Virus record (IMG/VR): IMGVR_UViG_3300045988_069864
Origin: a virus
Reading direction: 5' to 3' (one strand)
Length of the DNA stretch: 64,000 bases
A model generated the notes under the pieces. The model saw nothing but the letters and a program-made list of their open reading frames with translations, had not been told where the DNA came from and ran no database searches. Below are positions 1 through 64,000 of the stretch, piece by piece (positions within the stretch are counted from its first letter, which is position 1; each line of letters starts with the position of its first letter). Made by a program: the position numbers and the translations under genes.

Positions 1-2787
1 GAAAAACTAAAAAGTAAAGGCTGGACCGAGACACCTGAAAACATCAAGAACGAATTTGGTCTGACTACTACTCAATATCGAGCTCAGAAAGCATTGGCTA
101 AAGATGAACGTCGAGGCTATGACGTGGCGAGAGCTAAATCGTTGGAAAGTGACGGTTTGGGTCCTACTGCCATTGCCAAAAAGATGTCTGAAGAACAAGG
201 CAAAAACATCAACGAATCTACTATTCGTTCTTGGCTTAATGAAGAGTCCGAAGCTCGTATGAATCAGGCTAAACAGACTGCTGAATTTATTAAGAAACAA
301 ATCGACGAAAAAGGCATGATTGATGTCGGTGTTGGTGTTGAACGAGAACTTGGTATATCCAAAGAAAAACTTAATCAAGCACTGGCAATTCTCGAAGCTG
401 AAGGCTATGAGCTTTATGGCGGTCGTGTTCCGCAGGTTACTAATCCTAATCAAATGACCACTCTTAAAGTCATTTGTCCTCCTGGTACTGAACATAAAGA
501 TATTTATGACTACGAAAATGTACATTCTCTGAATGAATATATTTCTCGTGACGGTGGCGAAACTTACGAAAAGAAGTTCCACTATCCTGAAAGCATGGAT
601 GCTAGTCGTCTTATGATTCGGTATAAAGAAGATGGCGGTATCGATAAAGATGGTGTTATTGAACTTCGTCGAGGCGTTCCTGATTTGTCTCTTGGTGAAT
701 CTCGTATCTCTCAGGTTCGAATCCTCGTTGACGGTGACAGATATTTGAAGGGCATGGCTGTTTATTCGGATAATATGCCTGATGGTGTCGATGTTATATT
801 TAACACCAATAAGTCCAAAGACGTTGCTATGCGAGATGTCCTCAAAAAGATTAAGGATGATCCGGACAATCCCTTTGGTTCCGCTATCAAGGATGTGGAA
901 AAGGGCGGTCAGTATTGGTATGATCCTAAAACCGGTAAACAAGTATCGGCATCAACTCCTGGTGCTAAGTTGGGTCTGATCAATAAACGAGCTGATGAGG
1001 GCGATTGGTCTGAATGGAAAGATGCACTTCCTGCTCAGTTCTTGTCTAAGCAATCATTGCATTTGGCTAAACAGCAGCTGAACATTGCCGCTTCTGATAA
1101 AGAGGCTGAGTTTGCAGAACTAAGTTCACTTACTAATCCTACTGTAAAGAAGTATTTACTTAATAAATTTGCAGATGAGTGTGATTCAGCAGCTGTACAT
1201 CTTCAAGCAGCAGCTCTGCCTGGTCAGAAGTATCATGTTATATTACCTGTTACTTCTATGAAGGACACCGAAGTGTATGCTCCAAGGTATGAAAATGGAT
1301 CTAAGCTCGCACTTATTCGATATCCTCATGGCGGCACCTTTGAGATTCCTATCTTGACTGTTAATAATAAACAGAAAGACGCCAAAGCTTTGCTTGGCAC
1401 TGATATTTCGGATGCTATCGCTATCAATAGTAAGGTTGCTGAGCGTCTGTCTGGTGCCGACTTTGATGGCGATACCGTTATGTGTATTCCTACTCATGAC
1501 AAAGCTGGCAAGGTCAAGATTACATCTACGAATCCGCTTAAGGGTCTCGAAGGATTTGATCCCAAGACTTCTTATGGTGCTACGAAGACTGTCAAAGATT
1601 CCGATGGCACTGAACATTATCTTCGTAACGGTAAAGAATATAAGATTATGAAGAATACTCAGACCGAAATGGGTAAGATCTCTAATCTTATCAGCGATAT
1701 GACACTGAAAGGTGCTAATGATGACGAGTTAGCTAGAGCTGTTCGTCATAGCATGGTTGTCATCGATGCCGAGAAACATAAGCTTGACTATAAGCAGAGC
1801 GAGATCGACAATAACATCTCCGCTCTTAAGAAGGAGTACCAGAATGGCGGCGGTGCATCCACCTTGATCTCTAGAAGTAAAGGCGAAATCCCGGTTCTTA
1901 AACGACAGGGTAGCCCTATAGTCAATACCAAGACCAAGAACGGAAAACCCAACCCCGACTATGATTCTAGTAAGCCTGAAGGGTCTCTCATATGGAAGAC
2001 TGCCGATGATGTGAATTACCAGTATACAAAAGTAAACAAGAAAACTGGTGAAGTTACTACCATCACCAAGCAACGTACTCAGAAGAGTACTCGTATGGCG
2101 GAGACAACCGATGCACGTACCCTTATCTCGGATGCAGATACCCCCATGGAACGGGCCTATGCGGACTATGCTAACCATATGAAGAACCTGGCCAATAAGG
2201 CCCGCATTGAGGTATCCACTACCGGTAAGATAGCATACTCCTCTAAGGCTAAAGCTACCTATCAGACCGAGGTAAAGAGTCTCAATGATAAGCTGAATAA
2301 TGCCTTACTTAATGCTCCACGAGAGCGACAGGCTACCCTTAAGGCTAATGCAGAGGTACAGCGCAAGGTTGATGCTGCTAAGGCCGCTATCAAAAAAGAG
2401 AACCCCGAGGCCACTAATAGGGAGATTAACAAGCTTGTTCGTAAGAAGATTGATGTTAAGAAGACCGGACAGCAGGCTCTTACTAAATATCGTACTGAGG
2501 CTGGTTCTGTAAAACGTAGTGATCGATCTATTAAGATTACTGATAAGGAATGGGAAGCTATTCAGGCTGGTGCTATTAGTGAGAATGTACTTAAGAAGAT
2601 CCTTGCTAACTCTGACGTGGATAGTCTTAGACAAAGAGCAACGCCTCGTTCTACAACAACGCTTAGTACAGCTAAGATTAATAGAATCAAAGCTATGCGC
2701 GCTTCTGGTAAAACACTTAATGAAATCGCAAATGCGCTTAATGTTTCTGCATCAACAGTTGCAACTTATGTGAAAGGAGTGAATTGA
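1..2787 (+). CDS. Single-polypeptide two-barrel RNA polymerase homolog (YonO-like), 5' end cut by window edge
   Basis: Frame is open from nt 1; the track start at 94 is an internal TTG. Beta-like barrel signature DGDRYLKGMAVYSDNMPDGVDVIFN (nt 730-804; compare bacterial beta GDK..RHGNKG..EDMP..G..VDI.LNP). Beta-prime-like catalytic loop RYPHGG...LSGADFDGDTVM (nt 1318-1482; compare NADFDGD). HTH-like segments near both ends. Confidence 0.6.
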   Translation, partial: EKLKSKGWTETPENIKNEFGLTTTQYRAQKALAKDERRGYDVARAKSLESDGLGPTAIAKKMSEEQGKNINESTIRSWLNEESEARMNQAKQTAEFIKKQIDEKGMIDVGVGVERELGISKEKLNQALAILEAEGYELYGGRVPQVTNPNQMTTLKVICPPGTEHKDIYDYENVHSLNEYISRDGGETYEKKFHYPESMDASRLMIRYKEDGGIDKDGVIELRRGVPDLSLGESRISQVRILVDGDRYLKGMAVYSDNMPDGVDVIFNTNKSKDVAMRDVLKKIKDDPDNPFGSAIKDVEKGGQYWYDPKTGKQVSASTPGAKLGLINKRADEGDWSEWKDALPAQFLSKQSLHLAKQQLNIAASDKEAEFAELSSLTNPTVKKYLLNKFADECDSAAVHLQAAALPGQKYHVILPVTSMKDTEVYAPRYENGSKLALIRYPHGGTFEIPILTVNNKQKDAKALLGTDISDAIAINSKVAERLSGADFDGDTVMCIPTHDKAGKVKITSTNPLKGLEGFDPKTSYGATKTVKDSDGTEHYLRNGKEYKIMKNTQTEMGKISNLISDMTLKGANDDELARAVRHSMVVIDAEKHKLDYKQSEIDNNISALKKEYQNGGGASTLISRSKGEIPVLKRQGSPIVNTKTKNGKPNPDYDSSKPEGSLIWKTADDVNYQYTKVNKKTGEVTTITKQRTQKSTRMAETTDARTLISDADTPMERAYADYANHMKNLANKARIEVSTTGKIAYSSKAKATYQTEVKSLNDKLNNALLNAPRERQATLKANAEVQRKVDAAKAAIKKENPEATNREINKLVRKKIDVKKTGQQALTKYRTEAGSVKRSDRSIKITDKEWEAIQAGAISENVLKKILANSDVDSLRQRATPRSTTTLSTAKINRIKAMRASGKTLNEIANALNVSASTVATYVKGVN

Positions 2788-2789
2788 TC

Positions 2790-3038
2790 ATGGAAAACGT
2801 TTGTGCATTGACCACAATTGACAATCCTTTTGATCCTTTTGATCAATTCAGTCAATGGTTTCTCTTTGATACAGAAAAAGGTTACAATTCTTGTTCTTAT
2901 CTTGCTCGAATTGCACAAACTTCTGATGAAATGTCTGAACAAGAATACAATCATGAAGTTGAACGAGCAATTGACGAAATTGTCACGATTAATCCTTTAG
3001 GAATTTACAAGAAAGTAACCAAACCCCAGGTAAATTAA
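2790..3038 (+). CDS. Small conserved phage protein, function unknown
   Basis: ATG 2790 lies 10 nt after GAAAGGAG and the ORF overlaps the RNAP stop. 82 aa, acidic, no motif I can name. Confidence 0.5.
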   Translation: MENVCALTTIDNPFDPFDQFSQWFLFDTEKGYNSCSYLARIAQTSDEMSEQEYNHEVERAIDEIVTINPLGIYKKVTKPQVN

Positions 3039-3058
3039 AAAGATGTAGAGCTAATGAT

Positions 3059-3067
3059 GGGGGGGGG
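3059..3067. repeat. Poly-G tract (about G9) that can pair with CCCCCTCC at 3082-3089
   Basis: Homopolymer read directly from the sequence, in an otherwise AT-rich intergenic leader. Confidence 0.6.
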
Positions 3068-3225
3068 TCGCTAAAACTACACCCCCTCCTCACATCGCCG
3101 GCCTCCTTGAAAATTCTCCGGAGGGATTTTTCAGAAAAGCATTTATATTTGAGGTAATGACGATACCAGTACGCTTAAGGTCGAGGAAGTTACGAATTGA
3201 TTGAGAATTAGATTGCTATTTTCCT

Positions 3226-3326
3226 GGGTAGTGTTTAGACGAGTTCATAAGGTTGAATATTGGTCATACTTTGCGCTCCTTTCAGTGAATCGTTATTGAC
3301 CTTATGGGCTCCTTTAAGCACTACCC
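3226..3326 (+). promoter_or_regulatory. 28-nt imperfect inverted repeat (long hairpin) in the leader of the late operon
   Basis: GGGTAGTG..CATAAGGT (3226-3253) against ACCTTATG..CACTACCC (3299-3326). Both 8-nt ends are perfect and 7 of 12 internal positions match. The loop is 45 nt. Confidence 0.45.
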
Positions 3327-3375
3327 AAAACTGTAACTAAAGTCATTAATAACTGTATGAAAGGAGGCAGGATTA

Positions 3376-3720
3376 TTGGCTAAAGTTAAATCAAAACCAA
3401 AGTATTCTAAAGAAAACCAACCCAAAATAAGGCCAGCTCTTACCCCAGAAGCAAGAGAGAATCAGCTTATTTCTTTAGCAGTCGACTTAGTGGAACAGAG
3501 ATTGCTTGATGGTACTGCCTCTTCTCAGGAAACTACTCATTTTCTCAAACTCGGTTCTATGAAGAATCGTCTTGAGATGGAAAAACTTCAAGAAGAGAAC
3601 AAGTTACTCCAGGCAAAGACTGAAGCGCTTCAATCCGCTAAACGAGTTGAAGAACTGTATTCCGAAGCTATCTCTGCCATGCGTCGATATAGCGGTAATG
3701 GTGATCCTGATGAGTATTAG
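3376..3720 (+). CDS. Putative small terminase / DNA-packaging protein
   Basis: First gene of the late operon, TTG start after AAAGGAGG. 114 aa, basic N-terminus plus coiled coil. Its position upstream of HNH and TerL supports the call; the family assignment is not certain. Confidence 0.4.
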   Translation: MAKVKSKPKYSKENQPKIRPALTPEARENQLISLAVDLVEQRLLDGTASSQETTHFLKLGSMKNRLEMEKLQEENKLLQAKTEALQSAKRVEELYSEAISAMRRYSGNGDPDEY

Positions 3721-4159
3721 ACGATATTCCGAGCTAATTACCATTCCTACATACGAGGAACGATTTAAGTATCTTCAACTTAAAGGTGCTGTTGGCGCTG
3801 ATACCTTTGGCTATGATCGATATTTGAATCAGATTCTGTATAACTCTCCGGAGTGGAAGCGATTCAGAAATGACATCATCATTCGAGATAATGGCTGTGA
3901 TCTTGCTTGTGAAGGATATGAGATTAAAGGTTGGAAAGATCAAGAAGGTAAGATTCATAGAGCTAGAATAATCATTCATCATATGAATCCTATCACAGTC
4001 GACGACATTCTTAATCATAATCCAATGGTGTTTGATCCTGAGAATGTTATAACTACAGTTCTCAATACTCACAACGCCATTCATTACGGTGACGAGAAGT
4101 TATTAGTTACTGGACCAGTCACAAGGTCTCCTAACGATACGTGTCTCTGGCGAAAATAA
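3710..4159 (+). CDS. HNH endonuclease (packaging-associated type)
   Basis: ATG 3710 overlaps the previous stop. The protein has the IIIHHMNPI...N...LNTHNAIH H-N-H pattern. HNH genes next to terminase are typical of cos-type phages. Confidence 0.8.
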   Translation: MSIRRYSELITIPTYEERFKYLQLKGAVGADTFGYDRYLNQILYNSPEWKRFRNDIIIRDNGCDLACEGYEIKGWKDQEGKIHRARIIIHHMNPITVDDILNHNPMVFDPENVITTVLNTHNAIHYGDEKLLVTGPVTRSPNDTCLWRK

Positions 4160-4176
4160 TCAAAAGGAGAATAATT

Positions 4177-4518
4177 GTGGAAAGTATTCTGACATCAATT
4201 AAAAAGTTACTCGGAATCGCCGAAGAAGATACCAACTTTGATCAGGATCTTATTATGCATATCAACTCGGTATTCATGATCCTAACTCAACTTGGTGTTG
4301 GTCCTTCCAAGGGATTCTCCATCAAAGATGAGAATGACGTCTGGTCCGATTTTATACCAGAACAGTCTCCTCTCGAGGCAGTCAAAACTTATGTCTACAT
4401 GAAAGTTAGACTTATGTTTGATCCTCCTTTAAGTTCCGCAGTCGTAGACGCCATTAATAGAAACATCTCCGAACTTGAGTGGCGACTTAATGTTGGTGCT
4501 GAGAATGGAGGTGAGTAA
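4177..4518 (+). CDS. Putative gp6-like head-tail connector / packaging accessory protein
   Basis: GTG 4177 lies 7 nt after AAAGGAG. The N-terminus ILTSIKKLLGI..D..FD.DLIMHINSVF resembles gp6-like connector proteins. Confidence 0.4.
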   Translation: MESILTSIKKLLGIAEEDTNFDQDLIMHINSVFMILTQLGVGPSKGFSIKDENDVWSDFIPEQSPLEAVKTYVYMKVRLMFDPPLSSAVVDAINRNISELEWRLNVGAENGGE

Positions 4519-4519
4519 T

Positions 4520-4792
4520 ATGACAGAATGGATGGTTGCTGGGATCGTTGTAACAATTATTGGCGGTGGTTGGGCAGTTATTAAAGCTATTTCCGGTATT
4601 GTTCAACCATTGACAGAACAAATCACAAGACTCAATGATAGCATGAAATCGATCACTAATGATATGAACGAACTTACTGAACGAAACAGTAAAACTCATA
4701 CCCGATTGTTTCAAGCTATCGAAGAGCATGGTAAAATGCTAAGCGAACATGAAATTCGAATTGTAAAACTGGAAGAACATGAAAAGAAATGA
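4520..4792 (+). CDS. Small membrane protein, N-terminal TM helix plus coiled coil (BhlA/XhlA-like architecture)
   Basis: ATG 4520 follows GGAGGTGAG. The TM segment is MVAGIVVTIIGGGWAVIKAI, followed by a heptad-like charged tail. Confidence 0.4.
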   Translation: MTEWMVAGIVVTIIGGGWAVIKAISGIVQPLTEQITRLNDSMKSITNDMNELTERNSKTHTRLFQAIEEHGKMLSEHEIRIVKLEEHEKK

Positions 4793-4809
4793 GTGAAAGG
4801 AGGGATAGT

Positions 4810-5364
4810 ATGAAGTCTTATAATCACTCTGAAGAACTCTATCATCATGGCATCAAAGGTATGAAATGGGGTGTCCGGCGCTATCAGAATTCCGATGGTT
4901 CGCTTACTGCGGCTGGTCAGAAACGATACGCGAGAGATGCTCGAGAAAAAGAATTTAATAAGTATGATTCGTCCACTAAGACATATTACAAAACGTCTAA
5001 GAAAAATGGGCGAAGTGATTTGGAAGCAGATCCTAAACGTTATGCTAAAGAGGATCTATCTCGAACCAAAAAACTTGCTGACGAGTCAGCCAATCTTACA
5101 AGAAATCTAAAAACTGCTAATGATCAGGCTATCAAAAGTAAACCCAAGACTCGAATGGACCTTAGCAAGATGACTGACCAGGAGATGCGGGAAAAGATTA
5201 ATCGAGAATTACTTGAACGACAGTATAACGATGTCTTTAATCCTCCTACTGTTTCTAAGGGTCGGGAGTATGCAAGCAAAGTTCTCGATACTACTGGTAC
5301 TGTTTTGGCTATTACTAGTTCCGCATTGGGAATCGCCCTGGCTATTAAAGATCTTAAGGGGTGA
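4810..5364 (+). CDS. YHHG-motif paralog 1 of 4 (unknown function)
   Basis: ATG 4810 follows GAAAGGAGGG. N-terminus is ELYHHGIKGMKWGVRRYQNSDGSLTAAGQKRY. The body is Lys/Arg-rich and there is a C-terminal hydrophobic helix. Confidence 0.7.
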   Translation: MKSYNHSEELYHHGIKGMKWGVRRYQNSDGSLTAAGQKRYARDAREKEFNKYDSSTKTYYKTSKKNGRSDLEADPKRYAKEDLSRTKKLADESANLTRNLKTANDQAIKSKPKTRMDLSKMTDQEMREKINRELLERQYNDVFNPPTVSKGREYASKVLDTTGTVLAITSSALGIALAIKDLKG

Positions 5365-5372
5365 TCGTCAAA

Positions 5373-6428
5373 ATGGAATTGTATCACCACGGAATCAAGG
5401 GACAGAAGTGGGGCATTCGCCGGTATCAATATGCTGACGGTACTTATACTCCTGCTGGTAGGAAGCGATACGGCGTTAGTCAAAGTTCAAGTAATGCTCA
5501 ACGTGTTGCAACCATGATGGGTATGAGAGTAAAAGATGTGGTTAACACAGCGAGAACTCAAGTTACCGGAAGACAGTATGTTGATACATATCTGAAACGA
5601 GGTACAACATTTGCAAGAATTCAAACTTCTAAAGAGTTTGAAAATTTTGCATTCTACGCCACTTATAAGAAGGCTGACTCTGATAAGTATATGGGTCTGT
5701 TTGGGAAGAATCTGACTAGTCGTGCAAACAGTGATGCTAAGCGAGCAGAGAAAACAGCCAATGCTTCCGGTAGTGAAGCTGATGCCGCCACAGCTAAGCA
5801 ACTTCGAGATAAAGCTAACAACATGAAAGTTTATCAGCTGAAGCTAGAGACTACTAAGAAACTGAAAGTTCCGTCAGATGAGAATGCTAGTGACATCACT
5901 GCTAATCTACTGAAAGACTCTGAGTTTAAGAAGAATGTTGTTGCTTCAATTGAGGACTCGAAGGAAAAGATGCGTCGTCCTACTCAACAGGTCTTGTTTA
6001 AGCAAGCTCAAAATGCTTTGAATAAAGATCCGAGTAGGATGACAACTTCAGAGAAGGTTGCAGTCTACAAAGCTTTGAATCTGTCTTTGACTAATCACAA
6101 TCAGCAGGAAGTTGCAGCTCAGGCTAAGTTCTACTCGGAACTAAAGAAGAAAGGTTACAATGCACTGCTCGATTATAATGACAAAGATTATTCGAGTTAT
6201 CATGCTAAGCGACCAATGATCGTGTTCGATACTGACTCCGTGAAGCTTCAATCAGTGGCTGAGGCTAATCCGAAGGTCGTGGAAAAGATGTATGCGAAGT
6301 ATAACGCTGAACGAATCATGAAGGAAGTCGGAGCCAATACAATTGGCTATGTCGGCAAACTTGGTAAAAAGACTGTATCCGAATGCGAATCTTATGTGAA
6401 ACAGAAAACTGACAGCTATTTGAGTTAA
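5373..6428 (+). CDS. YHHG-motif paralog 2 of 4
   Basis: N-terminus is ELYHHGIKGQKWGIRRYQYADGTYTPAGRKRY. At 351 aa it is the longest member. Confidence 0.7.
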   Translation: MELYHHGIKGQKWGIRRYQYADGTYTPAGRKRYGVSQSSSNAQRVATMMGMRVKDVVNTARTQVTGRQYVDTYLKRGTTFARIQTSKEFENFAFYATYKKADSDKYMGLFGKNLTSRANSDAKRAEKTANASGSEADAATAKQLRDKANNMKVYQLKLETTKKLKVPSDENASDITANLLKDSEFKKNVVASIEDSKEKMRRPTQQVLFKQAQNALNKDPSRMTTSEKVAVYKALNLSLTNHNQQEVAAQAKFYSELKKKGYNALLDYNDKDYSSYHAKRPMIVFDTDSVKLQSVAEANPKVVEKMYAKYNAERIMKEVGANTIGYVGKLGKKTVSECESYVKQKTDSYLS

Positions 6429-6433
6429 TTTTA

Positions 6434-6443
6434 GGGGGGGGGG
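6434..6443. repeat. Poly-G tract G10 immediately upstream of paralog 3
   Basis: The 22-nt gap between stop 6428 and ATG 6451 reads TTTTA-G10-TAGATTA. The count is fixed by the flanking ORF coordinates. Confidence 0.9.
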
Positions 6444-6450
6444 TAGATTA

Positions 6451-7170
6451 ATGAATTCCAATGAACTTTACCACCATGGCGTCAAAGGCATGAAATGGGG
6501 TGTTCGCAAAGATCGATCTAGCTACACATCGACTGGACTTAGAGCTGCTATTGCTAGAAGACAGAATGAAAAAGTAGATGCGAACTTTAAAAACTGGAAA
6601 GAAAATTCTGAGAAAAGGACCAATGCCATTGAGCTCGGCAAGAAAATGAACCAATCCAAGATGGCATACGAAAATAACAAATCCGATAAGACATTTCGGC
6701 AGACGTATAAGCAGGACAGTAAAGCTTATAAAAAGGCTCTTAGAAGTAACACTACTTATCGCAAAGGTCAGATTAAGCAGGAAGTTGGTCAGGATGCTTC
6801 TCGGAAATACCTGAGCGAAGCTAAAAAGATAAAGAAACAGTTGGATTCCGATCCTTCTAATAAGCAGCTCCAAAAGAAGTATAATGATCTGATGAGTAAG
6901 CACGACATTGAACGAGCTAATGCTCGTAGAGCTCCAGAAGTAGCAGCGAACCGGTCTAGAAAGAAAGCTGCCATCAAGAGAGCGATGACAATGTCCGTAA
7001 AAGCTGCAGCTACAACCGCTGTTGTTACTGCTGGAACATACGCGGTAAATAAGTATTTGTCAGATCATAATGTAACTTTGAATGGCAACAATCTTCGAGT
7101 CGATTCTAACATGGTCAACACATTTAGTAATGCTGTCAAAGTTGGTAGCGAAATTTTTAAGTATATTTAA
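6451..7170 (+). CDS. YHHG-motif paralog 3 of 4
   Basis: N-terminus is ELYHHGVKGMKWGVRK. The body is K-rich with a hydrophobic segment near the C-terminus. About 43 nt of the 5' end is identical to paralog 4. Confidence 0.7.
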   Translation: MNSNELYHHGVKGMKWGVRKDRSSYTSTGLRAAIARRQNEKVDANFKNWKENSEKRTNAIELGKKMNQSKMAYENNKSDKTFRQTYKQDSKAYKKALRSNTTYRKGQIKQEVGQDASRKYLSEAKKIKKQLDSDPSNKQLQKKYNDLMSKHDIERANARRAPEVAANRSRKKAAIKRAMTMSVKAAATTAVVTAGTYAVNKYLSDHNVTLNGNNLRVDSNMVNTFSNAVKVGSEIFKYI

Positions 7171-7207
7171 CATTTGAGTTCCAGATTAAAGGAGGTGACA
7201 ACTCTAA

Positions 7208-7795
7208 GTGGATTCCAGTGAACTTTACCACCATGGCGTCAAAGGCATGAAATGGGGTGTTAGGCGGTATCAGCGTGAAGATGGTACTCGTACTATTGCT
7301 GGACAGAAGCACGCTCAGACATTAACCGGCGGAGTTGCTGGTGTGATCAGAAAGAAGCAGCGCAGTAATGCTGAAAAAGACTTAGCACGAACGATCTCTA
7401 AGCAAAAGCAAGTCAATAGTGAACTGCGTGAACTTCGCGGTTATTCAAAAAACCCAAGTAAAATCGGTCGTTCAAAATTGGCTACTGCTATTCGAAATCA
7501 GCAGATTAAGTCTTTGGAACGGACCAATTCTAAGCTCGACCAGCGTAAAAAAGAGAGCACGAGCGCTTTGAAAGAGCTGAAACAGATCGATGAATATCAG
7601 GCAAAGAAAGCTGCCGACAGAGCGCAGAGGAAACTCGCTAATGCAAAGATCAAAGATCTTCAGAAGAAGTATGGGCGTCTCGAAGATCAGATGACTTATG
7701 GTAAAAACGCCGACACTAAGGCTAACGCTCGTATTCAGAAGCAGATGTCTAGTATCGACACTCAGATTAACAAGCTTAAAAAGTCTACACGATAA
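7208..7795 (+). CDS. YHHG-motif paralog 4 of 4
   Basis: GTG 7208 lies 9 nt after AAAGGAGGTGA. N-terminus is ELYHHGVKGMKWGVRRYQREDGTRTIAGQKH, followed by a K/R/Q-rich coiled-coil-like tail. Confidence 0.7.
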   Translation: MDSSELYHHGVKGMKWGVRRYQREDGTRTIAGQKHAQTLTGGVAGVIRKKQRSNAEKDLARTISKQKQVNSELRELRGYSKNPSKIGRSKLATAIRNQQIKSLERTNSKLDQRKKESTSALKELKQIDEYQAKKAADRAQRKLANAKIKDLQKKYGRLEDQMTYGKNADTKANARIQKQMSSIDTQINKLKKSTR

Positions 7796-7809
7796 GGAGC
7801 TAATTCAAA

Positions 7810-9555
7810 ATGGCATTATCAAATACTGCCGTGCCAATCTATTACGGCCAGTTTCGTGATGCCGTATTGAGAGGCGAAATTCCAGTATGTAAAGAAATCT
7901 CTATGGAGATGAACCGAATAGATGGACTCATTGCAAACCCCGGCATTTGGTATGATGACCAAGCTGTCGAGGGTTTTATTGCATTTTGTGAGAATGAACT
8001 TACGTTGACTGACGGAGAAGACCTTAAGCTTCTAGATTCATTCAAACTTTGGGCTGAGTCAATTTTCGGTTGGTATTACTTTGTAGAGAGAAGTGTATAT
8101 GTTCCGTCTCCGGATGGTCATGGCGGTCACTATGAAAGAAAGTCTATTAAGAAACGATTAGTTAACAAGCAATATCTCATCGTTGCTCGCGGTGCGGCTA
8201 AATCAATGTATGGTGCATGTCTTCAGAGTTTCTTCTTGAATGTGGATACCTCAACTACAAATCAGATCACGACTGCTCCGACAATGAAGCAGGCTGAAGA
8301 AGTTATGAGTCCAATTCGAACCGCAATTACTCGATCCCGTGGACCATTGTTTAAGTTCTTAACCGAAGGTTCACTTCAGAATACGACCGGATCTAAAGCC
8401 AATCGTCAGAAGCTTGTACCTACCAAAAAGGGTATTGAGAATTTCTTAACTGGTTCTCTTCTTGAGATCCGACCGATGACAATCGACAAGATTCAGGGTT
8501 CTCGTGCGAAGATCTGGACAATCGATGAATGGCTTTCTGGCGATGTTCGAGAGGACATTGTTGGTGCTGCTGAACAGGGTGCTTCCAAGAACGACGACTA
8601 TCTGATCGTAGCTATCAGCTCAGAAGGTACCGTCCGTAATGGTAGTGGTGATACGATCAAAATGGAATTGATGGACATCTTAAAAGGTGATTACATCAAT
8701 CCTCATGTGTCAATCTGGTGGTACAAGCTGGATGACATTGACGAAGTCGCTAATCCTGATATGTGGCTCAAAGCCAACCCGAATCTCGGTAAGACTGTCA
8801 GCTATGAAACTTATCAGCTTGACGTCGATCGAGCCGAAAAAGCTCCTGCTACACGAAACGACATCCTGGCAAAGCGCTTCGGTATTCCGTGCGAAGGCTA
8901 TACGTATTACTTTACGTACGAGGAAACTCTTCCTCATCGGAGACGAGATTACTGGAGTATGCCGTGTGCACTTGGCGCTGACCTTTCTCAGGGCGATGAC
9001 TTCTGTGCATTTACGTTCATGTTTCCATTGTCCGATGGTTCATTCGGAATCAAGACTCGTAACTACATAACCGAGCTTACATTGATGAAGCTTCCCGGTG
9101 CTATGCGGAACAAGTACAACGAGTTCATGCGCGAAGGAAGCTTAATTGTTATGCCCGGAACTGTTCTTGACATGATGCAAGTTTATGAGGATCTGGATGA
9201 CCACATCGCCAAGTGCGAGTATGACGTTCGTTGCTTCGGTTTCGACCCCTACAATGCTCGTGAGTTTGTAGAACGATGGGAAAGAGAGAATGGTCCTTTT
9301 GGTATTGAAAAAGTCATTCAGGGTGCCAAAACTGAGTCTGTGCCTTTGGGTGAACTGAAGAAACTTTCTGAGGAAAGAATGCTTAGGTTCGATGAAGATC
9401 TTATGACTTTCGCTATGGGTAACTGCATTACTTTGGAAGATACCAACGGTAACCGTAAACTTTTGAAAAAGCGATATGATCAGAAGATCGATGCTGTTGC
9501 AGCTATGATGGATGCTTATGTGGCATTCAAACTTAATCGAGAAGCATTTGAATAA
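7810..9555 (+). CDS. terL: Terminase large subunit
   Basis: 581 aa. The N-terminal pattern (YYGQFRD..L.GEIP....I......ID) and overall layout are typical of TerL, and the gene precedes portal. Confidence 0.85.
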   Translation: MALSNTAVPIYYGQFRDAVLRGEIPVCKEISMEMNRIDGLIANPGIWYDDQAVEGFIAFCENELTLTDGEDLKLLDSFKLWAESIFGWYYFVERSVYVPSPDGHGGHYERKSIKKRLVNKQYLIVARGAAKSMYGACLQSFFLNVDTSTTNQITTAPTMKQAEEVMSPIRTAITRSRGPLFKFLTEGSLQNTTGSKANRQKLVPTKKGIENFLTGSLLEIRPMTIDKIQGSRAKIWTIDEWLSGDVREDIVGAAEQGASKNDDYLIVAISSEGTVRNGSGDTIKMELMDILKGDYINPHVSIWWYKLDDIDEVANPDMWLKANPNLGKTVSYETYQLDVDRAEKAPATRNDILAKRFGIPCEGYTYYFTYEETLPHRRRDYWSMPCALGADLSQGDDFCAFTFMFPLSDGSFGIKTRNYITELTLMKLPGAMRNKYNEFMREGSLIVMPGTVLDMMQVYEDLDDHIAKCEYDVRCFGFDPYNAREFVERWERENGPFGIEKVIQGAKTESVPLGELKKLSEERMLRFDEDLMTFAMGNCITLEDTNGNRKLLKKRYDQKIDAVAAMMDAYVAFKLNREAFE

Positions 9556-9575
9556 TTCAAAATGGAGATGATTGA

Positions 9576-10823
9576 ATGGGTTTTATAGACCGGCTTCAGC
9601 ATGGATGGAACGCATTCATGAGCAGAGCCCCCACTGGAAGCTATTACGACATTGGACAGAGCTATTCATATCGACCGGATCGAGTGGTTTTTACCCGAGG
9701 CAATGAACGTTCCATTATTACGTCGGTATACAACCGAATTGCTTTGGACGTTTCTGCAATCAATATCAAACATTGCCGTCTGGATAATAATGATCGATAC
9801 ATGTCTGTAATCGACTCTGGTTTGAATAGCTGTTTGAATCTGGAGGCTAATATCGACCAAACTGGACGAGCCTTCATCCAGGATATTGTCATGTCGATGC
9901 TGGACGAAGGTTGCGTAGCTATTGTTCCAGTCGATACGTCTATCGATCCCAAGGTGAGTAGTTCGTACGATATTTTATCGATGCGAACTGGTAAGATCTT
10001 GGATTGGTATCCGGAGCATGTGAAAGTTCGACTCTATAATGAGCGAACAGGTAATAAGGAGGAAATCATCGTCCCGAAGAAAACGGTGGCGATCATTGAG
10101 AATCCTCTTTATGCAGTGACTAATGCTCCTAACTCAACAATGCAACGTCTTATTAGGAAGCTTAGTCTACTCGACGTAACAGATGAGAAGACCGCTTCAG
10201 GTAAATTGGATTTGATCATTCAGTTGCCCTATGTTATTAAGACGGAAGCTAGACGTCAACAAGCCGAAACAAGGCGCAAAGATATCGAGATGCAGCTTGC
10301 CGGAAGTAAGTATGGTATTGCGTACACGGATGGCACTGAAAAGATCACACAGTTAAATCGTTCTGTTGAGAACAATCTTATGTCTCAGATTGAATACTTG
10401 ACGAGCATGCTTTATAGCCAGTTAGGTATCACTCAGAGTATTTTGGATGGTTCTGCAGATGAGAAAACTATGCTGAACTACCATAATCGAACTATCGAAC
10501 CAATTGTTTCTGCGATTGTTGACGAAATGAAACGAAAATTCTTAACTAAAACTGCTCGGTCACAACAGCAGTCTATCTTGTTCTTTAGAGATCCGTTTAA
10601 ACTTGTTCCGTTGAATGACATCGCTGAAATTGGCGATAAATTTACCAGAAATGAGATTATGACGTCTAATGAAATTAGGCAAATCATTGGTATGACACCG
10701 TCTAACGATCCGAAGGCTGACCAGTTGGTTAACAGTAATCTGAATCATCCCGATGAGGAGTCTATGGTACCTGCGGTTTTGACCGAAAACTCTAACGAAG
10801 GGAGAATAAATCAAAATGGTTAA
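9576..10823 (+). CDS. Portal protein
   Basis: 415 aa, immediately after TerL and before the protease-capsid gene. Its size fits HK97-type portals. Confidence 0.7.
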   Translation: MGFIDRLQHGWNAFMSRAPTGSYYDIGQSYSYRPDRVVFTRGNERSIITSVYNRIALDVSAINIKHCRLDNNDRYMSVIDSGLNSCLNLEANIDQTGRAFIQDIVMSMLDEGCVAIVPVDTSIDPKVSSSYDILSMRTGKILDWYPEHVKVRLYNERTGNKEEIIVPKKTVAIIENPLYAVTNAPNSTMQRLIRKLSLLDVTDEKTASGKLDLIIQLPYVIKTEARRQQAETRRKDIEMQLAGSKYGIAYTDGTEKITQLNRSVENNLMSQIEYLTSMLYSQLGITQSILDGSADEKTMLNYHNRTIEPIVSAIVDEMKRKFLTKTARSQQQSILFFRDPFKLVPLNDIAEIGDKFTRNEIMTSNEIRQIIGMTPSNDPKADQLVNSNLNHPDEESMVPAVLTENSNEGRINQNG

Positions 10824-12645
10824 ATGCGATTTTGCTGGTTGGGCCACGCGAAACGATTTGTTGTGTGGCGATGGCAGAATTATTAAGAAAGATGCGTTTA
10901 AGGATAACGATGGCGACACGGTATCGTTGGTTTGGAATCACGATCATTCTGATCCTAATGCAGTTCTGGGTCATGCTCTGCTTGAGAATCGAGACGAAGG
11001 TGTTTATGCATATTGCACCTTCAATGACACTGAGCAGGGTCGAAACGCCAAGGAACTGGTTCGTCATGGTGATGTAAGTGCTCTTTCCATTTATGCTAAT
11101 AAGCTGAAACAGAATGGTAAAGAAGTTGTTCATGGTGCAATTCGGGAGCTGAGTCTCGTACTTGCTGGCGCTAATCCCGGTGCATATATCGATTTCGTCA
11201 TGGCTCACAGTGACGATGGCGAAGAATCTGTAGATGGTCTGTATGCTGGATACAATGAAAACATTGTGCTCTATCATTCGGATGAGTCTAGTAATGAAAC
11301 TGACAGTAAAAAGGAGGATTCCAAAGTGGCAGAAGAAACTAAGAAGCCCGAGAGTGAAAAGACTGTTAAAGATGTGTTCGATACTCTCAATGAAGAGCAG
11401 AAGACCGTTGTTTACGCACTGATTGGTCAGGCATTGGAAGATGCCGGTGTTAGTGACGATGACAATGATGCTAATAACGATGACAACAAGGAGGACGACG
11501 AGATGAAACACAATGTATTTGACAATGATGATCAGGAGATGGATAATGTTCTGACTCATTCCGCCATGAATGATGTTCTGGACCTGGCTAAGACGCCCAG
11601 TGTGGGTAGCTTCAAGCAGGCCATGAAAATCTACGAGAATGAGAATGAGCTTCAGCATGACGCTTTCGATAGCGAGACCATGGACATGCTGTTGCCGGAG
11701 TATAAGCTGATCGATCCTGCCGAACCGAAGATTCTGTATCCTGATGACACTTGGGTGTCCAGCGTTATCAATGGTGTACATAAGTCTCCGTATAGCCGTG
11801 TCCGTACTCGTCGTGCTGATGCTCGTCAGGCTGAACTGCAGGCCCTGGGTTACAAGAAGGGTGACTACAAGAAGGAAGGTCAGAAGATCAAACTGCTGGG
11901 TCGTACTCACGATGCTCAGACGGTTTATGTAAAAGATAAGATCAACCGTGATGACGTTCTGGACATCACTGATTTCGACATCGTCGCTTACCAGTGGAAG
12001 ATCATGCGTCACGCTATGGACCAGACTCTGGCCACTGCAATTCTGATTGGCGATGGTCGTGATGATCTGGACCCGGATAAGATCAAGGAAGATCACATTC
12101 GTCCTATTTGGAAGGATGATGATATGTACTGCATCCATCAGGATATCGATATCGCTTCCGCTAAGGCAGAACTTCAGGGCACCAATACTGGCGCTAATTT
12201 CGGCGAGAACTACATTTATGCTGAAGCAATCATCACTGCTGCTCTGTATTCTCGTGAAAAGTATAAGGGTTCTGGCAATCTGACTTTCTTCTGCACTCCG
12301 CATCTGCTGAATGTCATGCTGCTGGCTCGTGATCTGAATGGTCGTCGTATCTATTCTTCTAAGAATGATCTGGTTGCAGCACTGAACGTTAAGGATATTC
12401 AGACCGTCGAACAGTTTGAGGGTCTGACTCGTACCACTACTGATAGCAAGACTAAGAAGCTGCTGGGTCTGTTCGTTAATCTGGCTGACTATCAGCTGGG
12501 CTGTGTCAAGGGCGGCGAGATTACCAAGTTCGAAGGCTTCGATATCGATTTCAACCAGCACAAACTGCTGCTGGAGACTCGTGCTTCTGGTGCCTTGGTT
12601 GAGTGGTATTCCGCTATTGCTCTGGAAGAAGACGTTACTGAATAA
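10816..12645 (+). CDS. Prohead protease (HK97/S78-like) fused to HK97-fold major capsid protein
   Basis: The N-terminal ~180 aa carry LVWNHD...VLG...SIYA...IRELSLVLAGANPGA. An acidic ~80-aa linker (DDDNDANNDDNKEDDE) follows, then a ~350-aa capsid-sized C-terminal part. No separate scaffold gene is present. Confidence 0.65.
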   Translation: MVKCDFAGWATRNDLLCGDGRIIKKDAFKDNDGDTVSLVWNHDHSDPNAVLGHALLENRDEGVYAYCTFNDTEQGRNAKELVRHGDVSALSIYANKLKQNGKEVVHGAIRELSLVLAGANPGAYIDFVMAHSDDGEESVDGLYAGYNENIVLYHSDESSNETDSKKEDSKVAEETKKPESEKTVKDVFDTLNEEQKTVVYALIGQALEDAGVSDDDNDANNDDNKEDDEMKHNVFDNDDQEMDNVLTHSAMNDVLDLAKTPSVGSFKQAMKIYENENELQHDAFDSETMDMLLPEYKLIDPAEPKILYPDDTWVSSVINGVHKSPYSRVRTRRADARQAELQALGYKKGDYKKEGQKIKLLGRTHDAQTVYVKDKINRDDVLDITDFDIVAYQWKIMRHAMDQTLATAILIGDGRDDLDPDKIKEDHIRPIWKDDDMYCIHQDIDIASAKAELQGTNTGANFGENYIYAEAIITAALYSREKYKGSGNLTFFCTPHLLNVMLLARDLNGRRIYSSKNDLVAALNVKDIQTVEQFEGLTRTTTDSKTKKLLGLFVNLADYQLGCVKGGEITKFEGFDIDFNQHKLLLETRASGALVEWYSAIALEEDVTE

Positions 12646-12659
12646 GGAGGAAATTAATT

Positions 12660-12941
12660 ATGGCTATGATTACTATTATGGAACACGCTGACGATCAGCA
12701 CGTTCGCGCTTATGTTGTCTATGGTAAGGCCGCTGACCATAAGCTGTATTACGAGAAGGATTATAAGACTCAGGTCACCCAGGCTGATGCTGAGAACGCT
12801 TTCAAGAAGAACCTGCTGCAGATCGTGGATACTACCACTACTCTGGTTCCGGTTGCCATGACTGGTACTACTGTTAAGACTGTTGCTGGTTCCAGCACTG
12901 CTGCCACTCTGACTGATTGGGCTGTTAAGGCTGATAGCTAA
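12660..12941 (+). CDS. Small head-associated protein (hypothetical)
   Basis: Strong SD (AAGGAGG), position directly after the capsid gene, 93 aa. Confidence 0.5.
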   Translation: MAMITIMEHADDQHVRAYVVYGKAADHKLYYEKDYKTQVTQADAENAFKKNLLQIVDTTTTLVPVAMTGTTVKTVAGSSTAATLTDWAVKADS

Positions 12942-12969
12942 AACTATTAAGTTGAGGTGAGAATTCAAA

Positions 12970-13284
12970 ATGGCAAAATACTGTGGAAAAATTGGATTCG
13001 CGGTTACCGAGGAAACCAAACCCGGTGTATGGACCGAGCAAATGGTGGAACGACGGTATTACGGTGATCTAACGAGAAATACTCGGCGACTTCAATCGTC
13101 TGGTAATCTCAACGATAACGTAACCATCTCTAATCAGATTTCTATCGTGGCTGATCCTTTTGCCAATGAGAATTTTCATGCGATGCGTTACGCTGAGTTT
13201 ATGGGTACTAAATGGAAGATCGCTAGTGTCGAAGTTCAGTACCCTAGACTGATACTGGAATTGGGGGATGTGTTCAATGCATGA
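12970..13284 (+). CDS. Putative head-tail adaptor/neck protein
   Basis: Position between capsid and tail tube genes, 104 aa, SD GAGGTGA. Confidence 0.45.
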   Translation: MAKYCGKIGFAVTEETKPGVWTEQMVERRYYGDLTRNTRRLQSSGNLNDNVTISNQISIVADPFANENFHAMRYAEFMGTKWKIASVEVQYPRLILELGDVFNA

Positions 13285-13582
13285 CCGCTTAGGTTTACAC
13301 GAGGAATTATGTAAAATCCTCGGATCAAGGAACGTATATTTTCAACCCCCAGTATCAGTATCAATGAAGTATCCGGCGATTGTGTATGAACGTGATAACA
13401 TTCGTAATGAACATGCGAATGATAGCGTTTACATGCAACCTCTGGTATATTCTTTAACGGTTATCGATTCAGATCCCGATAGTGAGATTGTCGAGAAGAT
13501 TTCTAAACTTCCCAAATGCAGTTTCTCTCGGCATTTCACATCGGATAATCTTAATCATGATGTATTTACTATATATTATTAA
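13268..13582 (+). CDS. Putative neck/tail-completion protein
   Basis: Overlaps the upstream stop (alternative ATG at 13277). 104 aa, in the neck module. Confidence 0.45.
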   Translation: MCSMHDRLGLHEELCKILGSRNVYFQPPVSVSMKYPAIVYERDNIRNEHANDSVYMQPLVYSLTVIDSDPDSEIVEKISKLPKCSFSRHFTSDNLNHDVFTIYY

Positions 13583-13600
13583 CAAAAGGAGGAATAATAA

Positions 13601-14272
13601 ATGCCTGAAACTTCTAAAGCTCTTGTTTGGGATGCTGCCGGTGAGCGTCTGTATGAGACTGGCGTAAAGAAAGGTGTTCTTTATGTTCAGGGCGATGACG
13701 GCAAGTATCCGAAAGGCGTTGCCTGGAACGGTCTGACTGGTGTTACGGAATCTCCGTCTGGTGCAGAAGCAAACGCTATCTATGCCGACGATATGAAGTA
13801 TCTGAACCTGTATTCTGCAGAGGAGTTCGGTGCAACCATCGAGGCTTACACCTATCCTGATGAATTTGCAGAATGTGATGGTTCTGCTGAACTGACGAAG
13901 GGTGTTAATATCGGTCAGCAGAAGCGTAAAGCATTTGGTATGTGCTATCGTACTGTGCTGGGTAACGACATTACTGGTGAAGATTACGGTTATAAGTTGC
14001 ATATCATTTATGGCGCTATGGCATCTCCGTCTGAGAAGGCTTATGCAACTATCAACGATAGCCCCGAGGCTATCACTTTCTCTTGGGAGATTACTACTAC
14101 CCCTGTCAACGTCGCTGGTCTGAAGCCGACCGCTTCTTTGGTGATCGATTCCACTAAAGCAGATTCTACTAAACTGACTGCTCTGGAAACTATTCTGTAT
14201 GGTAGTGAGAGTGTTGATCCTCGTCTGCCGCTGCCTGATGAAATCAAGACTCTGATGACTGCTGGCGGCTGA
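13601..14272 (+). CDS. Major tail (tube) protein
   Basis: 223 aa. The N-terminus (WDAAGERLYETGVKKGVLY...GVAWNGLTGVTESPSG) is typical of siphovirus tube proteins, and the chaperone genes follow. Confidence 0.7.
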   Translation: MPETSKALVWDAAGERLYETGVKKGVLYVQGDDGKYPKGVAWNGLTGVTESPSGAEANAIYADDMKYLNLYSAEEFGATIEAYTYPDEFAECDGSAELTKGVNIGQQKRKAFGMCYRTVLGNDITGEDYGYKLHIIYGAMASPSEKAYATINDSPEAITFSWEITTTPVNVAGLKPTASLVIDSTKADSTKLTALETILYGSESVDPRLPLPDEIKTLMTAGG

Positions 14273-14344
14273 TCAAATTATTTACATGCGTGAAATTCGT
14301 AGCATTGACCGTTATAGCCGGTTTTATTTGAAAGGAGATTTATT

Positions 14345-14713
14345 ATGCTGAAAAAATCTATTACTTATTACGATTACAATGGTGTTGAGCGTACTGAGGA
14401 TTTCCGTTTTAATCTGTCCAAGGCAGAACTGATGGAAATGGAGATGAGTACTAATGGCGGTCTGACTGAAATGATCGATAAGATTGTCGCTGCTCAAGAC
14501 ATTCCGGCAATTATTAAAGTCTTCAAGGATCTTATCCTGAAGGCTTATGGTGAGAAGAGCCCGGATGGTAAGCGATTCATTAAGTCTGAAGAGCTCTCCA
14601 CTGCGTTTGCTCAGACTGAAGCCTACTCTCAGTTGTTTATGGAATTGGCTACTAATCCGGAAGAAGCCGCCAAGTTTATTAATGGCATTATTCCAACGGA
14701 TGCCGACAAATAA
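14345..14713 (+). CDS. Tail assembly chaperone
   Basis: 122 aa, acidic, between the tube and tape-measure genes. Confidence 0.6.
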   Translation: MLKKSITYYDYNGVERTEDFRFNLSKAELMEMEMSTNGGLTEMIDKIVAAQDIPAIIKVFKDLILKAYGEKSPDGKRFIKSEELSTAFAQTEAYSQLFMELATNPEEAAKFINGIIPTDADK

Positions 14714-14739
14714 TGTGAATATAATAGAGGTGATAAGAA

Positions 14740-15285
14740 ATGCTTCGAATAATAGTACCGGCAGTCGAAGGGTGGGATGAAGCTAAGCAAGAATTTGTTG
14801 ATCTAAAACCAGCCCAAACATTGTCGCTTGAACATTCTCTTGTCTCTCTTTCAAAATGGGAATCGAAATGGTGCAAACCGTTTGTTTCTACAAAAGATAA
14901 AACTTCAGAAGAAATGATCGACTACATTAAATGTATGACATTAACACAGAATGTCAGTGACGATGTTTATAATCGATTATCTACTGAAAACATTAGACAA
15001 ATAAATGAATACATAAATGCTCCGATGACTGCTACCTGGTTTAATGAACGAAAAAATGGATCACAACGTAGTGAGCAGATTACATCGGAGCTTATTTATT
15101 ATTGGATGATTGCTTTGAACATTCCTTTTGAGTGTCAAAAGTGGCATCTAAATCGTCTTCTCACTTTGGTGCGGATTTGTAATATAAAGAATCAGCCATC
15201 TAAAAAGATGAGTAGAAATGAGATATTGAGTCAAAACGCAGCGTTAAATGCTGCTCGAAAAAAGCAACTTAATTCAAGAGGGTGA
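14740..15285 (+). CDS. Second tail chaperone-like protein (Gp15-like)
   Basis: Has its own SD (GAGGTGA). 181 aa. Position is equivalent to gpT or Listeria A118 gp15. Confidence 0.5.
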   Translation: MLRIIVPAVEGWDEAKQEFVDLKPAQTLSLEHSLVSLSKWESKWCKPFVSTKDKTSEEMIDYIKCMTLTQNVSDDVYNRLSTENIRQINEYINAPMTATWFNERKNGSQRSEQITSELIYYWMIALNIPFECQKWHLNRLLTLVRICNIKNQPSKKMSRNEILSQNAALNAARKKQLNSRG

Positions 15286-15291
15286 TAGTTT

Positions 15292-16695
15292 ATGAGTAAC
15301 AGTCCTTTGGTTGTTTATACAAAAATCAGTCCTAACCGAAATAGTCCTCGTAATCGGCCGATTCGTAAGATCACCATTCATCACATGGCCGGTAATCTGA
15401 GTATTGAGCGATGTGGTGAAGTATTTGCACCGGTTAGTCGCCAAGCTTCTAGTAATTATGGTATTGGTACTGACGGCCGAATCGGAATGTATGTTGAAGA
15501 GAAGGATCGTGCTTGGACAAGTTCTAGTCCGGAGAATGATCATCAGGCTATCACGATCGAAGTGGCTAATGATGAGATTGGTGGGCAGTGGCATGTTTCT
15601 GACAAAGCTATGGTCTCTCTGATTAACTTGTGTGCCGACATTTGTAAACGCAATGGTATCAAGAAGCTGAACTATACCGGCGACAAATCTGGTAACTTGA
15701 CGATGCATTGTTGGTTTGCAAATACTCTTTGTCCAGGTCCGTATTTGAAGAGTAAATTCCCTTATATCGCCGAAGAAGTGAACAAGCGTCTTGGCCAGAG
15801 TTCTGCAAATCAAACCGGAACTCAAGCCGCTGATTTGGGAAGCCTGTCTGAAGAGGCGATCATATCTAAAATCGGCCCGTTGTTTACTGCCGATCAGAAG
15901 AAGACTGGCGTTCTGGCATCTGTATCTATGGCTCAGTTTATTCTTGAATCCGCTTATGGCAAAAGCGAGCTTGCTAAGAATGCTAACAACTGTTTTGGCA
16001 TGAAGACTCAGTTGTCCGGTAATACTTGGTCGGGTTCTACTTGGGACGGAAGTGTTTATATCAAAGAAACTAAAGAGTTTACGAATGGCACATATACGAC
16101 CATCACTGCAAATTTTCGTAAGTATTCGTCCATTGAAGATTCTATTGCCGACCATTCTGCATATTTGCTTGGCGCTATGAACGGTTCCAAGAAGCGTTAT
16201 GAAGGTTTGAAAGGTGAACCTAATTATAAGAAAGCTGCTCAGCTGATTAAGGATGGCGGTTATGCAACATCACCTACTTATGTCGAGAACCTTTGCAAAG
16301 TGATCGAAAAATGGAATCTTACCAAATACGAATGTAAACAGACAGAAAGTGAGTCTAGTGATATGGCATTTCCTAATGTCCCGTTTGCGGTAACGGTACT
16401 TGTAAACGATTTGAACTATCGTTCGGAGCCTTCTATGAAGGGGGCTGTTAAGGGTCAGACTGGTAAAGGCATCTTCACGATTGTCAAAGTTTCCGATGGT
16501 TGGGGTAAACTCAAATCTGGTGTTGGTTGGATTTGGCTTGGAAACAGTGACTATTGCACTTTTGAAAAGCCTGCCGCTCCTAAATCTATTTGGGACACTA
16601 ACGGACCATGGCGAATTGAAGGCGCTACTGGTACTGATAAAACTGCGTTGAAAGAAGTATGTGAGAAATACGGTCTTAAGGTGACGTCTATCTAA
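15292..16695 (+). CDS. Peptidoglycan hydrolase: N-acetylmuramoyl-L-alanine amidase + glucosaminidase + SH3-like domain
   Basis: Amidase_2-like ITIHHMAG...SSNYGIGTDGRI...AITIEVAN. Glucosaminidase-like AQFILESAYGKSELAKNANNCFGMK. SH3-like VNDLNYRSEPS...GWGKLKSGVGWIW. Confidence 0.8.
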   Translation: MSNSPLVVYTKISPNRNSPRNRPIRKITIHHMAGNLSIERCGEVFAPVSRQASSNYGIGTDGRIGMYVEEKDRAWTSSSPENDHQAITIEVANDEIGGQWHVSDKAMVSLINLCADICKRNGIKKLNYTGDKSGNLTMHCWFANTLCPGPYLKSKFPYIAEEVNKRLGQSSANQTGTQAADLGSLSEEAIISKIGPLFTADQKKTGVLASVSMAQFILESAYGKSELAKNANNCFGMKTQLSGNTWSGSTWDGSVYIKETKEFTNGTYTTITANFRKYSSIEDSIADHSAYLLGAMNGSKKRYEGLKGEPNYKKAAQLIKDGGYATSPTYVENLCKVIEKWNLTKYECKQTESESSDMAFPNVPFAVTVLVNDLNYRSEPSMKGAVKGQTGKGIFTIVKVSDGWGKLKSGVGWIWLGNSDYCTFEKPAAPKSIWDTNGPWRIEGATGTDKTALKEVCEKYGLKVTSI

Positions 16696-16706
16696 CGGAG
16701 GGTCAA

Positions 16707-17084
16707 ATGATCACATTTAGACAAAAGGGTGACTTTTCTAAGTTAACTCAATACTTGGAAAGAGTAAAGGGGGTCGTTAAATTAAGTCAACTTGATAAAT
16801 ACGGCCAACAAGGTGTAGCTGCCCTTTCGTCTGCGACACCAGTTGATTCAGGATTGACGGCTACTTCTTGGTATTATAAGGTCGAACATCAAAATGGTTC
16901 GACTTCGATTAATTTCTATAATTCGAATACGAACAAAGGGGTCAACATCGCCATCATTTTACAGTATGGTCATGGAACTCGCAATGGTGGCTGGGTTCAG
17001 GGTCGAGATTATATCAATCCTGCAATTCAGCCTATTTTTGATAAGATCGCGAATGATGCATGGGAGGAGGTTACTAAAGTATGA
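16707..17084 (+). CDS. HK97 gp10-like neck/tail-terminator family protein
   Basis: 125 aa with the pattern GVAALSSATPVDSGLTATSW...ILQYGHGTRNGG, which is typical of that family. Confidence 0.55.
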   Translation: MITFRQKGDFSKLTQYLERVKGVVKLSQLDKYGQQGVAALSSATPVDSGLTATSWYYKVEHQNGSTSINFYNSNTNKGVNIAIILQYGHGTRNGGWVQGRDYINPAIQPIFDKIANDAWEEVTKV

Positions 17085-20000
17085 GTCGAACAATTGATGA
17101 AAAAATTGTATCGATGCAATTCGACAATAAACAGTTTGAAAGCAATGTTAAGACGAGTCTGTCCACTTTGGATAAACTTAAGCAAAGTTTGAAATTGGAC
17201 GGAGCTTCTAAAGGTCTTGAGAATGTTAGCTCTGCAGCTAAAAGTTTCGATATGTCTCCTATGGGTAATGGCATCGAAATGGTCCAGGCTAAATTTTCAG
17301 CTTTGGAGGTTATGGCTGTAACCGCCCTTGCAAATATTACTAATTCCGTGGTCAATGCCGGTAAAAAGTTGGTTTCTGCTATAACAATTGAACCAATCAA
17401 AAGCGGTTTCCAAGAATATGAGACACAGATGAATGCCGTTCAGACCATTTTAGCTAATACGCAAAAAGAAGGTACGAACGTTAAAATTGTAAATGCGGCA
17501 CTCGATGATTTGAATCATTATGCTGATAAGACGATCTATAACTTTACTGAGATGACTCGTAACATCGGCACCTTTACTGCTGCTGGCGTTAAGTTGGATA
17601 CATCAGTATCGGCAATTAAGGGTATTGCTAACCTCGCAGCTGTATCGGGATCTAGTTCTCAGCAGGCGTCTACGGCTATGTATCAGCTATCACAGGCAAT
17701 TGCTTCCGGTACTGTAAAACTTATGGACTGGAACTCGGTTGTTAATGCCGGTATGGGTGGTCAGGTATTTCAGGATGCTCTTATTAGAACATCTGAACAT
17801 CTGAAGACTGGTGCAAATGCTGCGATTAAGGCGAAAGGCTCTTTCCGAGAGTCTTTGCAAGAAGGATGGCTTACAACTGAAGTTCTTACTCAAACTTTGG
17901 ACCAATTTGCAACCGCTGCAGATACTCAAGAAGAGTATGAAGCTGCTGTTAAGAAGTTTGTTGACCAAGGGTATACTCAAGAAGAAGCAAAGCAGATGGC
18001 CAATATGGCTAGAACGGCTGGCGATGCTGCTACTAAAGTTAAAACCTTCTCTCAGCTTATTGATACCTTGAAGGAAGCTCTTGGTTCTGGTTGGACTGAG
18101 AGTTGGCGACTCATAATTGGTGACTTTGAGGAAGCAAAAGAATTATGGACACAAGCTTCTGATTATTTTAGCGAAGCAATCAATAAATCTTCGGATGCTC
18201 GTAATGAATTGATAAAAGCTTGGGCTGATGGTGGCGGACGTGAAATGGGCATCGAGGCCATCAAAAATGCATTCGATGCTCTTCTTAGAATAGTCAAACC
18301 AATCAAAGAGGCTCTTAGCGAGGTATTTCCTCGAGTAACATCTGATCAACTGCTCAAAATCACTAAAAGTATTAAAGACTTCACAGAAAAATTGAAGATA
18401 AGCGATGAGACCGCAGATAAACTTAAGAGAACATTCAAGGGCGTCTTTTCTGTCTTTGATATTTTCAAAAAAGTGCTAGGGACTGTCGGAAAAGCTATTG
18501 CAAGTCTCCTCGGTTCGGATGGTGTATCTAGTCTTGGCAGTTTCCTTCTCGATATTACGGCAAGTATTGGTGACTTCTTGACCTCGCTTAATGAGGGTTT
18601 TAGTACAGATGGCATTTCTGGAATCATTTCGAAAGCTGTTTCCGGGATATCTAATGCTCTAAAGGGAGCAGTCAGCGGTCTTGGCAGTTTTGGGGACATG
18701 CTCTCATCAGTAGGAAGCACTATCACTACTGTTGCCGGTAAAATCTGGGAAGCTCTTAAAGGCTTTTTTGGATGGCTTACCGAAAATATGTCTTTCAAAG
18801 GAATTTTGAGTGCTATTGCCGGAATATTCGGAGTTTTAACTGGTAAAAAGCTGTATAACGCCGCATCCGGTGTTCAAGAGTTCATTCAGAAAATATTTGA
18901 TAAGAGTGGATTCAAGCAGATGGGTATCAAAGAGAAAATCAGTGATTTGCTTAATTCGGTACACGATTCTCTTCAATCGTTCACTAGTGGAATTAAGGTG
19001 TCGTCGCTTCTTGCAATTGCAGCTGCCATCGGAATTCTTGCTGCATCCATGAATACTATAGCTAAACTTAAATTCCCAGACGTATTAAAGTCTTTGACCG
19101 CTATCGGCGTTATGTTCAAAATGCTTAGTGTTACACTTGACTCCGTAACCAAATCGTTGTCTAAAAATGGCTCTAAAGGTTTGATCAAAGCCGGTGTATC
19201 GCTTTTACTTATAGCAGAAGCCATTAGTATTTTGGCTAAAGCTATGACCAAAATGGCTGGATTGTCTCTTAAAGAGATTGGTAAAGGTCTTATAGGCATT
19301 GGTGGAGGTCTGGCTGAACTTTGTGCTGGTCTTAAAGTTCTAGACGGTACAAAAGTTTCGCTTCGCACGAGTGTGGCTATGCTTGCGTTGGCTGAAAGCT
19401 GTAAGATTCTTGCAGATGCACTTGAAAAGTTTGGCAAAATGAAATGGGACGAGATCAAGCATGGTCTTGTTGGCATGGGTGGAGCTCTTGCTGAACTCGT
19501 CATCTCTCTTGGAGTGTTGAATAAATTTGGTGGTGGCGGTTCTCTTCTTGGAAGCGTCAGTATATTAATCGTGGTTCAATCTCTAAAGAAAATGGCTGAC
19601 GGTCTTAAGAGCTTTGGCGACATGAAATGGGATGAGATCAAACGTGGTCTTGCCGGCATGGGCGGAGCTCTTGCTGAATTGAGTGTAGCTGTTGGAGCTC
19701 TTGGCAAATTTTCTGGATTCTCTGGTGTTCTTGGATCGGTATCGATTCTTCTTGTTGTACAGTCTCTACAGAAAATGGCAGATGCATTCAAAGATTTCGG
19801 TAGTATGTCCTGGGATGAGATCAAACGTGGTCTTGCCGGCATGGGCGGAGCATTAACCGAAGTCGGTGTCATTAGTGGCGCGCTTGGATATTTGACTAAT
19901 TTTGCTGGATTACTTGGTAGTGGCTCACTGCTCTTGGCAATTCAGGGCTTAGGCGATTTAGCCGATGCTTTTAAGAAATTTGGAGAAATGTCTTGGGATG

Positions 20001-22435
20001 AGATCAAACAGGGTCTGGCTGGAATGGCCGGAGCTCTTGGTGAGACTGCTCTCGGCGGTTTGTTAAATACCTTCTCTGGTTTCGGTGCTGCAGCTATAGG
20101 TGAAATGGCTCAACCTTTGGGTGATTTAGCTGATGCGGTCAAGAAATGGAGTGGAGTAACTGTTCCTGAAGGTCTGAGTCTTCAGCTTGGGTCTCTTGCT
20201 AGTGGCGTTAATACTTTTATGTTTTCTGGCATGGGTGCTGACGCCATTGCTACTGCAGCTCCTGGCGTCGGTGCTATGGCCGATGCTGTTAAAAAATGGA
20301 GTGGTGTAACAATACCCGAGGGGATAGGGTCTAGTTTAGGATCGCTTGCTAATGGTGTCAACACTTTTACATTCAGTGGTCTAGGTGCAAGTGCTATTGC
20401 TACGGTAGCTCCTGGAATTGGAACTTTAGCTGATTCTGTTAAAAAATGGAGTGGTGTGACAGTTCCTGAGGGCATTGGCACAAAACTTATGGCTCTTGCT
20501 AATGGCATCAATTCTTTCACATTCAGTGGAATGGGCGCTGGTGCAATCGCTACAGCAGCTCCGGCTATTGGAACGATGGCTGATTCCATTAAAAAGTGGT
20601 CGAACGTTACCATACCAGAGAATATTGGTACTCAACTTAGCGATCTAGCTAATGGTGTTAAAGCGTTTAGCTTTGCATTTATGGGCGGATTGAGTATAGC
20701 TACACTCGTCGAGCCTCTTGGTAATTTGGCTGGTTCTGTTAAGAAATGGAACGGAGTGAAGATTCCCGATACCCTTGGCGATCAACTTGATAAACTCGCC
20801 AGTGGTGTAAAAGCGTTTACGTTCGCTTTCATAGGTGCATGGACGATTGACACACTCGTCGAGCCTCTTGGTAATTTGGCTGGGGCCGTTAAGAAGTGGA
20901 ATGGCGTTAGTATTCCAGAGGGTCTCGGCGATCAGTTATCGACACTTGCTACTGGAGTAAAATCGTTCGCCAATGTTGGTGATATATCTGGTGCAACTTC
21001 CGGTATGAAGACCATTGTTTCCTCGGTAAACACCCTTTCGAGTATTAATTTTGGGACCATATCTGATGGCTTTACGAGTTTAATCACATCCATAACCAAT
21101 CTGAGTGCGGCTGGCCCTATCATTAGTTCGGCAGCTCAACAGATATCGTCGTCGATTTCCAGTTTGATGACCGGTCTTGTTGTGAGTATCGCTTCTAGTG
21201 GTCCGATGATTAGTATGGCATTTTCTAGTGTAATAACTAATGCTTTAAATTCTGTAGTTAGTAATCAGCAATCTTTTTATTTTGCTGGCACGAATGCCAT
21301 ACAGAGTTTCGCTAGTGGTATTACTGCTGGTGGTGGTTCGGTTATGGTGTCTGTATCGGCGTTTGTTAGTATGATTGCGACTAGCATTTCTGGTTGTCAG
21401 GGTCTATTTCAAAATGCTGGTATTATGCTTATGACTCAATTTTATGCTGGTATAAATATAGGCATGAACAATGTTCAGGTGACAGTATCGTCTGCTATTA
21501 CTAGAATCGTATCTTATCTTAATAACAATCAGGGTAGATTCCAAGCTTCTGGTATGATGCTGATGACTCAGTTTAATAGCGCTATACTTTCCGGCAGCAG
21601 CATGGTAATTTCGACGATGAACGTTTTTATTACGCGTCTGCTTACCATGATAACTAATCGGGCTGCTTTGTTCAGCAATGCCGGTAGGATGCTTATGGAA
21701 CGAATGAAACAAGGTATCATGATCGGCGGCGCTGGATTCTCGGCCGCTATAGCATCGATTATTGTCAGTGCCGTGAGTACGATCAATAGTTGCTATCAGT
21801 CTTTCTACAGCGCTGGTGCATATCTGGGTGATGGTTTGATCGATGGTATTGAGTCTAAAGAAACAGAAGCTTATGATGCTGGTTATGCTCTGGGTCAAGC
21901 TGCTGTTCAGGGCGAGAAGGATGGTCAGCAATCCAATTCTCCGTCCAAGCTTACCATTAAAGCTGGTAAATGGATTGGGGAAGGTCTCGTTATTGGCATG
22001 AATCAGATGAGTAAATCTGTATACAAAGCCGGCGAAAATATGGGCGGTTCTGCTGTTGATAGTATTTCTGGTGCATTGGCGCGAGTGTCCAATTCTACTA
22101 AATACGCTATGGATGTTCAACCTACCATTAGACCGGTCGTAGATTTGAGTAACGTTAATGCTATGAATTTCGATCTTGGATCTACCGTCAAATTCTCAAT
22201 GGCTAAACCGATTAACTCTTTGTCTCAAATCGTTACCGATGCACAATCTAGTATTGATGCTAGTAATCGAGAAGTTGTGTCGGCTATTGATGGCTTGCGA
22301 AAAGATCTTTCGGAATTGTATTCTTCCGATGGACAAGAGGTAGCTCTCTACGTTGACTCTAAGAAGCTCGCAAGCTCTATTGCTAAACCCATGAATCGTC
22401 AACTCAATATTCTTTCGAAAAGGGGTGATTACTAA
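17081..22435 (+). CDS. Tail tape measure protein (1784 aa)
   Basis: TP901-type core (YNFTEMTRNIGTFTAAGV...SQQASTAMYQLSQAIASG..KLMDWNSV), long helical and Gly/Ala-rich repeats, and position before Dit. Confidence 0.9.
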   Translation: MSRTIDEKIVSMQFDNKQFESNVKTSLSTLDKLKQSLKLDGASKGLENVSSAAKSFDMSPMGNGIEMVQAKFSALEVMAVTALANITNSVVNAGKKLVSAITIEPIKSGFQEYETQMNAVQTILANTQKEGTNVKIVNAALDDLNHYADKTIYNFTEMTRNIGTFTAAGVKLDTSVSAIKGIANLAAVSGSSSQQASTAMYQLSQAIASGTVKLMDWNSVVNAGMGGQVFQDALIRTSEHLKTGANAAIKAKGSFRESLQEGWLTTEVLTQTLDQFATAADTQEEYEAAVKKFVDQGYTQEEAKQMANMARTAGDAATKVKTFSQLIDTLKEALGSGWTESWRLIIGDFEEAKELWTQASDYFSEAINKSSDARNELIKAWADGGGREMGIEAIKNAFDALLRIVKPIKEALSEVFPRVTSDQLLKITKSIKDFTEKLKISDETADKLKRTFKGVFSVFDIFKKVLGTVGKAIASLLGSDGVSSLGSFLLDITASIGDFLTSLNEGFSTDGISGIISKAVSGISNALKGAVSGLGSFGDMLSSVGSTITTVAGKIWEALKGFFGWLTENMSFKGILSAIAGIFGVLTGKKLYNAASGVQEFIQKIFDKSGFKQMGIKEKISDLLNSVHDSLQSFTSGIKVSSLLAIAAAIGILAASMNTIAKLKFPDVLKSLTAIGVMFKMLSVTLDSVTKSLSKNGSKGLIKAGVSLLLIAEAISILAKAMTKMAGLSLKEIGKGLIGIGGGLAELCAGLKVLDGTKVSLRTSVAMLALAESCKILADALEKFGKMKWDEIKHGLVGMGGALAELVISLGVLNKFGGGGSLLGSVSILIVVQSLKKMADGLKSFGDMKWDEIKRGLAGMGGALAELSVAVGALGKFSGFSGVLGSVSILLVVQSLQKMADAFKDFGSMSWDEIKRGLAGMGGALTEVGVISGALGYLTNFAGLLGSGSLLLAIQGLGDLADAFKKFGEMSWDEIKQGLAGMAGALGETALGGLLNTFSGFGAAAIGEMAQPLGDLADAVKKWSGVTVPEGLSLQLGSLASGVNTFMFSGMGADAIATAAPGVGAMADAVKKWSGVTIPEGIGSSLGSLANGVNTFTFSGLGASAIATVAPGIGTLADSVKKWSGVTVPEGIGTKLMALANGINSFTFSGMGAGAIATAAPAIGTMADSIKKWSNVTIPENIGTQLSDLANGVKAFSFAFMGGLSIATLVEPLGNLAGSVKKWNGVKIPDTLGDQLDKLASGVKAFTFAFIGAWTIDTLVEPLGNLAGAVKKWNGVSIPEGLGDQLSTLATGVKSFANVGDISGATSGMKTIVSSVNTLSSINFGTISDGFTSLITSITNLSAAGPIISSAAQQISSSISSLMTGLVVSIASSGPMISMAFSSVITNALNSVVSNQQSFYFAGTNAIQSFASGITAGGGSVMVSVSAFVSMIATSISGCQGLFQNAGIMLMTQFYAGINIGMNNVQVTVSSAITRIVSYLNNNQGRFQASGMMLMTQFNSAILSGSSMVISTMNVFITRLLTMITNRAALFSNAGRMLMERMKQGIMIGGAGFSAAIASIIVSAVSTINSCYQSFYSAGAYLGDGLIDGIESKETEAYDAGYALGQAAVQGEKDGQQSNSPSKLTIKAGKWIGEGLVIGMNQMSKSVYKAGENMGGSAVDSISGALARVSNSTKYAMDVQPTIRPVVDLSNVNAMNFDLGSTVKFSMAKPINSLSQIVTDAQSSIDASNREVVSAIDGLRKDLSELYSSDGQEVALYVDSKKLASSIAKPMNRQLNILSKRGDY
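19244..20137 (+). repeat. Tandem 183-nt (61-aa) coding repeats, about 5 units, inside the tape measure gene
   Basis: The unit core FG.M.WDEIK.GLAGMGGAL recurs at 19427, 19610, 19793 and 19976, with a degenerate copy near 19244. Confidence 0.8.
20138..21037 (+). repeat. Six tandem 150-nt (50-aa) coding repeats inside the tape measure gene
   Basis: VKKW(S/N)GV.(V/I)PE... begins at 20138, 20288, 20438, 20588, 20738 and 20888, an exact 150-nt period. Confidence 0.9.
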
Positions 22436-23328
22436 TGGGTTATCCGGATTTCCCTAAAAATAGATTGATTGTCGATGGTGCTGATCTATCTGAGACATTT
22501 GGTATGATTTTGGTCGATGGATATACATTAGAGCCTCCTGAACCGAAGCTATACAAAGTTGATGTTCCTGGCGGTGATGGATGTTTGGATTTAACGGAGG
22601 CTATCACAGGAGACGTTTTGTTTTCAAATCGAAAACAAGAATTCGAATTTTATGTGATCGCACCTGAAAACTTTGAAAAAGTAAAGACGAGAGTTACAAA
22701 CTTTCTTCATGGAAAAGCATATGACTATAAAATGACCATGGACCCGGATTATACCTACCATGGTCGTTTTACTGTTTCTAGCTATACACATGAGGCATAC
22801 TCCATAGGAAAAGTTGGAATCATCAAAATAGCAGTCGATAGCGATCCGTACAAATTTAAAAAGCCAATCACCTTATTTGTCGATAATTCATACGGTCAAT
22901 ATCTTACCCTTGAAAGTGGTAGGAAAATAGTCCAACCTACATTCGAGTTTTCTTGTCCGTCCGTAATCATATTTGATAAGTATCGATATGAAGTCGTCGA
23001 AGGTTCTTATAAATTTGAAAATATTTGGTTTACTAGCGGCTATAACAATGTTTACATCGGTCGTGTAGGATTTCAAAGCGCAATGATGTATAGTGATATG
23101 GCATCTTATACATACAGCACGCTAAAAAGTAAATACCGAATTTTTGAATGGTATAAAGGGACTGACGAAGGAAGTGCTAAAAAGACGGCGACATTTGGCG
23201 ACTATGCTAAAGCGGGATCAAATCCTAAGACGTATAGCCAGATGAAGAAAATGATTTCTCGTTTGTATTTGATTGACGACAGCGCTTCGTATCCAACCTA
23301 TATACAATATGATTGGAGGGATTTGTGA
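22435..23328 (+). CDS. Distal tail protein (Dit)
   Basis: 297 aa, directly after the tape measure gene. The N-terminus resembles the siphovirus tail-component family. Confidence 0.6.
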   Translation: MGYPDFPKNRLIVDGADLSETFGMILVDGYTLEPPEPKLYKVDVPGGDGCLDLTEAITGDVLFSNRKQEFEFYVIAPENFEKVKTRVTNFLHGKAYDYKMTMDPDYTYHGRFTVSSYTHEAYSIGKVGIIKIAVDSDPYKFKKPITLFVDNSYGQYLTLESGRKIVQPTFEFSCPSVIIFDKYRYEVVEGSYKFENIWFTSGYNNVYIGRVGFQSAMMYSDMASYTYSTLKSKYRIFEWYKGTDEGSAKKTATFGDYAKAGSNPKTYSQMKKMISRLYLIDDSASYPTYIQYDWRDL

Positions 23329-23861
23329 TGGGTACAACCACGTCAAAACTTAAACTCACTAAACCGTACGAAAGTGATTATTTTGATATCGGTGTTTTTA
23401 ATGATAACGCTGATAAGATTGATGCTCTTACGCATATCGTTGCTTCTGGTAGCACCACTTCCACTAAGTATGCTATTAATTCCACCAGTACCTCGGATGG
23501 AACGTTTACCTGGTATTACAAGAAGTATGACGATAAAACATTTGAAGCCATGGGTAATTTTACAACGACTAATCTCCGTTGTAATGAATCTTGGGGGGAA
23601 GACGGAACATATATTAGTGGCTATATTCGTATCAAACTTCCTAGTTTGGGAATCAAGTCTATCTATATGAAATCCCTCAACATCGCAGCAAACGGAGCTA
23701 GTGAAACGGGTTATTGTCGCTTCAATTGGACTGTCGACACCACGGAGATTGGTAGCGTTCTTCAGCATGTTGACGTCCGCCTTGCTGGTTTCTCCAATGA
23801 ACCTGTCTCGGAGGCAATCAACAAGACTATTTACATTAGTATTCATGGGACCTGGGGTTAA
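23328..23861 (+). CDS. Tail fibre-like / baseplate protein
   Basis: ATG 23328 lies 7 nt after GGAGGG. The N-terminus TSKLKLTKP...D..DIGVFN.NADKID is a motif common at the N-termini of phage fibres. Confidence 0.45.
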   Translation: MGTTTSKLKLTKPYESDYFDIGVFNDNADKIDALTHIVASGSTTSTKYAINSTSTSDGTFTWYYKKYDDKTFEAMGNFTTTNLRCNESWGEDGTYISGYIRIKLPSLGIKSIYMKSLNIAANGASETGYCRFNWTVDTTEIGSVLQHVDVRLAGFSNEPVSEAINKTIYISIHGTWG

Positions 23862-23864
23862 TCT

Positions 23865-26186
23865 ATGTACCTCGTAAAATATGGAACTGAGTGTCTGCAT
23901 GATGTTCGCACTGATAACTGTCAACTATTAAGCTTGACTCTGGACGGCGAATCAAATGCGTGTGATCACTGCGAATTTGAAATAGCTACCAATCATCCTA
24001 TGTATGACAAACTAAAGGAACGAGATCTTAGTTCTCCTGTATGCGTATATGATGGCGAGGAGATGATATTCTCTGGCTTTATCTATGAGATTGGCGAGGA
24101 ATTTAATCGAACCAAAACCATCAAATGTAAGGGCGAATTAGCATATCTTGGAGACACTGTCGTCAGACCATATTCTACACTTAAAGGCGAGTACGGAGAA
24201 ATCGTTCCGAATTATCTATCCGGATATTTCGAATGGCTTATCGATCAGCATAATCTTCAAGTCGATGTCTCTAAGCAGTTTGTTGTTGGTTATAACGAAG
24301 GCTCCATGCTGTATTCTGGACTGGTTTACAAATCGTCCGTTGAATATCCAACGACTTCTACTGAAATTAAAGAACAAATTTTGGACTCGTTTGGAGGTTA
24401 CCTTCGGATCAGAAGAGAAAATGGAATTCGGTACATCGATTTGCTTAGCGAGTATACAGATGTCAATGAGCAATTGATTGACTTTGGTGTTAACATTCTA
24501 GATTATGCCAAGACCGACGATTCCCTTGATGTTTATACGGCTATTGTTCCTCTTGGTGCGAATATGTCCGAAACAGATTACTATTATTCTGATGGATATT
24601 TTCTAACCAAAGATAAAACCCCCAGCTCGATCAAGACTTATTATTCTCAAAGTACTTATGAGCGATGCAGCGATATTGAGACTTTTGAGTCTGGTGTAAA
24701 ATATTTCGAGTTACTTACTAGAGATACTTATACACGGACTGCTGACACGACTCCGAGTACGTTTAAAACGTATTATACAAAAGGGAGTATGTCTGAACAG
24801 TCGAAATTGTTGTATTTTACATATGGCATTGAGTATTACGAAAAGAACGGGGACTCTTACTATAGAACCCCAGATTTAACGCCCAATTATCGCAAATCGT
24901 ATTATACGCAATCTTGGTCGAGTAATACTGGAGTAGCAGAATGGGAAGCAAATACCGTATATTACGAGCTATCGAGCTACCAGTGGTATAGTGAAACAAA
25001 AGACAGTAAACCTATTTACGGTAAAACGTATTATACTATGGCTGTGTACAGTACTTCTAAAACTGAAGAAGAAGGTCTTACTGCGTTTGCCAATGATAAA
25101 ACGTATTATGAGTTCGACGAATCACTAAATCAATCGGACAAACCGCTTACCCTATCGATGATTGCCGACTGGAAAGTAACGGATGATCTTTATCATACCG
25201 GCGACTATATATTTTCTAAGGAGAATGTTGCTGCTCATGGTTTGAGGGTTTTCTCCTCTAAAAATACCGACATTATTACCGTTGGTGATCTTCTTATGTG
25301 GGGAACAAAAGAGCTAAATTCGGTTCTTTCTCCGATTACAACAATCGAAATCAAGGCAATCGATTTGTCGTTGGTGGATAAAAATTATAAGGGGATTCGA
25401 GTTGGGCAATATGTTCGAGTTCGTAGTAAACCACATGGGTTTGACTCGTACATGCTTTGTGACAGTATCGATCTGGATTTAGTAAATCCGGAGAATACGA
25501 CATATACATTTGGTATGTCTTATGATACATTCACTGGCCAGCAAAGTAAGAAAATTAGTGCTCTGAATAGTACGATTAACAAAGAGTATCAAAATGCGGC
25601 CACTATAAGTCAGGAAGCTAAGAAAACAGCTCAAGATGCGCTAAACATATCCAAAGATGCTAATAACAACGCTAGTTCTGCTAAAGATACTGCCAGTTCT
25701 GCCGTAGTATCTGTAACTGAGCAATATGCTGTATCTGCTTCAAGGACTGAAGTTCCAACCGAAGGATGGTCTACAGAGACGCCGTCGGATACTGATAAAT
25801 ACGTTTGGCATCGAATAGTCACAACCTATGGAGACGGTTCGACTGTTGTTGGTGAACCAGCATTGCTTACTGGACCGAATGGTGAAAATGCGGTGCTTCT
25901 TCGAATCGATAGTAGTCGCGGAACTGTATTCAAGAACGACTCTATTTCAACGGTGTTAAGTGCTGTTATTTATAATGGTTCCAACCGAATTACTGGAATT
26001 GACGATCTACATTCCATTTTTGGTTCTGGGGCTTATTTGCAATGGTATTGGCAAAAAGTTGACGATGAAACATTTGGTGTCATTTCTTCTGGTGATAGCA
26101 TGATTAGTAATAACGGTTTTACTCTTACAATCGCCGCGAATCAAGTGGACACCAAAGTTACTTTTATGTGCGAACTTATAACTTAA
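23865..26186 (+). CDS. Tail-associated lysin-type baseplate hub protein (Tal) with repeat region and C-terminal Ig-like module
   Basis: 773 aa. The N-terminal ~350 aa resemble prophage tail endopeptidase/Tal proteins. Internal (T/S)P...KTYY repeats lie at nt ~24600-25125. Confidence 0.65.
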   Translation: MYLVKYGTECLHDVRTDNCQLLSLTLDGESNACDHCEFEIATNHPMYDKLKERDLSSPVCVYDGEEMIFSGFIYEIGEEFNRTKTIKCKGELAYLGDTVVRPYSTLKGEYGEIVPNYLSGYFEWLIDQHNLQVDVSKQFVVGYNEGSMLYSGLVYKSSVEYPTTSTEIKEQILDSFGGYLRIRRENGIRYIDLLSEYTDVNEQLIDFGVNILDYAKTDDSLDVYTAIVPLGANMSETDYYYSDGYFLTKDKTPSSIKTYYSQSTYERCSDIETFESGVKYFELLTRDTYTRTADTTPSTFKTYYTKGSMSEQSKLLYFTYGIEYYEKNGDSYYRTPDLTPNYRKSYYTQSWSSNTGVAEWEANTVYYELSSYQWYSETKDSKPIYGKTYYTMAVYSTSKTEEEGLTAFANDKTYYEFDESLNQSDKPLTLSMIADWKVTDDLYHTGDYIFSKENVAAHGLRVFSSKNTDIITVGDLLMWGTKELNSVLSPITTIEIKAIDLSLVDKNYKGIRVGQYVRVRSKPHGFDSYMLCDSIDLDLVNPENTTYTFGMSYDTFTGQQSKKISALNSTINKEYQNAATISQEAKKTAQDALNISKDANNNASSAKDTASSAVVSVTEQYAVSASRTEVPTEGWSTETPSDTDKYVWHRIVTTYGDGSTVVGEPALLTGPNGENAVLLRIDSSRGTVFKNDSISTVLSAVIYNGSNRITGIDDLHSIFGSGAYLQWYWQKVDDETFGVISSGDSMISNNGFTLTIAANQVDTKVTFMCELIT

Positions 26187-26207
26187 TAGTAAAGGAGAAA
26201 ATTCAAA

Positions 26208-26897
26208 ATGGCAGTTAAAGCTTCTGATCAAATTTCAATTGTTGACGTAACCGATGCTTATTCAATTACTCTTACTTCCGAGGCTTACACTTTTGTCGGT
26301 AGTGCATCTGGTGTAGCCTCTGGTAATTCTTGTAGTACTCAGGTGGTTGCCTATTGTGGTACCAACCAATGTTCTAGTGTGACCGTGGATGCTAGTAAAA
26401 TTACCTGTCCTACAGGTATTTCCGCTTCGGTATCCAATAGCGGAAGTTCAGTTGTAACTATTTCTTTTACTACTACTGCCACTATTTCCAAAGCTTGTGA
26501 GGCGACCATTCCTGTATCTGTAGATGGTATCGCGATTAACAAGAAGTTCTCTTTTGCCGTCGCCATTGCAGGTCAAAAAGGTGAGAAAGGTAAAGATGGT
26601 ACCAACGGTAAAGATGGCACTAATGGTAAAAACGGAGCGGATGCTATTACTATGAGTATTAGTTCTAGTAACGGTACTGTCTTTAAAAACAGCTCCGGTT
26701 CTACTGTACTGACAGCTCATGTGTACAAAGGCGGTGCTGAACAAACTATTACGGATGCCGGTGTTTGCGGTTCTCTTGGTTCCGTTAAATGGTATAAAGG
26801 TACTTCGACCACTGCTTTCAAGACGTCTAAAACCATTACTGTTTCTGCTTCTGAAGTCGATAATGCTTTGGCATATACTTGTCAGCTGGAGGGATGA
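26208..26897 (+). CDS. Collagen-like repeat fibre protein with Ig-like C-terminal module
   Basis: Eight G-X-Y triplets (GQKGEKGKDGTNGKDGTNGKNGAD, nt 26571-26642). The C-terminus is homologous to the Tal C-terminus (SS.GTVFKN.S.STVL.A.(V/I)Y). Confidence 0.7.
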   Translation: MAVKASDQISIVDVTDAYSITLTSEAYTFVGSASGVASGNSCSTQVVAYCGTNQCSSVTVDASKITCPTGISASVSNSGSSVVTISFTTTATISKACEATIPVSVDGIAINKKFSFAVAIAGQKGEKGKDGTNGKDGTNGKNGADAITMSISSSNGTVFKNSSGSTVLTAHVYKGGAEQTITDAGVCGSLGSVKWYKGTSTTAFKTSKTITVSASEVDNALAYTCQLEG

Positions 26898-26900
26898 TGT

Positions 26901-28538
26901 ATGGCGGTAAAAGCTAGTGCATCAATTACTTTGAGTTTTATGGTGGATGTCTACGCTAGTTATCGCTATTACAAATTGCAGGCATCTACCGCATCTGCTC
27001 CTAATGCGCCTACAGTATTTCCTCCAAGTACTTCCAGTGGTTGGGACGATACAGAGCCAAGCTATACAAGTGGAAGTACCAATACGTTATACTTCGTTGA
27101 CTGTACCGTATTTACTGACGATAGCTTTGCGTATTCCAAAGTATCCATATCTAGCAGCTATGAAGCAGCTAAGGAGGCATGGAATAAAGCTAATAACGCC
27201 CAGAAGACAGCTGACGATGCTAAGGACAAAGCAAATGATGCAAATGTCAAGATTGATAATCTGGAAGTCGGCGGAAGGAATCTGCTTGTTAATGGAACGC
27301 TAGTTAACGGTTACCCATCTGCTAGTACTGGACAAATGGCATCAACAAGTGCTAATTTCAGAACGTCTGATTTTATTCCTTTAAAAACTGGAGAAACGTA
27401 TACGATAAGTTGGAGAAGAAACAGTAAAATAATTCGCCAATGGCTCGGTGTGTTTTACTATAAGTCAGACAAGACATTTATTAGTTGCGAAGATTTACAA
27501 CGAACTGGCGATCCAGTCATTCTAACAAAAGTGGCTCCTACTGAATGCGCTTATTTAAGAATCTATTGGCAATACTCGGTTGATGATAAAGTCAAAGTCG
27601 AAAAAGGCAACAAAGCTACCGACTGGACTCCTGCACCAGAAGATGTTGACAATGCTATTGACGATGCTGCCAAAACTGCAACCAATTATATGGAATTCAC
27701 CGAAGGAACTGGTTTGGTAGTTGGTGACATGACATCTGATACATTAGGGAAGAACTCTTTGATCGACTCCGATGGAATGGCTATTCGAGATGGCACTACA
27801 GAAATAGCTAGATTTTGTGCTAATAAGATTGAACTTGGTAAAAATAACGATTCATCTAAAACTAGCATAAGTCTGCTAAATGGATATGGAAACATAGATA
27901 CTACAACTGTTAATATAACCGACGTAGGAGAATACAAGTATTTGGATATATATGCAGAGAAAATTAGCATGGCATCCCAAACCGCAGCAAATAACATAGA
28001 TGGTTATATCCCAAGTATTATTATTACTCCAGATATTGCATCACTAAGATCCAGAGGCGCTTATGTTAGTGCTAATGCTGATGGGTCGGTATCTATACAT
28101 TCGGGCCTTAATAATGTATCTATTGAAGCAGGGTCTGTTAATTTCAAAACCGGTAATACTTCCTTGACCAAAAACTCGAATTATCGTATTTATGGTGGTC
28201 GCGTACTTTATAGTAATTCCAGCGGATCAACCGGAACCATTACTTTAAATGAAACAGCTAATAACTTTTCCATGATTGAAATATTTTACGGAAAAGACGG
28301 TCAAGGATATGACTCTACTAAAATATTTCTTCCGAATGGAAAAACGGCATCTCTTACCGTCACGAATATGTATAGTACTACTGGGATTCAGACGGCAACC
28401 AAACTTGTGACTATTTCCGGAACATCAGTTACCCCCAATACATCAAGATGCGGTTATGTTAACTTGGATGGTTCTAGTTTTTCAAAGACAGGCGCAGAAA
28501 ATACGATAAAAATACGCTATGTTGTCGGATACAAATAA
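26901..28538 (+). CDS. Receptor-binding / tail fibre protein 1
   Basis: 545 aa. Starts MAVKAS like the previous gene, has a coiled-coil neck (AKEAWNKANNAQKTADDAKDKANDANVKIDNLE) and a beta-rich head. Confidence 0.6.
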   Translation: MAVKASASITLSFMVDVYASYRYYKLQASTASAPNAPTVFPPSTSSGWDDTEPSYTSGSTNTLYFVDCTVFTDDSFAYSKVSISSSYEAAKEAWNKANNAQKTADDAKDKANDANVKIDNLEVGGRNLLVNGTLVNGYPSASTGQMASTSANFRTSDFIPLKTGETYTISWRRNSKIIRQWLGVFYYKSDKTFISCEDLQRTGDPVILTKVAPTECAYLRIYWQYSVDDKVKVEKGNKATDWTPAPEDVDNAIDDAAKTATNYMEFTEGTGLVVGDMTSDTLGKNSLIDSDGMAIRDGTTEIARFCANKIELGKNNDSSKTSISLLNGYGNIDTTTVNITDVGEYKYLDIYAEKISMASQTAANNIDGYIPSIIITPDIASLRSRGAYVSANADGSVSIHSGLNNVSIEAGSVNFKTGNTSLTKNSNYRIYGGRVLYSNSSGSTGTITLNETANNFSMIEIFYGKDGQGYDSTKIFLPNGKTASLTVTNMYSTTGIQTATKLVTISGTSVTPNTSRCGYVNLDGSSFSKTGAENTIKIRYVVGYK

Positions 28539-28554
28539 AAAAGGAGTAATGAAT

Positions 28555-28842
28555 ATGGCCCTGTATAAAGAAATTGATCTTGATAATGGAGTAACTGTTA
28601 GGTATCACCGAGTAGTATCTGTCAATACGATCACTAATGTTCAGAACATCATCGAAGTGGCAAGCTATACCAGCAAAGAAAAACGCGATGAAGAGAAAAA
28701 ATCGATTGAGACTGGGGGCGATTCCAATGTCTTCATTGAAACGACATTTGTAAATGCCGATTATAATCAAAGTATGACCATTATCGATGCGTATGATTAT
28801 TTGAAAGCGCTTCCCGAGTATGAGGGAGCAATTGAGGTGTGA
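28555..28842 (+). CDS. Small fibre-module protein (hypothetical)
   Basis: ATG 28555 follows AAAAGGAG. 95 aa. Confidence 0.5.
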   Translation: MALYKEIDLDNGVTVRYHRVVSVNTITNVQNIIEVASYTSKEKRDEEKKSIETGGDSNVFIETTFVNADYNQSMTIIDAYDYLKALPEYEGAIEV

Positions 28843-28858
28843 ACCAAAGGAGTTTATT

Positions 28859-29725
28859 ATGGTAGTTAAAAAGGGAACCTTGAGTGTAAGTTTGTATGAG
28901 GGCGCTCCCTCCACAATCTATACCGTTTGGGAATTCATCGAAGATGTTGAAAATTTGATTGTAATGCGTAATGAAGCATTTCCGTCCGAACAGGCAAAAG
29001 CTTATGCCGGAATTGACGTATCTGAGATTGCGTCGATCTTTGATTCTGCTCAGTATCCCGATCCCATTTGTACATGGGATGTCGAATTGACTCCGGTATC
29101 TGAAGAATCCGAGTCGGTTGACGTCAATCTTATTCCCAATGCTTCTGTTGATTGCAACCTCGTTGATACAAGCGGAAAACTCTATAACATGTTCTCCAGA
29201 GATTCTGATGAAACTAGAAACTTCCCTATTAGAATTAATGGTTGGCTTGAAACCATGGTTTATTCTAGTGATACAAACTACAGAACTCAACGCTATACTA
29301 CCTACAAAGGCGTCGTATATGAACGAAATATGATCGATGGCGTGTGGACTGCTTGGGCTAGACAGATGCGACAGTATGTTCTGTTTAACAATGATTCGGC
29401 TAGCCTTAGCGGTTCTGTCACTTTGTCCGAAAGTGCAGCAAATTTCGATAAGCTTACCATCATGTACCGCTCCAATGATAACTATTTTGCCAGTATTGAT
29501 GTGTGGAATCCGAATGGGAAATATGCAGTTCTTACGTCTTCCAGTTATACAAGTGTTTCTAACGTTATCCTGAAGAGTAAGACTATTTATATTTCTGGAA
29601 CCAGTATCACTACTCATCATAATAGCTCTAATTTCTATTATACAGGAGAAGCAGCTGTTAATGGGAATCAGCCGACTACTCATAAAGATTCGGTATGTGT
29701 GACTCAGGTAATCGGTTGGAAGTAA
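28859..29725 (+). CDS. Receptor-binding protein 2 (C-terminal head homologous to RBP 1)
   Basis: ATG 28859 follows AAAGGAG. The last ~120 aa align with the last ~120 aa of the 26901 product (L.N..S...G..TL.E.A.NF....I.Y........S...........L...). Confidence 0.55.
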   Translation: MVVKKGTLSVSLYEGAPSTIYTVWEFIEDVENLIVMRNEAFPSEQAKAYAGIDVSEIASIFDSAQYPDPICTWDVELTPVSEESESVDVNLIPNASVDCNLVDTSGKLYNMFSRDSDETRNFPIRINGWLETMVYSSDTNYRTQRYTTYKGVVYERNMIDGVWTAWARQMRQYVLFNNDSASLSGSVTLSESAANFDKLTIMYRSNDNYFASIDVWNPNGKYAVLTSSSYTSVSNVILKSKTIYISGTSITTHHNSSNFYYTGEAAVNGNQPTTHKDSVCVTQVIGWK

Positions 29726-29787
29726 TTTAATATTACTTATAAATCATGTCCTGCGATATATAGCTATGGACATAGTAAGGAGGCGTA

Positions 29788-30102
29788 ATGATGAGACTTC
29801 TACAGTTTATGGTTGATAACCAGAAATTAACTAGAAATGGAGATTTCTCTCATATTATTCGAGGTACAAAGGGCTACTTGAGATGCTTCTTCGAGTTCCA
29901 TGGTAACGAATGGACAAATTGCAATATTGTAGCTATTTTTGAAAAAGGCTCTGAAGAATTTTATGAAAGGGTATCTAAAAATGGAATGTGCAAAGTTCCA
30001 GACGAGGTAACTGATAATGCAAGTTTTCGAGTTAAACTCGTAGGGGCAAGAAACAACATTAGACTTGTAACGAATAAAATTCTCATAAGTCAGGAGGGAT
30101 GA
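29788..30102 (+). CDS. Small structural-module protein (hypothetical)
   Basis: SD AAGGAGG, 104 aa, immediately precedes and abuts the spike gene. Confidence 0.5.
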   Translation: MMRLLQFMVDNQKLTRNGDFSHIIRGTKGYLRCFFEFHGNEWTNCNIVAIFEKGSEEFYERVSKNGMCKVPDEVTDNASFRVKLVGARNNIRLVTNKILISQEG

Positions 30103-30103
30103 T

Positions 30104-32362
30104 ATGGCGAATCTTGAGGAATTACTTACTACCTCCACAAACACAGACGATAACAACATAGATTATTACAATGATGAGATCCAGTTTGATATTGATAATG
30201 ATCTAAGAGCAATTTCCTATTCGAGTAAAGGTGCCGTTATTGGTGTAGTTGGAGATAAGAATGTAAATCGCATTAATTTTCGAATGCCAAGATACTATAA
30301 CGGCTTTGATATGTCTGAATTTTCAATCAGAGTCAACTATGTAAATGCCAATGGTGATCCCAACTATTATGATGTTAATGATGGAATTGTTGAAGAAGAT
30401 AAAATTAAATTTACCTGGTTAGTAGATTCAGATGTTACTGCATATATTGGCGATGTGAATTTCGCAATCGAGTTGTATAAATTAATCGATACCGATACTA
30501 TCACCCAGTCGTTCAATACGACAACAACATCATGTAAAGTTCTTAAGGGTTTAAATGCTAATTCTTATATAACTCCAGAACAAATTCAGGATCTCATTGC
30601 GCATTTGCAATCGGATCTTGACGCGTATAGTGACATCAAGAAAAAAGAGATATCCAATTCTAGCATGCAGACAGTTACGACTGGCGGACGCCGTATACGT
30701 CCTATTATTAGTTTTATTGATGACGACTGTCGTGACACTGTATACACCACGTTGTATCCGCTTATTAAGGAACTAAATATTCCGTATGCATTGGCTTGTC
30801 CAGCGCAGCAGATTGACACAAATGGGTATCTCACATCATCACAAATCAAAGAAATGATGAATGATGGAGTTGAGATTTCTTGTCATTTTGCTAAACAAGA
30901 ATCGATGGGGTCTTTTACCACAGTCGACGATCTGACCAAAAACTTGGATGCTTGTATGACGGTATATCGTTCTCTTGGTGCACAAGTAAATTCGATTGCT
31001 TATCCAAATGGCATATATGTATCCGATTATTTAAATACCATTAGGAAATATTTCAAACTTGGAATGACTGTTACTCGTGGTATAAATAAAATTCCATATT
31101 CTAGTTCAGTGATGATGCGTGTGGAAGTATTTCCGAGAGCGAATACGAGTGGTACATATCCATATTCTTTTAGCGATGTGAAAAAATATGTAGATATGGT
31201 AAATGCTAACGGCGGTTGGTTGATCTTGATGACACACTGTTGGTATACCAGTTTCGATGCTGATAAGTTAAACGAATTGGTACAGTATATCCAGAGTAAT
31301 GGTATTGATATTGTTGGTATAAATGAAGCCATGGAACTGACCGAAAACCCGGTTGATTGCGGTAGCTCTACTGAAACTTCAAAATACAATGCAGATGCCT
31401 ACACAATTATAGATGCGAATGGTGAATTGTGGACAAACGCATTTCATGACATGGGTACTGGATACGGTGTGGAGAATATCGAAATCGAGTTTAGTCCAGG
31501 GAGTGAATCGAAACCTGGATGCATGCTAGATGGGACTACTGGAAAGAAAACCACCACAAGTGACCCCTCGTATAAAATTACGCAGGAGATCGATTGCAGT
31601 GGTTATGGCGCGGTAATCGTATCTGGCTGGGCTTGTGATGGTTATAACATCTATTCGTTCTTTGACGAAAATAGAGCATATATTAGCGGCTATAGTAGTA
31701 CTGGAACTTACAATGAGGCTCAAACGCTGAGCGAGTATATCGTGGAGATCCCGTCTAATGCCAAGTACGTACGAATTGCTGGTTATCTTTATAAGCAGTT
31801 GCCAAAAGCTACTCTGATAAGTAAAGATCGTTATGTCGTATATAATACCAATGTTACACCTGCTTGGAATAGCGGATATAAACTAAGTACAAATGGTAAG
31901 TTACTTAACAAAAAAGAAAGTTCTTTCCGTGTAAGTGTGGATGTGGCAGCGGAAGAAGGCGACATCTTTGAAATCTCAGCTAGTTCGAATTACAACAATG
32001 CTTTGTATGTTGTTTACGATGCAAATAATAATGTCGTAACTTATTTAGCAGACACTACCAATACGGTTGCAGGTACTACAATTACAGATTATCGTGTTGT
32101 GATGCCGGCAGATACAGCTAAGTTCAAAGTAGCCACAAATATCACGGTACAGCCAAATGGATTTTCTGTAAAACATCTTGGTTCAATTAATGCTAGTAAA
32201 TATGATGTAACTTTAACTCGACGCGATCAAGCTCCTGATTCCCAGGTAGTTGGGGAGAAATTGAATAAAAATTCCAACGATATTACAGCTTTGCAAACAA
32301 TAATCGCATCACTCGAACAACGTATCACTAAACTCGAAAATCCTTCAGATACTGGTACCTAA
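30104..32362 (+). CDS. Tail spike/baseplate protein: BppU-like N-terminus + polysaccharide deacetylase-like (NodB/CE4) domain + beta-rich C-terminal domains
   Basis: The N-terminus (RINFRMPRYYNGFDMSEFSIRVNY...KFTWLV...GDVNFAI) is BppU_N-like. ISFIDDDCRD...EISCH...IAYPNG resembles NodB motifs. The C-terminus is a coiled coil. Confidence 0.5.
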   Translation: MANLEELLTTSTNTDDNNIDYYNDEIQFDIDNDLRAISYSSKGAVIGVVGDKNVNRINFRMPRYYNGFDMSEFSIRVNYVNANGDPNYYDVNDGIVEEDKIKFTWLVDSDVTAYIGDVNFAIELYKLIDTDTITQSFNTTTTSCKVLKGLNANSYITPEQIQDLIAHLQSDLDAYSDIKKKEISNSSMQTVTTGGRRIRPIISFIDDDCRDTVYTTLYPLIKELNIPYALACPAQQIDTNGYLTSSQIKEMMNDGVEISCHFAKQESMGSFTTVDDLTKNLDACMTVYRSLGAQVNSIAYPNGIYVSDYLNTIRKYFKLGMTVTRGINKIPYSSSVMMRVEVFPRANTSGTYPYSFSDVKKYVDMVNANGGWLILMTHCWYTSFDADKLNELVQYIQSNGIDIVGINEAMELTENPVDCGSSTETSKYNADAYTIIDANGELWTNAFHDMGTGYGVENIEIEFSPGSESKPGCMLDGTTGKKTTTSDPSYKITQEIDCSGYGAVIVSGWACDGYNIYSFFDENRAYISGYSSTGTYNEAQTLSEYIVEIPSNAKYVRIAGYLYKQLPKATLISKDRYVVYNTNVTPAWNSGYKLSTNGKLLNKKESSFRVSVDVAAEEGDIFEISASSNYNNALYVVYDANNNVVTYLADTTNTVAGTTITDYRVVMPADTAKFKVATNITVQPNGFSVKHLGSINASKYDVTLTRRDQAPDSQVVGEKLNKNSNDITALQTIIASLEQRITKLENPSDTGT

Positions 32363-32411
32363 GCTCGGTTCACGGATATTAAAGTTTCAAAAAAATAAGG
32401 AGGTAACATTT

Positions 32412-32672
32412 ATGGACTTCACTGTGTTTGAAAACTATTTCGTTCTTTCGGTTGTACTGGCCTGCCTTATTGTGGGCTACATTATCAAAAAATGGATTAA
32501 GGATGTAGATAATAAGTACATTCCCACCATTGTCACCGTTGTTGGTATGCTGCTGAATCTGGCAGTAAGCGGCGTTTCCATTGAATCCGCTATTTTTGGC
32601 GCATTTATGGGTCTCGCTTCCACTGGTCTGCATCAGGCATTCAAACAGTATATTGAGAAAGATAAAGAATGA
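32412..32672 (+). CDS. Holin
   Basis: 86 aa with multiple hydrophobic helices and a charged C-terminus (KQYIEKDKE). It is the last gene of the late operon and has a strong SD. Confidence 0.7.
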   Translation: MDFTVFENYFVLSVVLACLIVGYIIKKWIKDVDNKYIPTIVTVVGMLLNLAVSGVSIESAIFGAFMGLASTGLHQAFKQYIEKDKE

Positions 32673-32676
32673 AAAC

Positions 32677-32720
32677 AAGGAGGGGCAGTCCGTGTGGGCT
32701 ACTCCTCCTTTTATTTTTTA
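32677..32720 (+). terminator. Intrinsic terminator after holin
   Basis: AAGGAGG...CCTCCTT stem followed by TTATTTTTTATTT. Confidence 0.75.
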
Positions 32721-32725
32721 TTTAC

Positions 32726-32754
32726 TTCGCGTAAAATGCACCTCTTTTTATGAA
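32726..32754 (+). promoter_or_regulatory. TTCGCG-N17-TATG motif copy 1
   Basis: TTCGCG 32726-32731, 17-nt spacer, TATGAA 32749-32754. The SD follows directly. Precedes the gene at 32769. Confidence 0.5.
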
Positions 32755-32768
32755 AGGAGGCAATAAAT

Positions 32769-33059
32769 ATGTTGCTAAAAACAGTTGCATTCAATGCGGA
32801 ATGCGCTAATTGGACGGACGATATAAAAATCAATGTTGCATTTTTGAAGAATGCTGAACATCATCTGAATACAATTATTCAATACAGAGGATACGTATAT
32901 CTAAATCAGATATATGAACACTTAGGTATCAAGTGGAATCCAGAAGATGAAAACATATGTATCAAAAATGACAACACGGATCAAAATGCGTTCATCGAAT
33001 TTAAGGTGTTTCCAAATTTGAAAAATTCGTTTTTAATTAACATTTATTCCCGCGAATAA
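32769..33059 (+). CDS. Hypothetical protein (moron-like unit next to integrase)
   Basis: 96 aa, bracketed by its own motif copy and its own terminator. Confidence 0.55.
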   Translation: MLLKTVAFNAECANWTDDIKINVAFLKNAEHHLNTIIQYRGYVYLNQIYEHLGIKWNPEDENICIKNDNTDQNAFIEFKVFPNLKNSFLINIYSRE

Positions 33060-33066
33060 GAAAAAG

Positions 33067-33100
33067 AGGCTCTGCCACTATGACAGGGCCTTTTATTTTT
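33067..33100 (+). terminator. Intrinsic terminator
   Basis: AGGCTCTG...CAGGGCCT stem (one G-T pair) followed by TTTTATTTTT. Confidence 0.75.
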
Positions 33101-33203
33101 GCTCGTGTTATTGACCTGAATAAATAAAACTTTTAGAATAATAAGAGAGACGGATGCCATTGCATATTAAGTACATCTACTTTGGAGAAGATTCTCTTAA
33201 TAC

Positions 33204-33238
33204 GCAAAAGAACCCAAGCCAGTGATAGCAAGGGTTCC
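33204..33238 (-). terminator. Terminator-like hairpin downstream of integrase
   Basis: On the minus strand: GGAACCC-loop-GGGTTC followed by TTTTG. The T-run is short. Confidence 0.45.
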
Positions 33239-33247
33239 ACGTATATT

Positions 33248-34705
33248 TTATGCAAATTTCCAGTAGACATGAAGATCTTCTTCGTCTACGACAATCTCTT
33301 TAATCAGCTCTTGTACAAGGGCTTTGATCTCGTCAATATCTCCACTATCAATCACATCACACAAACTCGATGCGATTTCTACAGCTTCTTCTTTTGACAT
33401 CTTCTCTTTATTTTCTAAAGATCTCATGTTAACTTCTAGCTTTTCTTTTTCAGCGAGCAATGCATCGGTTCTACTCTTAATCACATTTATATCTAGAGTT
33501 CCAAGAGTATATAAATCTATCAATTTATCAAGTTGTGAATCTATTTCTTCGATACGTTTGGAGATGACTTTTATTTTCATCGCATTCTCATCGCTTTCGG
33601 TTGAACCAATATCAAACGATTCCGGATGTAATGCAAGTTTACGAACTTCATCAAACACTTCTTTCTCGAGTTCTTCAGCTTTCCAAATTTTATTTTTGCA
33701 ACGTTCTTCTTTGGGTATGTCTTTCCACTTACCAGCACGACAAGATCGTTTGTAGCAATTGCAATACAACTTCGCACTGTTCTTGGTCTTCGCTCGACGG
33801 AAGAAGAACTTATTTCCGCAGTGACCGCAACGTATCATTCCAGCAAGAGGAGCATTAATTCGAGATATACGACTGTTAGCATCTTCGTCACGCTCGGCTA
33901 GTATAGCCTGTGTTTTTTCAAATGTTTCCTTATCTATAATCGGTTTGTGAATTCCTTCGTACCATTCACCTTTATATGATACCATGCCGATATAATGCTT
34001 ATTTTCTAGCAATGGTCTAATATTATGTCGATTCCAGTTTCCATCGTAAGTAGTTCTATACCCCTTTGATTGTAGCATTTCTGCAACTCGTCTTTGCGAT
34101 ATTCTCATGTTGAACAGTCTAAACATTTCTCGAATTTGCATTGCCTCATATTCGTGGACTACGAGTTCATCATTTTCGACTCGATATCCGATAGGTACGT
34201 AACGACTACCACACCATTTTCCTTCTTTGGCTCTACCGATCTTACCAACTTCCATACGCTCTTTTATTTGTTCACGTTCAAGTTGGGCGAAAACACTTAG
34301 AATACCAATCATAGCTCGTCCGAACGGCGTACTCGTATCTAGATTCTCAGTCATACTAATGAAATCTACGTTGTTTGGAAGGAACACGTCCTCGATAAGA
34401 GTCAGTGTATCCTTCTGCGAACGTGAAAGTCGATCGAGTTTATATACTAAAACGGCGTTGACCTTGTTACTTTCTGCATCTTTAATTAAAGACTGTAGTC
34501 CGGGACGATCTGTGTCTGCTCCAGAGTAACCAGCATCTGTGTATATTTTATGAACTACCCAACCTTTAGCTTCACAGTATTTAATCATTCTCTCAGTTTG
34601 TTCATTGATAGAGTATCCATCCTTAGCTTGCTCTAATGTAGATACGCGTGGATATAATGCTACACGCATGGCGTTTCTATTGACCACTCCGTATGTTTCG
34701 CCCAT
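33248..34705 (-). CDS. int: Large serine recombinase (integrase)
   Basis: Resolvase-type N-terminus (YPRVSTLEQ...GYSGA..DRPGL...VLVYKLDRLSRS), a recombinase domain, Cys-rich zinc ribbon (CGHCG...CNCYKRSC) and a C-terminal coiled coil. Confidence 0.9.
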   Translation of the reverse strand: MGETYGVVNRNAMRVALYPRVSTLEQAKDGYSINEQTERMIKYCEAKGWVVHKIYTDAGYSGADTDRPGLQSLIKDAESNKVNAVLVYKLDRLSRSQKDTLTLIEDVFLPNNVDFISMTENLDTSTPFGRAMIGILSVFAQLEREQIKERMEVGKIGRAKEGKWCGSRYVPIGYRVENDELVVHEYEAMQIREMFRLFNMRISQRRVAEMLQSKGYRTTYDGNWNRHNIRPLLENKHYIGMVSYKGEWYEGIHKPIIDKETFEKTQAILAERDEDANSRISRINAPLAGMIRCGHCGNKFFFRRAKTKNSAKLYCNCYKRSCRAGKWKDIPKEERCKNKIWKAEELEKEVFDEVRKLALHPESFDIGSTESDENAMKIKVISKRIEEIDSQLDKLIDLYTLGTLDINVIKSRTDALLAEKEKLEVNMRSLENKEKMSKEEAVEIASSLCDVIDSGDIDEIKALVQELIKEIVVDEEDLHVYWKFA

Positions 34706-34710
34706 TTAAA

Positions 34711-35100
34711 TCATTCCCCTTTATCTAAGATGTCTTTAGCCAATTGTAGAATTTTAATAAGCATATATTTTTCTCGCTCAGTGACTTGCCTCGAGCCGAT
34801 TGTCAGATATTTAGAGTTCTTTACATAATTAATGAAATGATCCAATGAAAACAACAAATTGGTCGTCTTCCCTTCATTTCGTTCTTTAATGTCTGATTTA
34901 CCAATAAGCCAAGCAGGATTCACATTGAGCATAGATGCTATAGTTTCTAAAACTGGCAACTTGATGTCTTTTATTTCTCCATTCTCGTATCTGTGTATTG
35001 TAGCTTTACTCAGTCCTGTATAAGCAGCTACATCCGCAACTGATATATTTAAGGCTTTGCGTTGCTGTCGTATTCGCTTGCCTATTTCCATGTTCTTCAT
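34711..35100 (-). CDS. XRE-family repressor (cI-like)
   Basis: HTH IGKRIRQQRKALNISVADVAAYTGLSKATIHRYENG. Divergent from the early operon, and 5 nt upstream of int on the same strand. Confidence 0.8.
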   Translation of the reverse strand: MKNMEIGKRIRQQRKALNISVADVAAYTGLSKATIHRYENGEIKDIKLPVLETIASMLNVNPAWLIGKSDIKERNEGKTTNLLFSLDHFINYVKNSKYLTIGSRQVTEREKYMLIKILQLAKDILDKGE

Positions 35101-35122
35101 ATATTCACTCCTTCCATGTATA

Positions 35123-35152
35123 ATTATAAGCTAAAAAATTGCGCCATGCGAA
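35123..35152 (-). promoter_or_regulatory. Candidate repressor/integrase promoter: TTCGCA-N18-TATAAT (minus strand)
   Basis: Reverse complement of 35147-35152 is TTCGCA and of 35123-35128 is TATAAT. The SD GGAAGGAG and ATG 35100 lie downstream. Confidence 0.45.
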
Positions 35153-35161
35153 TGATTTGTA

Positions 35162-35172
35162 TGCGTAACGCA
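35162..35172. promoter_or_regulatory. Operator-like palindrome TGCGTAACGCA
   Basis: Perfect 11-bp palindrome in the divergent intergenic region. Shares the GC(G/A)TAACGC core with 35238-35252. Confidence 0.5.
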
Positions 35173-35187
35173 ACTTTCTATGTTATT

Positions 35188-35212
35188 TCAAACTTTTTTC
35201 AAACTTTTTTCA
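35188..35212. repeat. Tandem 11-bp direct repeat TCAAACTTTTT x2 (+TCA)
   Basis: Read directly; lies between the two palindromes. Confidence 0.8.
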
Positions 35213-35237
35213 TAAATTCGAGTTATTATTCTTTTTA

Positions 35238-35252
35238 GTCGCATAACGCGAC
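35238..35252. promoter_or_regulatory. Operator-like palindrome GTCGCATAACGCGAC
   Basis: 15-bp palindrome with one mismatch, 26 nt upstream of the TTG start of the first early gene. Confidence 0.5.
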
Positions 35253-35277
35253 AAAATTTTATAAGGAGTGACGCATT

Positions 35278-35499
35278 TTGATAAACACTAAAGAATTAAA
35301 GAAACTACTTATAGATAAAAATTTGAAAGTTAGCGATATAGCTGTACATATAGAGAAATCATATTCTAGCACAATGCTTAAGATAAACGGTAAATCTTCG
35401 ATGTCGTTAGGAGAAGCAGAGAAGATTCAGTTTCTTTTAGATATAGATGACAATGACTTTTGTTTTTATTTCTTGAGTCATGAGTCCGGGCTATGGTAA
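35278..35499 (+). CDS. Cro-like small DNA-binding protein (first early gene)
   Basis: TTG start 9 nt after AAGGAG. 73 aa with an HTH-like segment (LKVSDIAVHIEKSYSSTMLKING). Divergent from the repressor gene. Confidence 0.5.
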   Translation: MINTKELKKLLIDKNLKVSDIAVHIEKSYSSTMLKINGKSSMSLGEAEKIQFLLDIDDNDFCFYFLSHESGLW

Positions 35500-35607
35500 T
35501 CCATCACATGGTCGATGGAACGATAAGGCATAGTATAGATGGTCTTATCATTCCCAAAAGTTTTGTGACTGTATACGAATTAGCAAACAAAAGAAGAGGA
35601 ATACAAA

Positions 35608-36027
35608 ATGGCAACAGTAATACGAGCGGAACTATCAAAAAGAAATAAGTACTGGGTCGAGAAACACCGATACTACGAATTGAAACATTTTTGCTTGCAA
35701 TATCCAATTTGGAAACGAGCATATTCCGAGATTGAAATGCTAGGTGGGTGTACGTACGATCCAATGATATTTCATAGATCGAGTTCGCCAGGCGACCCAA
35801 CCGGACGACTAGCCGAGAAGCGGATGCTGTACCACGATCGAATGAAACTTGTCGAGCAAACAGCATTAGCCGCCGATTCGGAACTAGCCACTTATATTTT
35901 AAAGGGGGTGACTGAAGAACTAAGTTTTAACATGCTGAAATCAAAGTTGGACATACCGTGTAGTAAAGATACTTACTACGATCGGTACAGAAGATTCTTT
36001 TGGTTATTGGATGAAATAAGAGATTGA
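35608..36027 (+). CDS. RinA/ArpU-like (sigma region-4-like) transcription regulator candidate
   Basis: 139 aa. The YYELKHFCLQYP..K pattern and a C-terminal HTH-like segment (CSKDTYYDRYRRFFWLLDE) resemble phage late activators. Confidence 0.4.
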   Translation: MATVIRAELSKRNKYWVEKHRYYELKHFCLQYPIWKRAYSEIEMLGGCTYDPMIFHRSSSPGDPTGRLAEKRMLYHDRMKLVEQTALAADSELATYILKGVTEELSFNMLKSKLDIPCSKDTYYDRYRRFFWLLDEIRD

Positions 36028-36047
36028 TATTTTAGGAGGAAACAACA

Positions 36048-36194
36048 ATGGAAAACAAAATTCTTAATGCAGTAATGATTGCAGTAGCAGGCGGTATCGT
36101 GGCTAAAGTATTGAAAACAGTAAGAGATAGAAAGATCGAAAAAGAATTATATGATACGGAGGTTGTTTGCGATGAACAATCAGATAAAGAGTAG
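36048..36194 (+). CDS. 48-aa membrane peptide
   Basis: ATG 8 nt after AGGAGGA. TM segment ILNAVMIAVAGGIVAKVL. Below the track's size cutoff. Confidence 0.4.
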   Translation: MENKILNAVMIAVAGGIVAKVLKTVRDRKIEKELYDTEVVCDEQSDKE

Positions 36195-36402
36195 TATTCG
36201 TGCAAAAGCTAGATTAATTTACGGATTACTGAATGTTCTTGAATACGATATTGATAATCTTCGTTCAGATGTAAACACTTGCGAAGTTGCTAGTTTGATG
36301 AAAACCATCCAAGATACTAACATGACACTTGAAAACCTAATCGATATTGTAGCTGAGATCGAATACTTATTATATTTACATAATGCAGAGGAGTCCCTAT
36401 AG
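36172..36402 (+). CDS. Hypothetical 76-aa protein
   Basis: ATG 36172 lies 9 nt after GGAGG. Overlaps the end of the 48-aa ORF. Confidence 0.45.
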   Translation: MNNQIKSSIRAKARLIYGLLNVLEYDIDNLRSDVNTCEVASLMKTIQDTNMTLENLIDIVAEIEYLLYLHNAEESL

Positions 36403-36414
36403 GGGCTCTTTTTG
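36391..36414 (+). terminator. Intrinsic terminator
   Basis: GAGTCCC-TATA-GGGGCTC followed by TTTTTG. Confidence 0.6.
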
Positions 36415-36443
36415 TTCGCGCGAAAAGCATGTTCATTTATGAA
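36415..36443 (+). promoter_or_regulatory. TTCGCG-N17-TATG motif copy 2
   Basis: TTCGCG 36415-36420 and TATGAA 36438-36443. Heads ORF-less unit A. Confidence 0.5.
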
Positions 36444-36544
36444 GAGAGAACAAAAGTGAACATTAGAAAGACAAATTTATAAGATGCGACCGTCTATGCC
36501 TTCGCAAGAAGGAGGGAACACATATCGCACTCTCTTTTCATTTT
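36441..36544 (+). ncRNA. ORF-less transcription unit A (candidate ~100-nt RNA)
   Basis: No SD-preceded ORF. The 5' GAAGAGAGA (36441-36449) pairs with CTCTCTTTTC (36530-36539), which precedes ATTTT. There is an internal CCTTC-GCAA-GAAGG hairpin. Confidence 0.3.
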
Positions 36545-36571
36545 CGCGAAAAAAACTTGTTCCTTTATGCA
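36543..36571 (+). promoter_or_regulatory. TTCGCG-N17-TATG motif copy 3
   Basis: TTCGCG 36543-36548 (inside the palindrome TTTTCGCGAAAA) and TATGCA 36566-36571. Confidence 0.5.
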
Positions 36572-36597
36572 AATAAAACTTTTAGGAGGAATTTATT

Positions 36598-36750
36598 ATG
36601 ATGCCTGTAGGAGCTAAAATTGTGTCGAATATTGCTATTGGAATTATTTATATATGCACGATTCCAGTTGTAGTTACGACAATCAAAGCTGTCATTGCAG
36701 AAATCAAAAATATTCTTAGCGAAGAAGCATTTGACGACGAGGAGAGCTGA
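36598..36750 (+). CDS. 50-aa membrane peptide
   Basis: ATG after TAGGAGGA. TM segment IVSNIAIGIIYICTIPVVVTTI and an acidic tail. Confidence 0.5.
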   Translation: MMPVGAKIVSNIAIGIIYICTIPVVVTTIKAVIAEIKNILSEEAFDDEES

Positions 36751-36767
36751 GCAAGCTCTTCTTTTTT
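36743..36767 (+). terminator. Intrinsic terminator
   Basis: AGAGCT-GAGCA-AGCTCT followed by TCTTTTTT. Confidence 0.7.
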
Positions 36768-36769
36768 AT

Positions 36770-36798
36770 TTCGCGTAGAAAACATCCTCCTTTATGCA
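36770..36798 (+). promoter_or_regulatory. TTCGCG-N17-TATG motif copy 4
   Basis: TTCGCG 36770-36775 and TATGCA 36793-36798. The downstream leader is nearly identical to that of copy 3 (AATAAAACTTTTAGGAGG). Confidence 0.5.
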
Positions 36799-36825
36799 GA
36801 ATAAAACTTTTAGGAGGTATTTATT

Positions 36826-37026
36826 ATGAGTAACAGTATTATTCACAAGGTATTGGATTGGACTGAGAAAACAACGAATGAACTCGATCCTAAGACTGAC
36901 AAACATGCCTACGCAAAAGCGTTTGGTTTGGGTGCCATTGAAGGATTGATTGATTCCGCTGTATTCTGGTATCTGCCATTGCTTGCATTGTGCTATTACT
37001 GGAAAGGTAAGGCTGAAAAGAAGTAA
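36826..37026 (+). CDS. 66-aa membrane protein
   Basis: Strong SD and a C-terminal TM segment (AVFWYLPLLALCYYW). Confidence 0.55.
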   Translation: MSNSIIHKVLDWTEKTTNELDPKTDKHAYAKAFGLGAIEGLIDSAVFWYLPLLALCYYWKGKAEKK

Positions 37027-37034
37027 TTCTGAGG

Positions 37035-37072
37035 TGAGGGCCATCTAAACGATGGCTCTTTCTTTTATATTT
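37035..37072 (+). terminator. Intrinsic terminator
   Basis: GAGGGCCATC-TAAAC-GATGGCTCTT followed by TCTTTTATATTTT. Confidence 0.7.
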
Positions 37073-37207
37073 TCTAATCTAGATTAAGTATCCTAACCTA
37101 GCTTTAAAAGTTCCGTACTCGGGTGACGACAAACAATGTTATTTTTATAAAGTCGAAATTTTCCCGGGTGGGATTTTTGAAAAAACAAAATGAAAGGAGG
37201 TGGGTAT

Positions 37208-37423
37208 ATGGATTACATAATTCTCTTTGTTGTCTGTATCTTGGTTAATATTGCGATCAACATTATATTTTTCGATCATAAACCATCCGGAACCCTTCGA
37301 ATCGATCATTCTAATCCTGAGAAAGATATCTATCGTTTTGAAATAAACGATTTTGATGCACTGTCCAAGAAAAAGCGAATCGTCATCAATGTGGATAACA
37401 ATGCTTATCTTTCGCAAGAGTAG
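37208..37423 (+). CDS. 71-aa membrane protein
   Basis: ATG 37208 follows AAAGGAGGTGGG. N-terminal TM segment IILFVVCILVNIAINIIFF. Confidence 0.55.
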   Translation: MDYIILFVVCILVNIAINIIFFDHKPSGTLRIDHSNPEKDIYRFEINDFDALSKKKRIVINVDNNAYLSQE

Positions 37424-37439
37424 CATGCACTATTATGGA
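37411..37439 (+). promoter_or_regulatory. TTCGCG-N17-TATG motif copy 5 (TTCGCA / TATGGA)
   Basis: TTCGCA 37411-37416 overlaps the last codons of the upstream gene. TATGGA is at 37434-37439. Confidence 0.4.
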
Positions 37440-37474
37440 ACGTAAGTTCACATATTTGAAAGGAGTAGTTATTT

Positions 37475-37858
37475 ATGAGCTACAAGACCCTGTTGAATGA
37501 AGAAATCGAAAACGAGTTCAAAGAATTAAAGAAATTGAATGTTGGCTCGGAACAGTACAAAACGGCAGTTGATGGTCTGACCAAACTGATGGACAAAAAT
37601 CTTGAGATTCAGAAGTTCGAAGCGGAACGTTCGGAGAAGGATACTAGTCATTGTGACGACTATGAACTTCAAACGAAACAGTTCGAAAGCGAACGTCGGG
37701 ATCGCATTGTGAAGAACGTCCTGACTGCGGCCGGTATCGTATTGCCGCTTGGTGTAACTATCTGGGGAACAATCGTATCGATGGATTTTGAGAAGGAGGA
37801 GACGTTTACTACGATCATGGGTCGAGGCTTTATCCAAAAGCTTCTTCCAAAGAAGTAA
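37475..37858 (+). CDS. Hypothetical 127-aa protein with one TM helix
   Basis: SD GAAAGGAG, a coiled-coil N-terminal part and TM segment VLTAAGIVLPLGVTIWGTIV. Confidence 0.6.
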   Translation: MSYKTLLNEEIENEFKELKKLNVGSEQYKTAVDGLTKLMDKNLEIQKFEAERSEKDTSHCDDYELQTKQFESERRDRIVKNVLTAAGIVLPLGVTIWGTIVSMDFEKEETFTTIMGRGFIQKLLPKK

Positions 37859-37870
37859 GAACTAAGTTTT

Positions 37871-37903
37871 AAGAAGGGGCCGTGGAAACATGGTCTCTTC
37901 TTT
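37871..37903 (+). terminator. Intrinsic terminator (GAAACATGG-loop family)
   Basis: AAGAAGGGGCC-GTGGAAACATGG-TCTCTTCTT followed by TTT. Confidence 0.55.
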
Positions 37904-37932
37904 TTCGCGAAATTTACAGCGTGTATTATGAG
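37904..37932 (+). promoter_or_regulatory. TTCGCG-N17-TATG motif copy 6
   Basis: TTCGCG 37904-37909 and TATGAG 37927-37932. Heads ORF-less unit D. Confidence 0.5.
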
Positions 37933-38080
37933 AGAAAGCAATGGATAAATGCTGGTGGAAATCCAGCGGTGAGACACGAAGGCGGTGCGCCAAGTAATAA
38001 CTTAATAAAAGATGCACCCTACCGGGCAACGGTTTTCGTTGGGCCGACCCTGAAGTCATTACTTTCTCTCTTTTATTTTT
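37930..38080 (+). ncRNA. ORF-less unit D (candidate ~150-nt structured RNA or terminator-containing leader of gene 38109)
   Basis: The 5' GAGAGAAAG (37930-37938) is the perfect complement of CTTTCTCTC (38062-38070), which precedes TTTTATTTTT. Internal hairpins are GCTGG..CCAGC, GGCG-GTG-CGCC and CGGGCAACG..CGTTGGGCCG. Confidence 0.35.
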
Positions 38081-38108
38081 ACAAAACTTTTACAAGGAGA
38101 GGATTGTC

Positions 38109-38850
38109 ATGAGATTACGTCCCAGGCTTAGAAAGATTCATTAAAAAGAATGGAGCAACTATTCTAACTGGTATCGGGGTCACCGGAGTTGTGGCTACTT
38201 CAGTTTTAGTCGGTAAAGCTACATTCAAAGCTTCCGAAATTTTAGAAGAAACCAAGAAAGAAAAAGGTGGAAAACTGGAAACTATGGAAGCCGTTAAACT
38301 TGTAGCTCCGGTTTATATTCCGTCAATCGTAATGGGCGCATCTACTATTGCTTGTATTCTTGGTGCGAACGTACTGAACAGACATCATCAAGCAGCTTTA
38401 ACTAGTGCGTATGCGTTTGTTGATCAATCTTTCAAAGAGTACAAAGCAAAAGTTACTGAATTGTATGGTGAAGAAGCCGATCAAGCAGTAGAAGAGGCAA
38501 TCGAGCAAGATCATGTTTCAGGAGAAAACGATCTTCAATTATTCTATGATGAATTATCAGACCGATATTTTGAATCTACGCCATACAGAGTCCAAAGAGC
38601 AGAATACGAGTTGAATAGAAATATGCTTAAGCGAGACTATGCATACTTGAATGAATGGTATGAAGAATTAGACCTAGACATCGTAGAGAACGGCTATGCT
38701 TTAGGTTGGTCTACATTCCAATGTATGGAAATGTACTGGCAACCATGGATTGACTTCGATCACTATTCATTCACCACTGAAGATGGTCGAGAATGTATGG
38801 GACTTTGCATTATCCAACAACCGATCTTAGATTTTGAGGATTATTGCTAA
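38109..38850 (+). CDS. TM-anchored paralog A (family of 3); needs a +1 shift at CCC-AGG-C (38121-38127), or is a pseudogene
   Basis: ATG 38109 lies 7 nt after AAGGAGAGG, and the zero frame stops at 38144. The +1 frame from 38113 encodes GLERFIKKNGATILTGIGVTGVV, which aligns with paralogs B and C. Confidence 0.5.
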
Positions 38851-38879
38851 TTCGCGATAGAAACTCCTTCTTTAATGAA
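38851..38879 (+). promoter_or_regulatory. TTCGCG-N17-TATG motif copy 7 (AATGAA)
   Basis: TTCGCG 38851-38856 starts 1 nt after the stop of the upstream gene. AATGAA is at 38874-38879. Confidence 0.45.
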
Positions 38880-38903
38880 AGATATTTAAAGGAGGAACCT
38901 ACT

Positions 38904-39203
38904 ATGTTAAACAAACAAGTTAAAAACCTATTCGAAAGCGAAAAGATGGCTAGAAACATAGAAAACTTTGTGGAAAATATCTACATTGACCAGCTTGTAC
39001 GAGATGATCTCGGAGTTGAAGAGAAAGAAGACATTGCCAAAAGAGCTAAGGAACATTTAGCTAATATGGGAAAGTACGAAGAACAAAACTCTGAGTACTG
39101 GTACAAGTATGGCATTATTGAAGGTGAAATCAAAGGTATGTGGAAAGCTATTGGTGTCTTTGCAGTAAGTTATGCACTTGGAGCTTTACTATTTAGAAAA
39201 TGA
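38904..39203 (+). CDS. Hypothetical 99-aa protein with C-terminal TM helix
   Basis: ATG 38904 follows AAAGGAGGA. C-terminal segment AIGVFAVSYALGALLF. Confidence 0.55.
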   Translation: MLNKQVKNLFESEKMARNIENFVENIYIDQLVRDDLGVEEKEDIAKRAKEHLANMGKYEEQNSEYWYKYGIIEGEIKGMWKAIGVFAVSYALGALLFRK

Positions 39204-39216
39204 CTTAAAATCTTTC

Positions 39217-39256
39217 AAGGGGAGGGTCCTTGGTCGGACTCTTCCTTTTATTTTTC
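39217..39256 (+). terminator. Terminator-like hairpin
   Basis: AAGGGGAGGGTCC..GGACTCTTCCTT imperfect stem followed by TTATTTTT. Confidence 0.5.
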
Positions 39257-39267
39257 CGGAGATAACA

Positions 39268-39624
39268 ATGAGATACCATTATGAAAAACCAGCTATATAT
39301 TCGTCTAAATATGGTGCTACATATACATGTAACCATCCAGTTTACAATAAATGTACTTTATATTTAATTGACGGGAAAGGATTAGCCGTAATCCAGCAGC
39401 GATGTGACGATGAAAAACGAACCTGGTGGGATGAGATAGATCCATGGTTAACTAATGAATTATATTTACATCCAAGATTCAAAAAATTCTTCGATACTCG
39501 CGCAGGAAAGCATGACGAGGGATTATATCCAACTGTGACCATTAGACAAATAATGTGGGCATTAAGAATGAAACCTTTAAAACGTGAGCGATGGGAAACA
39601 TGTTTTGATAAAAAAGATATTTAG
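39268..39624 (+). CDS. Hypothetical 118-aa protein
   Basis: ATG 39268 follows GGAG. No recognisable motif. Confidence 0.5.
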   Translation: MRYHYEKPAIYSSKYGATYTCNHPVYNKCTLYLIDGKGLAVIQQRCDDEKRTWWDEIDPWLTNELYLHPRFKKFFDTRAGKHDEGLYPTVTIRQIMWALRMKPLKRERWETCFDKKDI

Positions 39625-39625
39625 T

Positions 39626-39654
39626 TTCGCGATGAAAACATTTTCCTTTATGAG
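39626..39654 (+). promoter_or_regulatory. TTCGCG-N17-TATG motif copy 8
   Basis: TTCGCG 39626-39631 starts 2 nt after the upstream stop. TATGAG is at 39649-39654. Confidence 0.5.
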
Positions 39655-39685
39655 AAAATAAACTTTCTGAAAAGGAGAAAGGAAT

Positions 39686-39910
39686 ATGTTTGACATTATG
39701 CAAATCAAAACTAAATTCATGAGAGGCATGATCGCAAAATTGATCGGAATAGCAATTAAGAACAAATTGGGCTGTAAGATTAAAGTCCAATTTGACGATA
39801 TTGATATTCGCATCGATGACGAGATTGCTCACGTACATGTGAACGGTGGATTTGACATGAAAGTCGACGATCTAAAAAAGTTCACAAAGTTTATCGACGA
39901 AGAGGACTGA
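39686..39910 (+). CDS. Hypothetical 74-aa protein
   Basis: SD AAAGGAG, 74 aa. Confidence 0.55.
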   Translation: MFDIMQIKTKFMRGMIAKLIGIAIKNKLGCKIKVQFDDIDIRIDDEIAHVHVNGGFDMKVDDLKKFTKFIDEED

Positions 39911-39937
39911 GCTAGCAATAGCTCTTCCTTTTGATAT
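39909..39937 (+). terminator. Intrinsic terminator
   Basis: GAGCTA-GCAA-TAGCTC (GNRA loop) followed by TTCCTTTTGATATTT. Confidence 0.65.
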
Positions 39938-39966
39938 TTCGCAAAAATTACAAGCTGTATTATGAG
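39938..39966 (+). promoter_or_regulatory. TTCGCG-N17-TATG motif copy 9 (TTCGCA)
   Basis: TTCGCA 39938-39943 and TATGAG 39961-39966. The SD (AAAGGAGG) follows immediately. Confidence 0.45.
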
Positions 39967-39983
39967 AAAGGAGGTAATGCTTT

Positions 39984-40130
39984 ATGAACGGAACTACATT
40001 GAAAATTATCAAAACTACTCTTACCGTTATCGGTTTGGGCGTAAATATCGCCTCTACCGTTTTGGCAGAGAAAGAACTTGATGTTAAGATTGCAAAAGCT
40101 GTTAGCAAAGCAGTTACCCGCCACAAGTAA
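39984..40130 (+). CDS. 48-aa membrane peptide
   Basis: ATG 39984, TM segment LKIIKTTLTVIGLGVNIASTVL. Below the track cutoff. Confidence 0.45.
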   Translation: MNGTTLKIIKTTLTVIGLGVNIASTVLAEKELDVKIAKAVSKAVTRHK

Positions 40131-40132
40131 TG

Positions 40133-40164
40133 AGAGGGGCCCACATCGGGCCTCTTTTATTTTT
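40133..40164 (+). terminator. Intrinsic terminator
   Basis: AGAGGGGCCC-ACATC-GGGCCTCT followed by TTTATTTTT. Confidence 0.7.
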
Positions 40165-40187
40165 CCACAAATGAAAGGAGTTTAACT

Positions 40188-40961
40188 ATGAACGCATCAA
40201 TCGTAACTAATTTTATCAAAAGCATTAGAAGTACCGCGACTAAGCATAGTCCTGAAATTCTCACTGGCATCGGCATTGCTGGTATGGTTACTACTACCGT
40301 ATTGGCTGTACGAGCTACTCCGAAAGCTATGACGCTCATCGAGGATAAGAAAGAGGAATTGAAAACCGAAAAATTGCCGGTGATAGAAACCGTAAAAACA
40401 ACGTGGAAATGCTATATTCCGGCGGTTATCACTGGTGCTCTTTCTGTTTCTTGTCTTGTAGGCGCAAGTGCGACTAACCTGAAACGTAATGCAGCTCTTG
40501 CTACTGCATATAAACTGTCTGAAACAGCTCTTAGTGAGTATAAGGACGCAGTAGTTGAGACTATTGGCGAGAAAAAGATGCAGGACGTTAAAGATAAAGT
40601 TGCTGAAAAACAGCTTGAGAGAAGTTCTGCTACTAGATCTGACGTGATTGTTGAGGGTAAGGGTACTACACTTTGCTGCGAAGGTTTCACTGGCAGACGT
40701 TTCTATTGCGATATGGACACATTGAAGAAAGCTGAGAACGAACTCAACCGTAATATTATTAACAACATGTATCAATCTTTGAATGATTTCTACGATTTAC
40801 TTGGGGTTGAATACAGTGAAATGGGTGACGAACTTGGCTGGAATCTTGATAGCGGGACAATTGAATTAAGTTTTAGTTCTCAGCTTACTAGTGATGGTCG
40901 TCCTTGCCTTGTTTATGACTTTAATCATGCCCCGGAGTATAACTTTTCCAACTTTCTATGA
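40188..40961 (+). CDS. TM-anchored paralog B (unknown function)
   Basis: 257 aa with an N-terminal TM segment (ILTGIGIAGMVTTTVLAV). Blocks shared with A and C: RNAALA.AY....EY...V.E..G and LN..Y..LG.....G..LGW. Confidence 0.65.
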   Translation: MNASIVTNFIKSIRSTATKHSPEILTGIGIAGMVTTTVLAVRATPKAMTLIEDKKEELKTEKLPVIETVKTTWKCYIPAVITGALSVSCLVGASATNLKRNAALATAYKLSETALSEYKDAVVETIGEKKMQDVKDKVAEKQLERSSATRSDVIVEGKGTTLCCEGFTGRRFYCDMDTLKKAENELNRNIINNMYQSLNDFYDLLGVEYSEMGDELGWNLDSGTIELSFSSQLTSDGRPCLVYDFNHAPEYNFSNFL

Positions 40962-40994
40962 TTGGTTTACACCATATATTCCGTACTATATACG

Positions 40995-41023
40995 TCCGCG
41001 AAATTTGCAAGTTATTTTATGAG
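40995..41023 (+). promoter_or_regulatory. TTCGCG-N17-TATG motif copy 10 (TCCGCG)
   Basis: TCCGCG 40995-41000 and TATGAG 41018-41023. Confidence 0.45.
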
Positions 41024-41065
41024 AAGCAGATAGCTTCCGTTATATTTCGAAAGGAGTAATTAATC

Positions 41066-41338
41066 ATGAGTGAAAATGTTGAAATGAATGCAGTTGAGGT
41101 CAAGGAAACTGTCGAAACCAAAAAGAACTTTGGTTCCAAACTTATCGATGGCATCAAGGAGCATAAGAAGGAAATCGCAGGTATTGCGGTGACCGCCGTA
41201 TGCAGCTATGCCGCATATAAGTATGGTGTCAAGGTCGGACTTAAAAAGATCGACGTTAAACCTGTCATCGAAGCTGTAGCTGACACTGACATTGGCGACG
41301 TGGTTGAGGACGTTATTGAAGACACAACGGAAATCTGA
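41066..41338 (+). CDS. Hypothetical 90-aa protein with central TM helix and acidic tail
   Basis: SD GAAAGGAG, TM segment IAGIAVTAVCSYAAY. Confidence 0.55.
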   Translation: MSENVEMNAVEVKETVETKKNFGSKLIDGIKEHKKEIAGIAVTAVCSYAAYKYGVKVGLKKIDVKPVIEAVADTDIGDVVEDVIEDTTEI

Positions 41339-41345
41339 TTACTAA

Positions 41346-41390
41346 AAGGGGAGGCACCCATAACAAGGTGCTTTCCCTTTTTACTTTTTG
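41346..41390 (+). terminator. Intrinsic terminator
   Basis: AAGGGGAGGCACC-loop-GGTGCTTTCCCTT followed by TTTACTTTTT. Confidence 0.65.
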
Positions 41391-41399
41391 GAGGTTAGG

Positions 41400-41600
41400 A
41401 TGAGCGAGTATCATCGATATGTTTATATAGGCCCGGTGTTGTTATTTGACAGCTGCATCACTGGAAATTGGAAAGCAGAGACAATGGCTGTCTCTAAAGA
41501 GAAAGCTTTGAGTAATCTCAAACATCAATATAAGAAAAAACAACGATTGGCAGTTAATTCCAAAATTGATTTGCCTGGAAAATTAAAAGCTGTCGATTAA
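41400..41600 (+). CDS. Hypothetical 66-aa protein
   Basis: ATG 41400 follows GGAGGTTAGG. Confidence 0.45.
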   Translation: MSEYHRYVYIGPVLLFDSCITGNWKAETMAVSKEKALSNLKHQYKKKQRLAVNSKIDLPGKLKAVD

Positions 41601-41614
41601 AGGAGGCATTTATC

Positions 41615-42226
41615 ATGGATGATTTTAAACCAAACTCTCACCGTTTCAAAGAAGAACAGAACAACCTGCCCGCATTGCCGGAGCCAAAGAAAGTTGAAAA
41701 GGTTGTAACTGGCACCGTTAAAACTCGAAAGAAAACTGAGTTTGACAAGATCAAAGAAACGTTTATTTCCGAAGACGCTCGTAATATCAAAAGTTTTGTG
41801 ATTGACGACGTTCTTATTCCGTCCATCAAGAAAGCGATCAGCGATATTGTTGTTAATAGTATCGACATGCTCCTTTATGGAGATAGTGGTAGACCTAATA
41901 GACGTACTACTGTAACTGATCGTTTCTCTTATGATCAATGCAGTCGAAATCGTACTACTAGAACTGAATCTCGTGGACGTTCCGGGTATGACTTCGATGA
42001 TATTGTTCTCGAGACTAGGGGTGAAGCTGAAGCTGTCTTGTCTCAAATGGATGCAATTATTGATACTTACGGTGTGGCGAAAGTATCTGACTTGTATGAT
42101 CTTGTCGGTAAAACTTGCGCTTACACTGATAATAAATACGGTTGGACCAATCTTCGCAATGCCGAACCGATTCGAGTTCGTGATGGATATTTGTTGAAGA
42201 TGCCCAAAGCAATTCCCATTGATTAA
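41615..42226 (+). CDS. Hypothetical 203-aa protein
   Basis: SD AAAGGAGG. Conserved-looking C-terminal block YGVAKVSDLYDLVGK....DNKYGW, but no function can be assigned. Confidence 0.6.
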   Translation: MDDFKPNSHRFKEEQNNLPALPEPKKVEKVVTGTVKTRKKTEFDKIKETFISEDARNIKSFVIDDVLIPSIKKAISDIVVNSIDMLLYGDSGRPNRRTTVTDRFSYDQCSRNRTTRTESRGRSGYDFDDIVLETRGEAEAVLSQMDAIIDTYGVAKVSDLYDLVGKTCAYTDNKYGWTNLRNAEPIRVRDGYLLKMPKAIPID

Positions 42227-42236
42227 GGAGTAACAA

Positions 42237-42578
42237 ATGATTAGGAATGATATTTTGGAAAAGGCTCGTTCTATCATTAACGGTGAGCGAGCCGGTACTT
42301 ATGGTAAAGCGGAAGATAGCTTTGCTACCATTGCCCAAATGTGGAGCGCATATTTGGACCATCCGGTTACTAGTGCCGATGTGGCAAATATGATGATTCT
42401 TTTGAAAATTGCTCGTAATTCCAGTGGTGTTTATAAGGATGACAATTGGATTGATATTTGTGGCTATGCGGCTTTGGGTGCCGAAATTCAGAGCGATGCA
42501 AGTAAAACAGAATTTGGAAAAATGTATTCTGAAACTATCGCGGCCATGAAAAAATATGCTAATAACGAAAAGGAGTAA
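42237..42578 (+). CDS. Hypothetical protein (GER..YG / LK.AR pattern, DUF6378-like)
   Basis: INGERAGTYGKAEDSFATIAQMW...ADVANMMILLKIAR matches a small family common in phages. I am recalling the family name from memory. Confidence 0.5.
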   Translation: MIRNDILEKARSIINGERAGTYGKAEDSFATIAQMWSAYLDHPVTSADVANMMILLKIARNSSGVYKDDNWIDICGYAALGAEIQSDASKTEFGKMYSETIAAMKKYANNEKE

Positions 42579-42584
42579 TGAACT

Positions 42585-43511
42585 ATGAAATTCAATGATA
42601 TTATGGCGAGTGCATCTCGTACGTTCAGCAAGGTAAGTCTGCAGGGCAAGAAGTATGCACCCGAGGTTATGATTGTTGTCGGTGTCGTTGGTGTTGTAGC
42701 CAGTGCTGTTATGGCATGCAAAGCCACTACTAAGGCCGGTGCTATTGTAGAAGATACCAAGGATCAGATGGATCAGATCCATGAAGTAGCTGAAACTCAT
42801 GCTGAGGAATATTCTGAAGACGATATGAAGAAAGACACTGTCATCGTCTACACTCAGACTGCTGTCAAATTCGCAAAACTGTACGGTCCAGCGGTTATTC
42901 TTGGCGCTGCTTCTATCGCATGCATCCTTGGTTCTCATCATATTTTGAGTAAACGTAATGCTGCTTTGGCTGCTGCTTACGCAACTGTGGATAAAGGATT
43001 TAAAGAATACCGTGGTCGTGTAATCGAGCGTTTCGGCAGGGAACTCGATAAAGAACTTCGCTATAATGTCAAGGCGAAAGACTTTGAGGAAACTGTAGTC
43101 AACGAAGAAACCGGTGAAGAGACTAAAGTTACGAACACTGTAAACGTAGCTGATCCTAATGATTATAGTGACTATGCTCGTTTCTTTGATGATGGATGCA
43201 CTGGTTGGACCAAGGATTCTGAGCAGAATTTATATTTCCTGAAATGTCAGCAGAACTATGCTAATGAGCGTCTTCAGAAAAAAGGCTATTTGTTCCTGAA
43301 TGATGTGTATGAAATGCTTGGTATTCCTAAGACCAAGGCTGGTCAGATTGTTGGTTGGATCTATGACAAGAAGAATCCTGTAGGCGACAACTTTGTAGAT
43401 TTCGGCATTTACAACATGAACCGTGAGAAAGCTCGCGACTTTGTTAACGGTTATGAACGCACTATCCTGCTTGACTTCAATGTCGATGGTAATATTCTCG
43501 ACTTGATCTAA
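42585..43511 (+). CDS. TM-anchored paralog C (unknown function)
   Basis: 308 aa with an N-terminal TM segment (VMIVVGVVGVVASAVMA) and the same conserved blocks as paralogs A and B. Confidence 0.65.
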   Translation: MKFNDIMASASRTFSKVSLQGKKYAPEVMIVVGVVGVVASAVMACKATTKAGAIVEDTKDQMDQIHEVAETHAEEYSEDDMKKDTVIVYTQTAVKFAKLYGPAVILGAASIACILGSHHILSKRNAALAAAYATVDKGFKEYRGRVIERFGRELDKELRYNVKAKDFEETVVNEETGEETKVTNTVNVADPNDYSDYARFFDDGCTGWTKDSEQNLYFLKCQQNYANERLQKKGYLFLNDVYEMLGIPKTKAGQIVGWIYDKKNPVGDNFVDFGIYNMNREKARDFVNGYERTILLDFNVDGNILDLI

Positions 43512-43518
43512 TCTCAAA

Positions 43519-43562
43519 TTACCTTTGTCTCTTTGCTAGCGGAGACAGGGGTAATTATATTT
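43519..43562 (+). terminator. Terminator-like hairpin
   Basis: TTACCTTTGTCTC-loop-GAGACAGGGGTAA followed by TTATATTT, a weak T-run. Confidence 0.45.
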
Positions 43563-43578
43563 GAAAGGAGTGACTTAA

Positions 43579-43806
43579 ATGACTGGGCGAGATCTGATCG
43601 TGTATATTCTTCAGAACAATCTTGAAGATACAGACGTGGACTCCATTATGTCATCGGTTTTCATTGATGAGGAAAAAGTTGCTAAGAAGTTTAACGTTGG
43701 TGTTGCAACGGTAAGAACTTGGTATGCTCTTGGAATCATTAGAGGTTTCGAGGACCATAACAAGTTATATTTCCCAATCACCATTAAAGATCCTAGAAAG
43801 GAATGA
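43579..43806 (+). CDS. Small HTH DNA-binding protein
   Basis: 75 aa. VAKKFNVGVATVRTWYALGII resembles a MerR/excisionase-type HTH. Confidence 0.5.
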   Translation: MTGRDLIVYILQNNLEDTDVDSIMSSVFIDEEKVAKKFNVGVATVRTWYALGIIRGFEDHNKLYFPITIKDPRKE

Positions 43807-43898
43807 GCAATATGCTAAAAACCCTAGAAGCAGTTTTTGCAGTAATGTCAGCTCTATGTCTTGCTAGTGGTATCGCAATCCTACACGGAAGGGGCTGA
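43803..43898 (+). CDS. 31-aa membrane peptide (tentative)
   Basis: ATGA overlap with the upstream stop. Segment LEAVFAVMSALCLASGIAIL. Confidence 0.3.
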   Translation: MSNMLKTLEAVFAVMSALCLASGIAILHGRG

Positions 43899-43902
43899 TC
43901 TT

Positions 43903-44049
43903 ATGGACAGATTCGAAGAGATTCTATCTATTATAGATGAAGCATTAAACACAAAACGGAAGCGTCATATTGTTGGTGGAGTTCTTTTGAGTACCGCATT
44001 ACTTTTCGGGAGGCTTAGCTTTCACCGTTATAACGTTACGAGAGGATGA
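43903..44049 (+). CDS. 48-aa protein with TM segment (tentative)
   Basis: ATG 43903 follows GGAAGGGG. Overlaps the next start. Confidence 0.3.
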   Translation: MDRFEEILSIIDEALNTKRKRHIVGGVLLSTALLFGRLSFHRYNVTRG

Positions 44050-44627
44050 AGATGATGGGAGATAAAATTGTAAAACTTCTTATATTTGGAGTAGGTGCTG
44101 CTATCGGTTCGGTCGTAACTTGGAAACTTGTAAAAACAAAATATAAGCGAATTGCAGACGAAGAGATCGAGTCTGTGAAAAAAATCTACAATTATAAAAA
44201 GATCGCTGAAGAACACGCAGCAAAGCCTGAAGTTAAGGTTCAAAATGTTGTTGAAGTTGAGCCAAAGGTTAACCAGGATCGTGTCGATTATTCGAAGTTA
44301 ACCGTGGATCTTGGTTATACAAATGAATCTAAGGAAGGAGGAGAGGACATGCATGAGAAGCCCTATGTGATTGCTCCAGAAGAATTCGGCGAAATGGATG
44401 ACTACGAAACTGTTAGTCTGACATACTATTCCGATGGTGTTTTGACTGACGACTTTGACAATGAGATTGAAGATGTCGAAGGTATGGTCGGTGAAGATTC
44501 GCTGGATCATTTTGGTGAGTATGAGGACGACTCTGTCTTTGTACGAAATGACCGATATAAAACCGATTATGAAATTCTTCTGGATCTTCGTAAGTATTCT
44601 GATGTTAAAAAGTCCAATCCTAATTAA
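44046..44627 (+). CDS. Hypothetical 193-aa protein, N-terminal TM helix and acidic C-terminal half
   Basis: Clean ORF with TM segment IVKLLIFGVGAAIGSVVTW. Confidence 0.6.
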   Translation: MKMMGDKIVKLLIFGVGAAIGSVVTWKLVKTKYKRIADEEIESVKKIYNYKKIAEEHAAKPEVKVQNVVEVEPKVNQDRVDYSKLTVDLGYTNESKEGGEDMHEKPYVIAPEEFGEMDDYETVSLTYYSDGVLTDDFDNEIEDVEGMVGEDSLDHFGEYEDDSVFVRNDRYKTDYEILLDLRKYSDVKKSNPN

Positions 44628-44641
44628 GGAGTGGATAGTTT

Positions 44642-45196
44642 ATGACATTTGGAGATCGAATAACTAATGAATACTTCGATTGGATGTATGATCTAGCTTG
44701 TAAAGATCGATATCCTGAACAAATCTCATATCGAAAACTGTTTGTGCTGCTTCATGATACCGAATTCATCTATTCTATTCCGAGAGATAAAAACCGAGCT
44801 GAGGATGGAATAGATTTACGTTATCGATTTTCTCGTCTTAAAGGCTATGAGCAAGATGGTATTGATATTTATCAGTATCTCGACATGCCATGTAGTGTGC
44901 TTGAGATGATTCTTGCACTGGCTATCAGATGCGAAGAAACGATAATGGACGATCCAAGCATTGGTGATCGAACTCAGCAATGGTTTTGGGGGATGATCAC
45001 TAATCTTGGTCTTGGTTCTATGACTGATAGCAGATTTGACAGAGATGCCGCGAATGATATTCTTGAACGGTTTCTTAATCGAGAATATGAGCCCGATGGT
45101 AAGGGCGGATTATTCACGGTTAGAAATTGCGATTCCGATCTACGAGATGTTGAAATCTGGTATCAGATGTGCGGGTATCTCAACCATATTACTTGA
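44642..45196 (+). CDS. Hypothetical 184-aa protein
   Basis: SD AAGGAGTGG. Looks like a conserved phage protein, but I recognise no domain. Confidence 0.6.
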   Translation: MTFGDRITNEYFDWMYDLACKDRYPEQISYRKLFVLLHDTEFIYSIPRDKNRAEDGIDLRYRFSRLKGYEQDGIDIYQYLDMPCSVLEMILALAIRCEETIMDDPSIGDRTQQWFWGMITNLGLGSMTDSRFDRDAANDILERFLNREYEPDGKGGLFTVRNCDSDLRDVEIWYQMCGYLNHIT

Positions 45197-45215
45197 TATT
45201 TGAAAGGAGTCATAA

Positions 45216-45479
45216 ATGGAACCACTCTATATTCAGCTTGCTAAAGAATGTGAAATGATCAATCGTAACTTTGCTAATGTTGGTGAGGATATTAACGCTA
45301 TCGCCAAAGCACTTGCGAAGCAGCGTAGATTCAATACTAAGACTACTATCCTTCTAGTTGTGGGCGGTATTTGTATCTATGGCATTGCCGAACAGTGTAA
45401 AGAGCTGACCAAAAAAGTAAATGATTTAGAGCAAGAGGTCTACAAACTCAAATATCCCGACGTGTTCAAGGAGGATTGA
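45216..45479 (+). CDS. Hypothetical 87-aa protein with TM helix
   Basis: SD GAAAGGAG, TM segment TTILLVVGGICIYGI. Confidence 0.55.
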   Translation: MEPLYIQLAKECEMINRNFANVGEDINAIAKALAKQRRFNTKTTILLVVGGICIYGIAEQCKELTKKVNDLEQEVYKLKYPDVFKED

Positions 45480-45483
45480 GAAT

Positions 45484-48400
45484 GTGCTTGATTTCTTGCT
45501 GATTTCAACAAGATCCAAGAAGCAAGGAGTCGTCGAGGTATATCCTAAGTTCGTGATAAAGAAAAGTAAGGACTTAATGATCCGAGGCGGCGATTTCTAT
45601 GCTGTTTGGATCGAGGATCGGGGCTTGTGGTCCACAGATGAGCAGGACGCTTTATATTTGATTGACCAAGCGTTGGATGCATACGCAAATGATTATAAAC
45701 AGAAAACTTCTGATACGGTCATAACCCTTCATTTGTGGGATGCTGGCTCAGGAATGATTGACGCTTGGCATAAGTATTGTCAGAAGCAGATGCGTGATAA
45801 CTTCCACATGCTTGATGAAAAATTGATATTCTTGAACACTCCTACGAATAAGAAGGATTATGCAAGTAAAAAGCTCAATTATTCTCTTGAACCTGGCAGC
45901 ATTGATGCATATGAGAAGATCATTTCTACCTTATATTCTCCAGAAGAGCGCCACAAGATTGAATGGGCTATTGGGTCTATTATCGAAGGCGATTCGAAAA
46001 CGATTCAGAAATTTGTAGTCTTTTACGGTTCAATGGGCACAGGTAAATCTACGATTCTGAATATTATTCAACAGTTATTTGAGGGTTACTATTCGGTCTT
46101 TGATGCTAAGGCATTGGGATCGTCTAGTAACTCTTTTGCTTTGGAGCCGTTCAAAAACAATCCTCTTGTGGCTATTCAACATGATGGTGACTTATCGAAA
46201 ATCGAAGATAACACTCGTTTAAACAGTCTGGTTTCTCACGAGATGATGACCGTGAATGAGAAGTTTAAGTCTGCATATTCTAATCGATTTAAATGTTTCT
46301 TGTTCATGGGTACGAATAATCCTGTGAAGATTACTGACGGTAAATCCGGTTTGATTCGAAGACTGATTGATGTATCTCCATCTGGAAACAAGTTGAAGCC
46401 AAAAGAGTATAAGGCTGCTGTAAAGCAGGTGTCGTTTGAACTTGGAGCTATAGCAAGCCATTGTCATGAGGTATATTTAGACGATCCTGGAGCATACGAT
46501 GACTATATTCCGGTTGCAATGCTGGGAGCATCAAACGACTTCTACAACTTTATTGTCGATAACTATCATATTTTCAAGAAAGACGATGGAACGACACTGA
46601 AAGCTGCTTGGGAGATGTATAAAGTATATTGTGATGAGGCGAAGGTTCCTTTCTCGTTGAGTAAGATGAAATTCAAGGAGGAATTGAAGAACTATTTCTG
46701 GGACTTCAAAGAACGATTCGTAGCAGAAGATGGATCTCGTGTACGTAGCTACTACACAGGATTCAGAACTGATAAATTTGAAAACGAAATTGAAGATCCA
46801 AAAATTCCCAGGGAGGAAAAACCGTGGATTCAATTCAATTCGACGGAATCTATATTTGACAAAGAATGCGCGGATTGCTTTGCACAGTATGCTTCGTCAA
46901 AAGAGACTCCGAGTAAAAAATGGGATGACGTAACTTCTACTCTGAAAGATTTGGATACAACAAAGCTTCATTATGTGAAAGTTCCGGAGAATCATATAGT
47001 GATCGACTTCGATATTCCAGATGAGAAAGGAGAGAAGTCGCTTGAGAGAAACCTTGCTGCTGCTTCTTCTTGGCCTACTACTTATGCGGAACTTTCTAAA
47101 AGTGGTGCGGGTATCCACCTACATTATGTTTACGCTGGCGATGTTACTCGCCTTAGTCGGGTGTACGATGATCATATTGAAATAAAAGTATTTAACGGAA
47201 AAAGCTCGCTGAGGCGCAAATTAACCAAATGCAATGATATTCCGATCGCGACTATTAACTCCGGGTTGCCGTTGAAGGAGGATGCAAAATTGATTAATAA
47301 AGACGTAGTTCAGACTGAAAAAGGTCTTCGAACTACTATTAAGAAATGCCTAAACAAAGAGGTTCATCCGAACACGAGATGTAATGTTGATTTCATCAAT
47401 GATATTTTGACTAAAGCCTATGATAGTGGAATTTCATATGACGTATCTGATATGAAAAATGCTGTAATTGCTTTTGCAGCACAAAGCACCAATCAATCGG
47501 ACTATTGCATCAAGCTCGTCAATAGGATGAAATTCAAGTCGGACGAACCTTCAGTTAATAAAGAAGATGAGTCAGCAGACCTGGTCTTTTACGATGTAGA
47601 GGTCTTCCCGAACTTATTCCTTGTGAACTGGAAAATTGCTGGCGAAGGAAAACCGGTAGTCCGAATGATCAATCCTAAGCCGAGTGAGATTGAGGATTTA
47701 CTGAGATTCAAACTTGTTGGCTTTAACTGTCGTCGTTACGACAATCACATGCTTTATGCCAGAATGATTGGCTATACAACCGAGCAGTTGTATGAATTGT
47801 CTCAAAAGATCATTAACACCAAGAAAGGTACTAAAGGCGTATTCTTCGGTGAAGCCTATAACCTCTCGTACACTGATATTTACGACTTCGCTTCTGCCGG
47901 TAACAAAAAGAGCTTGAAGAAACTCGAGATCGAGATGGGTATCCATCATCAGGAGCTCGGACTTCCTTGGGATCAGCCGGTACCGAAAGAAAGATGGATT
48001 GAGGTTGCTGAATATTGCGATAATGACGTTATTGCGACCGAGGCAGCATTCAACTATCTGAAAGCGGATTGGACTGCTCGAGAAATTCTGGCTGACTTGG
48101 CTGGCATGACGGTTAATGATACGACTAACAGTCTCACAACCAAGATTATATTTGGTAACAACAAGAAACCCCAAGGATCTTTCTGTTATCGAGATATGTC
48201 GAAACCGGTCACGGCACTTGATCCGGAAGTCGAAGCATTCTTGAACATGGCTTGTCCCGAAATGATGCAGGCTGCTACTGATGAATCTTATCTCCCATAT
48301 TTTCCTGGGTACAAATTCGAGGGTGGCAAGTCTACTTACCGTGAGGAAGAAGTCGGTGAGGGTGGCTATGTATATTCTGAACCTGGCATATATTTCGATG

Positions 48401-49461
48401 TAGCGCTGCTTGATATTGCTTCCATGCATCCTCATAGTCTTATTGCCGAGTGTTTGTTGGGTGTCCAATTCACTAAAGCATTCCGTGATATTGTTGAGGG
48501 TCGAGTGAGTATCAAGCATGAAGCTTGGGATGAAGTTAGCCATATGCTGGATGGTAAGCTTGTTCCTTATATTCAGAAAGTAAAAGATGGAGAACTAACT
48601 TCAAAACAGCTTGCTGATGCACTTAAGACGGCCATTAACTCGGTTTATGGTTTAACATCTGCCAGCTTCGACAATCCGTTCCATGATCCTCGTAACAAGG
48701 ATAACATCGTAGCTAAGCGTGGCGCTCTATTCATGATCGACTTGAAACATGAAGTTCAGAAACGAGGATTCACTGTTGCTCATATCAAGACGGACTCAAT
48801 CAAGATCCCGAATGCTACTCCGGAGATTATTGAGTTTGTTATGGATTTCGGCAAGCGTTATGGCTACACATTCGAGCATGAGGCTACTTATGAACGTATG
48901 TGTCTCGTGAATGATGCTGTTTATATTGCTAAGTATAAAGACGGTAAACATGCTGGAGAATGGACTGCTACTGGTAAGCAATTCGCTGTTCCTTATTTGT
49001 TCAAGACTCTGTTTAGCAAGGAACCTATTGAATTCGACGACGTATGTGAGACTTTCTCGGTTAGCTCTGCTTTATATTTGGACATGAATGAACGTCTACC
49101 CGAAGGCGAACATAACTACCAATTCATCGGAAAGGTTGGTCAATTCTGTCCGATTAAACCTGGCTGCGGTGGCGGTGAACTTGTTCGGGAGGGTGTCGAT
49201 AAGGATGGTAACACCAAATACGATTCTGCTTCTGGTGCCAAAGGTTATCGTTGGCTTGAATCTGAGATGGTTCGAGTTCTTGGTAAAGAGGAAGATATTG
49301 ATCGCTCGTTCTATGGAAAACTCGTAGATGACGCTGTTGAATCTATTTCTCAGTACGGAGATTTCGAACAGTTTGTCGGAGATGATATTTCTAATGAGGA
49401 ACCTCCGTGGAATAATCCAGACGAGCCTTGGAACGAAACAACCGCATTCGATGTGCGATAA
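45484..49461 (+). CDS. Replicase fusion: SF3 (D5/P4-type) helicase + AEP primase-polymerase + family B DNA polymerase with 3'-5' exonuclease
   Basis: Walker A VVFYGSMGTGKST, then LFMGTNNP and RRL. AEP motifs VIDFDIPD and SGAGIHLHY. Exo motifs FYDVEVFPN and YCDNDV. PolB motifs DIASMHPHS, KTAINSVYG and HIKTDSI. Confidence 0.75.
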   Translation: MLDFLLISTRSKKQGVVEVYPKFVIKKSKDLMIRGGDFYAVWIEDRGLWSTDEQDALYLIDQALDAYANDYKQKTSDTVITLHLWDAGSGMIDAWHKYCQKQMRDNFHMLDEKLIFLNTPTNKKDYASKKLNYSLEPGSIDAYEKIISTLYSPEERHKIEWAIGSIIEGDSKTIQKFVVFYGSMGTGKSTILNIIQQLFEGYYSVFDAKALGSSSNSFALEPFKNNPLVAIQHDGDLSKIEDNTRLNSLVSHEMMTVNEKFKSAYSNRFKCFLFMGTNNPVKITDGKSGLIRRLIDVSPSGNKLKPKEYKAAVKQVSFELGAIASHCHEVYLDDPGAYDDYIPVAMLGASNDFYNFIVDNYHIFKKDDGTTLKAAWEMYKVYCDEAKVPFSLSKMKFKEELKNYFWDFKERFVAEDGSRVRSYYTGFRTDKFENEIEDPKIPREEKPWIQFNSTESIFDKECADCFAQYASSKETPSKKWDDVTSTLKDLDTTKLHYVKVPENHIVIDFDIPDEKGEKSLERNLAAASSWPTTYAELSKSGAGIHLHYVYAGDVTRLSRVYDDHIEIKVFNGKSSLRRKLTKCNDIPIATINSGLPLKEDAKLINKDVVQTEKGLRTTIKKCLNKEVHPNTRCNVDFINDILTKAYDSGISYDVSDMKNAVIAFAAQSTNQSDYCIKLVNRMKFKSDEPSVNKEDESADLVFYDVEVFPNLFLVNWKIAGEGKPVVRMINPKPSEIEDLLRFKLVGFNCRRYDNHMLYARMIGYTTEQLYELSQKIINTKKGTKGVFFGEAYNLSYTDIYDFASAGNKKSLKKLEIEMGIHHQELGLPWDQPVPKERWIEVAEYCDNDVIATEAAFNYLKADWTAREILADLAGMTVNDTTNSLTTKIIFGNNKKPQGSFCYRDMSKPVTALDPEVEAFLNMACPEMMQAATDESYLPYFPGYKFEGGKSTYREEEVGEGGYVYSEPGIYFDVALLDIASMHPHSLIAECLLGVQFTKAFRDIVEGRVSIKHEAWDEVSHMLDGKLVPYIQKVKDGELTSKQLADALKTAINSVYGLTSASFDNPFHDPRNKDNIVAKRGALFMIDLKHEVQKRGFTVAHIKTDSIKIPNATPEIIEFVMDFGKRYGYTFEHEATYERMCLVNDAVYIAKYKDGKHAGEWTATGKQFAVPYLFKTLFSKEPIEFDDVCETFSVSSALYLDMNERLPEGEHNYQFIGKVGQFCPIKPGCGGGELVREGVDKDGNTKYDSASGAKGYRWLESEMVRVLGKEEDIDRSFYGKLVDDAVESISQYGDFEQFVGDDISNEEPPWNNPDEPWNETTAFDVR

Positions 49462-49490
49462 TTCGCTAATTTTGCATGTCATATTATGAA
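49462..49490 (+). promoter_or_regulatory. TTCGCG-N17-TATG motif copy 11 (TTCGCT)
   Basis: TTCGCT 49462-49467 starts 1 nt after the replicase stop. TATGAA is at 49485-49490 and the SD follows directly. Confidence 0.45.
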
Positions 49491-49504
49491 AGGAGTGATT
49501 CTAA

Positions 49505-49705
49505 ATGAAAATCACTGATGGTATCAAACTCGGTTTTGGTCTTGCAATTGGTAAGACTCTGTATGACATCGCATTTGCTGCCGGTGGAACAGTATTGTTC
49601 CAGGTGGCTAGCAATGACGATAAGTTCGTAGAATGGTGTGAAACCAATGCACCCAAAACCTACGCGAACCTCATGAAATTCAAAGGTGAAAATCACACCG
49701 ACTAA
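49505..49705 (+). CDS. Hypothetical 66-aa protein
   Basis: SD AAAGGAGTG, with a hydrophobic N-terminal half. Confidence 0.55.
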   Translation: MKITDGIKLGFGLAIGKTLYDIAFAAGGTVLFQVASNDDKFVEWCETNAPKTYANLMKFKGENHTD

Positions 49706-49755
49706 AAAAGCCCAAAGGGCCCTGTAACAGGGGCTCTTTGCTTTTATATTTTACT
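49706..49755 (+). terminator. Intrinsic terminator
   Basis: GGGCCCTG-TAA-CAGGGGCTC with outer pairing, followed by TTTGCTTTTATATTTT. Confidence 0.7.
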
Positions 49756-49776
49756 ATTTTAAAGGAGACTCTACCA

Positions 49777-50028
49777 ATGGAAGAAAAGAAGAATGTGAAA
49801 TGCGTTTGCAAGAAATGCGGTAAAGAATTTACTGCGCCTAAAGCTTATGAGCTTTGCTACGATTGCAGTAACGAAGTAGTCGAAACTCGTAAGTGTCGTC
49901 AGTGCGGTAAGGAATTTAAAATCAAGCTTGGTGAATCCGTTTTTTATGAAAAGACGGGTCTTAAACTTCCTAATCGTTGTCCCGAGTGCCGCAAAGAACA
50001 TAAAGTACGTCCTAAGAAAATTAATTAA
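49777..50028 (+). CDS. Zinc-ribbon protein (4 x CxxC)
   Basis: ATG 49777 follows AAAGGAG. Cys pairs are CKKCG, CYDC, CRQCG and CPEC. Confidence 0.6.
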   Translation: MEEKKNVKCVCKKCGKEFTAPKAYELCYDCSNEVVETRKCRQCGKEFKIKLGESVFYEKTGLKLPNRCPECRKEHKVRPKKIN

Positions 50029-50058
50029 AAATATTTAAGAAAAAAGGAGAATTATATT

Positions 50059-50538
50059 ATGAACATTGCATATGCACCTCGCGGTATCCTTCAGATCGAT
50101 GATGCTCGTATCATTTACCGTAACTTTGCAGGCGTTGGTAGTAAGTTTAATCGTGATGGCGATCGCAACTTCGCAGTTATTATTCCTAATCAGGAGATTG
50201 CCGACGAGCTGATTGAAGCCGGTTGGAACATTAAGATCAAGCCTCCCAGAGATGATCAGGACATGCCGTTCATGTATCTGCCGGTTAAGATCAAGTTCAA
50301 TGACCGCGGTCCTAATGTATATTTGGTTACTGGTGACCGTCGTAATCCGCTGAATGAAGAGACTGTTGGCTGCATTGACGACATTGATATTTCCAGTGTA
50401 AATCTGGACATTCGCCCGTATGACTGGGAAGTGAATGGTAAGGCTGGTCGTACTGCGTATCTGCAGGCAATGGAAGTCATTCAGGAGATCGATCGCTTCG
50501 CAGCTCGCTATGCTGAGGAAGAACATCCTGAGGAATAA
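50059..50538 (+). CDS. Putative phage single-stranded DNA-binding protein (gp2.5-like architecture)
   Basis: 159 aa, beta-rich, with an acidic C-terminal tail (RYAEEEHPEE), in the replication module. Homology was not verified. Confidence 0.4.
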   Translation: MNIAYAPRGILQIDDARIIYRNFAGVGSKFNRDGDRNFAVIIPNQEIADELIEAGWNIKIKPPRDDQDMPFMYLPVKIKFNDRGPNVYLVTGDRRNPLNEETVGCIDDIDISSVNLDIRPYDWEVNGKAGRTAYLQAMEVIQEIDRFAARYAEEEHPEE

Positions 50539-50567
50539 ATCGCGAATCCTACTTCTTCTTTAATGAA
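50539..50567 (+). promoter_or_regulatory. TTCGCG-N17-TATG motif copy 12 (ATCGCG / AATGAA)
   Basis: ATCGCG 50539-50544 starts 1 nt after the upstream stop. AATGAA is at 50562-50567 and the SD follows directly. Confidence 0.4.
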
Positions 50568-50581
50568 GGAGGTTGATATTT

Positions 50582-50716
50582 ATGAAAAAACTCAAAGTAA
50601 TGGTATCTAAACTAATTTGGAAAATAGCTGGCATTTCTCCTGAGTGGGGAAATAGGGTTATGGATATTTTAGGTGAAGATCTGTACTGCAAAGTTATGAG
50701 GTATCAACAAATGTAA
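50582..50716 (+). CDS. 44-aa peptide (tentative)
   Basis: ATG 9 nt after GGAGG. Below the track cutoff. Confidence 0.35.
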   Translation: MKKLKVMVSKLIWKIAGISPEWGNRVMDILGEDLYCKVMRYQQM

Positions 50717-50721
50717 AAGTT

Positions 50722-50757
50722 TAGGGCATCTGAAACATGGTGTCCTATTCTCTTTAT
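50722..50757 (+). terminator. Terminator hairpin, variant of the GAAACATGG-loop family
   Basis: TAGGGCATC-TGAAACAT-GGTGTCCTA followed by TTCTCTTTAT. Confidence 0.6.
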
Positions 50758-50785
50758 CGCGAACTGAAAAACTAACTTAAAAGGG

Positions 50786-50826
50786 TAAGACCTGGTGGAA
50801 ACGCTGGGTCTTATTCTTTTATATTT
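50786..50826 (+). terminator. Hairpin + T-run immediately upstream of the tRNA
   Basis: TAAGACC-TGGTGGAAACGCTG-GGTCTTA followed by TTCTTTTATATTT. Preceded by a degenerate motif copy (ATCGCG 50756-50761, but AAAAGG in place of TATG). Confidence 0.5.
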
Positions 50827-50901
50827 GGGCCATTAGCTTAAGGGTAAAGCTGGCAGCTCATAACTGCTTGAGTGCGGGTTCGAATCCTGCATGGCCCACC
50901 A
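50827..50901 (+). tRNA. tRNA with anticodon CAT (elongator Met or Ile2-type), CCA encoded
   Basis: Hand fold: 7-bp acceptor stem (GGGCCAT/ATGGCCC), 4-bp D stem, anticodon stem GGCAG/CTGCT with loop CTCATAA, 5-nt variable loop, T arm GCGGG-TTCGAAT-CCTGC, then ACCA. Confidence 0.85.
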
Positions 50902-50932
50902 TTTATATTTTATAGAAAGGATGCGACTAATC

Positions 50933-51040
50933 ATGAGAAAGCGAGGACTTTTAGGTCTTATCTTGGACTTCATTTTAGTGTTCGCTACTGGTGGATTGTG
51001 GTTGATCTGGATCTTGATTCGATTTTTAAGAAATAGTTGA
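50933..51040 (+). CDS. 35-aa membrane peptide (tentative)
   Basis: ATG after AAAGGATG. Segment GLLGLILDFILVFATGGLWLIWILI. Confidence 0.35.
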   Translation: MRKRGLLGLILDFILVFATGGLWLIWILIRFLRNS

Positions 51041-51052
51041 GGAGTGATATTT

Positions 51053-51266
51053 ATGGCACGAATTATGTTCACTAATCAGAAATGCCCTATTTGTGGGAGG
51101 CGAAGTTCATTATCCAGTCGGTTATAATCCAAAGACGGCTAAAGATCATGGGAATGTCGAATGGATTGTAACTAAAAGAGGTTTAAAACAATTCTTTCAT
51201 ACTAATTGCTATTGGGCTTTAATTGAAGCACAAAAGATCGAAACCGAGATGAATTCTCATGACTAA
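51053..51266 (+). CDS. Zinc-finger-like 70-aa protein; needs a +1 shift at GGG-AGG-C (51095-51101), or is a pseudogene
   Basis: The zero frame gives MARIMFTNQKCPICG then stops at 51127. The +1 frame continues GEVHYPVGYNPKTAKDHGNVEWIVTKRGLKQFFHTNCYW... to TAA at 51266. Total length is 3n+1. Confidence 0.45.
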
Positions 51267-51429
51267 GTATGCAATATTTGTTCGTTTCGATGAGTCGGAG
51301 TCAGGAGATATTTGTGACTATGCTGATGATTTGGAAGAAGCACGCTATCTGCTTAACGAGTATTATGCAGCTTATCATGGCTATTGTGAATTCAAAGTGT
51401 TACCGATATCTGAAAAGGAGTCTGGTTAA
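51259..51429 (+). CDS. Hypothetical 56-aa acidic protein
   Basis: ATG 51259 overlaps the upstream gene's end. The protein begins MTKYAIFVRFDESESGD. Below the track cutoff; the overlapping track ORF at 51269 looks composite. Confidence 0.4.
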   Translation: MTKYAIFVRFDESESGDICDYADDLEEARYLLNEYYAAYHGYCEFKVLPISEKESG

Positions 51430-51430
51430 A

Positions 51431-51875
51431 ATGTTAGCACAAGCTTATCACGACTTACAGGAAAAACAACGACAAGAGATTAATGACTTCCCTATTGCTT
51501 ATGCATTCAGTAATGAACAATTAAAAGAAGCCCTTGTGAAGCTGAGGCAATGTTGAATTATCCGATTGCTGCACTGTAATGAATCATGGCGATATTATGC
51601 TGAAAAAAGACGCTAAACGTTTCATTGAAATGTTGAGACGTCATAATCAAGAAGTTCATGACTTACTCATGAGCAGCGATGATATTGCCTATGAAACATT
51701 CGTGTACGAAATGGATAATCATGAATACGCCATCAACTGGGATGGTGATTATGATGTATTGTGCTCTTTAGGATTAGATGCAAAAGACTTGGAAGACATG
51801 GGACTGCAATGTATCTACCAAAAAGCAAGACATGAACATCTGCGTAAAGCTCATGAAGAATGGGAGATTATTTGA
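51431..51875 (+). CDS. 148-aa protein; needs a +1 shift at CTG-AGG-C (51542-51548), or is a pseudogene
   Basis: Zero frame 51431-51556 ends ..KEALVKLRQC*. The frame of track ORF 51579 is open from 51546. Joining at L-G gives ..FSNEQLKEALVKLGNVELSD..DIMLKKDAKRF... The two halves look like one protein family. Confidence 0.5.
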
Positions 51876-51876
51876 T

Positions 51877-52071
51877 ATGAAAACTGCAAACTGGTATCGA
51901 CATCGATTGGCTAAATACACTGAGGATCATTATGGTAGATATTCGGATGAGATTGAGTTCTTTCCAGATCCGGATATTAATCAATGGAAATTCAAAATTC
52001 CATCTCTCAATCTCGTAGTGGTGTTGGTTTGTCTGGATAGCGGAAATATTAATGAATTTTCATTGTTTTAA
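51877..52071 (+). CDS. Hypothetical 64-aa protein
   Basis: ATG 51877 follows GGGAGA. The track ORF starts further upstream, inside the previous gene. Confidence 0.45.
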   Translation: MKTANWYRHRLAKYTEDHYGRYSDEIEFFPDPDINQWKFKIPSLNLVVVLVCLDSGNINEFSLF

Positions 52072-52098
52072 CGCGGCCTAAACAAGCCCCTTTATGAA
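52070..52098 (+). promoter_or_regulatory. TTCGCG-N17-TATG motif copy 13 (AACGCG)
   Basis: AACGCG 52070-52075 overlaps the upstream stop. TATGAA is at 52093-52098 and the SD follows directly. Confidence 0.4.
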
Positions 52099-52111
52099 AG
52101 GAGTGGTTTAA

Positions 52112-52393
52112 ATGACCGATAAACAAGTTTATATTTATGGAATTGGTGGAGCTGATAAGCAGTATAAAGTTTTAGCTTATTGTTTTGTCATGGACGAGGA
52201 GGTGACAATTAGAAATATTTTATACCAAGCAGCCATGCTTAAGGCTAGAAACCCGAGCGTGGAGAAGGTATATGCTATTGATAATTATCGCGGTTTGCGT
52301 CGTGACTTCAACGATAGCATAAGAAAAAATACCATCGAAAGCTGTGCCATTTTCAAGAACATTCTTGAATCCCAAGGTATTAAAATCCTCTAA
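52112..52393 (+). CDS. Hypothetical 93-aa protein
   Basis: SD AAAGGAGTGG. Confidence 0.55.
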   Translation: MTDKQVYIYGIGGADKQYKVLAYCFVMDEEVTIRNILYQAAMLKARNPSVEKVYAIDNYRGLRRDFNDSIRKNTIESCAIFKNILESQGIKIL

Positions 52394-52400
52394 AAAGGTT

Positions 52401-52444
52401 TAGGAGATCTGAAACATGGTCTCCTATTCTTTTATATTTGTAAA
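52401..52444 (+). terminator. Intrinsic terminator, copy 1 of an identical 44-nt element
   Basis: TAGGAGATCTGAAACATGGTCTCCTATTCTTTTATATTTGTAAA. The stem is AGGAGATC/GGTCTCCT and a T-run follows. Confidence 0.8.
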
Positions 52445-52470
52445 TTGGTAAAAATTGAAAGGAGTCGATC

Positions 52471-53130
52471 ATGACTTGGAAAGAATTTTCAGATCCTAAC
52501 CGAATTGATCAGCAAGCATCACAAAAACTCGTCGGCAATATTACTGATGGATATTCATTCGTCGATCCCATTAAGTATGCTGCACAACTTAAAACAGAAA
52601 GGAAGACGAATATGGGTTTTGCAAACGGTGACCGTGTAATGGTCGGCTATAACTCTGACGAATACAATGGTAAATTTCGTAGGACTTTTGGAGAGGTTAA
52701 ATTCGATTACGCAAAGGAATCCAAAATAGCCGTGGAAATTGATTACATTACAAACAAAGGGAGTAGATATGGATATTTCTATTTCGCTCCCGAGCATCTG
52801 ATCAAGGTACCCAACGATAAGAAACAGAATTTGGAGGATTATACTATGAATTCGCACGAAGATATTAACACCGCAATGTACAGAGCCTGCGTTAACGCTA
52901 CGTATGGTATCCCCACCAAGGTTCCTGGCATTAAAAACGTCATCTTCAACGCTCCTGCTACCATTGTCTTCTGGGCTGATGACACTAAGACCATTGTAAA
53001 ATGTGGTCCGAATGATATTTATGATCCTGAGAAGGGTTTGGCTATAGCAATTGCTAAGAAGCATTTTGGCAACGATAATTGCTTCCACAAGATCTTTAAG
53101 CAGTGGCTACCTAAGGAGGAAGAGAAATGA
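52471..53130 (+). CDS. Hypothetical 219-aa protein
   Basis: SD GAAAGGAG, clean ORF, no domain recognised. Confidence 0.6.
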   Translation: MTWKEFSDPNRIDQQASQKLVGNITDGYSFVDPIKYAAQLKTERKTNMGFANGDRVMVGYNSDEYNGKFRRTFGEVKFDYAKESKIAVEIDYITNKGSRYGYFYFAPEHLIKVPNDKKQNLEDYTMNSHEDINTAMYRACVNATYGIPTKVPGIKNVIFNAPATIVFWADDTKTIVKCGPNDIYDPEKGLAIAIAKKHFGNDNCFHKIFKQWLPKEEEK

Positions 53131-53420
53131 AAAAAGATGATATTTTGGTGGTTAAATGCAATGTTTTTCTGAAACAAGATAAATATAAGGATCTCTATCA
53201 AAGCATTCTTGAGCAAAAAATAAACGGTGTGGTTATTCTTCCAGCATATTGCGATGCCGTCATTGTTCCAAAAGATACTGAAATTAAGGTTGAACCTGAC
53301 TCTGACCAGCCTAACCATACATGTATAAATTGTAAGTGCGGTGATAATATAGCTTCTGATGATCCTTGTTACAGATGTATGGAAAAAAGTCTCTGGGAGC
53401 CTAAGGATGATCTTAAATGA
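53127..53420 (+). CDS. Hypothetical 97-aa protein with C-terminal Cys cluster
   Basis: Start/stop overlaps with both neighbours. Cys cluster CINCKCG....DDPCYRC. Confidence 0.55.
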   Translation: MKKDDILVVKCNVFLKQDKYKDLYQSILEQKINGVVILPAYCDAVIVPKDTEIKVEPDSDQPNHTCINCKCGDNIASDDPCYRCMEKSLWEPKDDLK

Positions 53421-55120
53421 ATAAGGAAATATGGAAGGATATCGAGGGCTTTCCTAATTATGAAGTAAGTAATCATGGACAAATTAGAAACAAAACAACT
53501 AACCATATTTTATCTCCGATCCCGGACAAAGACGGATACTTAAGAGTACATTTAAATACTGATAAAACTGTAAAAAGAGTTCATCGATTAGTGGCCGAAG
53601 CGTTTATTCTAAACCCGAACAATAAGTCCCAAGTTAATCATATAGACGGTGACAAAACTAACAATGATGAAACTAATCTCGAATGGGTTACTGTTGGAGA
53701 AAACAACATTCATGCATTAAAAACAGGATTACGAAATATTTCTAGACCAGTCCGAATAGTAGAAACAGGAGAAATTTTTAGCAGTATACGAGAGTGTGCT
53801 TCCGCAATAAATGCTAAAGAACAAAATGTCCAAGCAGTTGCTTCTGAAATGAAAAATCGTAAAACAGTAAATGGTCTACATATTGAATATATGGAAAAAC
53901 CTAAACGTACTCCATTCTTATACGATTATCAAATGGAAGCTGTGCAAAAACTCCATAACGGATGCATTCTTTGTGGTTCTGTGGGATCTGGCAAATCAAG
54001 AACAGGACTTTTCTATTATTTCAAAGAAAACGGTGGTTGGATTGATGAGAACGGTTATGTTCCAATGAAGAACCCTCAAGACTTAATTATCATTACAACT
54101 GCAAAAAAGAGAGATTCGCTCGAATGGGAAGGAGAGTTAGCTAATTTTCTAATTTCAAAAAATCCAGAAGTAAGTTATTACAAAAACAAAGTGATAATCG
54201 ATAGCTGGAATAATATCAAAAAGTACAAAGATGTAACTGGAGCATTCTTTTTGCTGGATGAACAACGATTAGTCGGTAGCGGTTCATGGGTTAAGACTTT
54301 TCTTAAGATTGCTAAATCAAATCAATGGATATTATTAAGTGCAACTCCTGGGGATTCGTACATGGACTATTTGCCGGTATTTTTGGCAAACGGTTTCTTC
54401 AGAAACAAAACCGAATTCACAAGAGAGCATGTTGTATATTCCAGATACACAAAGTATCCAAAGATCGATCACTATGTAGGTACACAATTTCTCAATCGAT
54501 TACGAGACAAAGTTCTTGTAAAAATGAACTATCAGCATAAGATTAATACTCATCATGAGGACATCTATTGCCGGTATGATATTTCAGCTTACAAAGACGC
54601 TATTCGTAACCGTTGGGACCCATATAAAAACGAACCAATTCAACAAGCATCGGGGCTTTGCTATGTTCTAAGAAGAATAGTCAATTCGGATGAATCAAGA
54701 CAGATACAGTTACTCGAAATTCTTGAGGACTACGATCGAGCAATTATATTCTATTCGTTTGACTATGAATTAGATATTCTTAGAAATCTTGGTTACGGCG
54801 AAGATGTTGAAGTTGCTGAATACAATGGGCACAAGCATCAGCCTGTTCCAGAAGGTAAGAAGTGGATATATTTATGTAACTATACATCAGCATGCGAAGG
54901 TTGGGAGAACACACGAACCAACTGTATTATATTTTACAGCCAAAGCTACTCATATAAAGTCATGACTCAAGCTGCTGGACGGATCGATCGACTGAACACT
55001 CCATACGCTGATTTATATTACTATCACCTCAAAAGCCGTTCTGGAATCGACCTAGCCATCTCTAAAGCTCTTAGAGAGAAGAAGCAATTTAATGAAGTTC
55101 GTTGGGTTAACGGACATTGA
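53417..55120 (+). CDS. HNH homing-endonuclease-like module (NUMOD4 + HNH + IENR-like) fused in frame to an SF2 (DEAD/SNF2-like) helicase
   Basis: aa 1-~155 carry WKDIEGFPNYEVSNHGQIRN, HRLVAEAF and VNHIDGDKTNN..NLEW. From the internal Met 159 (nt 53891) the helicase motifs follow: YDYQ, GSVGSGKS, LLDEQ and SATPG. Confidence 0.7.
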   Translation: MNKEIWKDIEGFPNYEVSNHGQIRNKTTNHILSPIPDKDGYLRVHLNTDKTVKRVHRLVAEAFILNPNNKSQVNHIDGDKTNNDETNLEWVTVGENNIHALKTGLRNISRPVRIVETGEIFSSIRECASAINAKEQNVQAVASEMKNRKTVNGLHIEYMEKPKRTPFLYDYQMEAVQKLHNGCILCGSVGSGKSRTGLFYYFKENGGWIDENGYVPMKNPQDLIIITTAKKRDSLEWEGELANFLISKNPEVSYYKNKVIIDSWNNIKKYKDVTGAFFLLDEQRLVGSGSWVKTFLKIAKSNQWILLSATPGDSYMDYLPVFLANGFFRNKTEFTREHVVYSRYTKYPKIDHYVGTQFLNRLRDKVLVKMNYQHKINTHHEDIYCRYDISAYKDAIRNRWDPYKNEPIQQASGLCYVLRRIVNSDESRQIQLLEILEDYDRAIIFYSFDYELDILRNLGYGEDVEVAEYNGHKHQPVPEGKKWIYLCNYTSACEGWENTRTNCIIFYSQSYSYKVMTQAAGRIDRLNTPYADLYYYHLKSRSGIDLAISKALREKKQFNEVRWVNGH

Positions 55121-55138
55121 TATTTAAGGAGAAAACTT

Positions 55139-55384
55139 ATGAAAAAACTCACAGCGATTCTTCTTGCAATCGGAATGACATTTATCATGACCGGATGCAA
55201 CAAGCAAATCATCGACACTACATACAAATACACTTATGCCTATGTGGAACTTCCGAACGGCAAATGTGTTGAAGGTAAGATTTCATCTTGGAAGGATTAT
55301 GATGACGGAGATCAGATCCAAGTTGTAATCGATGGTGTCACATATTTCACTGATACGACTCGTGTAGTTCTGACGACTAAGTAA
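55139..55384 (+). CDS. Lipoprotein (signal peptide + lipobox)
   Basis: MKKLTAILLAIGMTFIMTGC with Cys at position 20. 81 aa. Confidence 0.65.
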   Translation: MKKLTAILLAIGMTFIMTGCNKQIIDTTYKYTYAYVELPNGKCVEGKISSWKDYDDGDQIQVVIDGVTYFTDTTRVVLTTK

Positions 55385-55396
55385 AGGAGAAAAACC

Positions 55397-55564
55397 ATGG
55401 GTAACCCTTGTAAGGAATTCTTTCCATATTGTGTTTGTAATAAATGTCAGCATAAAGTAGAAAATCCAAAATGCTGCATTGATCATCATAAAAATTGTTA
55501 TCAAGATCAACAATACCCTGGACGAAAGTATTCATGCAAACAATTCGTCAGGATTAAACGCTAA
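55397..55564 (+). CDS. 55-aa Cys-rich protein
   Basis: ATG after AAAGGAG. Nine Cys residues (C..FFPYCVCNKC...CC...C...C). Below the track cutoff. Confidence 0.45.
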   Translation: MGNPCKEFFPYCVCNKCQHKVENPKCCIDHHKNCYQDQQYPGRKYSCKQFVRIKR

Positions 55565-55575
55565 CGGAGGCTTTT

Positions 55576-55671
55576 ATGTGTCCATTTTGTAAAGTGCCAC
55601 TAACTAAACTCCATGGAATTTATATTTGTCCATTGTGCGGAATGCAGTTTATTGACGAGGAGGATGTCTGA
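55576..55671 (+). CDS. 31-aa zinc-ribbon peptide
   Basis: MCPFC...ICPLCG. SD GGAGG lies 6 nt upstream. Confidence 0.4.
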   Translation: MCPFCKVPLTKLHGIYICPLCGMQFIDEEDV

Positions 55672-55826
55672 TGGAAGAGCAATTCAAAGAAGTATATTTC
55701 GATCAGTACTGTAAAACTTGCAAGCACGAAAAGGTAGCAGAAGAAAAAGATCCTTGTCACGAGTGTTTGAGTGAGCCTACTAATTTATATTCTCACACAC
55801 CTGTCAATTGGGAGGAAAAGGAATGA
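55671..55826 (+). CDS. 51-aa CxxC...CxxC protein
   Basis: The ATG shares its A with the preceding TGA. Cys pairs are CKTC...CHEC. Confidence 0.4.
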   Translation: MEEQFKEVYFDQYCKTCKHEKVAEEKDPCHECLSEPTNLYSHTPVNWEEKE

Positions 55827-56104
55827 ACTTCGAAGATTTTAAGATTCAGACTTTTGAGGAGAATCCAGAAGTAAAAGAAGAGTATGACCAGCATGACTAT
55901 ACCAAACTGTCAACAGGTCTTGAAGCAACTTTCGCTACATTTGTTAAAGTTTCAAAAGATGTTATGATGACCATTCTTGGGATTAAAGATTCAGTCCTTG
56001 ATATTTGTCCGAATAAACGAGTGGTTCATTTAGCTAAGCATGGCAGTAAAAAGACTCGTAAGAAGAATTTCCATAGAGCTATTAAAATTCTGGAGGAACG
56101 GTAA
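55823..56104 (+). CDS. Hypothetical 93-aa protein
   Basis: ATG 55823 follows GGGAGGAAAAGGA and overlaps the upstream stop. Confidence 0.55.
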   Translation: MNFEDFKIQTFEENPEVKEEYDQHDYTKLSTGLEATFATFVKVSKDVMMTILGIKDSVLDICPNKRVVHLAKHGSKKTRKKNFHRAIKILEER

Positions 56105-56316
56105 TGAGACGCTTTGAATTGATCATTGAAGATGACGGTGTTGGGAACCAAAATATTAAAGCTACCAACGATGGCTTTTATACCATAGAACTAATCGGGT
56201 CGCTGGAAATCGAACTGCACAGTCTTAAAGAGCAGGCTTATAATAAGACAAATTTCGATAGAACCTGTATTATGCCCGACGGTAAAATTATGAAAATCGA
56301 GGATAAAAAGGAGTAA
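56104..56316 (+). CDS. Hypothetical 70-aa protein
   Basis: ATG overlaps the upstream stop (TAATG). Confidence 0.55.
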   Translation: MRRFELIIEDDGVGNQNIKATNDGFYTIELIGSLEIELHSLKEQAYNKTNFDRTCIMPDGKIMKIEDKKE

Positions 56317-56320
56317 AACA

Positions 56321-56716
56321 ATGAGTACGCTGCATGATATTACAATCAAACTAGAACGACGGCTTTGCGAAGTTAACGGCGAACTTGGATATTTTCATTG
56401 CTGGGAACAGCATTCTACAACAGTACCTTCGATTGGATCATTACCAGGTGGACAAGAAACTCATATGTTTGGAATCGTGGAGTTTAAGGATCGTGTTGCA
56501 CGTATTCTCCCTTGGGAAATCAAATTCAATGATGAGGAAAATTATACACTTGGAATGATGCAGAAAGAATGGGACAAACGAAAATCCAAACATTGGATCG
56601 ATAATGCCGATTCTTATATTTGCCCGATCTGTGGCGAAGAGGTGCGAAGTCCAAGCGCTTACCCTGGATGCAAATGTCCGAAATGTGGATTCCAGGACGA
56701 AAAAGATAAGGAGTAA
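56321..56716 (+). CDS. Hypothetical 131-aa protein with C-terminal zinc ribbon
   Basis: Cys pattern CPICGEE...CKCPKCG. Confidence 0.55.
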   Translation: MSTLHDITIKLERRLCEVNGELGYFHCWEQHSTTVPSIGSLPGGQETHMFGIVEFKDRVARILPWEIKFNDEENYTLGMMQKEWDKRKSKHWIDNADSYICPICGEEVRSPSAYPGCKCPKCGFQDEKDKE

Positions 56717-56719
56717 ACT

Positions 56720-57214
56720 ATGAAAATCGAAAACTGGTGCGGTTATGATATTCGTTTTGTTGAGATCAATGGTGAATGGTGGGCTATTCTGAAGGATATT
56801 TGCGATGCATTGAATCTAAAGACATTTAAGATTGCCCAACGACTTAATCCCGACATGCTCACCAGAGTTACAGTTGAAGTATCTGATATACCTTCAAAGT
56901 ATAACAGATCACGAGGCGATAATATTACTCGATCTATGCTCGCAGTTAATGAGCTTGGCATATACGAGGCGCTCTTTGCTAGTAGGAAGCTTGAGGCTCG
57001 TAAATTCCGTATGTGGGCCGGCACTGTCATGCAGAAACTTCGTAAGAATGTTGGTCTCGAACAATATGAAGTCATGCGTATGACCGAACCGGAGATTCAG
57101 GATGAGATTGATGATATTCTTGATACCCTGTTCTATGACGAAGAGACTGGCAAGCTCATGCAGTCGGTTACAGTTCAGGGTGGGGATGTTGAACAGGTGC
57201 CGTTTGAGGAGTAA
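56720..57214 (+). CDS. Bro-N domain protein (antirepressor-like)
   Basis: The pattern IRFVEINGEWWAILKDICDALNL...LAVNELGIYEALFASRKLEARKFRMW is typical of Bro-N/KilA-type phage proteins. Confidence 0.65.
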   Translation: MKIENWCGYDIRFVEINGEWWAILKDICDALNLKTFKIAQRLNPDMLTRVTVEVSDIPSKYNRSRGDNITRSMLAVNELGIYEALFASRKLEARKFRMWAGTVMQKLRKNVGLEQYEVMRMTEPEIQDEIDDILDTLFYDEETGKLMQSVTVQGGDVEQVPFEE

Positions 57215-57218
57215 TATT

Positions 57219-57455
57219 TTGAAACGCGATAATTGTCCTATTTGCGATTACCCATTCGAGTACTGTCAGTGCTTATTTGCTGGAAATGCTCATCCGGATA
57301 GAGAAAAACGTAAGCAAGTGGTTAAAGATCATTTATATTTACTATCCAATGCCCAGATACGTCATCTCGCAAAACTCGAATCTTGGTGGGCCACTTCTTA
57401 CGATGACTATGAAAAGAACGTTATTTTAGAAGAACTTAAGGAGAAAAAGCAATGA
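57219..57455 (+). CDS. Hypothetical 78-aa protein (CPIC..C.C)
   Basis: TTG 57219 lies 7 nt after GAGGAG. The upstream part of the track ORF overlaps the Bro gene. Confidence 0.45.
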   Translation: MKRDNCPICDYPFEYCQCLFAGNAHPDREKRKQVVKDHLYLLSNAQIRHLAKLESWWATSYDDYEKNVILEELKEKKQ

Positions 57456-58246
57456 TTAAAATTGAAAATGTAGAGGTAATGGGCTGGGATGCTGCTATTA
57501 GAGGCATGCGTAATCCGATGAACTCTTGGGAGAAGAGTGATAGTAACTATAGACCAATTCTTGCTAGCAGATGTGATACATGTACGTCTTATCTACTCGA
57601 TAATTGGGACGACTGTGACAATTGCGAGGTGCATAAGCTGTGCAATTCGCCAAATTATTTTCTGGTTGGTCCGAATGACCTCGATCTCATGACCCGTCTT
57701 AGTAAAGCCGGTACAGATCATCGTAAGTTCATGCGGATGATTACCGTATACCTTGATATTACAGCTCCGCTGTATTGGTGGAAAGAATTTGATACATACA
57801 AGGTAGGTACTGTTGCGAACTCTTGCTCAACTATGCACAAGATTGCGGCGAAGGAGTTTACGCTGGAGGATTTTAGTTGTGAGCATTTGATGAACCTTAC
57901 GGACTATAAAGAAGCTCCTTGTTTAGAAGATGATTTTCCAGCGTTTGAAGAAAAAGATGGCGAATCATTGTTCTGGACGCCGACCGATATTTTGGTCCGG
58001 ACCATTGGCGGGCTTAATTTCTATCGCCAGCGTTATCTTGAAACCAAAAATAAAAAATACTGGTGGCAGCTCATCCAACTCTTGCCGAGCTCTTATAACC
58101 AACGCCGGACGATCATGCTGGATTACGAGGTGTTGGCGAATATTTATAAATCTCGTAAAGGGCATAAACTTGACGAATGGAATAGCTTCTGCGACTGGAT
58201 TGAAAGTCTGCCTTATGCTGAGCTGATCATGGGTAAAGAGAAATGA
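57452..58246 (+). CDS. Hypothetical 264-aa protein, possibly a degenerate ThyX-like fold
   Basis: GTDHRKFMRMITVYLDITAPLYWWKEFDTYKVGTVANSCSTMH loosely parallels the ThyX H..F.....I.....R....E..RHR......S.RY region, but the Arg residues are missing. Confidence 0.25.
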   Translation: MIKIENVEVMGWDAAIRGMRNPMNSWEKSDSNYRPILASRCDTCTSYLLDNWDDCDNCEVHKLCNSPNYFLVGPNDLDLMTRLSKAGTDHRKFMRMITVYLDITAPLYWWKEFDTYKVGTVANSCSTMHKIAAKEFTLEDFSCEHLMNLTDYKEAPCLEDDFPAFEEKDGESLFWTPTDILVRTIGGLNFYRQRYLETKNKKYWWQLIQLLPSSYNQRRTIMLDYEVLANIYKSRKGHKLDEWNSFCDWIESLPYAELIMGKEK

Positions 58247-58455
58247 TATTTTCCTGTAATCGGTTCGCTCTTTTTCCACGTATGTGTTCCGAATGCAAAC
58301 GTTATATTTGGATGGAACCTTATAGAAGATCAGACGTTTGGCATGGAGGTTTTGTCGATAGATATTTTAAGGGGGATTACAAGAAAGAAAACATTTGTAA
58401 GAAATGTCTACCTAAATTCTTACCAAAAACTGAGCAAGACACAACCGCGATATAA
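58243..58455 (+). CDS. Hypothetical 70-aa protein (CSEC...CKKC)
   Basis: ATGA overlap with the upstream gene. Confidence 0.5.
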   Translation: MIFSCNRFALFPRMCSECKRYIWMEPYRRSDVWHGGFVDRYFKGDYKKENICKKCLPKFLPKTEQDTTAI

Positions 58456-58472
58456 ACCGATCCTTTAATGAA
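58444..58472 (+). promoter_or_regulatory. TTCGCG-N17-TATG motif copy 14 (ACCGCG / AATGAA)
   Basis: ACCGCG 58444-58449 overlaps the last codons of the upstream gene. AATGAA is at 58467-58472 and the SD follows directly. Confidence 0.4.
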
Positions 58473-58487
58473 AGGAGTTGATTTAAC

Positions 58488-58814
58488 ATGACTATTAGAG
58501 ATTGGCTGAAGAAACCGGTAAGGACATACACCTGTTCTGATGGATCGTATGAAATCCAAGAGAATCGACCGAGATTGTACTGTAATGATGGATATTCCAT
58601 TTCGGTACAAGCCAGCAGCTTTCATTACTGTAAACCGAGACTTAATGGGATACGGGACTATGAAAGCGTTGAGCTTGGTTTTCCGAGTACGGAAGATGAA
58701 CTCATTAACGAGTATGCCGAGAATGATTCGATTTACACGCAAACCGTTTATGGTTATGTGCCTATCGAAATTATTGAAAAACTTATCAACAAGCATGGAG
58801 GAATAAAAGCTTAA
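58488..58814 (+). CDS. Hypothetical 108-aa protein
   Basis: SD AAAGGAG. Confidence 0.55.
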   Translation: MTIRDWLKKPVRTYTCSDGSYEIQENRPRLYCNDGYSISVQASSFHYCKPRLNGIRDYESVELGFPSTEDELINEYAENDSIYTQTVYGYVPIEIIEKLINKHGGIKA

Positions 58815-58825
58815 TAAAACAATGA

Positions 58826-58870
58826 AGTAAGAGGTCATAAAATTGGCCTTTTACTTTTTCTTTTTATCTA
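58826..58870 (+). terminator. Intrinsic terminator
   Basis: AGTAAGAGGTCA-TAAAAT-TGGCCTTTTACT (two G-T pairs) followed by TTTTCTTTTTAT. Confidence 0.65.
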
Positions 58871-58906
58871 ATTCTGAGTTGATTACGGGAAAGGAGAAAA
58901 AAGCAG

Positions 58907-59107
58907 ATGCCTGAAGAAGTATACGCTTATTTATGTGACACGCATAAGTGTGAGAAGTGCTCATTTCCTGAATGCTCCCATACAACCGATGAGAGACATC
59001 GATGTATTTCTAACGAAGCGACTGAGATGAGACTTGTCGGGTCGACCAATGGTATTAACTATTATATGGAATTTGTTGCGATAGAAGGGAGAAGCCATGA
59101 AAATTAA
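58907..59107 (+). CDS. Hypothetical 66-aa Cys/His-rich protein
   Basis: SD AAAGGAGAAAAAAG. Cys/His pattern CDTHKCEKCSFPECSH. Confidence 0.5.
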   Translation: MPEEVYAYLCDTHKCEKCSFPECSHTTDERHRCISNEATEMRLVGSTNGINYYMEFVAIEGRSHEN

Positions 59108-59450
59108 AAATGCAAAAATCCATTCCACAATGCTTGGACGAGAAGATCATGGAATTATGACATTCATGATTTATATTGATGCAGACGGTTCCGGTTGTGG
59201 CGTCGGAGGATATTGCCTTGATGAATTCAACTCTGCTACTCAGACAAGAGTGTTCCGAGCTGAGTCCATGGAAGCGATATCTAAGATTTTGGAAGTAGTC
59301 GGTGTGGATAAGTGGGAGGACCTTCCAGGAAAGTATATTCGCTTCGAGGATAACGGCTTGGGTTCTACGGTGACCAAGATTGGCAATATCATCAAGGATA
59401 AATGGTTCGATTTGGAAGAATTCTTTCTGCCAACGAAACACTTTTCCTAG
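59097..59450 (+). CDS. Hypothetical 117-aa protein
   Basis: Overlaps the upstream end. Clean ORF. Confidence 0.55.
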   Translation: MKIKNAKIHSTMLGREDHGIMTFMIYIDADGSGCGVGGYCLDEFNSATQTRVFRAESMEAISKILEVVGVDKWEDLPGKYIRFEDNGLGSTVTKIGNIIKDKWFDLEEFFLPTKHFS

Positions 59451-59464
59451 TTATTGCTAGGGGT

Positions 59465-59493
59465 CACGCGAGAATTACATATCGTATTATGAG
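59465..59493 (+). promoter_or_regulatory. TTCGCG-N17-TATG motif copy 15 (CACGCG)
   Basis: CACGCG 59465-59470 and TATGAG 59488-59493. Heads ORF-less unit L. Confidence 0.45.
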
Positions 59494-59600
59494 AGAAAAG
59501 AGAATCATGTATTGGTGATGACCTTTGCCCGGTGTGTAAGGGGAATTGTACATTATTACAACAATACAGTAGAACTCGCACTTTTCTCTTTTATTTTTTT
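59491..59600 (+). ncRNA. ORF-less unit L (candidate ~110-nt RNA or terminator-containing leader)
   Basis: The 5' GAGAGAAAAG (59491-59500) pairs with CTTTTCTCTT (59581-59590), which runs into TTTTATTTTTTT. Only 9-aa or shorter ORFs have any start signal. Confidence 0.3.
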
Positions 59601-59638
59601 GTTTGCGTGGCTAACGGGGAACCACCCATTGGAATCCC

Positions 59639-59682
59639 TAGGAGATCTGAAACATGGTCTCCTATTCTTTTATATTTGTAAA
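59639..59682 (+). terminator. Intrinsic terminator, copy 2 of the identical 44-nt element
   Basis: Identical over 44 nt to 52401-52444. Confidence 0.8.
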
Positions 59683-59793
59683 AAGGAGTAAAGTATGGAA
59701 TGGTGGCATCGTTGTTGAAGACGATAGCTTTTGTTACAGAGCAGATACCAGAAAACGCTGGTGCGATGATATTCATAGAAAGGACTGATAAAA

Positions 59794-59952
59794 ATGAAAG
59801 TATCTGAAATCTTCGAGACCATTAGTGATATTGAACGATTGCGCGGCGTTCTTGCTACAGATGGTTATCACCCGACAAATGTTGAGATATCTGAGATTCG
59901 TGATCTATTGTGGGGTTATCGGAATGAACTTCTTAAGAAGGAAGTTAAATGA
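59794..59952 (+). CDS. Hypothetical 52-aa protein (tentative)
   Basis: ATG 59794 follows AGAAAGGA. Below the track cutoff. The 59695-59807 stretch holds only 7- and 35-aa ORFs. Confidence 0.35.
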   Translation: MKVSEIFETISDIERLRGVLATDGYHPTNVEISEIRDLLWGYRNELLKKEVK

Positions 59953-59966
59953 AAGAGGAATAAAAA

Positions 59967-60083
59967 ATGTTAGCTGTCGCTTTCGCAATCCTATATCTCG
60001 CCAATGCACCATTACCCACATACATAGCAATCGCACTTGCGTGGTATGTCAGTAGTTCATTTAACATTCGTATTGACAAATGA
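59967..60083 (+). CDS. 38-aa membrane peptide (tentative)
   Basis: ATG after AAGAGGAATAAAAA. Sequence begins MLAVAFAILYLANAPLPTYIAIALAWYV. Confidence 0.35.
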   Translation: MLAVAFAILYLANAPLPTYIAIALAWYVSSSFNIRIDK

Positions 60084-60107
60084 TATTTGAGGATAAGGAG
60101 TCTAATT

Positions 60108-60185
60108 ATGAACGAACAGAAATTCATTGAGGAAATGCTTCTAAATATGAATGAACAGAAATTCACTGAGGAAACGCTTCATACG
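60108..60185 (+). repeat. Tandem 39-nt duplication (2 units) at the 5' end of the gene
   Basis: 60108-60146 against 60147-60185 differ at a few positions. Confidence 0.8.
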
Positions 60186-60491
60186 ATGCTTTATTTTTTT
60201 GAAAATCGTAAGAACAAAGAAATTAGCGATCTTGCAGACGAATATTTCGAACATGACATGAGACTGGATGATTTTATTCTTAAGGCACAAGCGATTGTCG
60301 ATAAGCTTGAGTATGTAGAGACTATCGTCAAAAAGATATACCATGGACTGAATCCGAGCGACAGACTTTATGTTTCTTGTCCTAAGTGCGGTGCGTTTAT
60401 GACTTATGATGGCGAGCTCGAAGAATGTTTTTGCCCAGTTTGCAATTTTCATGCAAGGGTAGACACGCGAGGAGGTAAAGCTAATGATTGA
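60108..60491 (+). CDS. Hypothetical 127-aa protein with C-terminal zinc ribbon and a duplicated N-terminus
   Basis: ATG 60108 follows AAGGAG. N-terminus MNEQKFIEEMLLN/MNEQKFTEETLHT, and Cys pairs CPKCG...CPVC. Confidence 0.55.
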   Translation: MNEQKFIEEMLLNMNEQKFTEETLHTMLYFFENRKNKEISDLADEYFEHDMRLDDFILKAQAIVDKLEYVETIVKKIYHGLNPSDRLYVSCPKCGAFMTYDGELEECFCPVCNFHARVDTRGGKAND

Positions 60492-60732
60492 ACGAACAGT
60501 AACTATTAGTGGCAGAGAAGAGGACGTTGCTACTGTACTTAGGCTCCTTAAACATATGGAGTATCTTGGAAATGTTGGAGTAAGCAGAAATCTCCTTGTA
60601 TGGGTCGACGGAGACGGCTGTGGTCAGATTCATGTAATGGACAAAAGCGGAGAGAAGCTAGATAATGTCCATTATAGCATAGAGCAGATCCCTACTATGG
60701 GTGCTGTTGCTGGCATTTACGATATCGGTTGA
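60484..60732 (+). CDS. Hypothetical 82-aa protein
   Basis: ATG overlaps the upstream end. The gene is flanked by the 39-nt repeat pair 60432-60470 / 60748-60786. Confidence 0.55.
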   Translation: MIERTVTISGREEDVATVLRLLKHMEYLGNVGVSRNLLVWVDGDGCGQIHVMDKSGEKLDNVHYSIEQIPTMGAVAGIYDIG

Positions 60733-60747
60733 AAAGAAAACAACAAT

Positions 60748-60786
60748 TGCCCAGTTTGCGATTTTCAAGGAAGAGTAGACACGCGA
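60748..60786 (+). repeat. Second copy of the 3' end of gene 60108 (start-less CPVC..RVDTR remnant)
   Basis: TGCCCAGTTTGC.ATTTTCA........TAGACACGCGA matches 60432-60470 at about 31 of 39 positions. There is no start codon in frame. Confidence 0.7.
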
Positions 60787-60819
60787 CTTGGTATTGTACG
60801 TATAGACGAAAAGGAGTGA

Positions 60820-60955
60820 ATGAAATATTTTATGCCCTAAATGCCAAAAAGCCGAAATGAATTATTATAAAATTCCGTATGATGGATGGATTTATATTTA
60901 CAGGTCTTGTCCAGCATGCGGGTTTTATATTAGTAAAGGAATTCGTAATTTATGA
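60820..60955 (+). pseudogene. Small zinc-ribbon gene with a disrupted or non-canonical 5' end
   Basis: The ATG 60820 frame stops after 6 codons. The +1 frame reads LCPKCQKAEMNYYKIPYDGWIYIYRSCPACGF.. to TGA at 60955. An ATT at 60827, 10 nt after GGAG, is an alternative start. Confidence 0.35.
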
Positions 60956-60977
60956 AAATTAAAAGGTGGTGTGTCAA

Positions 60978-61286
60978 ATGGATGTAGCCGATGCAAACTC
61001 TCTGTACACATTGAAAGTAATTGCATTGATATTCATTGGATGTCCTGCTCTTATGCTCACCGGTGCTTTTCTGCTATGGCCCGAGATTTGGGTAGCATCG
61101 CATATTTATAGTGAGATCAATAAGCGATTGCGAAAAGTTATTCGATGCAAGGACTGTCGGTATCGCAACGAAGAAGGCTGTCCGTTGAAAGGTAATTGTA
61201 CAGACTATGATTTCTGCTCAAAAGGAGAAGAAATTCCTTTAAAGCAATATGGTACGGCTTACGAAAATGAGGAGGACAACGCATGA
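60978..61286 (+). CDS. Hypothetical 102-aa protein, N-terminal TM helix and Cys-rich C-terminal part
   Basis: ATG 60978 follows AAGGTGG. TM segment VIALIFIGCPALMLTGAFLLW and Cys pattern CKDC...C...C...C. Confidence 0.55.
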   Translation: MDVADANSLYTLKVIALIFIGCPALMLTGAFLLWPEIWVASHIYSEINKRLRKVIRCKDCRYRNEEGCPLKGNCTDYDFCSKGEEIPLKQYGTAYENEEDNA

Positions 61287-61450
61287 CTAATCCGTGCGAT
61301 AAATGCAAGCACACTGACGTTTGTAAATACAAAGAAGAACTTAATAATTGTTTGAACGACATTGACAAAATTGCACACGGCGATTTCATAACAATTAAAG
61401 TCGAATGTATTTATAGAGATAATATTTTCACTGCGAAAAGAGGTATGTAA
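61283..61450 (+). CDS. 55-aa Cys-rich protein
   Basis: ATGA overlap with the upstream gene. Cys pattern CDKCKHTDVC...C. Below the track cutoff. Confidence 0.4.
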   Translation: MTNPCDKCKHTDVCKYKEELNNCLNDIDKIAHGDFITIKVECIYRDNIFTAKRGM

Positions 61451-61453
61451 ACG

Positions 61454-61639
61454 ATGGTTATACCGGTTATTCTTATCTGTTTTGCTGCAGGGTTCATTTG
61501 GTTACTAACATTGGGATCGGTCGGTAGTAATCTTGATAGACACAAATCTGATGCTATATGGCCATGCGTTGCGATGCTTTTCTGCTCTGCTTTAGTCTGT
61601 CTAACTCTGATTAAATTTAGTTTCAGTTTTTTACTATAA
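61454..61639 (+). CDS. 61-aa two-TM membrane protein
   Basis: TM segments VIPVILICFAAGFIWLLTL and PCVAMLFCSALVCLTLI. Confidence 0.5.
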   Translation: MVIPVILICFAAGFIWLLTLGSVGSNLDRHKSDAIWPCVAMLFCSALVCLTLIKFSFSFLL

Positions 61640-61657
61640 ATAAAAGAGGTATAAATT

Positions 61658-61984
61658 ATGAATTTCTTCGCAATTGTCTCCGCTTTCATCATTGGCGGTA
61701 CTGTTGGATATTTTTACTGCGGACTCACGACTGGCGCCAAGAATGAGAATCTTGATCAAGAAACTACTAGTGAGGATATTAATATTATTGCGCGTTGCGA
61801 TAAACGAATCAAAGAATATGAAAAGACAGTTGAAAAGTACAAACAGATTATCGAAAACGACAATAAAAACATTCAGTATCTTCGTACATTGTTTATGAAA
61901 GCTTGCAAAATGGGCAACATTGATCCATTGACGGTTGATATTTGTGAAGAGACGGATAAAGCCGATAAGGAGGCAACTAAATGA
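61658..61984 (+). CDS. Hypothetical 108-aa protein, N-terminal TM helix + coiled coil
   Basis: SD AAGAGG, TM segment FFAIVSAFIIGGTVGYFY. Confidence 0.55.
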   Translation: MNFFAIVSAFIIGGTVGYFYCGLTTGAKNENLDQETTSEDINIIARCDKRIKEYEKTVEKYKQIIENDNKNIQYLRTLFMKACKMGNIDPLTVDICEETDKADKEATK

Positions 61985-62196
61985 GTCCGATTCAAGGAAA
62001 CAAAAACGAACGCGGAAGAAACTCATCCGGATATTCTGATCCGACTATGACAGAGGCGGTCGATAAGGCCACTAAAGACCGTAAGCGAATGGAGAAGCTT
62101 GTGAAGACCATCTATTATATTTGTGAGATGGCAGGTTTCGAAGTTGGCGAACGGATTATATTAGTTGATAAAACCACAGGCAAGATTTGGAGGTAA
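61981..62196 (+). CDS. Hypothetical 71-aa protein
   Basis: ATGA overlap with the upstream gene. Carries a YSDPTMTEAV motif that I recall from small proteins of Firmicutes mobile elements. Confidence 0.5.
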   Translation: MSPIQGNKNERGRNSSGYSDPTMTEAVDKATKDRKRMEKLVKTIYYICEMAGFEVGERIILVDKTTGKIWR

Positions 62197-62202
62197 TATA
62201 TT

Positions 62203-62535
62203 ATGAATATGTTCGATTATCAGTACGCAGCAGCTCGTAGCATCAATTATGATCTGACCGATGCAGAGAAAGGTAAACACGCACTTCACGGTATGGTGGC
62301 AGAAATTGGCGAACTCCACTCGATCTATCAGAAACGGTATCAGGGTCATCCGTTCAATGAGGAGCATGCTAAAAAAGAGCTAGGCGACCTGATATGGTTC
62401 ATTGCCGAGTATTGCACTGCTCACAACTGGGACCTTAATGATATTTGCCAAATGAATATTGACAAGCTCAAAGCTCGCTATCCCGATGGTTTCGAGGTTG
62501 ATAAGAGTCTGCATCGTGCTGAGGGTGATATTTGA
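62203..62535 (+). CDS. MazG-like nucleoside triphosphate pyrophosphohydrolase
   Basis: HGMVAEIGELHSIYQK...ELGDLIWFIAEYC...NIDKLKARYP has the EXXE...E..D MazG helix pattern. Confidence 0.7.
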   Translation: MNMFDYQYAAARSINYDLTDAEKGKHALHGMVAEIGELHSIYQKRYQGHPFNEEHAKKELGDLIWFIAEYCTAHNWDLNDICQMNIDKLKARYPDGFEVDKSLHRAEGDI

Positions 62536-62870
62536 TGAAAGCTCATGTTGGAAAAAATGGCATAGCACCGTGGGTTTTGGATGAAGCTGTAGCAGAAGCT
62601 ATGAAACAAATTGATATTCAGTCTAATGAAATTAGTGCTCGTTGCTACAATGAGATGACGATTGCAATGGATCAGGCTGGATTTTCCAAAGATGATATTT
62701 GCAAAGTACATAAAGTGTTGAACGATGTAATCTTGCCTAAGATCAAGTCTGTCCGTGACGATGGGTATGCTAAGAACAAAGATGACAACTCGCAGGAGAT
62801 CTCCGACAGTGATATTTGGATGCAGATGTATTGTGAGAGTCATGATTTGCCTTATTTGGAGTGCGAATGA
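62532..62870 (+). CDS. Hypothetical 112-aa protein
   Basis: ATGA overlap with the upstream gene. Clean ORF. Confidence 0.55.
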   Translation: MMKAHVGKNGIAPWVLDEAVAEAMKQIDIQSNEISARCYNEMTIAMDQAGFSKDDICKVHKVLNDVILPKIKSVRDDGYAKNKDDNSQEISDSDIWMQMYCESHDLPYLECE

Positions 62871-62872
62871 TA

Positions 62873-62901
62873 ATCGCTAAATAAACACGTGCTGTTATGG
62901 A
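62873..62901 (+). promoter_or_regulatory. TTCGCG-N17-TATG motif copy 16 (ATCGCT / TATGGA)
   Basis: ATCGCT 62873-62878 and TATGGA 62896-62901. The spacer AAATAAAC.. fits the family. This is the most degenerate copy. Confidence 0.35.
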
Positions 62902-62935
62902 CCGAAAGGTTACTATATTTTGGAGGTACATATTT

Positions 62936-63277
62936 ATGAAAAAGGTAAAGGCATTTATCAATGAGCACGAGGACGAGATTAAAACCGTGGCTAAGGTATC
63001 TGTTTGCTTGATCGTAGGTGGAACTATTGGATATTTCATTGGATACAAAAACAGTCCGGGAAATCGTTATTGGATTCCTGATAGCATGATGGATGTGCTG
63101 AAGGACGCCAAGCATGTATACCCAAACAGATTTAGTGTTTTTAATGGATACACCAATCCAGATGGGATCAAGGTAATGGATCTTGGCGAACTCGGTAAAG
63201 AAATTGTCGAATCTGGCGGTAAAGATGATACTATCTATACCCATTTCATTGCAATTGGACCCGAATCGAAGACCTAA
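62936..63277 (+). CDS. Hypothetical 113-aa protein with TM helix
   Basis: ATG 62936 follows TGGAGGT. TM segment VSVCLIVGGTIGYFIGY. Confidence 0.55.
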   Translation: MKKVKAFINEHEDEIKTVAKVSVCLIVGGTIGYFIGYKNSPGNRYWIPDSMMDVLKDAKHVYPNRFSVFNGYTNPDGIKVMDLGELGKEIVESGGKDDTIYTHFIAIGPESKT

Positions 63278-63287
63278 AGGTTAAATT

Positions 63288-63324
63288 TAGGGGGCTTGCT
63301 AGCAACAAGTCCTCTTTATTTTTG
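63288..63324 (+). terminator. Terminator-like hairpin
   Basis: GGGGCTTG-CTAGCAA-CAAGTCCTC imperfect stem followed by TTTATTTTTG. Confidence 0.5.
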
Positions 63325-63420
63325 ACAAAAAATTATTACTATATATGAATTGACTCACAAAAAATTATTACTATATATGAATTGACTCACAAAAAATTAT
63401 TACTATATAGTAATAAATTC
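63325..63420. repeat. Tandem 32-bp direct repeat, 2 full units + 1 variant
   Basis: ACAAAAAATTATTACTATATATGAATTGACTC occurs at 63325 and 63357. The third unit (63389-) turns into the palindrome. Confidence 0.9.
63397..63416. repeat. Perfect 20-bp palindrome TTATTACTATATAGTAATAA (copy 1)
   Basis: Self-complementary; an identical copy lies at 63625-63644. Confidence 0.9.
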
Positions 63421-63693
63421 GTGGCCACTTTTTGGGTTATGCCCACTTTAGTTTTGGGCTTCAACAAAATTCAAGTGGTCGTGGTCAAACTTGTGGCCAA
63501 AAAAGTGGGCTTTTGCCCGGTTTTGAAAAGTAGTTTTGGCCACAAAAAATAACGATACATCGTCGTTTTTTCTCGAAATGGCCAAAAGCCCATTTATTTT
63601 TTAATAATTCTTTAAAAATTAAAATTATTACTATATAGTAATAAATCGAGTTTTTATATATAGATGAGAAAACAAAGTGGGTTTTTGGCCACG
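63421..63693. repeat. Iteron-like array: GTGGCCA / TGGCCA(C/A) paired with A/T5 + GTGGG/CCCAC elements, both orientations
   Basis: Copies lie at about 63421, 63481 (variant GTGGTCA), 63493, 63537, 63579 and 63675. One example is GTGGCCAAAAAAGTGGGC, and another is GTGGGTTTTTGGCCAC. Confidence 0.6.
63625..63644. repeat. Perfect 20-bp palindrome TTATTACTATATAGTAATAA (copy 2)
   Basis: Identical to 63397-63416. The two copies bracket the iteron-like array. Confidence 0.9.
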
Positions 63694-63717
63694 AGTTTTA
63701 GCTTTATGGAGGTTTTT

Positions 63718-64000
63718 ATGGCCAATTATATTTTTGAGAACATGCAATCCTATTACCCGTTTCTGAGCGAGCGAATGGTTTCATACAAGAAAGTTGGTCC
63801 GTATGAGTTGATCGTCAAGACCAATGACGGTGAGACTATTCTGTATGACGATGTCAATCATTCGATTAGGAGACTGCCTCGAGATAGCAATAATATGACC
63901 GAGCAAGAGGTGAGTGTTGAGTTTAGGCAAAGACTTCGTCGATTAATGACTCGACAAGGTGTTAGTCAATTAGAGCTTTCGGAACTTACTGGCATTCCTC
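63718..64000 (+). CDS. HTH (XRE-like) protein, 3' end cut by window edge
   Basis: ATG 63718 follows GGAGG. Open to the window end. FRQRLRRLMTRQGVSQLELSELTGI looks like the start of an XRE HTH. Confidence 0.5.
   Translation, partial: MANYIFENMQSYYPFLSERMVSYKKVGPYELIVKTNDGETILYDDVNHSIRRLPRDSNNMTEQEVSVEFRQRLRRLMTRQGVSQLELSELTGIP

Follow-up and report, generated by a model that had tools for sequence, protein, structure and literature searches.

The first 2787 nt of the analysed window (64,000 nt of viral DNA, IMG/VR record IMGVR_UViG_3300045988_069864) encode most of a predicted single-chain two-barrel, Mg-dependent nucleotide polymerase, which has an RdRP/QDE-1-like core and falls into the same superfamily clade as YonO of Bacillus phage SPbeta. 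The best explanation is that this protein serves as a non-virion DNA-dependent RNA polymerase (RNAP) for phage genes, likely those of the structural operon, and we put the probability of this reading, taken jointly with the enzymatic assignment, at about 0.55. The reading builds on what is established here: the fold with its catalytic signatures and HTH domains, the affiliation to the family, the synteny and the position of cos.

An open frame runs along the plus strand (frame 1) from the first base to a TGA codon at 2785–2787, and these 928 codons correspond to codons 55–982 of a 982-codon gene, the first 162 nt of which lie outside the window. The first-pass annotation had described a polypeptide of more than 928 aa with an N-terminus beyond the window, and had proposed recovery of the full-length ORF. 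Both points were borne out, as near-identical proteins from public metagenome assemblies (99–100% identical to the part in the window; one of them, P0001, differs by one residue) supplied the absent 54 aa and gave a full-length polymerase of 982 aa. All of the motif strings quoted in that annotation were found in the plus-strand frame 1 translation. On sequence grounds, a chance ORF is ruled out because the product scores 1114 bits (E = 0) against PHROG 4291 ('RNA-dependent RNA polymerase') and covers positions 45–907 of the 909 in that profile.

Homology searches place the window polymerase as a further member of a family that is known from sequence (1706 ORF75 / FP_oengus gp55 / PHROG 4291). 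The protein shares 35% identity with ORF75 of Lactococcus phage 1706 over the full length (BLASTP E-value, 1e-167; residues 1–975), and the other full-length homologues include gp55 of Faecalibacterium phage FP_oengus and some 250 'HTH DNA-binding' proteins of actinophages. The homology includes both HTH ends, and a seven-way family alignment is collinear. Homologues are present in 250 phage records, relatives were found in 301 species genomes, and the family, which spans phages of Actinobacteria and Firmicutes, comprises 2,559 clusters at 50% identity; database labels still read 'HTH DNA-binding protein' or 'RdRP'. Within the collection of phage records searched, no phage comes closer than 58% identity, and a homologue search with a seven-sequence profile returned a 74%-identity microdiversity cluster only, with no added diversity. 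In computational work, Ruprich-Robert and Thuriaux (2010) counted the '1706' family among the YonO-like ones, and Koert et al. (2021; bioRxiv 10.1101/842583) described its RdRP-like core and both HTH ends. In the searchable literature, nothing on expression, activity or presence in virions was found for members of the family. The window protein resembles the lactococcal, FP_oengus and actinophage members in sequence (35–58% identity over the full length), HTH ends, catalytic motifs and gene order (exonuclease, polymerase, ~80-aa gene, cos), and differs in lineage only, as it belongs to a temperate ~65-kb phage of gut Clostridia/Lachnospiraceae.

The two-barrel arrangement proposed in the first-pass annotation is upheld by an AF2 model (pLDDT, 86.3; pTM, 0.78), in which two double-psi barrels (DPBBs) follow one another in a single chain in the order B then A, with strand clusters at residues 258–322 and 464–552. 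The beta-subunit-type barrel (DPBB-B; 610–804, residues ~258–322), delimited by AF2 strands, invariant columns and hhalign, contains the invariant residues D271, G272, R277, Q292, R294, K304, G305 and D318 and the beta-type signature DGDRYLKGMAVYSDNMPDGVDVIFN at 730–804. In the hhalign alignment, R294 pairs with YonO R266, and K304–G305 with YonO K271–G272. Barrel B of the two-barrel superfamily carries two basic residues and an Asp (K979, K987 and D837 in Rpb2; R738, K743 and D709 in QDE-1); in the window protein, the basic pair R294 and K304 is invariant, and D271, D282 or D318 are the candidates for the second-Mg Asp.

The beta-prime-type barrel (DPBB-A; 1228–1494, residues ~464–552) was delimited by the AF2 model, invariant columns and the YonO profile alignment. 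It contains R494-Y-P496-H at 1318–1329, within the string RYPHGGTFEIPILTV that starts at 1318, and the metal loop S-G-A-D541-F-D543-G-D545 at 1450–1473 (LSGADFDGD, 1447–1473). Conservation was assessed in 133 divergent representatives that are 44–84% identical to the query; R294, K304, R494, P496, D541, D543 and D545 are invariant among them, in agreement with the DxDxD metal loop and the R-x-P about 45 aa upstream of it that characterise barrel A of the superfamily. The distance from R-x-P to DxDGD is 47 aa here, 43 aa in YonO (R492–D535) and 45 aa in QDE-1 (numbering from PMC2919709). The two barrel signatures are 243 aa apart, rather than the "about 200 aa" given previously. Two conserved helices (1657–1779, residues 607–647) follow the barrels in a bridge-helix-like position; they carry the invariant residues M611, G612, N616, L617, D620, M621, D643, K646 and H647, align with IGEISNN and IDFAK of YonO, and lie within the span of the Pfam RdRP matches of relatives.

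The structure and profile comparison with YonO, QDE-1 and the barrels, which had been suggested as a check, did reveal homology. In a Foldseek search of the PDB, QDE-1 and plant RDR2 were the sole confident matches (E-values, 3e-8 to 8e-4; probability, 1.0; ~550–990 aligned columns), followed by RNAP largest subunits with weak scores. Nevertheless, the sequence identity to QDE-1 and RDR2 is 10–13% with TM-scores of only 0.23–0.30, and these two are cellular enzymes that act on RNA or single-stranded DNA and have no HTH modules. The BFVD matches were phage 'RdRP' proteins, as well as RlpA-type DPBB proteins, with one weak crAss polymerase match (E-value, ~1). Searches of PDB sequences by phmmer and hmmsearch gave HTH matches only and no polymerase. 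The Pfam RdRP model (PF05183) did not match the window protein at E ≤ 1, and two of its relatives, 1706 ORF75 (E-value, 7e-5; 22.1 bits) and the P162 protein (19.1 bits), scored slightly under the gathering threshold of 23.8 bits. The polymerases gp66 of crAss-like phage phi14:2 and gp64 and gp96 of Thermus phage P23-45 are likewise phage single-subunit two-barrel RNAPs of the same major clade, and the P23-45 and phi14:2 enzymes transcribe phage genes (PMC10770324). Both gp66 and gp96 are carried in the virion as fusions to large proteins, and they lack the HTH ends of the window protein; none of the three was among the top 50 PDB Foldseek matches. No link was found between the PHROG 4291 family and the profile 'Cyano_RUMTOR_01356' (DFDGD) from the supplement of PMC10770324.

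The earlier designation of the protein as YonO-like holds at the level of the superfamily, but not at that of the family. Like the window protein, YonO is a single-chain two-barrel polymerase of a temperate siphophage, and a profile alignment with the YonO family shows R..KG, RxPH, DxDGD, GxxSN and IDxxK in the same order (hhalign E-values, 0.002–0.03). On the other hand, BLASTP of the polymerase against YonO and a search of the single YonO sequence with the family profile gave nothing, and the profile-profile match to the YonO family (E-value, 0.024) covers 81 columns only. YonO is 839 aa long, its family alignment has no HTH modules, and its C-terminus bears a Zn-ribbon-like invariant Cys4 cluster (C799, C802, C816 and C819), whereas the window protein ends in an HTH without such a cluster, and its barrel B has an inserted hairpin of 5 aa separating the invariant R from the invariant K. 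Judged by these alignments, the protein belongs to the YonO superfamily and lies outside the YonO family proper.

The HTH-like segments noted at first pass stand. The N-terminal HTH (154–237, residues 106–133; AF2 helices 109–120 and 126–133) coincides with the string GLGPTAIAKKM..STIRSWL (nt ~154–237); a further HTH-like unit precedes it (1–57, partly outside the window), and a winged-helix-like unit is found at 337–477. The C-terminal HTH (2659–2775), which includes the string GKTLNEIANALNVSASTVATYV, matches Pfam HTH_38 with an E-value of 3e-6 and 27.2 bits, against a cut-off of 27. Both HTH regions exceed Pfam gathering scores in relatives, sigma-70 region 4 models included: residues 104–129 of 1706 ORF75 match HTH_23 (E-value, 2e-11) and Sigma70_r4_2 (32.1 bits; cut-off, 25.7), residues 79–112 of gp95 of Arthrobacter phage Correa match HTH_23 (E-value, 1.4e-9), and the C-terminal region of the FP_oengus protein matches HTH_23 (E-value, 1e-9) and Sigma70_r4_2 (32.8 bits). 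In addition, the family profile matches HTH repeats in the PDB. Being family-wide and already published, these modules are not the "unusual additions" they were taken for. The HTH regions also gave weak matches to terminase small-subunit HTH models.

The operon containing the polymerase gene starts in the plus-strand segment 63289–64000, with a terminator-like hairpin at 63289–63315. Repeats of 32 nt with the palindrome ATTACTATATAGTAAT (63325–63420 and 63617–63648) overlap sigma-70-like promoters, and from 63718 onwards an XRE/HTH_3 gene is encoded, after which near-identical contigs show a 96-aa gene, an exonuclease gene and the polymerase gene. The exonuclease gene adjoins the polymerase gene in 76 of 80 loci, VRR-Nuc, HNH and helicase genes also do so in actinophages, and lysis and structural genes surround the polymerase gene in lactococcal relatives. 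A partner gene on the plus strand (2790–3038; 82 aa, phrog_4303) starts 2 nt past the polymerase stop codon. This conserved ~80-aa gene occurs within 200 nt downstream of the polymerase gene in all 77 genome loci, and the phrog_4303 protein, with the motif LTTxDNPxDPF...W..D...RIA, is conserved in actinophages and lactococcal phages. It has no Pfam match and no significant PDB profile match, and its single-sequence model (pLDDT, 72) yielded no significant Foldseek match.

The cos site (3059–3135) consists of a G-run/C-run inverted repeat and CATCGC followed by TTCTCCGGAGGGA. The virion ends are predicted at 3104|3105, with the right end at 3104 and the left end from 3105, and the site agrees with the genome ends deposited for Arthrobacter phage Correa (at both ends), for Streptomyces phage Popy and for the Lactococcus phages P162 and 1706; its core is conserved in 68 loci. 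The first gene of the structural/packaging operon (phrog_4259; 3376–3720, plus strand) is followed by genes for an HNH endonuclease, four DUF7211 proteins, TerL, the portal and further structural proteins. No other large gene separates the polymerase gene from cos and the structural operon. The gene lies upstream of that operon, as stated at first pass, but not "immediately" so, as the 82-aa gene, cos and a structured leader intervene.

The leader region contains a plus-strand RNA hairpin of about 30 bp (3225–3327), in which 3226–3254 pair with 3298–3326, upstream of the structural operon and ~190 nt downstream of the polymerase operon. Its apical loop includes the invariant sequence CTCCTTTC at 3276–3283, and the loop sequence CUCCUUUC is invariant and anti-Shine-Dalgarno-like. 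In the aligned stems, 94.7% of cells are paired, compared with 34–46% in slid controls, and compensatory changes were observed in 20 of the 30 pairs. The hairpin has a z of −4.4. A covariance model detects the hairpin on the plus strand in 61 sources. A known RNA was rejected, as Rfam gave nothing at the gathering threshold and one spurious miRNA hairpin below it. A minus-strand gene and a DNA cruciform were also discarded, given the lack of a consistent minus-strand ORF, the roughly 50 G-U cells on the plus strand and plus-strand scores that are 40–60 bits higher.

Based on the position of the gene and on analogy, we infer a late-gene role for the polymerase; its template type, timing and target genes, as well as what the HTHs and the small protein do, are put forward in the same conditional sense. 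The gene yonO is situated just upstream of the SPbeta late operon, which the DNA-dependent YonO transcribes (PMC5467207), and the window polymerase gene has a similar location. Host RNAP would produce the polymerase from its own operon (XRE gene, 96-aa gene, exonuclease, polymerase and 82-aa gene), placed at the end of the early/replication region, and the enzyme would then transcribe phage genes without host sigma factors. Its most probable target would be the ~29-kb structural operon, which begins right after cos when the DNA is circular or concatemeric. The sigma-region-4-like HTHs, two or three N-terminal and one C-terminal, may provide DNA or promoter recognition, and the co-encoded ~80-aa protein is a candidate cofactor.

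In favour of this reading, no sigma-70-like promoter was found in 3039–3375; against it, no candidate promoter motif could be tied to the polymerase. The motif TTCGCG-N17-TATG was rejected as a late promoter, as its sites cluster at 36.4–41.0 kb, before early genes, and none occurs close to either the late or the polymerase operon. What counts against DNA-dependent late transcription is that the closest solved folds are those of RNA-dependent enzymes. The setting of the lactococcal genes among lysis and structural genes also speaks against the non-virion late reading. Moreover, late genes could be expressed without a phage enzyme through read-through across cos by host RNAP, because no terminator was found between the polymerase operon and the structural genes.

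It is possible, if doubtful, that the polymerase, its ~80-aa partner and the leader hairpin form a single co-inherited late-switch module, in which HTH-driven, sigma-free initiation would take place beside the re-sealed cos and the hairpin would be the 5' element of the transcript. The hairpin with the CUCCUUUC loop may then control translation of the structural operon or processivity. This would parallel the SPbeta late transcript, which is YonO-dependent and begins with an unannotated ncRNA (PMC5467207). Should this be true, no two-barrel RNAP before it would have been shown to possess promoter-recognition domains of its own.

An unlikely alternative to a non-virion late RNAP is that the polymerase is packaged in the virion and injected for early transcription, as are phi14:2 gp66, N4 vRNAP and P23-45 gp96. 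In that case, the N-terminal peptide HYGxxRxSGRYPWGSG would be a capsid-targeting/ejection signal, and the TTCGCG-N17-TATG sites would be early promoters; these atypical sites (13 found, 3.6 expected) cluster before early genes. The peptide is predicted to be disordered, and its residues G27, S32, G33, R34, G38 and G40 are invariant in the 133 representatives. Its pattern is reminiscent of the DUF7211 motif (HHG[IV]KGMKWG / HYGVxGMKWGRRK), which is found at the N-termini of the four proteins encoded directly before TerL, as well as in 1706 orf7 ('structural protein') and Correa gp7, but an HMM comparison of the peptide with the DUF7211 proteins of the window gave no significant match (E > 4), and the resemblance is a lead at the level of pattern only. 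The lysis and structural genes around the lactococcal polymerase genes would suit both late expression and virion packaging. However, 1706 ORF75 is not labelled as structural in a record in which six other ORFs are, and the window gene, like those of actinophages, shares an operon with replication/recombination genes, behind sigma-70-like promoters.

Rather improbable is a replication polymerase that makes primer or activator RNA at an HTH-recognised origin or near cos and is no general transcriptase. The adjoining exonuclease, the VRR-Nuc, HNH and helicase neighbours in actinophages, and the presence of the same two-barrel core in the replicative polymerase PolD (PMC10770324) are in line with such a role. 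Yet the phage encodes a helicase and a separate 1325-aa primase-like/DNA polymerase (45484–49461), so that a priming role is not needed and was down-weighted. Furthermore, YonO and P23-45 gp96 and gp64 are transcriptases (PMC5467207, PMC10770324), and the polymerase gene is conserved beside cos and the late operon, not beside an origin-like region.

It is very improbable that the enzyme is a true RNA-dependent RNA polymerase, copying or amplifying phage or host RNA such as the structured leader. Its best structural matches are RNAi-type enzymes, the 1706, P118 and FP_oengus proteins are annotated as RdRP, and a conserved structured RNA lies downstream of the operon; however, this annotation was carried over on the basis of weak similarity in Pfam or HHpred alone, QDE-1 uses DNA templates too (PDB 7y7r, 7y7s), YonO is DNA-dependent, and the three to five predicted DNA-binding HTH modules argue for recognition of double-stranded DNA. 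Finally, the SEA-PHAGES label 'HTH DNA-binding protein', the multiple HTHs with their weak terminase-like matches and the proximity of cos would fit a protein whose polymerase core has degenerated and which acts chiefly as a DNA-binding regulator or as an accessory to cos/terminase, but this is hardly credible, as the catalytic-site residues are all invariant across phyla, unlike in a dead enzyme, and a separate small-terminase-like candidate gene follows cos (3376–3720).

According to current thinking, the ancestor of every cellular RNA polymerase resembled the single-chain two-barrel RNAPs. To our knowledge, few of those encoded by phages have been studied biochemically, namely YonO, crAss gp66, and P23-45 gp64 and gp96. 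The PHROG 4291 family is the only branch seen in this analysis with built-in sigma-4-like HTH modules, which makes it a possible model for promoter finding by a minimal two-barrel enzyme in the absence of sigma. Tractable hosts (Lactococcus lactis, Arthrobacter and Streptomyces) and prophages ([Ruminococcus] torques ATCC 27756 and Hungatella hathewayi) are available, and the fixed order of polymerase, small gene, cos, leader RNA and structural operon offers concrete experimental targets. A polymerase of this family is found in many phages that infect gut and soil bacteria, where it probably serves to switch on the phage's own, likely late, genes.

The window is nearly the whole genome of a temperate siphophage. 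In a near-identical contig, the counterpart of its last 644 bases lies 1.35 kb ahead of the window start; therefore, the sequence closes circularly at ~65.3 kb, and the window holds all but ~1.35 kb of it. Human-gut metagenome assemblies contain near-identical contigs of 59–64 kb; other, related contigs measure about 61.6 kb and terminate at the cos site. The phage is considered temperate because of a serine integrase gene (33248–34705, − strand). The genome also encodes a single tRNA-Met (50827–50901, +), a 1325-aa protein with primase-like and DNA polymerase regions (phrog_4210; 45484–49461, +), and a 567-aa protein (53417–55120, +) matched by an HNH endonuclease over its first ~150 residues and by a helicase over the rest.

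The polymerase ORF (+ strand, frame 1) is open from the first base of the window and stops with TGA at 2785–2787 (928 codons). All of the strings quoted in the first-pass annotation, including both HTH-like segments, were found in its translation: the beta-type segment DGDRYLKGMAVYSDNMPDGVDVIFN at nt 730–804, RYPHGGTFEIPILTV from nt 1318 onwards, and LSGADFDGD at nt 1447–1473 (all +). The spacing between the two barrel signatures is 243 residues, against an estimate of about 200. As was also proposed, the ORF extends upstream of the window. Proteins in public metagenome assemblies that match the window part at ~100% allowed the recovery of the full-length polymerase of 982 aa; thus, 54 residues are absent from the window, and the full-length numbering used below equals window numbering + 54.

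PHROG 4291 ('RNA-dependent RNA polymerase') is matched by the polymerase across positions 45–907 of the 909 in the profile (E = 0). By tblastn, full-length homologues were found in 250 phage records, with the top match to a human faecal phage (58% identity), followed by phages of Arthrobacter, Gordonia, Streptomyces, Microbacterium and Curtobacterium (41–45%), whose homologues are usually labelled 'helix-turn-helix DNA-binding domain protein'. Identity is 44% to gp55 of Faecalibacterium phage FP_oengus, 36% to Lactococcus phages P162 and P118, and 35% end to end to ORF75 of Lactococcus phage 1706 (E 1e-167). An exhaustive search returned relatives in 2,559 clusters at 50% identity (887 with E ≤ 1e-30), and relatives are encoded in 301 GTDB species genomes. 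Since the latter include isolates of [Ruminococcus] torques, Hungatella hathewayi, Enterocloster lavalensis, Blautia faecis, Cuneatibacter and Lachnospira, the host range of the lineage is likely gut Clostridia and Lachnospiraceae. The initial identification was correct, and the polymerase belongs to an already known family.

An AlphaFold2 model built from an 80-sequence alignment (mean pLDDT 86.3, pTM 0.78) bore out the expected likeness to QDE-1. At a Foldseek probability of 1.0, the only PDB matches were QDE-1 (E 2.8e-8) and plant RDR2 (E 2.7e-7 to 8e-4), with weak-scoring largest subunits of Pol III, E. coli RNAP and ASFV RNAP coming next; the best confident named BFVD matches were phage 'RdRP' proteins. 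Pfam RdRP gave no match to the window protein; its matches to 1706 ORF75 (E 7e-5) and P162 (E 6e-4), both slightly under threshold, cover the DFDGD region and the helices after it. In 133 representatives 44–84% identical to the query, the invariant residues include Q292, R294, K304, G305 and D318 of the first barrel, R494, P496, S538, G539, A540, D541, D543, G544 and D545 of the second, and M611, G612, N616, L617, D620, M621, D643, K646 and H647 of the two helices that follow. They match the R-x-P, DxDxD and basic-pair signatures that, according to Ruprich-Robert & Thuriaux (PMC2919709), every two-barrel polymerase shares. The protein is very probably an active two-barrel nucleotide polymerase.

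The relation to YonO, suggested earlier from the arrangement of the barrels, is a distant one. No match to YonO was obtained by BLASTP or by a profile against the single YonO sequence. With a YonO family profile of 26 sequences, hhalign paired RYPH..DFDGD with RSPH..DNDGD (E 0.024), and sub-region alignments paired R294/K304-G305 with YonO R266/K271-G272 (E 0.034) and a 165-column block (E 0.0016) in which MGxISN corresponds to IGEISN and IDAEKH to IDFAKT of YonO. Thus, both proteins share five motif blocks in the same order, with weak statistics. YonO lacks the 5-residue hairpin insert of the polymerase family (R294–K304 region) and ends in an invariant Cys4 cluster, whereas the polymerase ends in an HTH. 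We conclude that the two are members of one superfamily clade but of separate families, in line with the placing of '1706' and 'SPbeta' in distinct YonO-like families in 2010.

Both HTH-like ends were confirmed. At the C-terminus, the segment clears the Pfam HTH_38 cut-off of 27 bits with a score of 27.2, and the same region of relatives matches HTH_23 (E 1e-9) and Sigma70_r4_2 (32.8 bits; cut-off 25.7). The N-terminal segment (106–133) of the window protein has no confident Pfam match; its homologous segments match HTH_23 in 1706 ORF75 (E 2e-11; Sigma70_r4_2, 32.1 bits) and in gp95 of Arthrobacter phage Correa (E 1.4e-9). The AlphaFold2 model suggests further modules, namely a helix pair upstream of this segment (50–73), a winged-helix-like unit (167–213) and a three-helix bundle (900–934). 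The HTH ends, described at first as unusual, are so among two-barrel polymerases, but they are kept throughout this family, and Koert et al. (bioRxiv 10.1101/842583) had already described them along with an HHpred link to PF05183.

In its compact operon (XRE/HTH_3, 96 aa, exonuclease, polymerase, 82-aa gene), the polymerase gene comes fourth. A terminator-like hairpin (63289–63315) precedes the operon, and within 63289–63720 there are four 32-nt repeats, the first three in tandem, which overlap sigma-70-like promoters, as well as GTGGCCA/TGGCCAC boxes. The palindrome ATTACTATATAGTAAT is present in copies 3 and 4, and copies 1 and 2 hold its left half only. This region looks like an operator/promoter switch ahead of the XRE-type first gene. 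Elsewhere in the window, TTCGCG-N17-TATG(A) sites occur 13 times with ≤1 mismatch (3.6 expected), 11 of them on the + strand at 32726, 36415, 36543, 36770, 37411, 37904, 38851, 39626, 39938, 40995 and 49462. Those inspected lie in intergenic gaps 20–45 nt ahead of early-gene ribosome-binding sites, often directly after T-rich stretches, and look like a candidate class of atypical promoters.

The 82-aa protein (phrog_4303; 2790–3038, +) is encoded directly after the polymerase. In each of 77 genome loci its gene lies ≤200 nt downstream of the polymerase. The polymerase is preceded by an exonuclease gene in 76 of 80 loci, and the trio is also found in actinophages and lactococcal phages. Residues T9, D11, N12, P13, P16, W23, D27 and R40 are invariant; family and fold searches gave no match. 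The protein is a candidate polymerase cofactor.

The 'leader' (3039–3375) includes a cos site (3059–3135) composed of a G-run/C-run inverted repeat, CATCGC and TTCTCCGGAGGGA. Positions 3059–3104 (GGGGGGGGGTCGCTAAAACTACACCCCCTCCTCACATCGCCGGCCT) correspond to the deposited right ends of Correa, Streptomyces phage Popy, P162 and 1706, and the sequence from 3105 onwards (CCTTGAAAATTCTCCGGAGGGA) to the deposited left end of Correa; the virion ends are predicted at 3104|3105. The cos core is kept in 68 loci, and conservation of the site extends from prophages of gut Clostridia to phages of Arthrobacter, Streptomyces and Lactococcus. The polymerase and its small partner are therefore the final two genes on the virion chromosome and adjoin the structural operon only once the chromosome is circularised. 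Downstream of cos, the leader RNA forms a hairpin (3225–3327, +) with a 29–30-bp helix (3226–3254 with 3298–3326), and a loop that carries an invariant CTCCTTTC (3276–3283); the invariant loop sequence CUCCUUUC is anti-Shine-Dalgarno-like, and the hairpin has z = −4.4. In a covariation test of 12 sequences, 94.7% of cells were paired (34–46% in slid controls), 20 of 30 pairs carried compensatory changes (2–7 in controls), and none of 500 shuffles matched these values. The presence of about 50 G-U cells, and scores of the covariance model that are 40–60 bits higher for the + strand than for the − strand, favor an RNA in the late-gene sense. The model found the helix in 61 sources, with no match in FP_oengus, actinophage or lactococcal loci; besides the window, the hairpin is present in another sequence (L013, 5787–5927) and in 59 genome loci. 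No Rfam family matches the hairpin, which could be a novel RNA motif of phages.

The best-supported reading, with a probability of about 0.55, is that the polymerase would act as a DNA-dependent, non-virion transcriptase of the structural operon (from 3376, +). This is based on analogy with YonO, whose gene lies directly upstream of the late operon that it transcribes (PMC5467207), on the location at the early/late junction, and on the DNA-binding modules related to sigma region 4. The gene was placed immediately upstream of the late operon in the first-pass annotation; the junction holds, but the 82-aa gene, cos and leader lie in between. No sigma-70-like promoter was found between cos and the first late gene, which also favors this reading. 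On the other hand, the polymerase operon and the late genes have no terminator between them, which would allow host read-through, and in lactococcal relatives the polymerase is flanked by lysis and structural genes; both count against it. An early polymerase packaged in the virion is unlikely. The idea is based on the invariant, disordered N-terminal peptide HYGxxRxSGRYPWGSG, which resembles the DUF7211 motif of four pre-TerL proteins and a 1706 'structural protein', but the likeness is statistically not significant. The four consecutive pre-TerL genes (4789–5364, 5361–6428, 6451–7170 and 7208–7795, +) all start with ELYHHG[IV]KG[MQ]KWG (Pfam DUF7211); three copies of the motif lie inside 1706 orf7 and two in Correa gp7, and the polymerase N-terminus (HYGMPRRSGRYPWGSG, beyond the window) is similar by pattern only. 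A polymerase serving as replication primer or activator is slightly less likely still, and the dedicated primase encoded elsewhere in the genome favors the transcriptase. A true RdRP, as the PHROG label has it, is improbable beside the sigma-related modules, and a regulator with a dead polymerase core is hardly credible.

Earlier publications and PHROGs already cover the family, its RdRP/YonO-like motifs and both HTH ends. In the literature searched, we found no experimental work on the family and no description of the obligate small partner gene or of the conserved polymerase–cos–leader-RNA arrangement. It is this partner gene and this arrangement that make the family attractive for experiments.

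Follow-up and report, generated by a model that had tools for sequence, protein, structure and literature searches.

DUF7211 proteins encoded beside the large terminase gene of a siphophage lineage may carry a head-incorporation tag

Four tandem genes located upstream of the large terminase gene in the window (the whole 64-kb stretch of viral DNA analyzed) encode basic proteins which start with the same short module, the Pfam domain DUF7211, and differ in their C-terminal tails. DUF7211 genes reside in the two slots on either side of terL, which are hypervariable in one widespread siphophage lineage. The module may serve as a tag by which polymorphic cargo is demarcated and incorporated into the head, like the T4 capsid-targeting sequences and the MuF toxins; we assign to this reading a probability of about 0.45.

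The four-gene array and its neighbourhood

The four genes, called P1 to P4, all lie between the connector gene and terL (slot A). The interval between terL and the portal gene (slot B) is empty in the window.

4141..4518, + strand: head-tail connector (Phage_connect_2, Pfam E = 7.5e-41; phrog_4247, "virion structural protein"; conserved synteny), left border of slot A
4475-4792: membrane/coiled-coil gene, lying, as the connector gene does, between the HNH gene and the DUF7211 array
4810..5364, + strand: P1, DUF7211 protein, 184 aa, pI 9.7 (ORF plus ribosome-binding site)
4834..4929, + strand: P1 motif, ELYHHGIKGMKWGVRRYQNSDGSLTAAGQKRY, with N-H-S upstream, as at internal motif copies of the polyproteins of relatives
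5290..5346, + strand: P1 hydrophobic helix, TTGTVLAITSSALGIALAI (aa 161-179), Kyte-Doolittle 19-residue maximum 1.64
5373..6428, + strand: P2, DUF7211 protein, 351 aa
6451..7170, + strand: P3, DUF7211 protein, 239 aa; the cassette with its ribosome-binding site spans 6414..7173
7208..7795, + strand: P4, DUF7211 protein, 195 aa, GTG start, pI 10.45, basic Lys/Arg/Gln-rich tail
7810..9555, + strand: large terminase (TerL_nuclease E = 6.8e-33; phrog_9 E = 2.4e-109), dividing slot A from slot B
9576..10823, + strand: portal protein (Pfam Phage_portal E = 2.5e-19; phrog_12), right border of slot B
10816..12645, + strand: prohead protease (S78) fused to the major capsid protein via an acidic linker (Peptidase_S78 E = 6e-7; phrog_3270 E = 7e-203)

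Each gene of the array is preceded by a Shine-Dalgarno-like sequence, and the intergenic gaps measure 8-37 nt, leaving no room for a cognate immunity gene. An alternative ATG for P1 is found at 4789. The motif ELYHHG[IV]KG[MQ]KWG[VI]R lies 2-9 residues from the start of P1-P4, and these are exactly the four copies detected by a six-frame scan of the 64-kb window. The original prediction of four tandem genes with a common N-terminal motif is borne out by the coordinates and by the DUF7211 matches described below, the genes being paralogs at the motif level. The extension RYQ..DG..T.AG.K, said usually to come next, is present in P1, P2 and P4, and missing in P3.

The tails of P1-P4 are all basic (net charge +13 to +29, pI 9.7-10.5). 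Those of P1, P3 and P4 are low-complexity, as had been proposed for the whole array, whereas that of P2 forms a well-conserved domain, in which many residues are invariant, and is common to actinophage members of the family. The hydrophobic C-terminal helices attributed to two members are clear in P1, where the helix is rich in Gly, Ala and Ser, and weak in P3 (Kyte-Doolittle 1.64 and 1.07, respectively); hydrophobic segments resembling the P1 helix occur in the P1-like units of P0124, P0132 and P0186. Searches including a Pfam scan revealed no recognisable toxin or enzyme domain in the four tails, and no MuF match was found in P1-P4 by Pfam scan at E <= 1.

The array had been placed between small and large terminase genes. 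Only the latter assignment holds, as the small-terminase call for the 3376-3720 gene finds no support in Pfam, NCBIfam, PHROGs or PDB searches, all at the level of sequence. The product is a conserved 114-aa protein which adjoins the HNH gene and matches phrog_4259 ("unknown function"). P1-P4 do not fit the pattern of a phage scaffolding protein either, a single helical, acidic or neutral product encoded between portal and capsid genes: their genes are upstream of terL, present in several variable copies, and encode proteins with pI 9.7-10.5.

The DUF7211 family and its location in phage genomes

The shared motif had been regarded as unassignable to a family with a known function. A Pfam scan does assign it, albeit to a family without one: DUF7211 (PF23847) is a 25-position HMM with a gathering score of 27 bits and no attached function. 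P1, P3 and P4 match at E = 1e-10, 1.6e-11 and 1.7e-10 (41.3, 43.9 and 40.5 bits, respectively), above the gathering score. P2 matches at E = 3.4e-4 and 20.4 bits, below the gathering score, the same positions being aligned and every invariant residue kept. Given these E-values, the shared motif is not due to chance. P1 also matches phrog_32444 (E = 1.5e-26), and P2 phrog_7502. All four window proteins thus match the Pfam model, yet the conserved unit is longer than the 25 residues of the entry: it spans about 35 residues (..ELYHHG[IV]KG[MQ]KWG[VI]RRYQxxDGxxTxAGxKRY), including the C-terminal extension RRYQxxDGxxTxAGxKRY, and many members add an N-terminal, hairpin-like H[SD]..F[IV]x[DN]GxLxL extension. 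The proteins which it marks are basic products of the late operon.

The family comprises 32,633 cluster representatives (E <= 1e-3; clusters at 50% identity). No mention of DUF7211 or PF23847 was found in the literature searched, motif strings matching unrelated work only (plant coilin, spinocerebellar ataxia), and DUF7211 genes are unmentioned in the lineage literature searched. Neither the motif profile nor the P2 profile found anything when searched against PDB sequences. AlphaFold2 models are of low confidence and derive from shallow alignments. The P2 model (pLDDT 57, 20 sequences) has no usable fold match in the PDB according to Foldseek, the best hits being weak ones to otubains (E 0.88). 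The motif alone (pLDDT 66, 122 sequences) is modelled as a small hairpin plus a helix, with no independent fold; a motif of this sort would fit a peptide which folds on a partner.

The motif had been described as N-terminal, but across the family it is also found within polyproteins, which contain 2-5 motifs among library representatives, six in L161, with a median unit of 259 aa. H[SDNT] precedes 66% of the internal motif copies, compared to 8% of background windows. One polyprotein resides in slot B, and one features HTH/sigma-70 region 4-like and Phage_terminase small-subunit Pfam matches.

A synteny survey of related phages, advocated along with the original prediction, finds DUF7211 slots lineage-wide, and the location, earlier judged not standard, turns out to be the rule. 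As many as 336 of 353 motif copies, in 115 loci, reside in the connector-to-TerL or TerL-to-portal slot, on the strand of the head genes. The lineage includes the siphophages Lactococcus 1706, Faecalibacterium FP_oengus and Rhodococcus Pepy6/Poco6, along with Gordonia, Arthrobacter and Streptomyces phages; the two-slot layout is shared by Gordonia, Rhodococcus and Arthrobacter phages and Lactococcus 1706. DUF7211 genes vary from 1 to 7 per phage, and at least one copy is found in 70/70 loci retrieved through the portal alone, a sample independent of the motif. In phage 1706 the slot A gene ORF7 carries two DUF7211 motifs and is labelled "structural protein" by the depositors in the database record, whereas their in-silico calls bear the word "putative" and the genes nearby are given as "unknown". 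A different arrangement is found in DUF5662-DUF7211-Ntox50 proteins, which have the motif mid-protein and are encoded outside the head module, among non-structural genes.

Tail diversity and recombination

Tails fall into 97 clusters, 74 of which are singletons, among 279 non-redundant proteins. The P1 tail is the commonest type (90/279 proteins), and the P2 cluster has 34 members, including Pherobrine gp16/gp17, CapnMurica gp8 and Pepy6 gp017. P3 and P4 tails belong to clusters of 4 and 6, respectively. P1 and P2 are common tail types, P3 and P4 rare accessory types. The P1 tail is not universally detectable, tblastn having found it in 15/80 portal-retrieved loci; it is missed in most of them because tails diverge too fast. 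Domains identified in the tails of relatives are Gln_amidase/Tox-PL1 (10/150), GNAT (about 7) and 2H phosphoesterase (2), and Ntox50 is also found behind DUF7211. Gln_amidase members fall in the P1-type tail cluster. A hidden Gln_amidase domain in the P2 tail was considered as well, and rejected, since ten P2-type tails have no such match.

P3 and P4 share an identical stretch within the motif-coding sequence:

6463..6504, + strand: 42-nt motif-coding stretch, P3 copy, identical to 7220-7261
7220..7261, + strand: 42-nt motif-coding stretch, P4 copy, identical to 6463-6504

From just past the start codon 50/53 nt are identical in the two genes. The earlier figure of about 43 nt, taken as a sign of recent duplication or gene conversion, is close to the 42 nt measured, and the identity does reflect recent recombination. 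L002, a phage about 99% identical, carries a chimera with the 5' end of P3 and the body of P4, the junction lying within the 42-nt stretch. In the same phage the P3 cassette (6414..7173; 98.9% identity to L002 5726-6484) has been relocated to slot B, between terL and the portal gene. Concerted evolution of the motif-coding DNA within genomes was considered and set aside: synonymous codon sharing is higher in within-genome pairs (0.51 vs. 0.375), a difference confounded by genome-specific codon usage, and reaches 0.9 or more in 2.4% of pairs only. The P3/P4 identity is therefore a particular recent event, and no general rule.

Possible function of the module

According to the proposed tag reading, before DNA packaging the module would attach the protein that carries it to the portal or to the protease/capsid fusion, within the procapsid, and different tails would in this way end up in the head. 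The cargo, being basic, would stay there with the DNA, and probably enter the cell together with it. The portal is a candidate docking partner, and the S78 protease/capsid fusion a candidate both for docking and for processing. The module would also mark unit boundaries, polyproteins probably being cut by the prohead protease at H-[S/D/N] just upstream, and its coding sequence would act as a handle for homologous recombination, by which tails are swapped and cassettes moved. Sites resembling the polyprotein boundaries (xH[NSD][AV]F) are kept across phyla in the protease/capsid linker, and the xHN[VA]F island of the linker is kept in phages 1706, Pherobrine and Poco6. The linker sites in the window are:

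11503-11523: MKHNVFD
11551-11571: LTHSAMN
11650-11670: LQHDAFD

Instead of being cleavage sites, the H-[S/D/N] positions may belong to the domain itself or be left over from former N-termini.

The location of the genes in the slots, the presence of the module in every sampled relative, the 1706 ORF7 label, the cargo-like tails and the basic nature of P1-P4 all speak for a head tag. Capsid-internal or ejected proteins with a shared N-terminal targeting or processing signal, formerly offered as speculation, are the reading best supported by comparison with relatives, considering the structural label of 1706 ORF7 and the Tox-PL1/Gln_amidase and Ntox50 fusions which DUF7211 shares with MuF. More tentatively, and at what we take to be clearly less than even odds, DUF7211 could be a portable, hitherto unrecognised capsid-loading peptide, playing in siphophages the part which the capsid targeting sequence plays in T4 and the cargo peptides in encapsulins: the lineage, spread over phages of gut Clostridia, lactococci and Actinobacteria, would pack into the head a polymorphic repertoire shuffled by recombination and deliver it with the DNA, polyproteins being cut into separate cargo by the capsid-fused prohead protease. 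Toxins of the RNase and papain-fold kinds would be included in the repertoire, as would acetyltransferases, phosphoesterases and numerous basic proteins of unknown nature. The mid-protein module of the DUF5662-DUF7211-Ntox50 proteins, the tails of P1-P4 with their lack of toxin or enzyme domains, and the score of P2 below the Pfam gathering threshold count against a head tag.

The module could be a pre-toxin or demarcation element only, like VENN in CdiA or the Rhs core end, that is, a processing and recombination boundary before exchangeable effector tails, in proteins acting late in the producing cell, or leaving it at lysis as bacteriocin-like toxins, and not packaged in heads. The notion of pre-toxin domains serving as processing sites is well established (PMC3482391). 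In proteins whose genes lie among non-structural ones, Ntox50 comes right after the motif, an arrangement which fits a pure boundary role as well as targeting; the motif also precedes Gln_amidase, flanks GNAT domains, recurs at every unit boundary of polyproteins, and its coding sequence is a crossover point. We nonetheless hold this hypothesis unlikely, as 95% of the copies reside within a head-assembly operon, among the genes for connector, terminase and portal, every sampled relative has one copy or more, as optional toxins seldom do, 1706 ORF7 bears the label of a structural protein, and most tails, including all four in the window, feature no toxin domain. The same ORF7 label, the head-module location and the universal presence of at least one copy would also suit accessory proteins, structural or for assembly, at the portal vertex or in the capsid interior (scaffold-like, head-completion or DNA-condensing), needed for head assembly or DNA stabilisation and not delivered as effectors, the motif serving for oligomerisation or portal binding. 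The tails are helical, long and basic, and, protease and capsid protein being fused, a separate scaffold gene is missing from the lineage. Copy number (1-7) and tails vary, however, even between near-identical phages, which is atypical for parts fitting a conserved shell, and fusions to toxin, GNAT and phosphoesterase domains are senseless for a scaffold. DUF7211 proteins also differ from known scaffolds, which as a rule are acidic or neutral and have their genes between those for portal and capsid. This makes the structural hypothesis quite doubtful.

The genes directly adjoin terL, the lineage has no recognisable TerS, the tails are basic, and one polyprotein has the HTH and small-subunit matches mentioned above. 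All this could indicate DNA-packaging accessories, equivalents or cofactors of the small terminase, with tails which bind DNA and a motif which binds TerL. Small terminases are single, conserved genes, while DUF7211 genes vary freely in number, order and sequence. Half of the copies are located after terL, enzyme and toxin fusions fit poorly, and the 114-aa protein encoded next to the HNH gene is by position a better TerS candidate; a packaging role is, in our opinion, very improbable.

The head-tag reading places DUF7211 next to known systems, none of which it matches fully. T4 internal proteins IPI, IPII, IPIII and Alt carry an N-terminal capsid targeting sequence. In T4 as in DUF7211 proteins, by analogy, sequences being unrelated, a short N-terminal tag is shared by mostly basic proteins not otherwise related; related phages differ at the locus, the gene for a prohead protease is close by, and part of the cargo consists of enzymes or anti-host factors. 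T4 differs in being a myovirus, in which the scaffold core is separate, and its tag, of about 10 residues, is cleaved off, head localisation being established. The DUF7211 module is longer and also found internally, and its cleavage and head localisation are inferred. The inner-body paralogs of phiKZ are tandem head-internal proteins processed by the prohead protease; tandem paralogy is alike, but phiKZ is a giant myovirus, its sequences are unrelated, and homology extends over their whole length, whereas DUF7211 proteins share a short tag only.

MuF (SPP1 gp7-like) polymorphic toxins (Zhang et al. 2012, PMC3482391; Jamet et al. 2017, PMC5576092) are likewise encoded beside terminase and portal genes, in temperate phages of gut Firmicutes, and combine a conserved N-terminal part with exchangeable C-terminal domains. 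Tox-PL1 and Ntox50, listed among MuF-fused toxin domains, occur in both families (Tox-PL1 as Tox-PL1/Gln_amidase), and head packaging, predicted for MuF toxins (PMC3482391, PMC5576092), is the predicted route in both. DUF7211 proteins differ because they have no MuF domain, a conserved part of about 35 residues instead of about 300, and 1-7 paralogs per phage instead of one. Furthermore, their units can join into polyproteins, most of their tails, including all four in the window, contain no known toxin, and at least one copy is apparently universal in the lineage. PT-VENN of CdiA and the Rhs core end (PMC3482391) are, as DUF7211, short conserved motifs directly before variable tails, their coding DNA being a homologous recombination site at which tails are swapped; in both cases the motif may also be a processing site. 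Yet DUF7211 belongs to a phage head-assembly operon and not to a secretion system, is usually found at the very N-terminus of small proteins, and in the window array the gaps are too short for adjacent immunity genes.

DUF7211 is a large family (about 32,600 clusters at 50% identity), yet unmentioned in the literature searched. Hosts and phages that can be cultivated are available (1706, FP_oengus, and many SEA-PHAGES isolates from Gordonia, Arthrobacter and Streptomyces), and the tag idea is therefore directly testable. Should it prove wrong, the family would still be a clear case of cassette shuffling via a conserved coding handle in an essential operon. If true, it would explain a feature of a lineage often met with in the human gut (prophages of Faecalibacterium, Ruminococcus and Lachnospiraceae) and among soil actinobacteriophages, the 35-residue or so tag could serve to load foreign proteins into phage capsids, and temperate phages would have a second, MuF-independent route to carry toxins and host-modifying enzymes in their heads.

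Genes of the array and their surroundings

The window represents a temperate siphophage, in which four tandem genes (P1-P4), whose products share an N-terminal motif, reside between a small membrane/coiled-coil gene and terL, in the order connector, membrane/coiled-coil, P1-P4, TerL, portal, protease/capsid fusion.

Features of the window
94-2787, + strand: YonO-like two-barrel RNA polymerase, 897 aa (phrog_4291, E = 0)
3376-3720, + strand: conserved protein, 114 aa (phrog_4259)
between the 114-aa and connector genes: HNH endonuclease, part of the gene backbone
4141-4518: Phage_connect_2 connector protein
4475-4792, + strand: small membrane/coiled-coil protein, 105 aa (phrog_1009)
4810-5364, + strand: P1, ORF of 184 aa
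5373-6428, + strand: P2, ORF of 351 aa
6451-7170, + strand: P3, ORF of 239 aa
7208-7795, + strand: P4, ORF of 195 aa, GTG start
7810-9555: TerL
9576-10823: portal
10816-12645, + strand: prohead protease (S78) fused to the major capsid protein
33248-34705, - strand: large serine recombinase (CcrB/XisF-like matches, E about 1e-49)

The P1-P4 ORFs are spaced by 8-37 nt, and each is preceded by a purine-rich ribosome-binding site. The motif ELYHHG[IV]KG[MQ]KWG[VI]R starts 2-9 residues past the start codon, and a six-frame scan of the 64-kb window detected these four copies only. All products are basic (pI 9.7-10.5, net charge +13 to +29). ORFs, motif scan, charge and shared nucleotides bear out the description of four motif-sharing genes at 4810-7795 in the original prediction, as well as its remark that an extension, RYQxxDGxxTxAGxK, usually follows the motif (P1, P2 and P4). 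Two C-terminal hydrophobic helices had been claimed; one is clear in P1, the other only weak in P3. The identity stretch between the third and fourth paralogs, set at about 43 nt, is real and measures 42 nt (6463-6504 in P3, 7220-7261 in P4), spanning the motif.

The phage is taken as temperate because of the large serine recombinase, in agreement with the occurrence of prophage copies in genomes of Faecalibacterium and other Clostridia; prophages of this type were found in Faecalibacterium, Ruminococcus, Lachnospiraceae and Clostridium leptum. The YonO-like polymerase, which ends in a helix-turn-helix, is the hallmark gene of this cross-phylum lineage, homologs with about 45% identity being found in about 250 records of Arthrobacter, Gordonia, Streptomyces, Rhodococcus and Lactococcus phages. 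The window backbone is common to Lactococcus phage 1706, the Faecalibacterium phage FP_oengus, the Rhodococcus phages Pepy6 and Poco6, and Arthrobacter, Gordonia and Streptomyces phages (bioRxiv 10.1101/842583). Conservation of terL across phyla is unusually high at the DNA level, 7894-9518 being 71-73% identical to terL of Gordonia and Streptomyces phages, with a GC content of about 40-44% in the window.

Searches of Pfam, NCBIfam, PHROGs and PDB sequences lend no support to the label of small terminase, originally given to 3376-3720. The product features a coiled coil and a basic N-terminus, its gene adjoins that of the HNH endonuclease in every relative (1706 orf4, Poco6 gp010 and Pherobrine gp8 among them), and by position alone it might, at a guess, be a small terminase. 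The 4475-4792 gene, immediately upstream of P1, shares its first 44 nt with the 3' end of the connector gene; its product has one transmembrane segment and weak matches to Rz-like spanins and holins. A 467-aa Amidase_2 + glucosaminidase endolysin-like protein is encoded within the tail module (15292-16695, + strand), flanked by tail-chaperone-like genes and a 1784-aa ORF of tape-measure size (17081-22435); unlike in the window, the lysin gene of actinophage relatives is located upstream of terL.

DUF7211 across the lineage

The motif, which had been regarded as not assignable to any family, is Pfam DUF7211 (PF23847), a 25-position model already catalogued, but without assigned function. P1, P3 and P4 reach 40-44 bits; P2, at 20 bits, stays under the cut-off of 27, yet is clearly aligned. 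In PHROGs the four proteins are spread over several families of unknown function, none has a match in NCBIfam, and no solved structure matches the motif by sequence. A profile of the four N-termini retrieved 32,633 cluster representatives (clusters at 50% identity) at E <= 1e-3, and 13,760 at E <= 1e-10. The literature searched makes no mention of DUF7211 or PF23847, the motif sequence matching unrelated papers only, and gives no description of the lineage-wide array. Among the predicted family proteins P0391-P0510 many are only 33-70 aa long, the motif plus little more, and some come from long contigs (P0426, 49 kb; P0446, 56 kb); these may be recombination remnants, frameshift remnants or genuine mini-proteins.

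Across 115 loci with all three of the genes for connector, TerL and portal, 353 motif copies were counted, one to seven per phage. Of these, 336 occupy one of two slots, namely slot A, which extends from the connector gene to terL, or slot B, from terL to the portal gene, and all are on the strand of these genes. Gordonia phage Pherobrine carries six motifs around terL (gp13 and gp15-18), Poco6 seven DUF7211 genes. FP_oengus has a single such gene, placed in slot B; the only one of phage 1706, ORF7, occupies slot A and encodes two motifs. In a sample of matches to a DNA pattern, taken in arbitrary order, 103 of 120 adjoin head genes of the lineage. Loci retrieved by portal homology alone all carry at least one copy (70/70), and in each of them slot A is occupied, with at most four copies there, as in the window. 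The location, originally judged non-standard, is thus the usual one; given these counts, the array marks the high end of a range rather than an unusual insertion, and is an ordinary though rich case of a lineage-wide feature.

Tails, polyproteins and cassette exchange

The variable part behind the motif (tail) is exceptionally diverse. The 279 non-redundant proteins form 97 tail clusters, 74 of which are singletons. The P1 tail type is the commonest (90 of 279 proteins); that of P2 (34 proteins) is common to actinophages too, while only 4 and 6 proteins, respectively, have the rare P3 and P4 types. In the P2 tail many invariant residues mark a conserved domain, to which neither sequence nor a low-confidence model assigned a fold. 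Gln_amidase ("papain fold toxin 1") was found in the tails of 10/150, GNAT acetyltransferase domains in about seven tails, a 2H phosphoesterase domain in two. Fusions in Pherobrine and Poco6 combine a LigT-like 2H phosphoesterase with DUF7211, or have the architecture DUF7211-GNAT-DUF7211, and are labelled "hypothetical", "RNA ligase" or "acetyltransferase". A DUF5662-DUF7211-Ntox50 architecture also occurs in the lineage, its genes being located in the non-structural region.

DUF7211 fusion genes in relatives
Pherobrine (L082), 6344-8032 and 10206-12080: DUF7211 fusions
Poco6 (L085), 9112-10728: DUF7211 fusion
L188 (contig shared with L029), 2385-4778: DUF5662-DUF7211-Ntox50, predicted RNase toxin

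Ntox50 proteins of this architecture also occur in loci L165, L179, L190, L196, L262, L265 and L269, and the gene is absent from the window. In L188 the ORF after it resembles, by eye, RtcB RNA ligase, which suggests a pair of toxin and RNA repair. Toxin domains also occur fused to MuF head proteins, Ntox50 and Tox-PL1 among them, and for such toxins transport inside the phage head is predicted (Zhang et al. PMC3482391; Jamet et al. PMC5576092).

The best-scoring family members contain two to five motifs per chain, and one polyprotein (L161) six, with a median spacing of 259 aa. One chain of 1642 aa occupies slot B from terL to portal, and is therefore read as a fused gene array. Internal motifs are preceded by a basic stretch, and the dipeptide H-[S/D/N/T] was found in 66% of the windows upstream of them vs. 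8% of background windows, often with a hairpin-like F[IV]x[DN]GxLxL segment after it; N-H-S is retained ahead of the P1 motif. Similar islands (MKHNVFD, LTHSAMN, LQHDAFD) are found in the Asp/Asn-rich, acidic linker of the protease/capsid fusion (~11400-11700). The xHN[VA]F island, (M/L)(K/S)HN(V/A)F, is kept from gut Firmicutes phages to 1706, Pherobrine and Poco6, and may be a maturation cleavage site or a former N-terminus of the capsid protein. From sequence we infer that the dipeptide sites and the linker islands may be shared sites of the prohead protease; both might just as well belong to the fold, or be left over from former N-termini.

In L002, a relative about 99% identical to the window, the order is P1, P2, a chimera of the P3 5' end and P4 body, TerL, P3, portal. 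The chimera junction falls within the stretch common to P3 and P4, and the P3 cassette behind terL includes its own ribosome-binding site; in another close relative, L003, the order is that of the window. The chimera and the relocated cassette make the motif-coding DNA a real crossover point, and imply that cassettes move between the slots. Only 2.4% of motif pairs are as alike as P3/P4; synonymous codons are shared somewhat more by within-genome than by between-genome pairs, a difference confounded by codon usage. The ribosome-binding region of P3 is made up by a run of ten G (6434-6443), a tract which could be prone to slippage; in L002 the run is broken (GGGGGGAGGGG) at both sites carrying the P3 upstream sequence.

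A possible role in the phage head

The sole experimental hint of presence in virions concerns a relative's protein, 1706 ORF7 (462 aa), named "structural protein" in the depositors' own record, where in-silico calls are marked "putative" and neighbouring genes of the structural module "unknown". It is also referred to as a structural protein in the records of Pepy6 and Poco6. The 1706 labels reportedly derive from the virion mass spectrometry of Garneau and colleagues (2008).

The motif might be purely a pre-toxin or processing boundary in proteins which are not packaged, as would be suggested by the Ntox50 proteins, which are encoded away from the head genes; the position in the head operon, the universal presence in the lineage and the ORF7 label make this main alternative unlikely. 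Somewhat less probable is a scaffold-like or structural role, which ORF7 could call to mind, and a function as packaging cofactor is very improbable, both fitting poorly with tail variability and enzyme fusions.

We tentatively favour, at a probability of about 45%, DUF7211 being both a tag for the head incorporation of polymorphic cargo and a unit boundary, a unit being motif plus tail. The original interpretation of the array, which had considered capsid-internal or ejected proteins and a shared targeting or processing signal, is supported in part. The tag would work in a similar way to that of T4 internal proteins, whose capsid targeting sequence has no sequence relation to DUF7211, and to MuF polymorphic toxins, whose MuF domain is missing in P1-P4, so that it belongs to neither group. 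Proteins bearing the tag would dock within the procapsid, remain associated with the DNA and, probably, pass into the cell. Polyproteins would be split into separate units, and the tag coding sequence would permit the exchange of tails.
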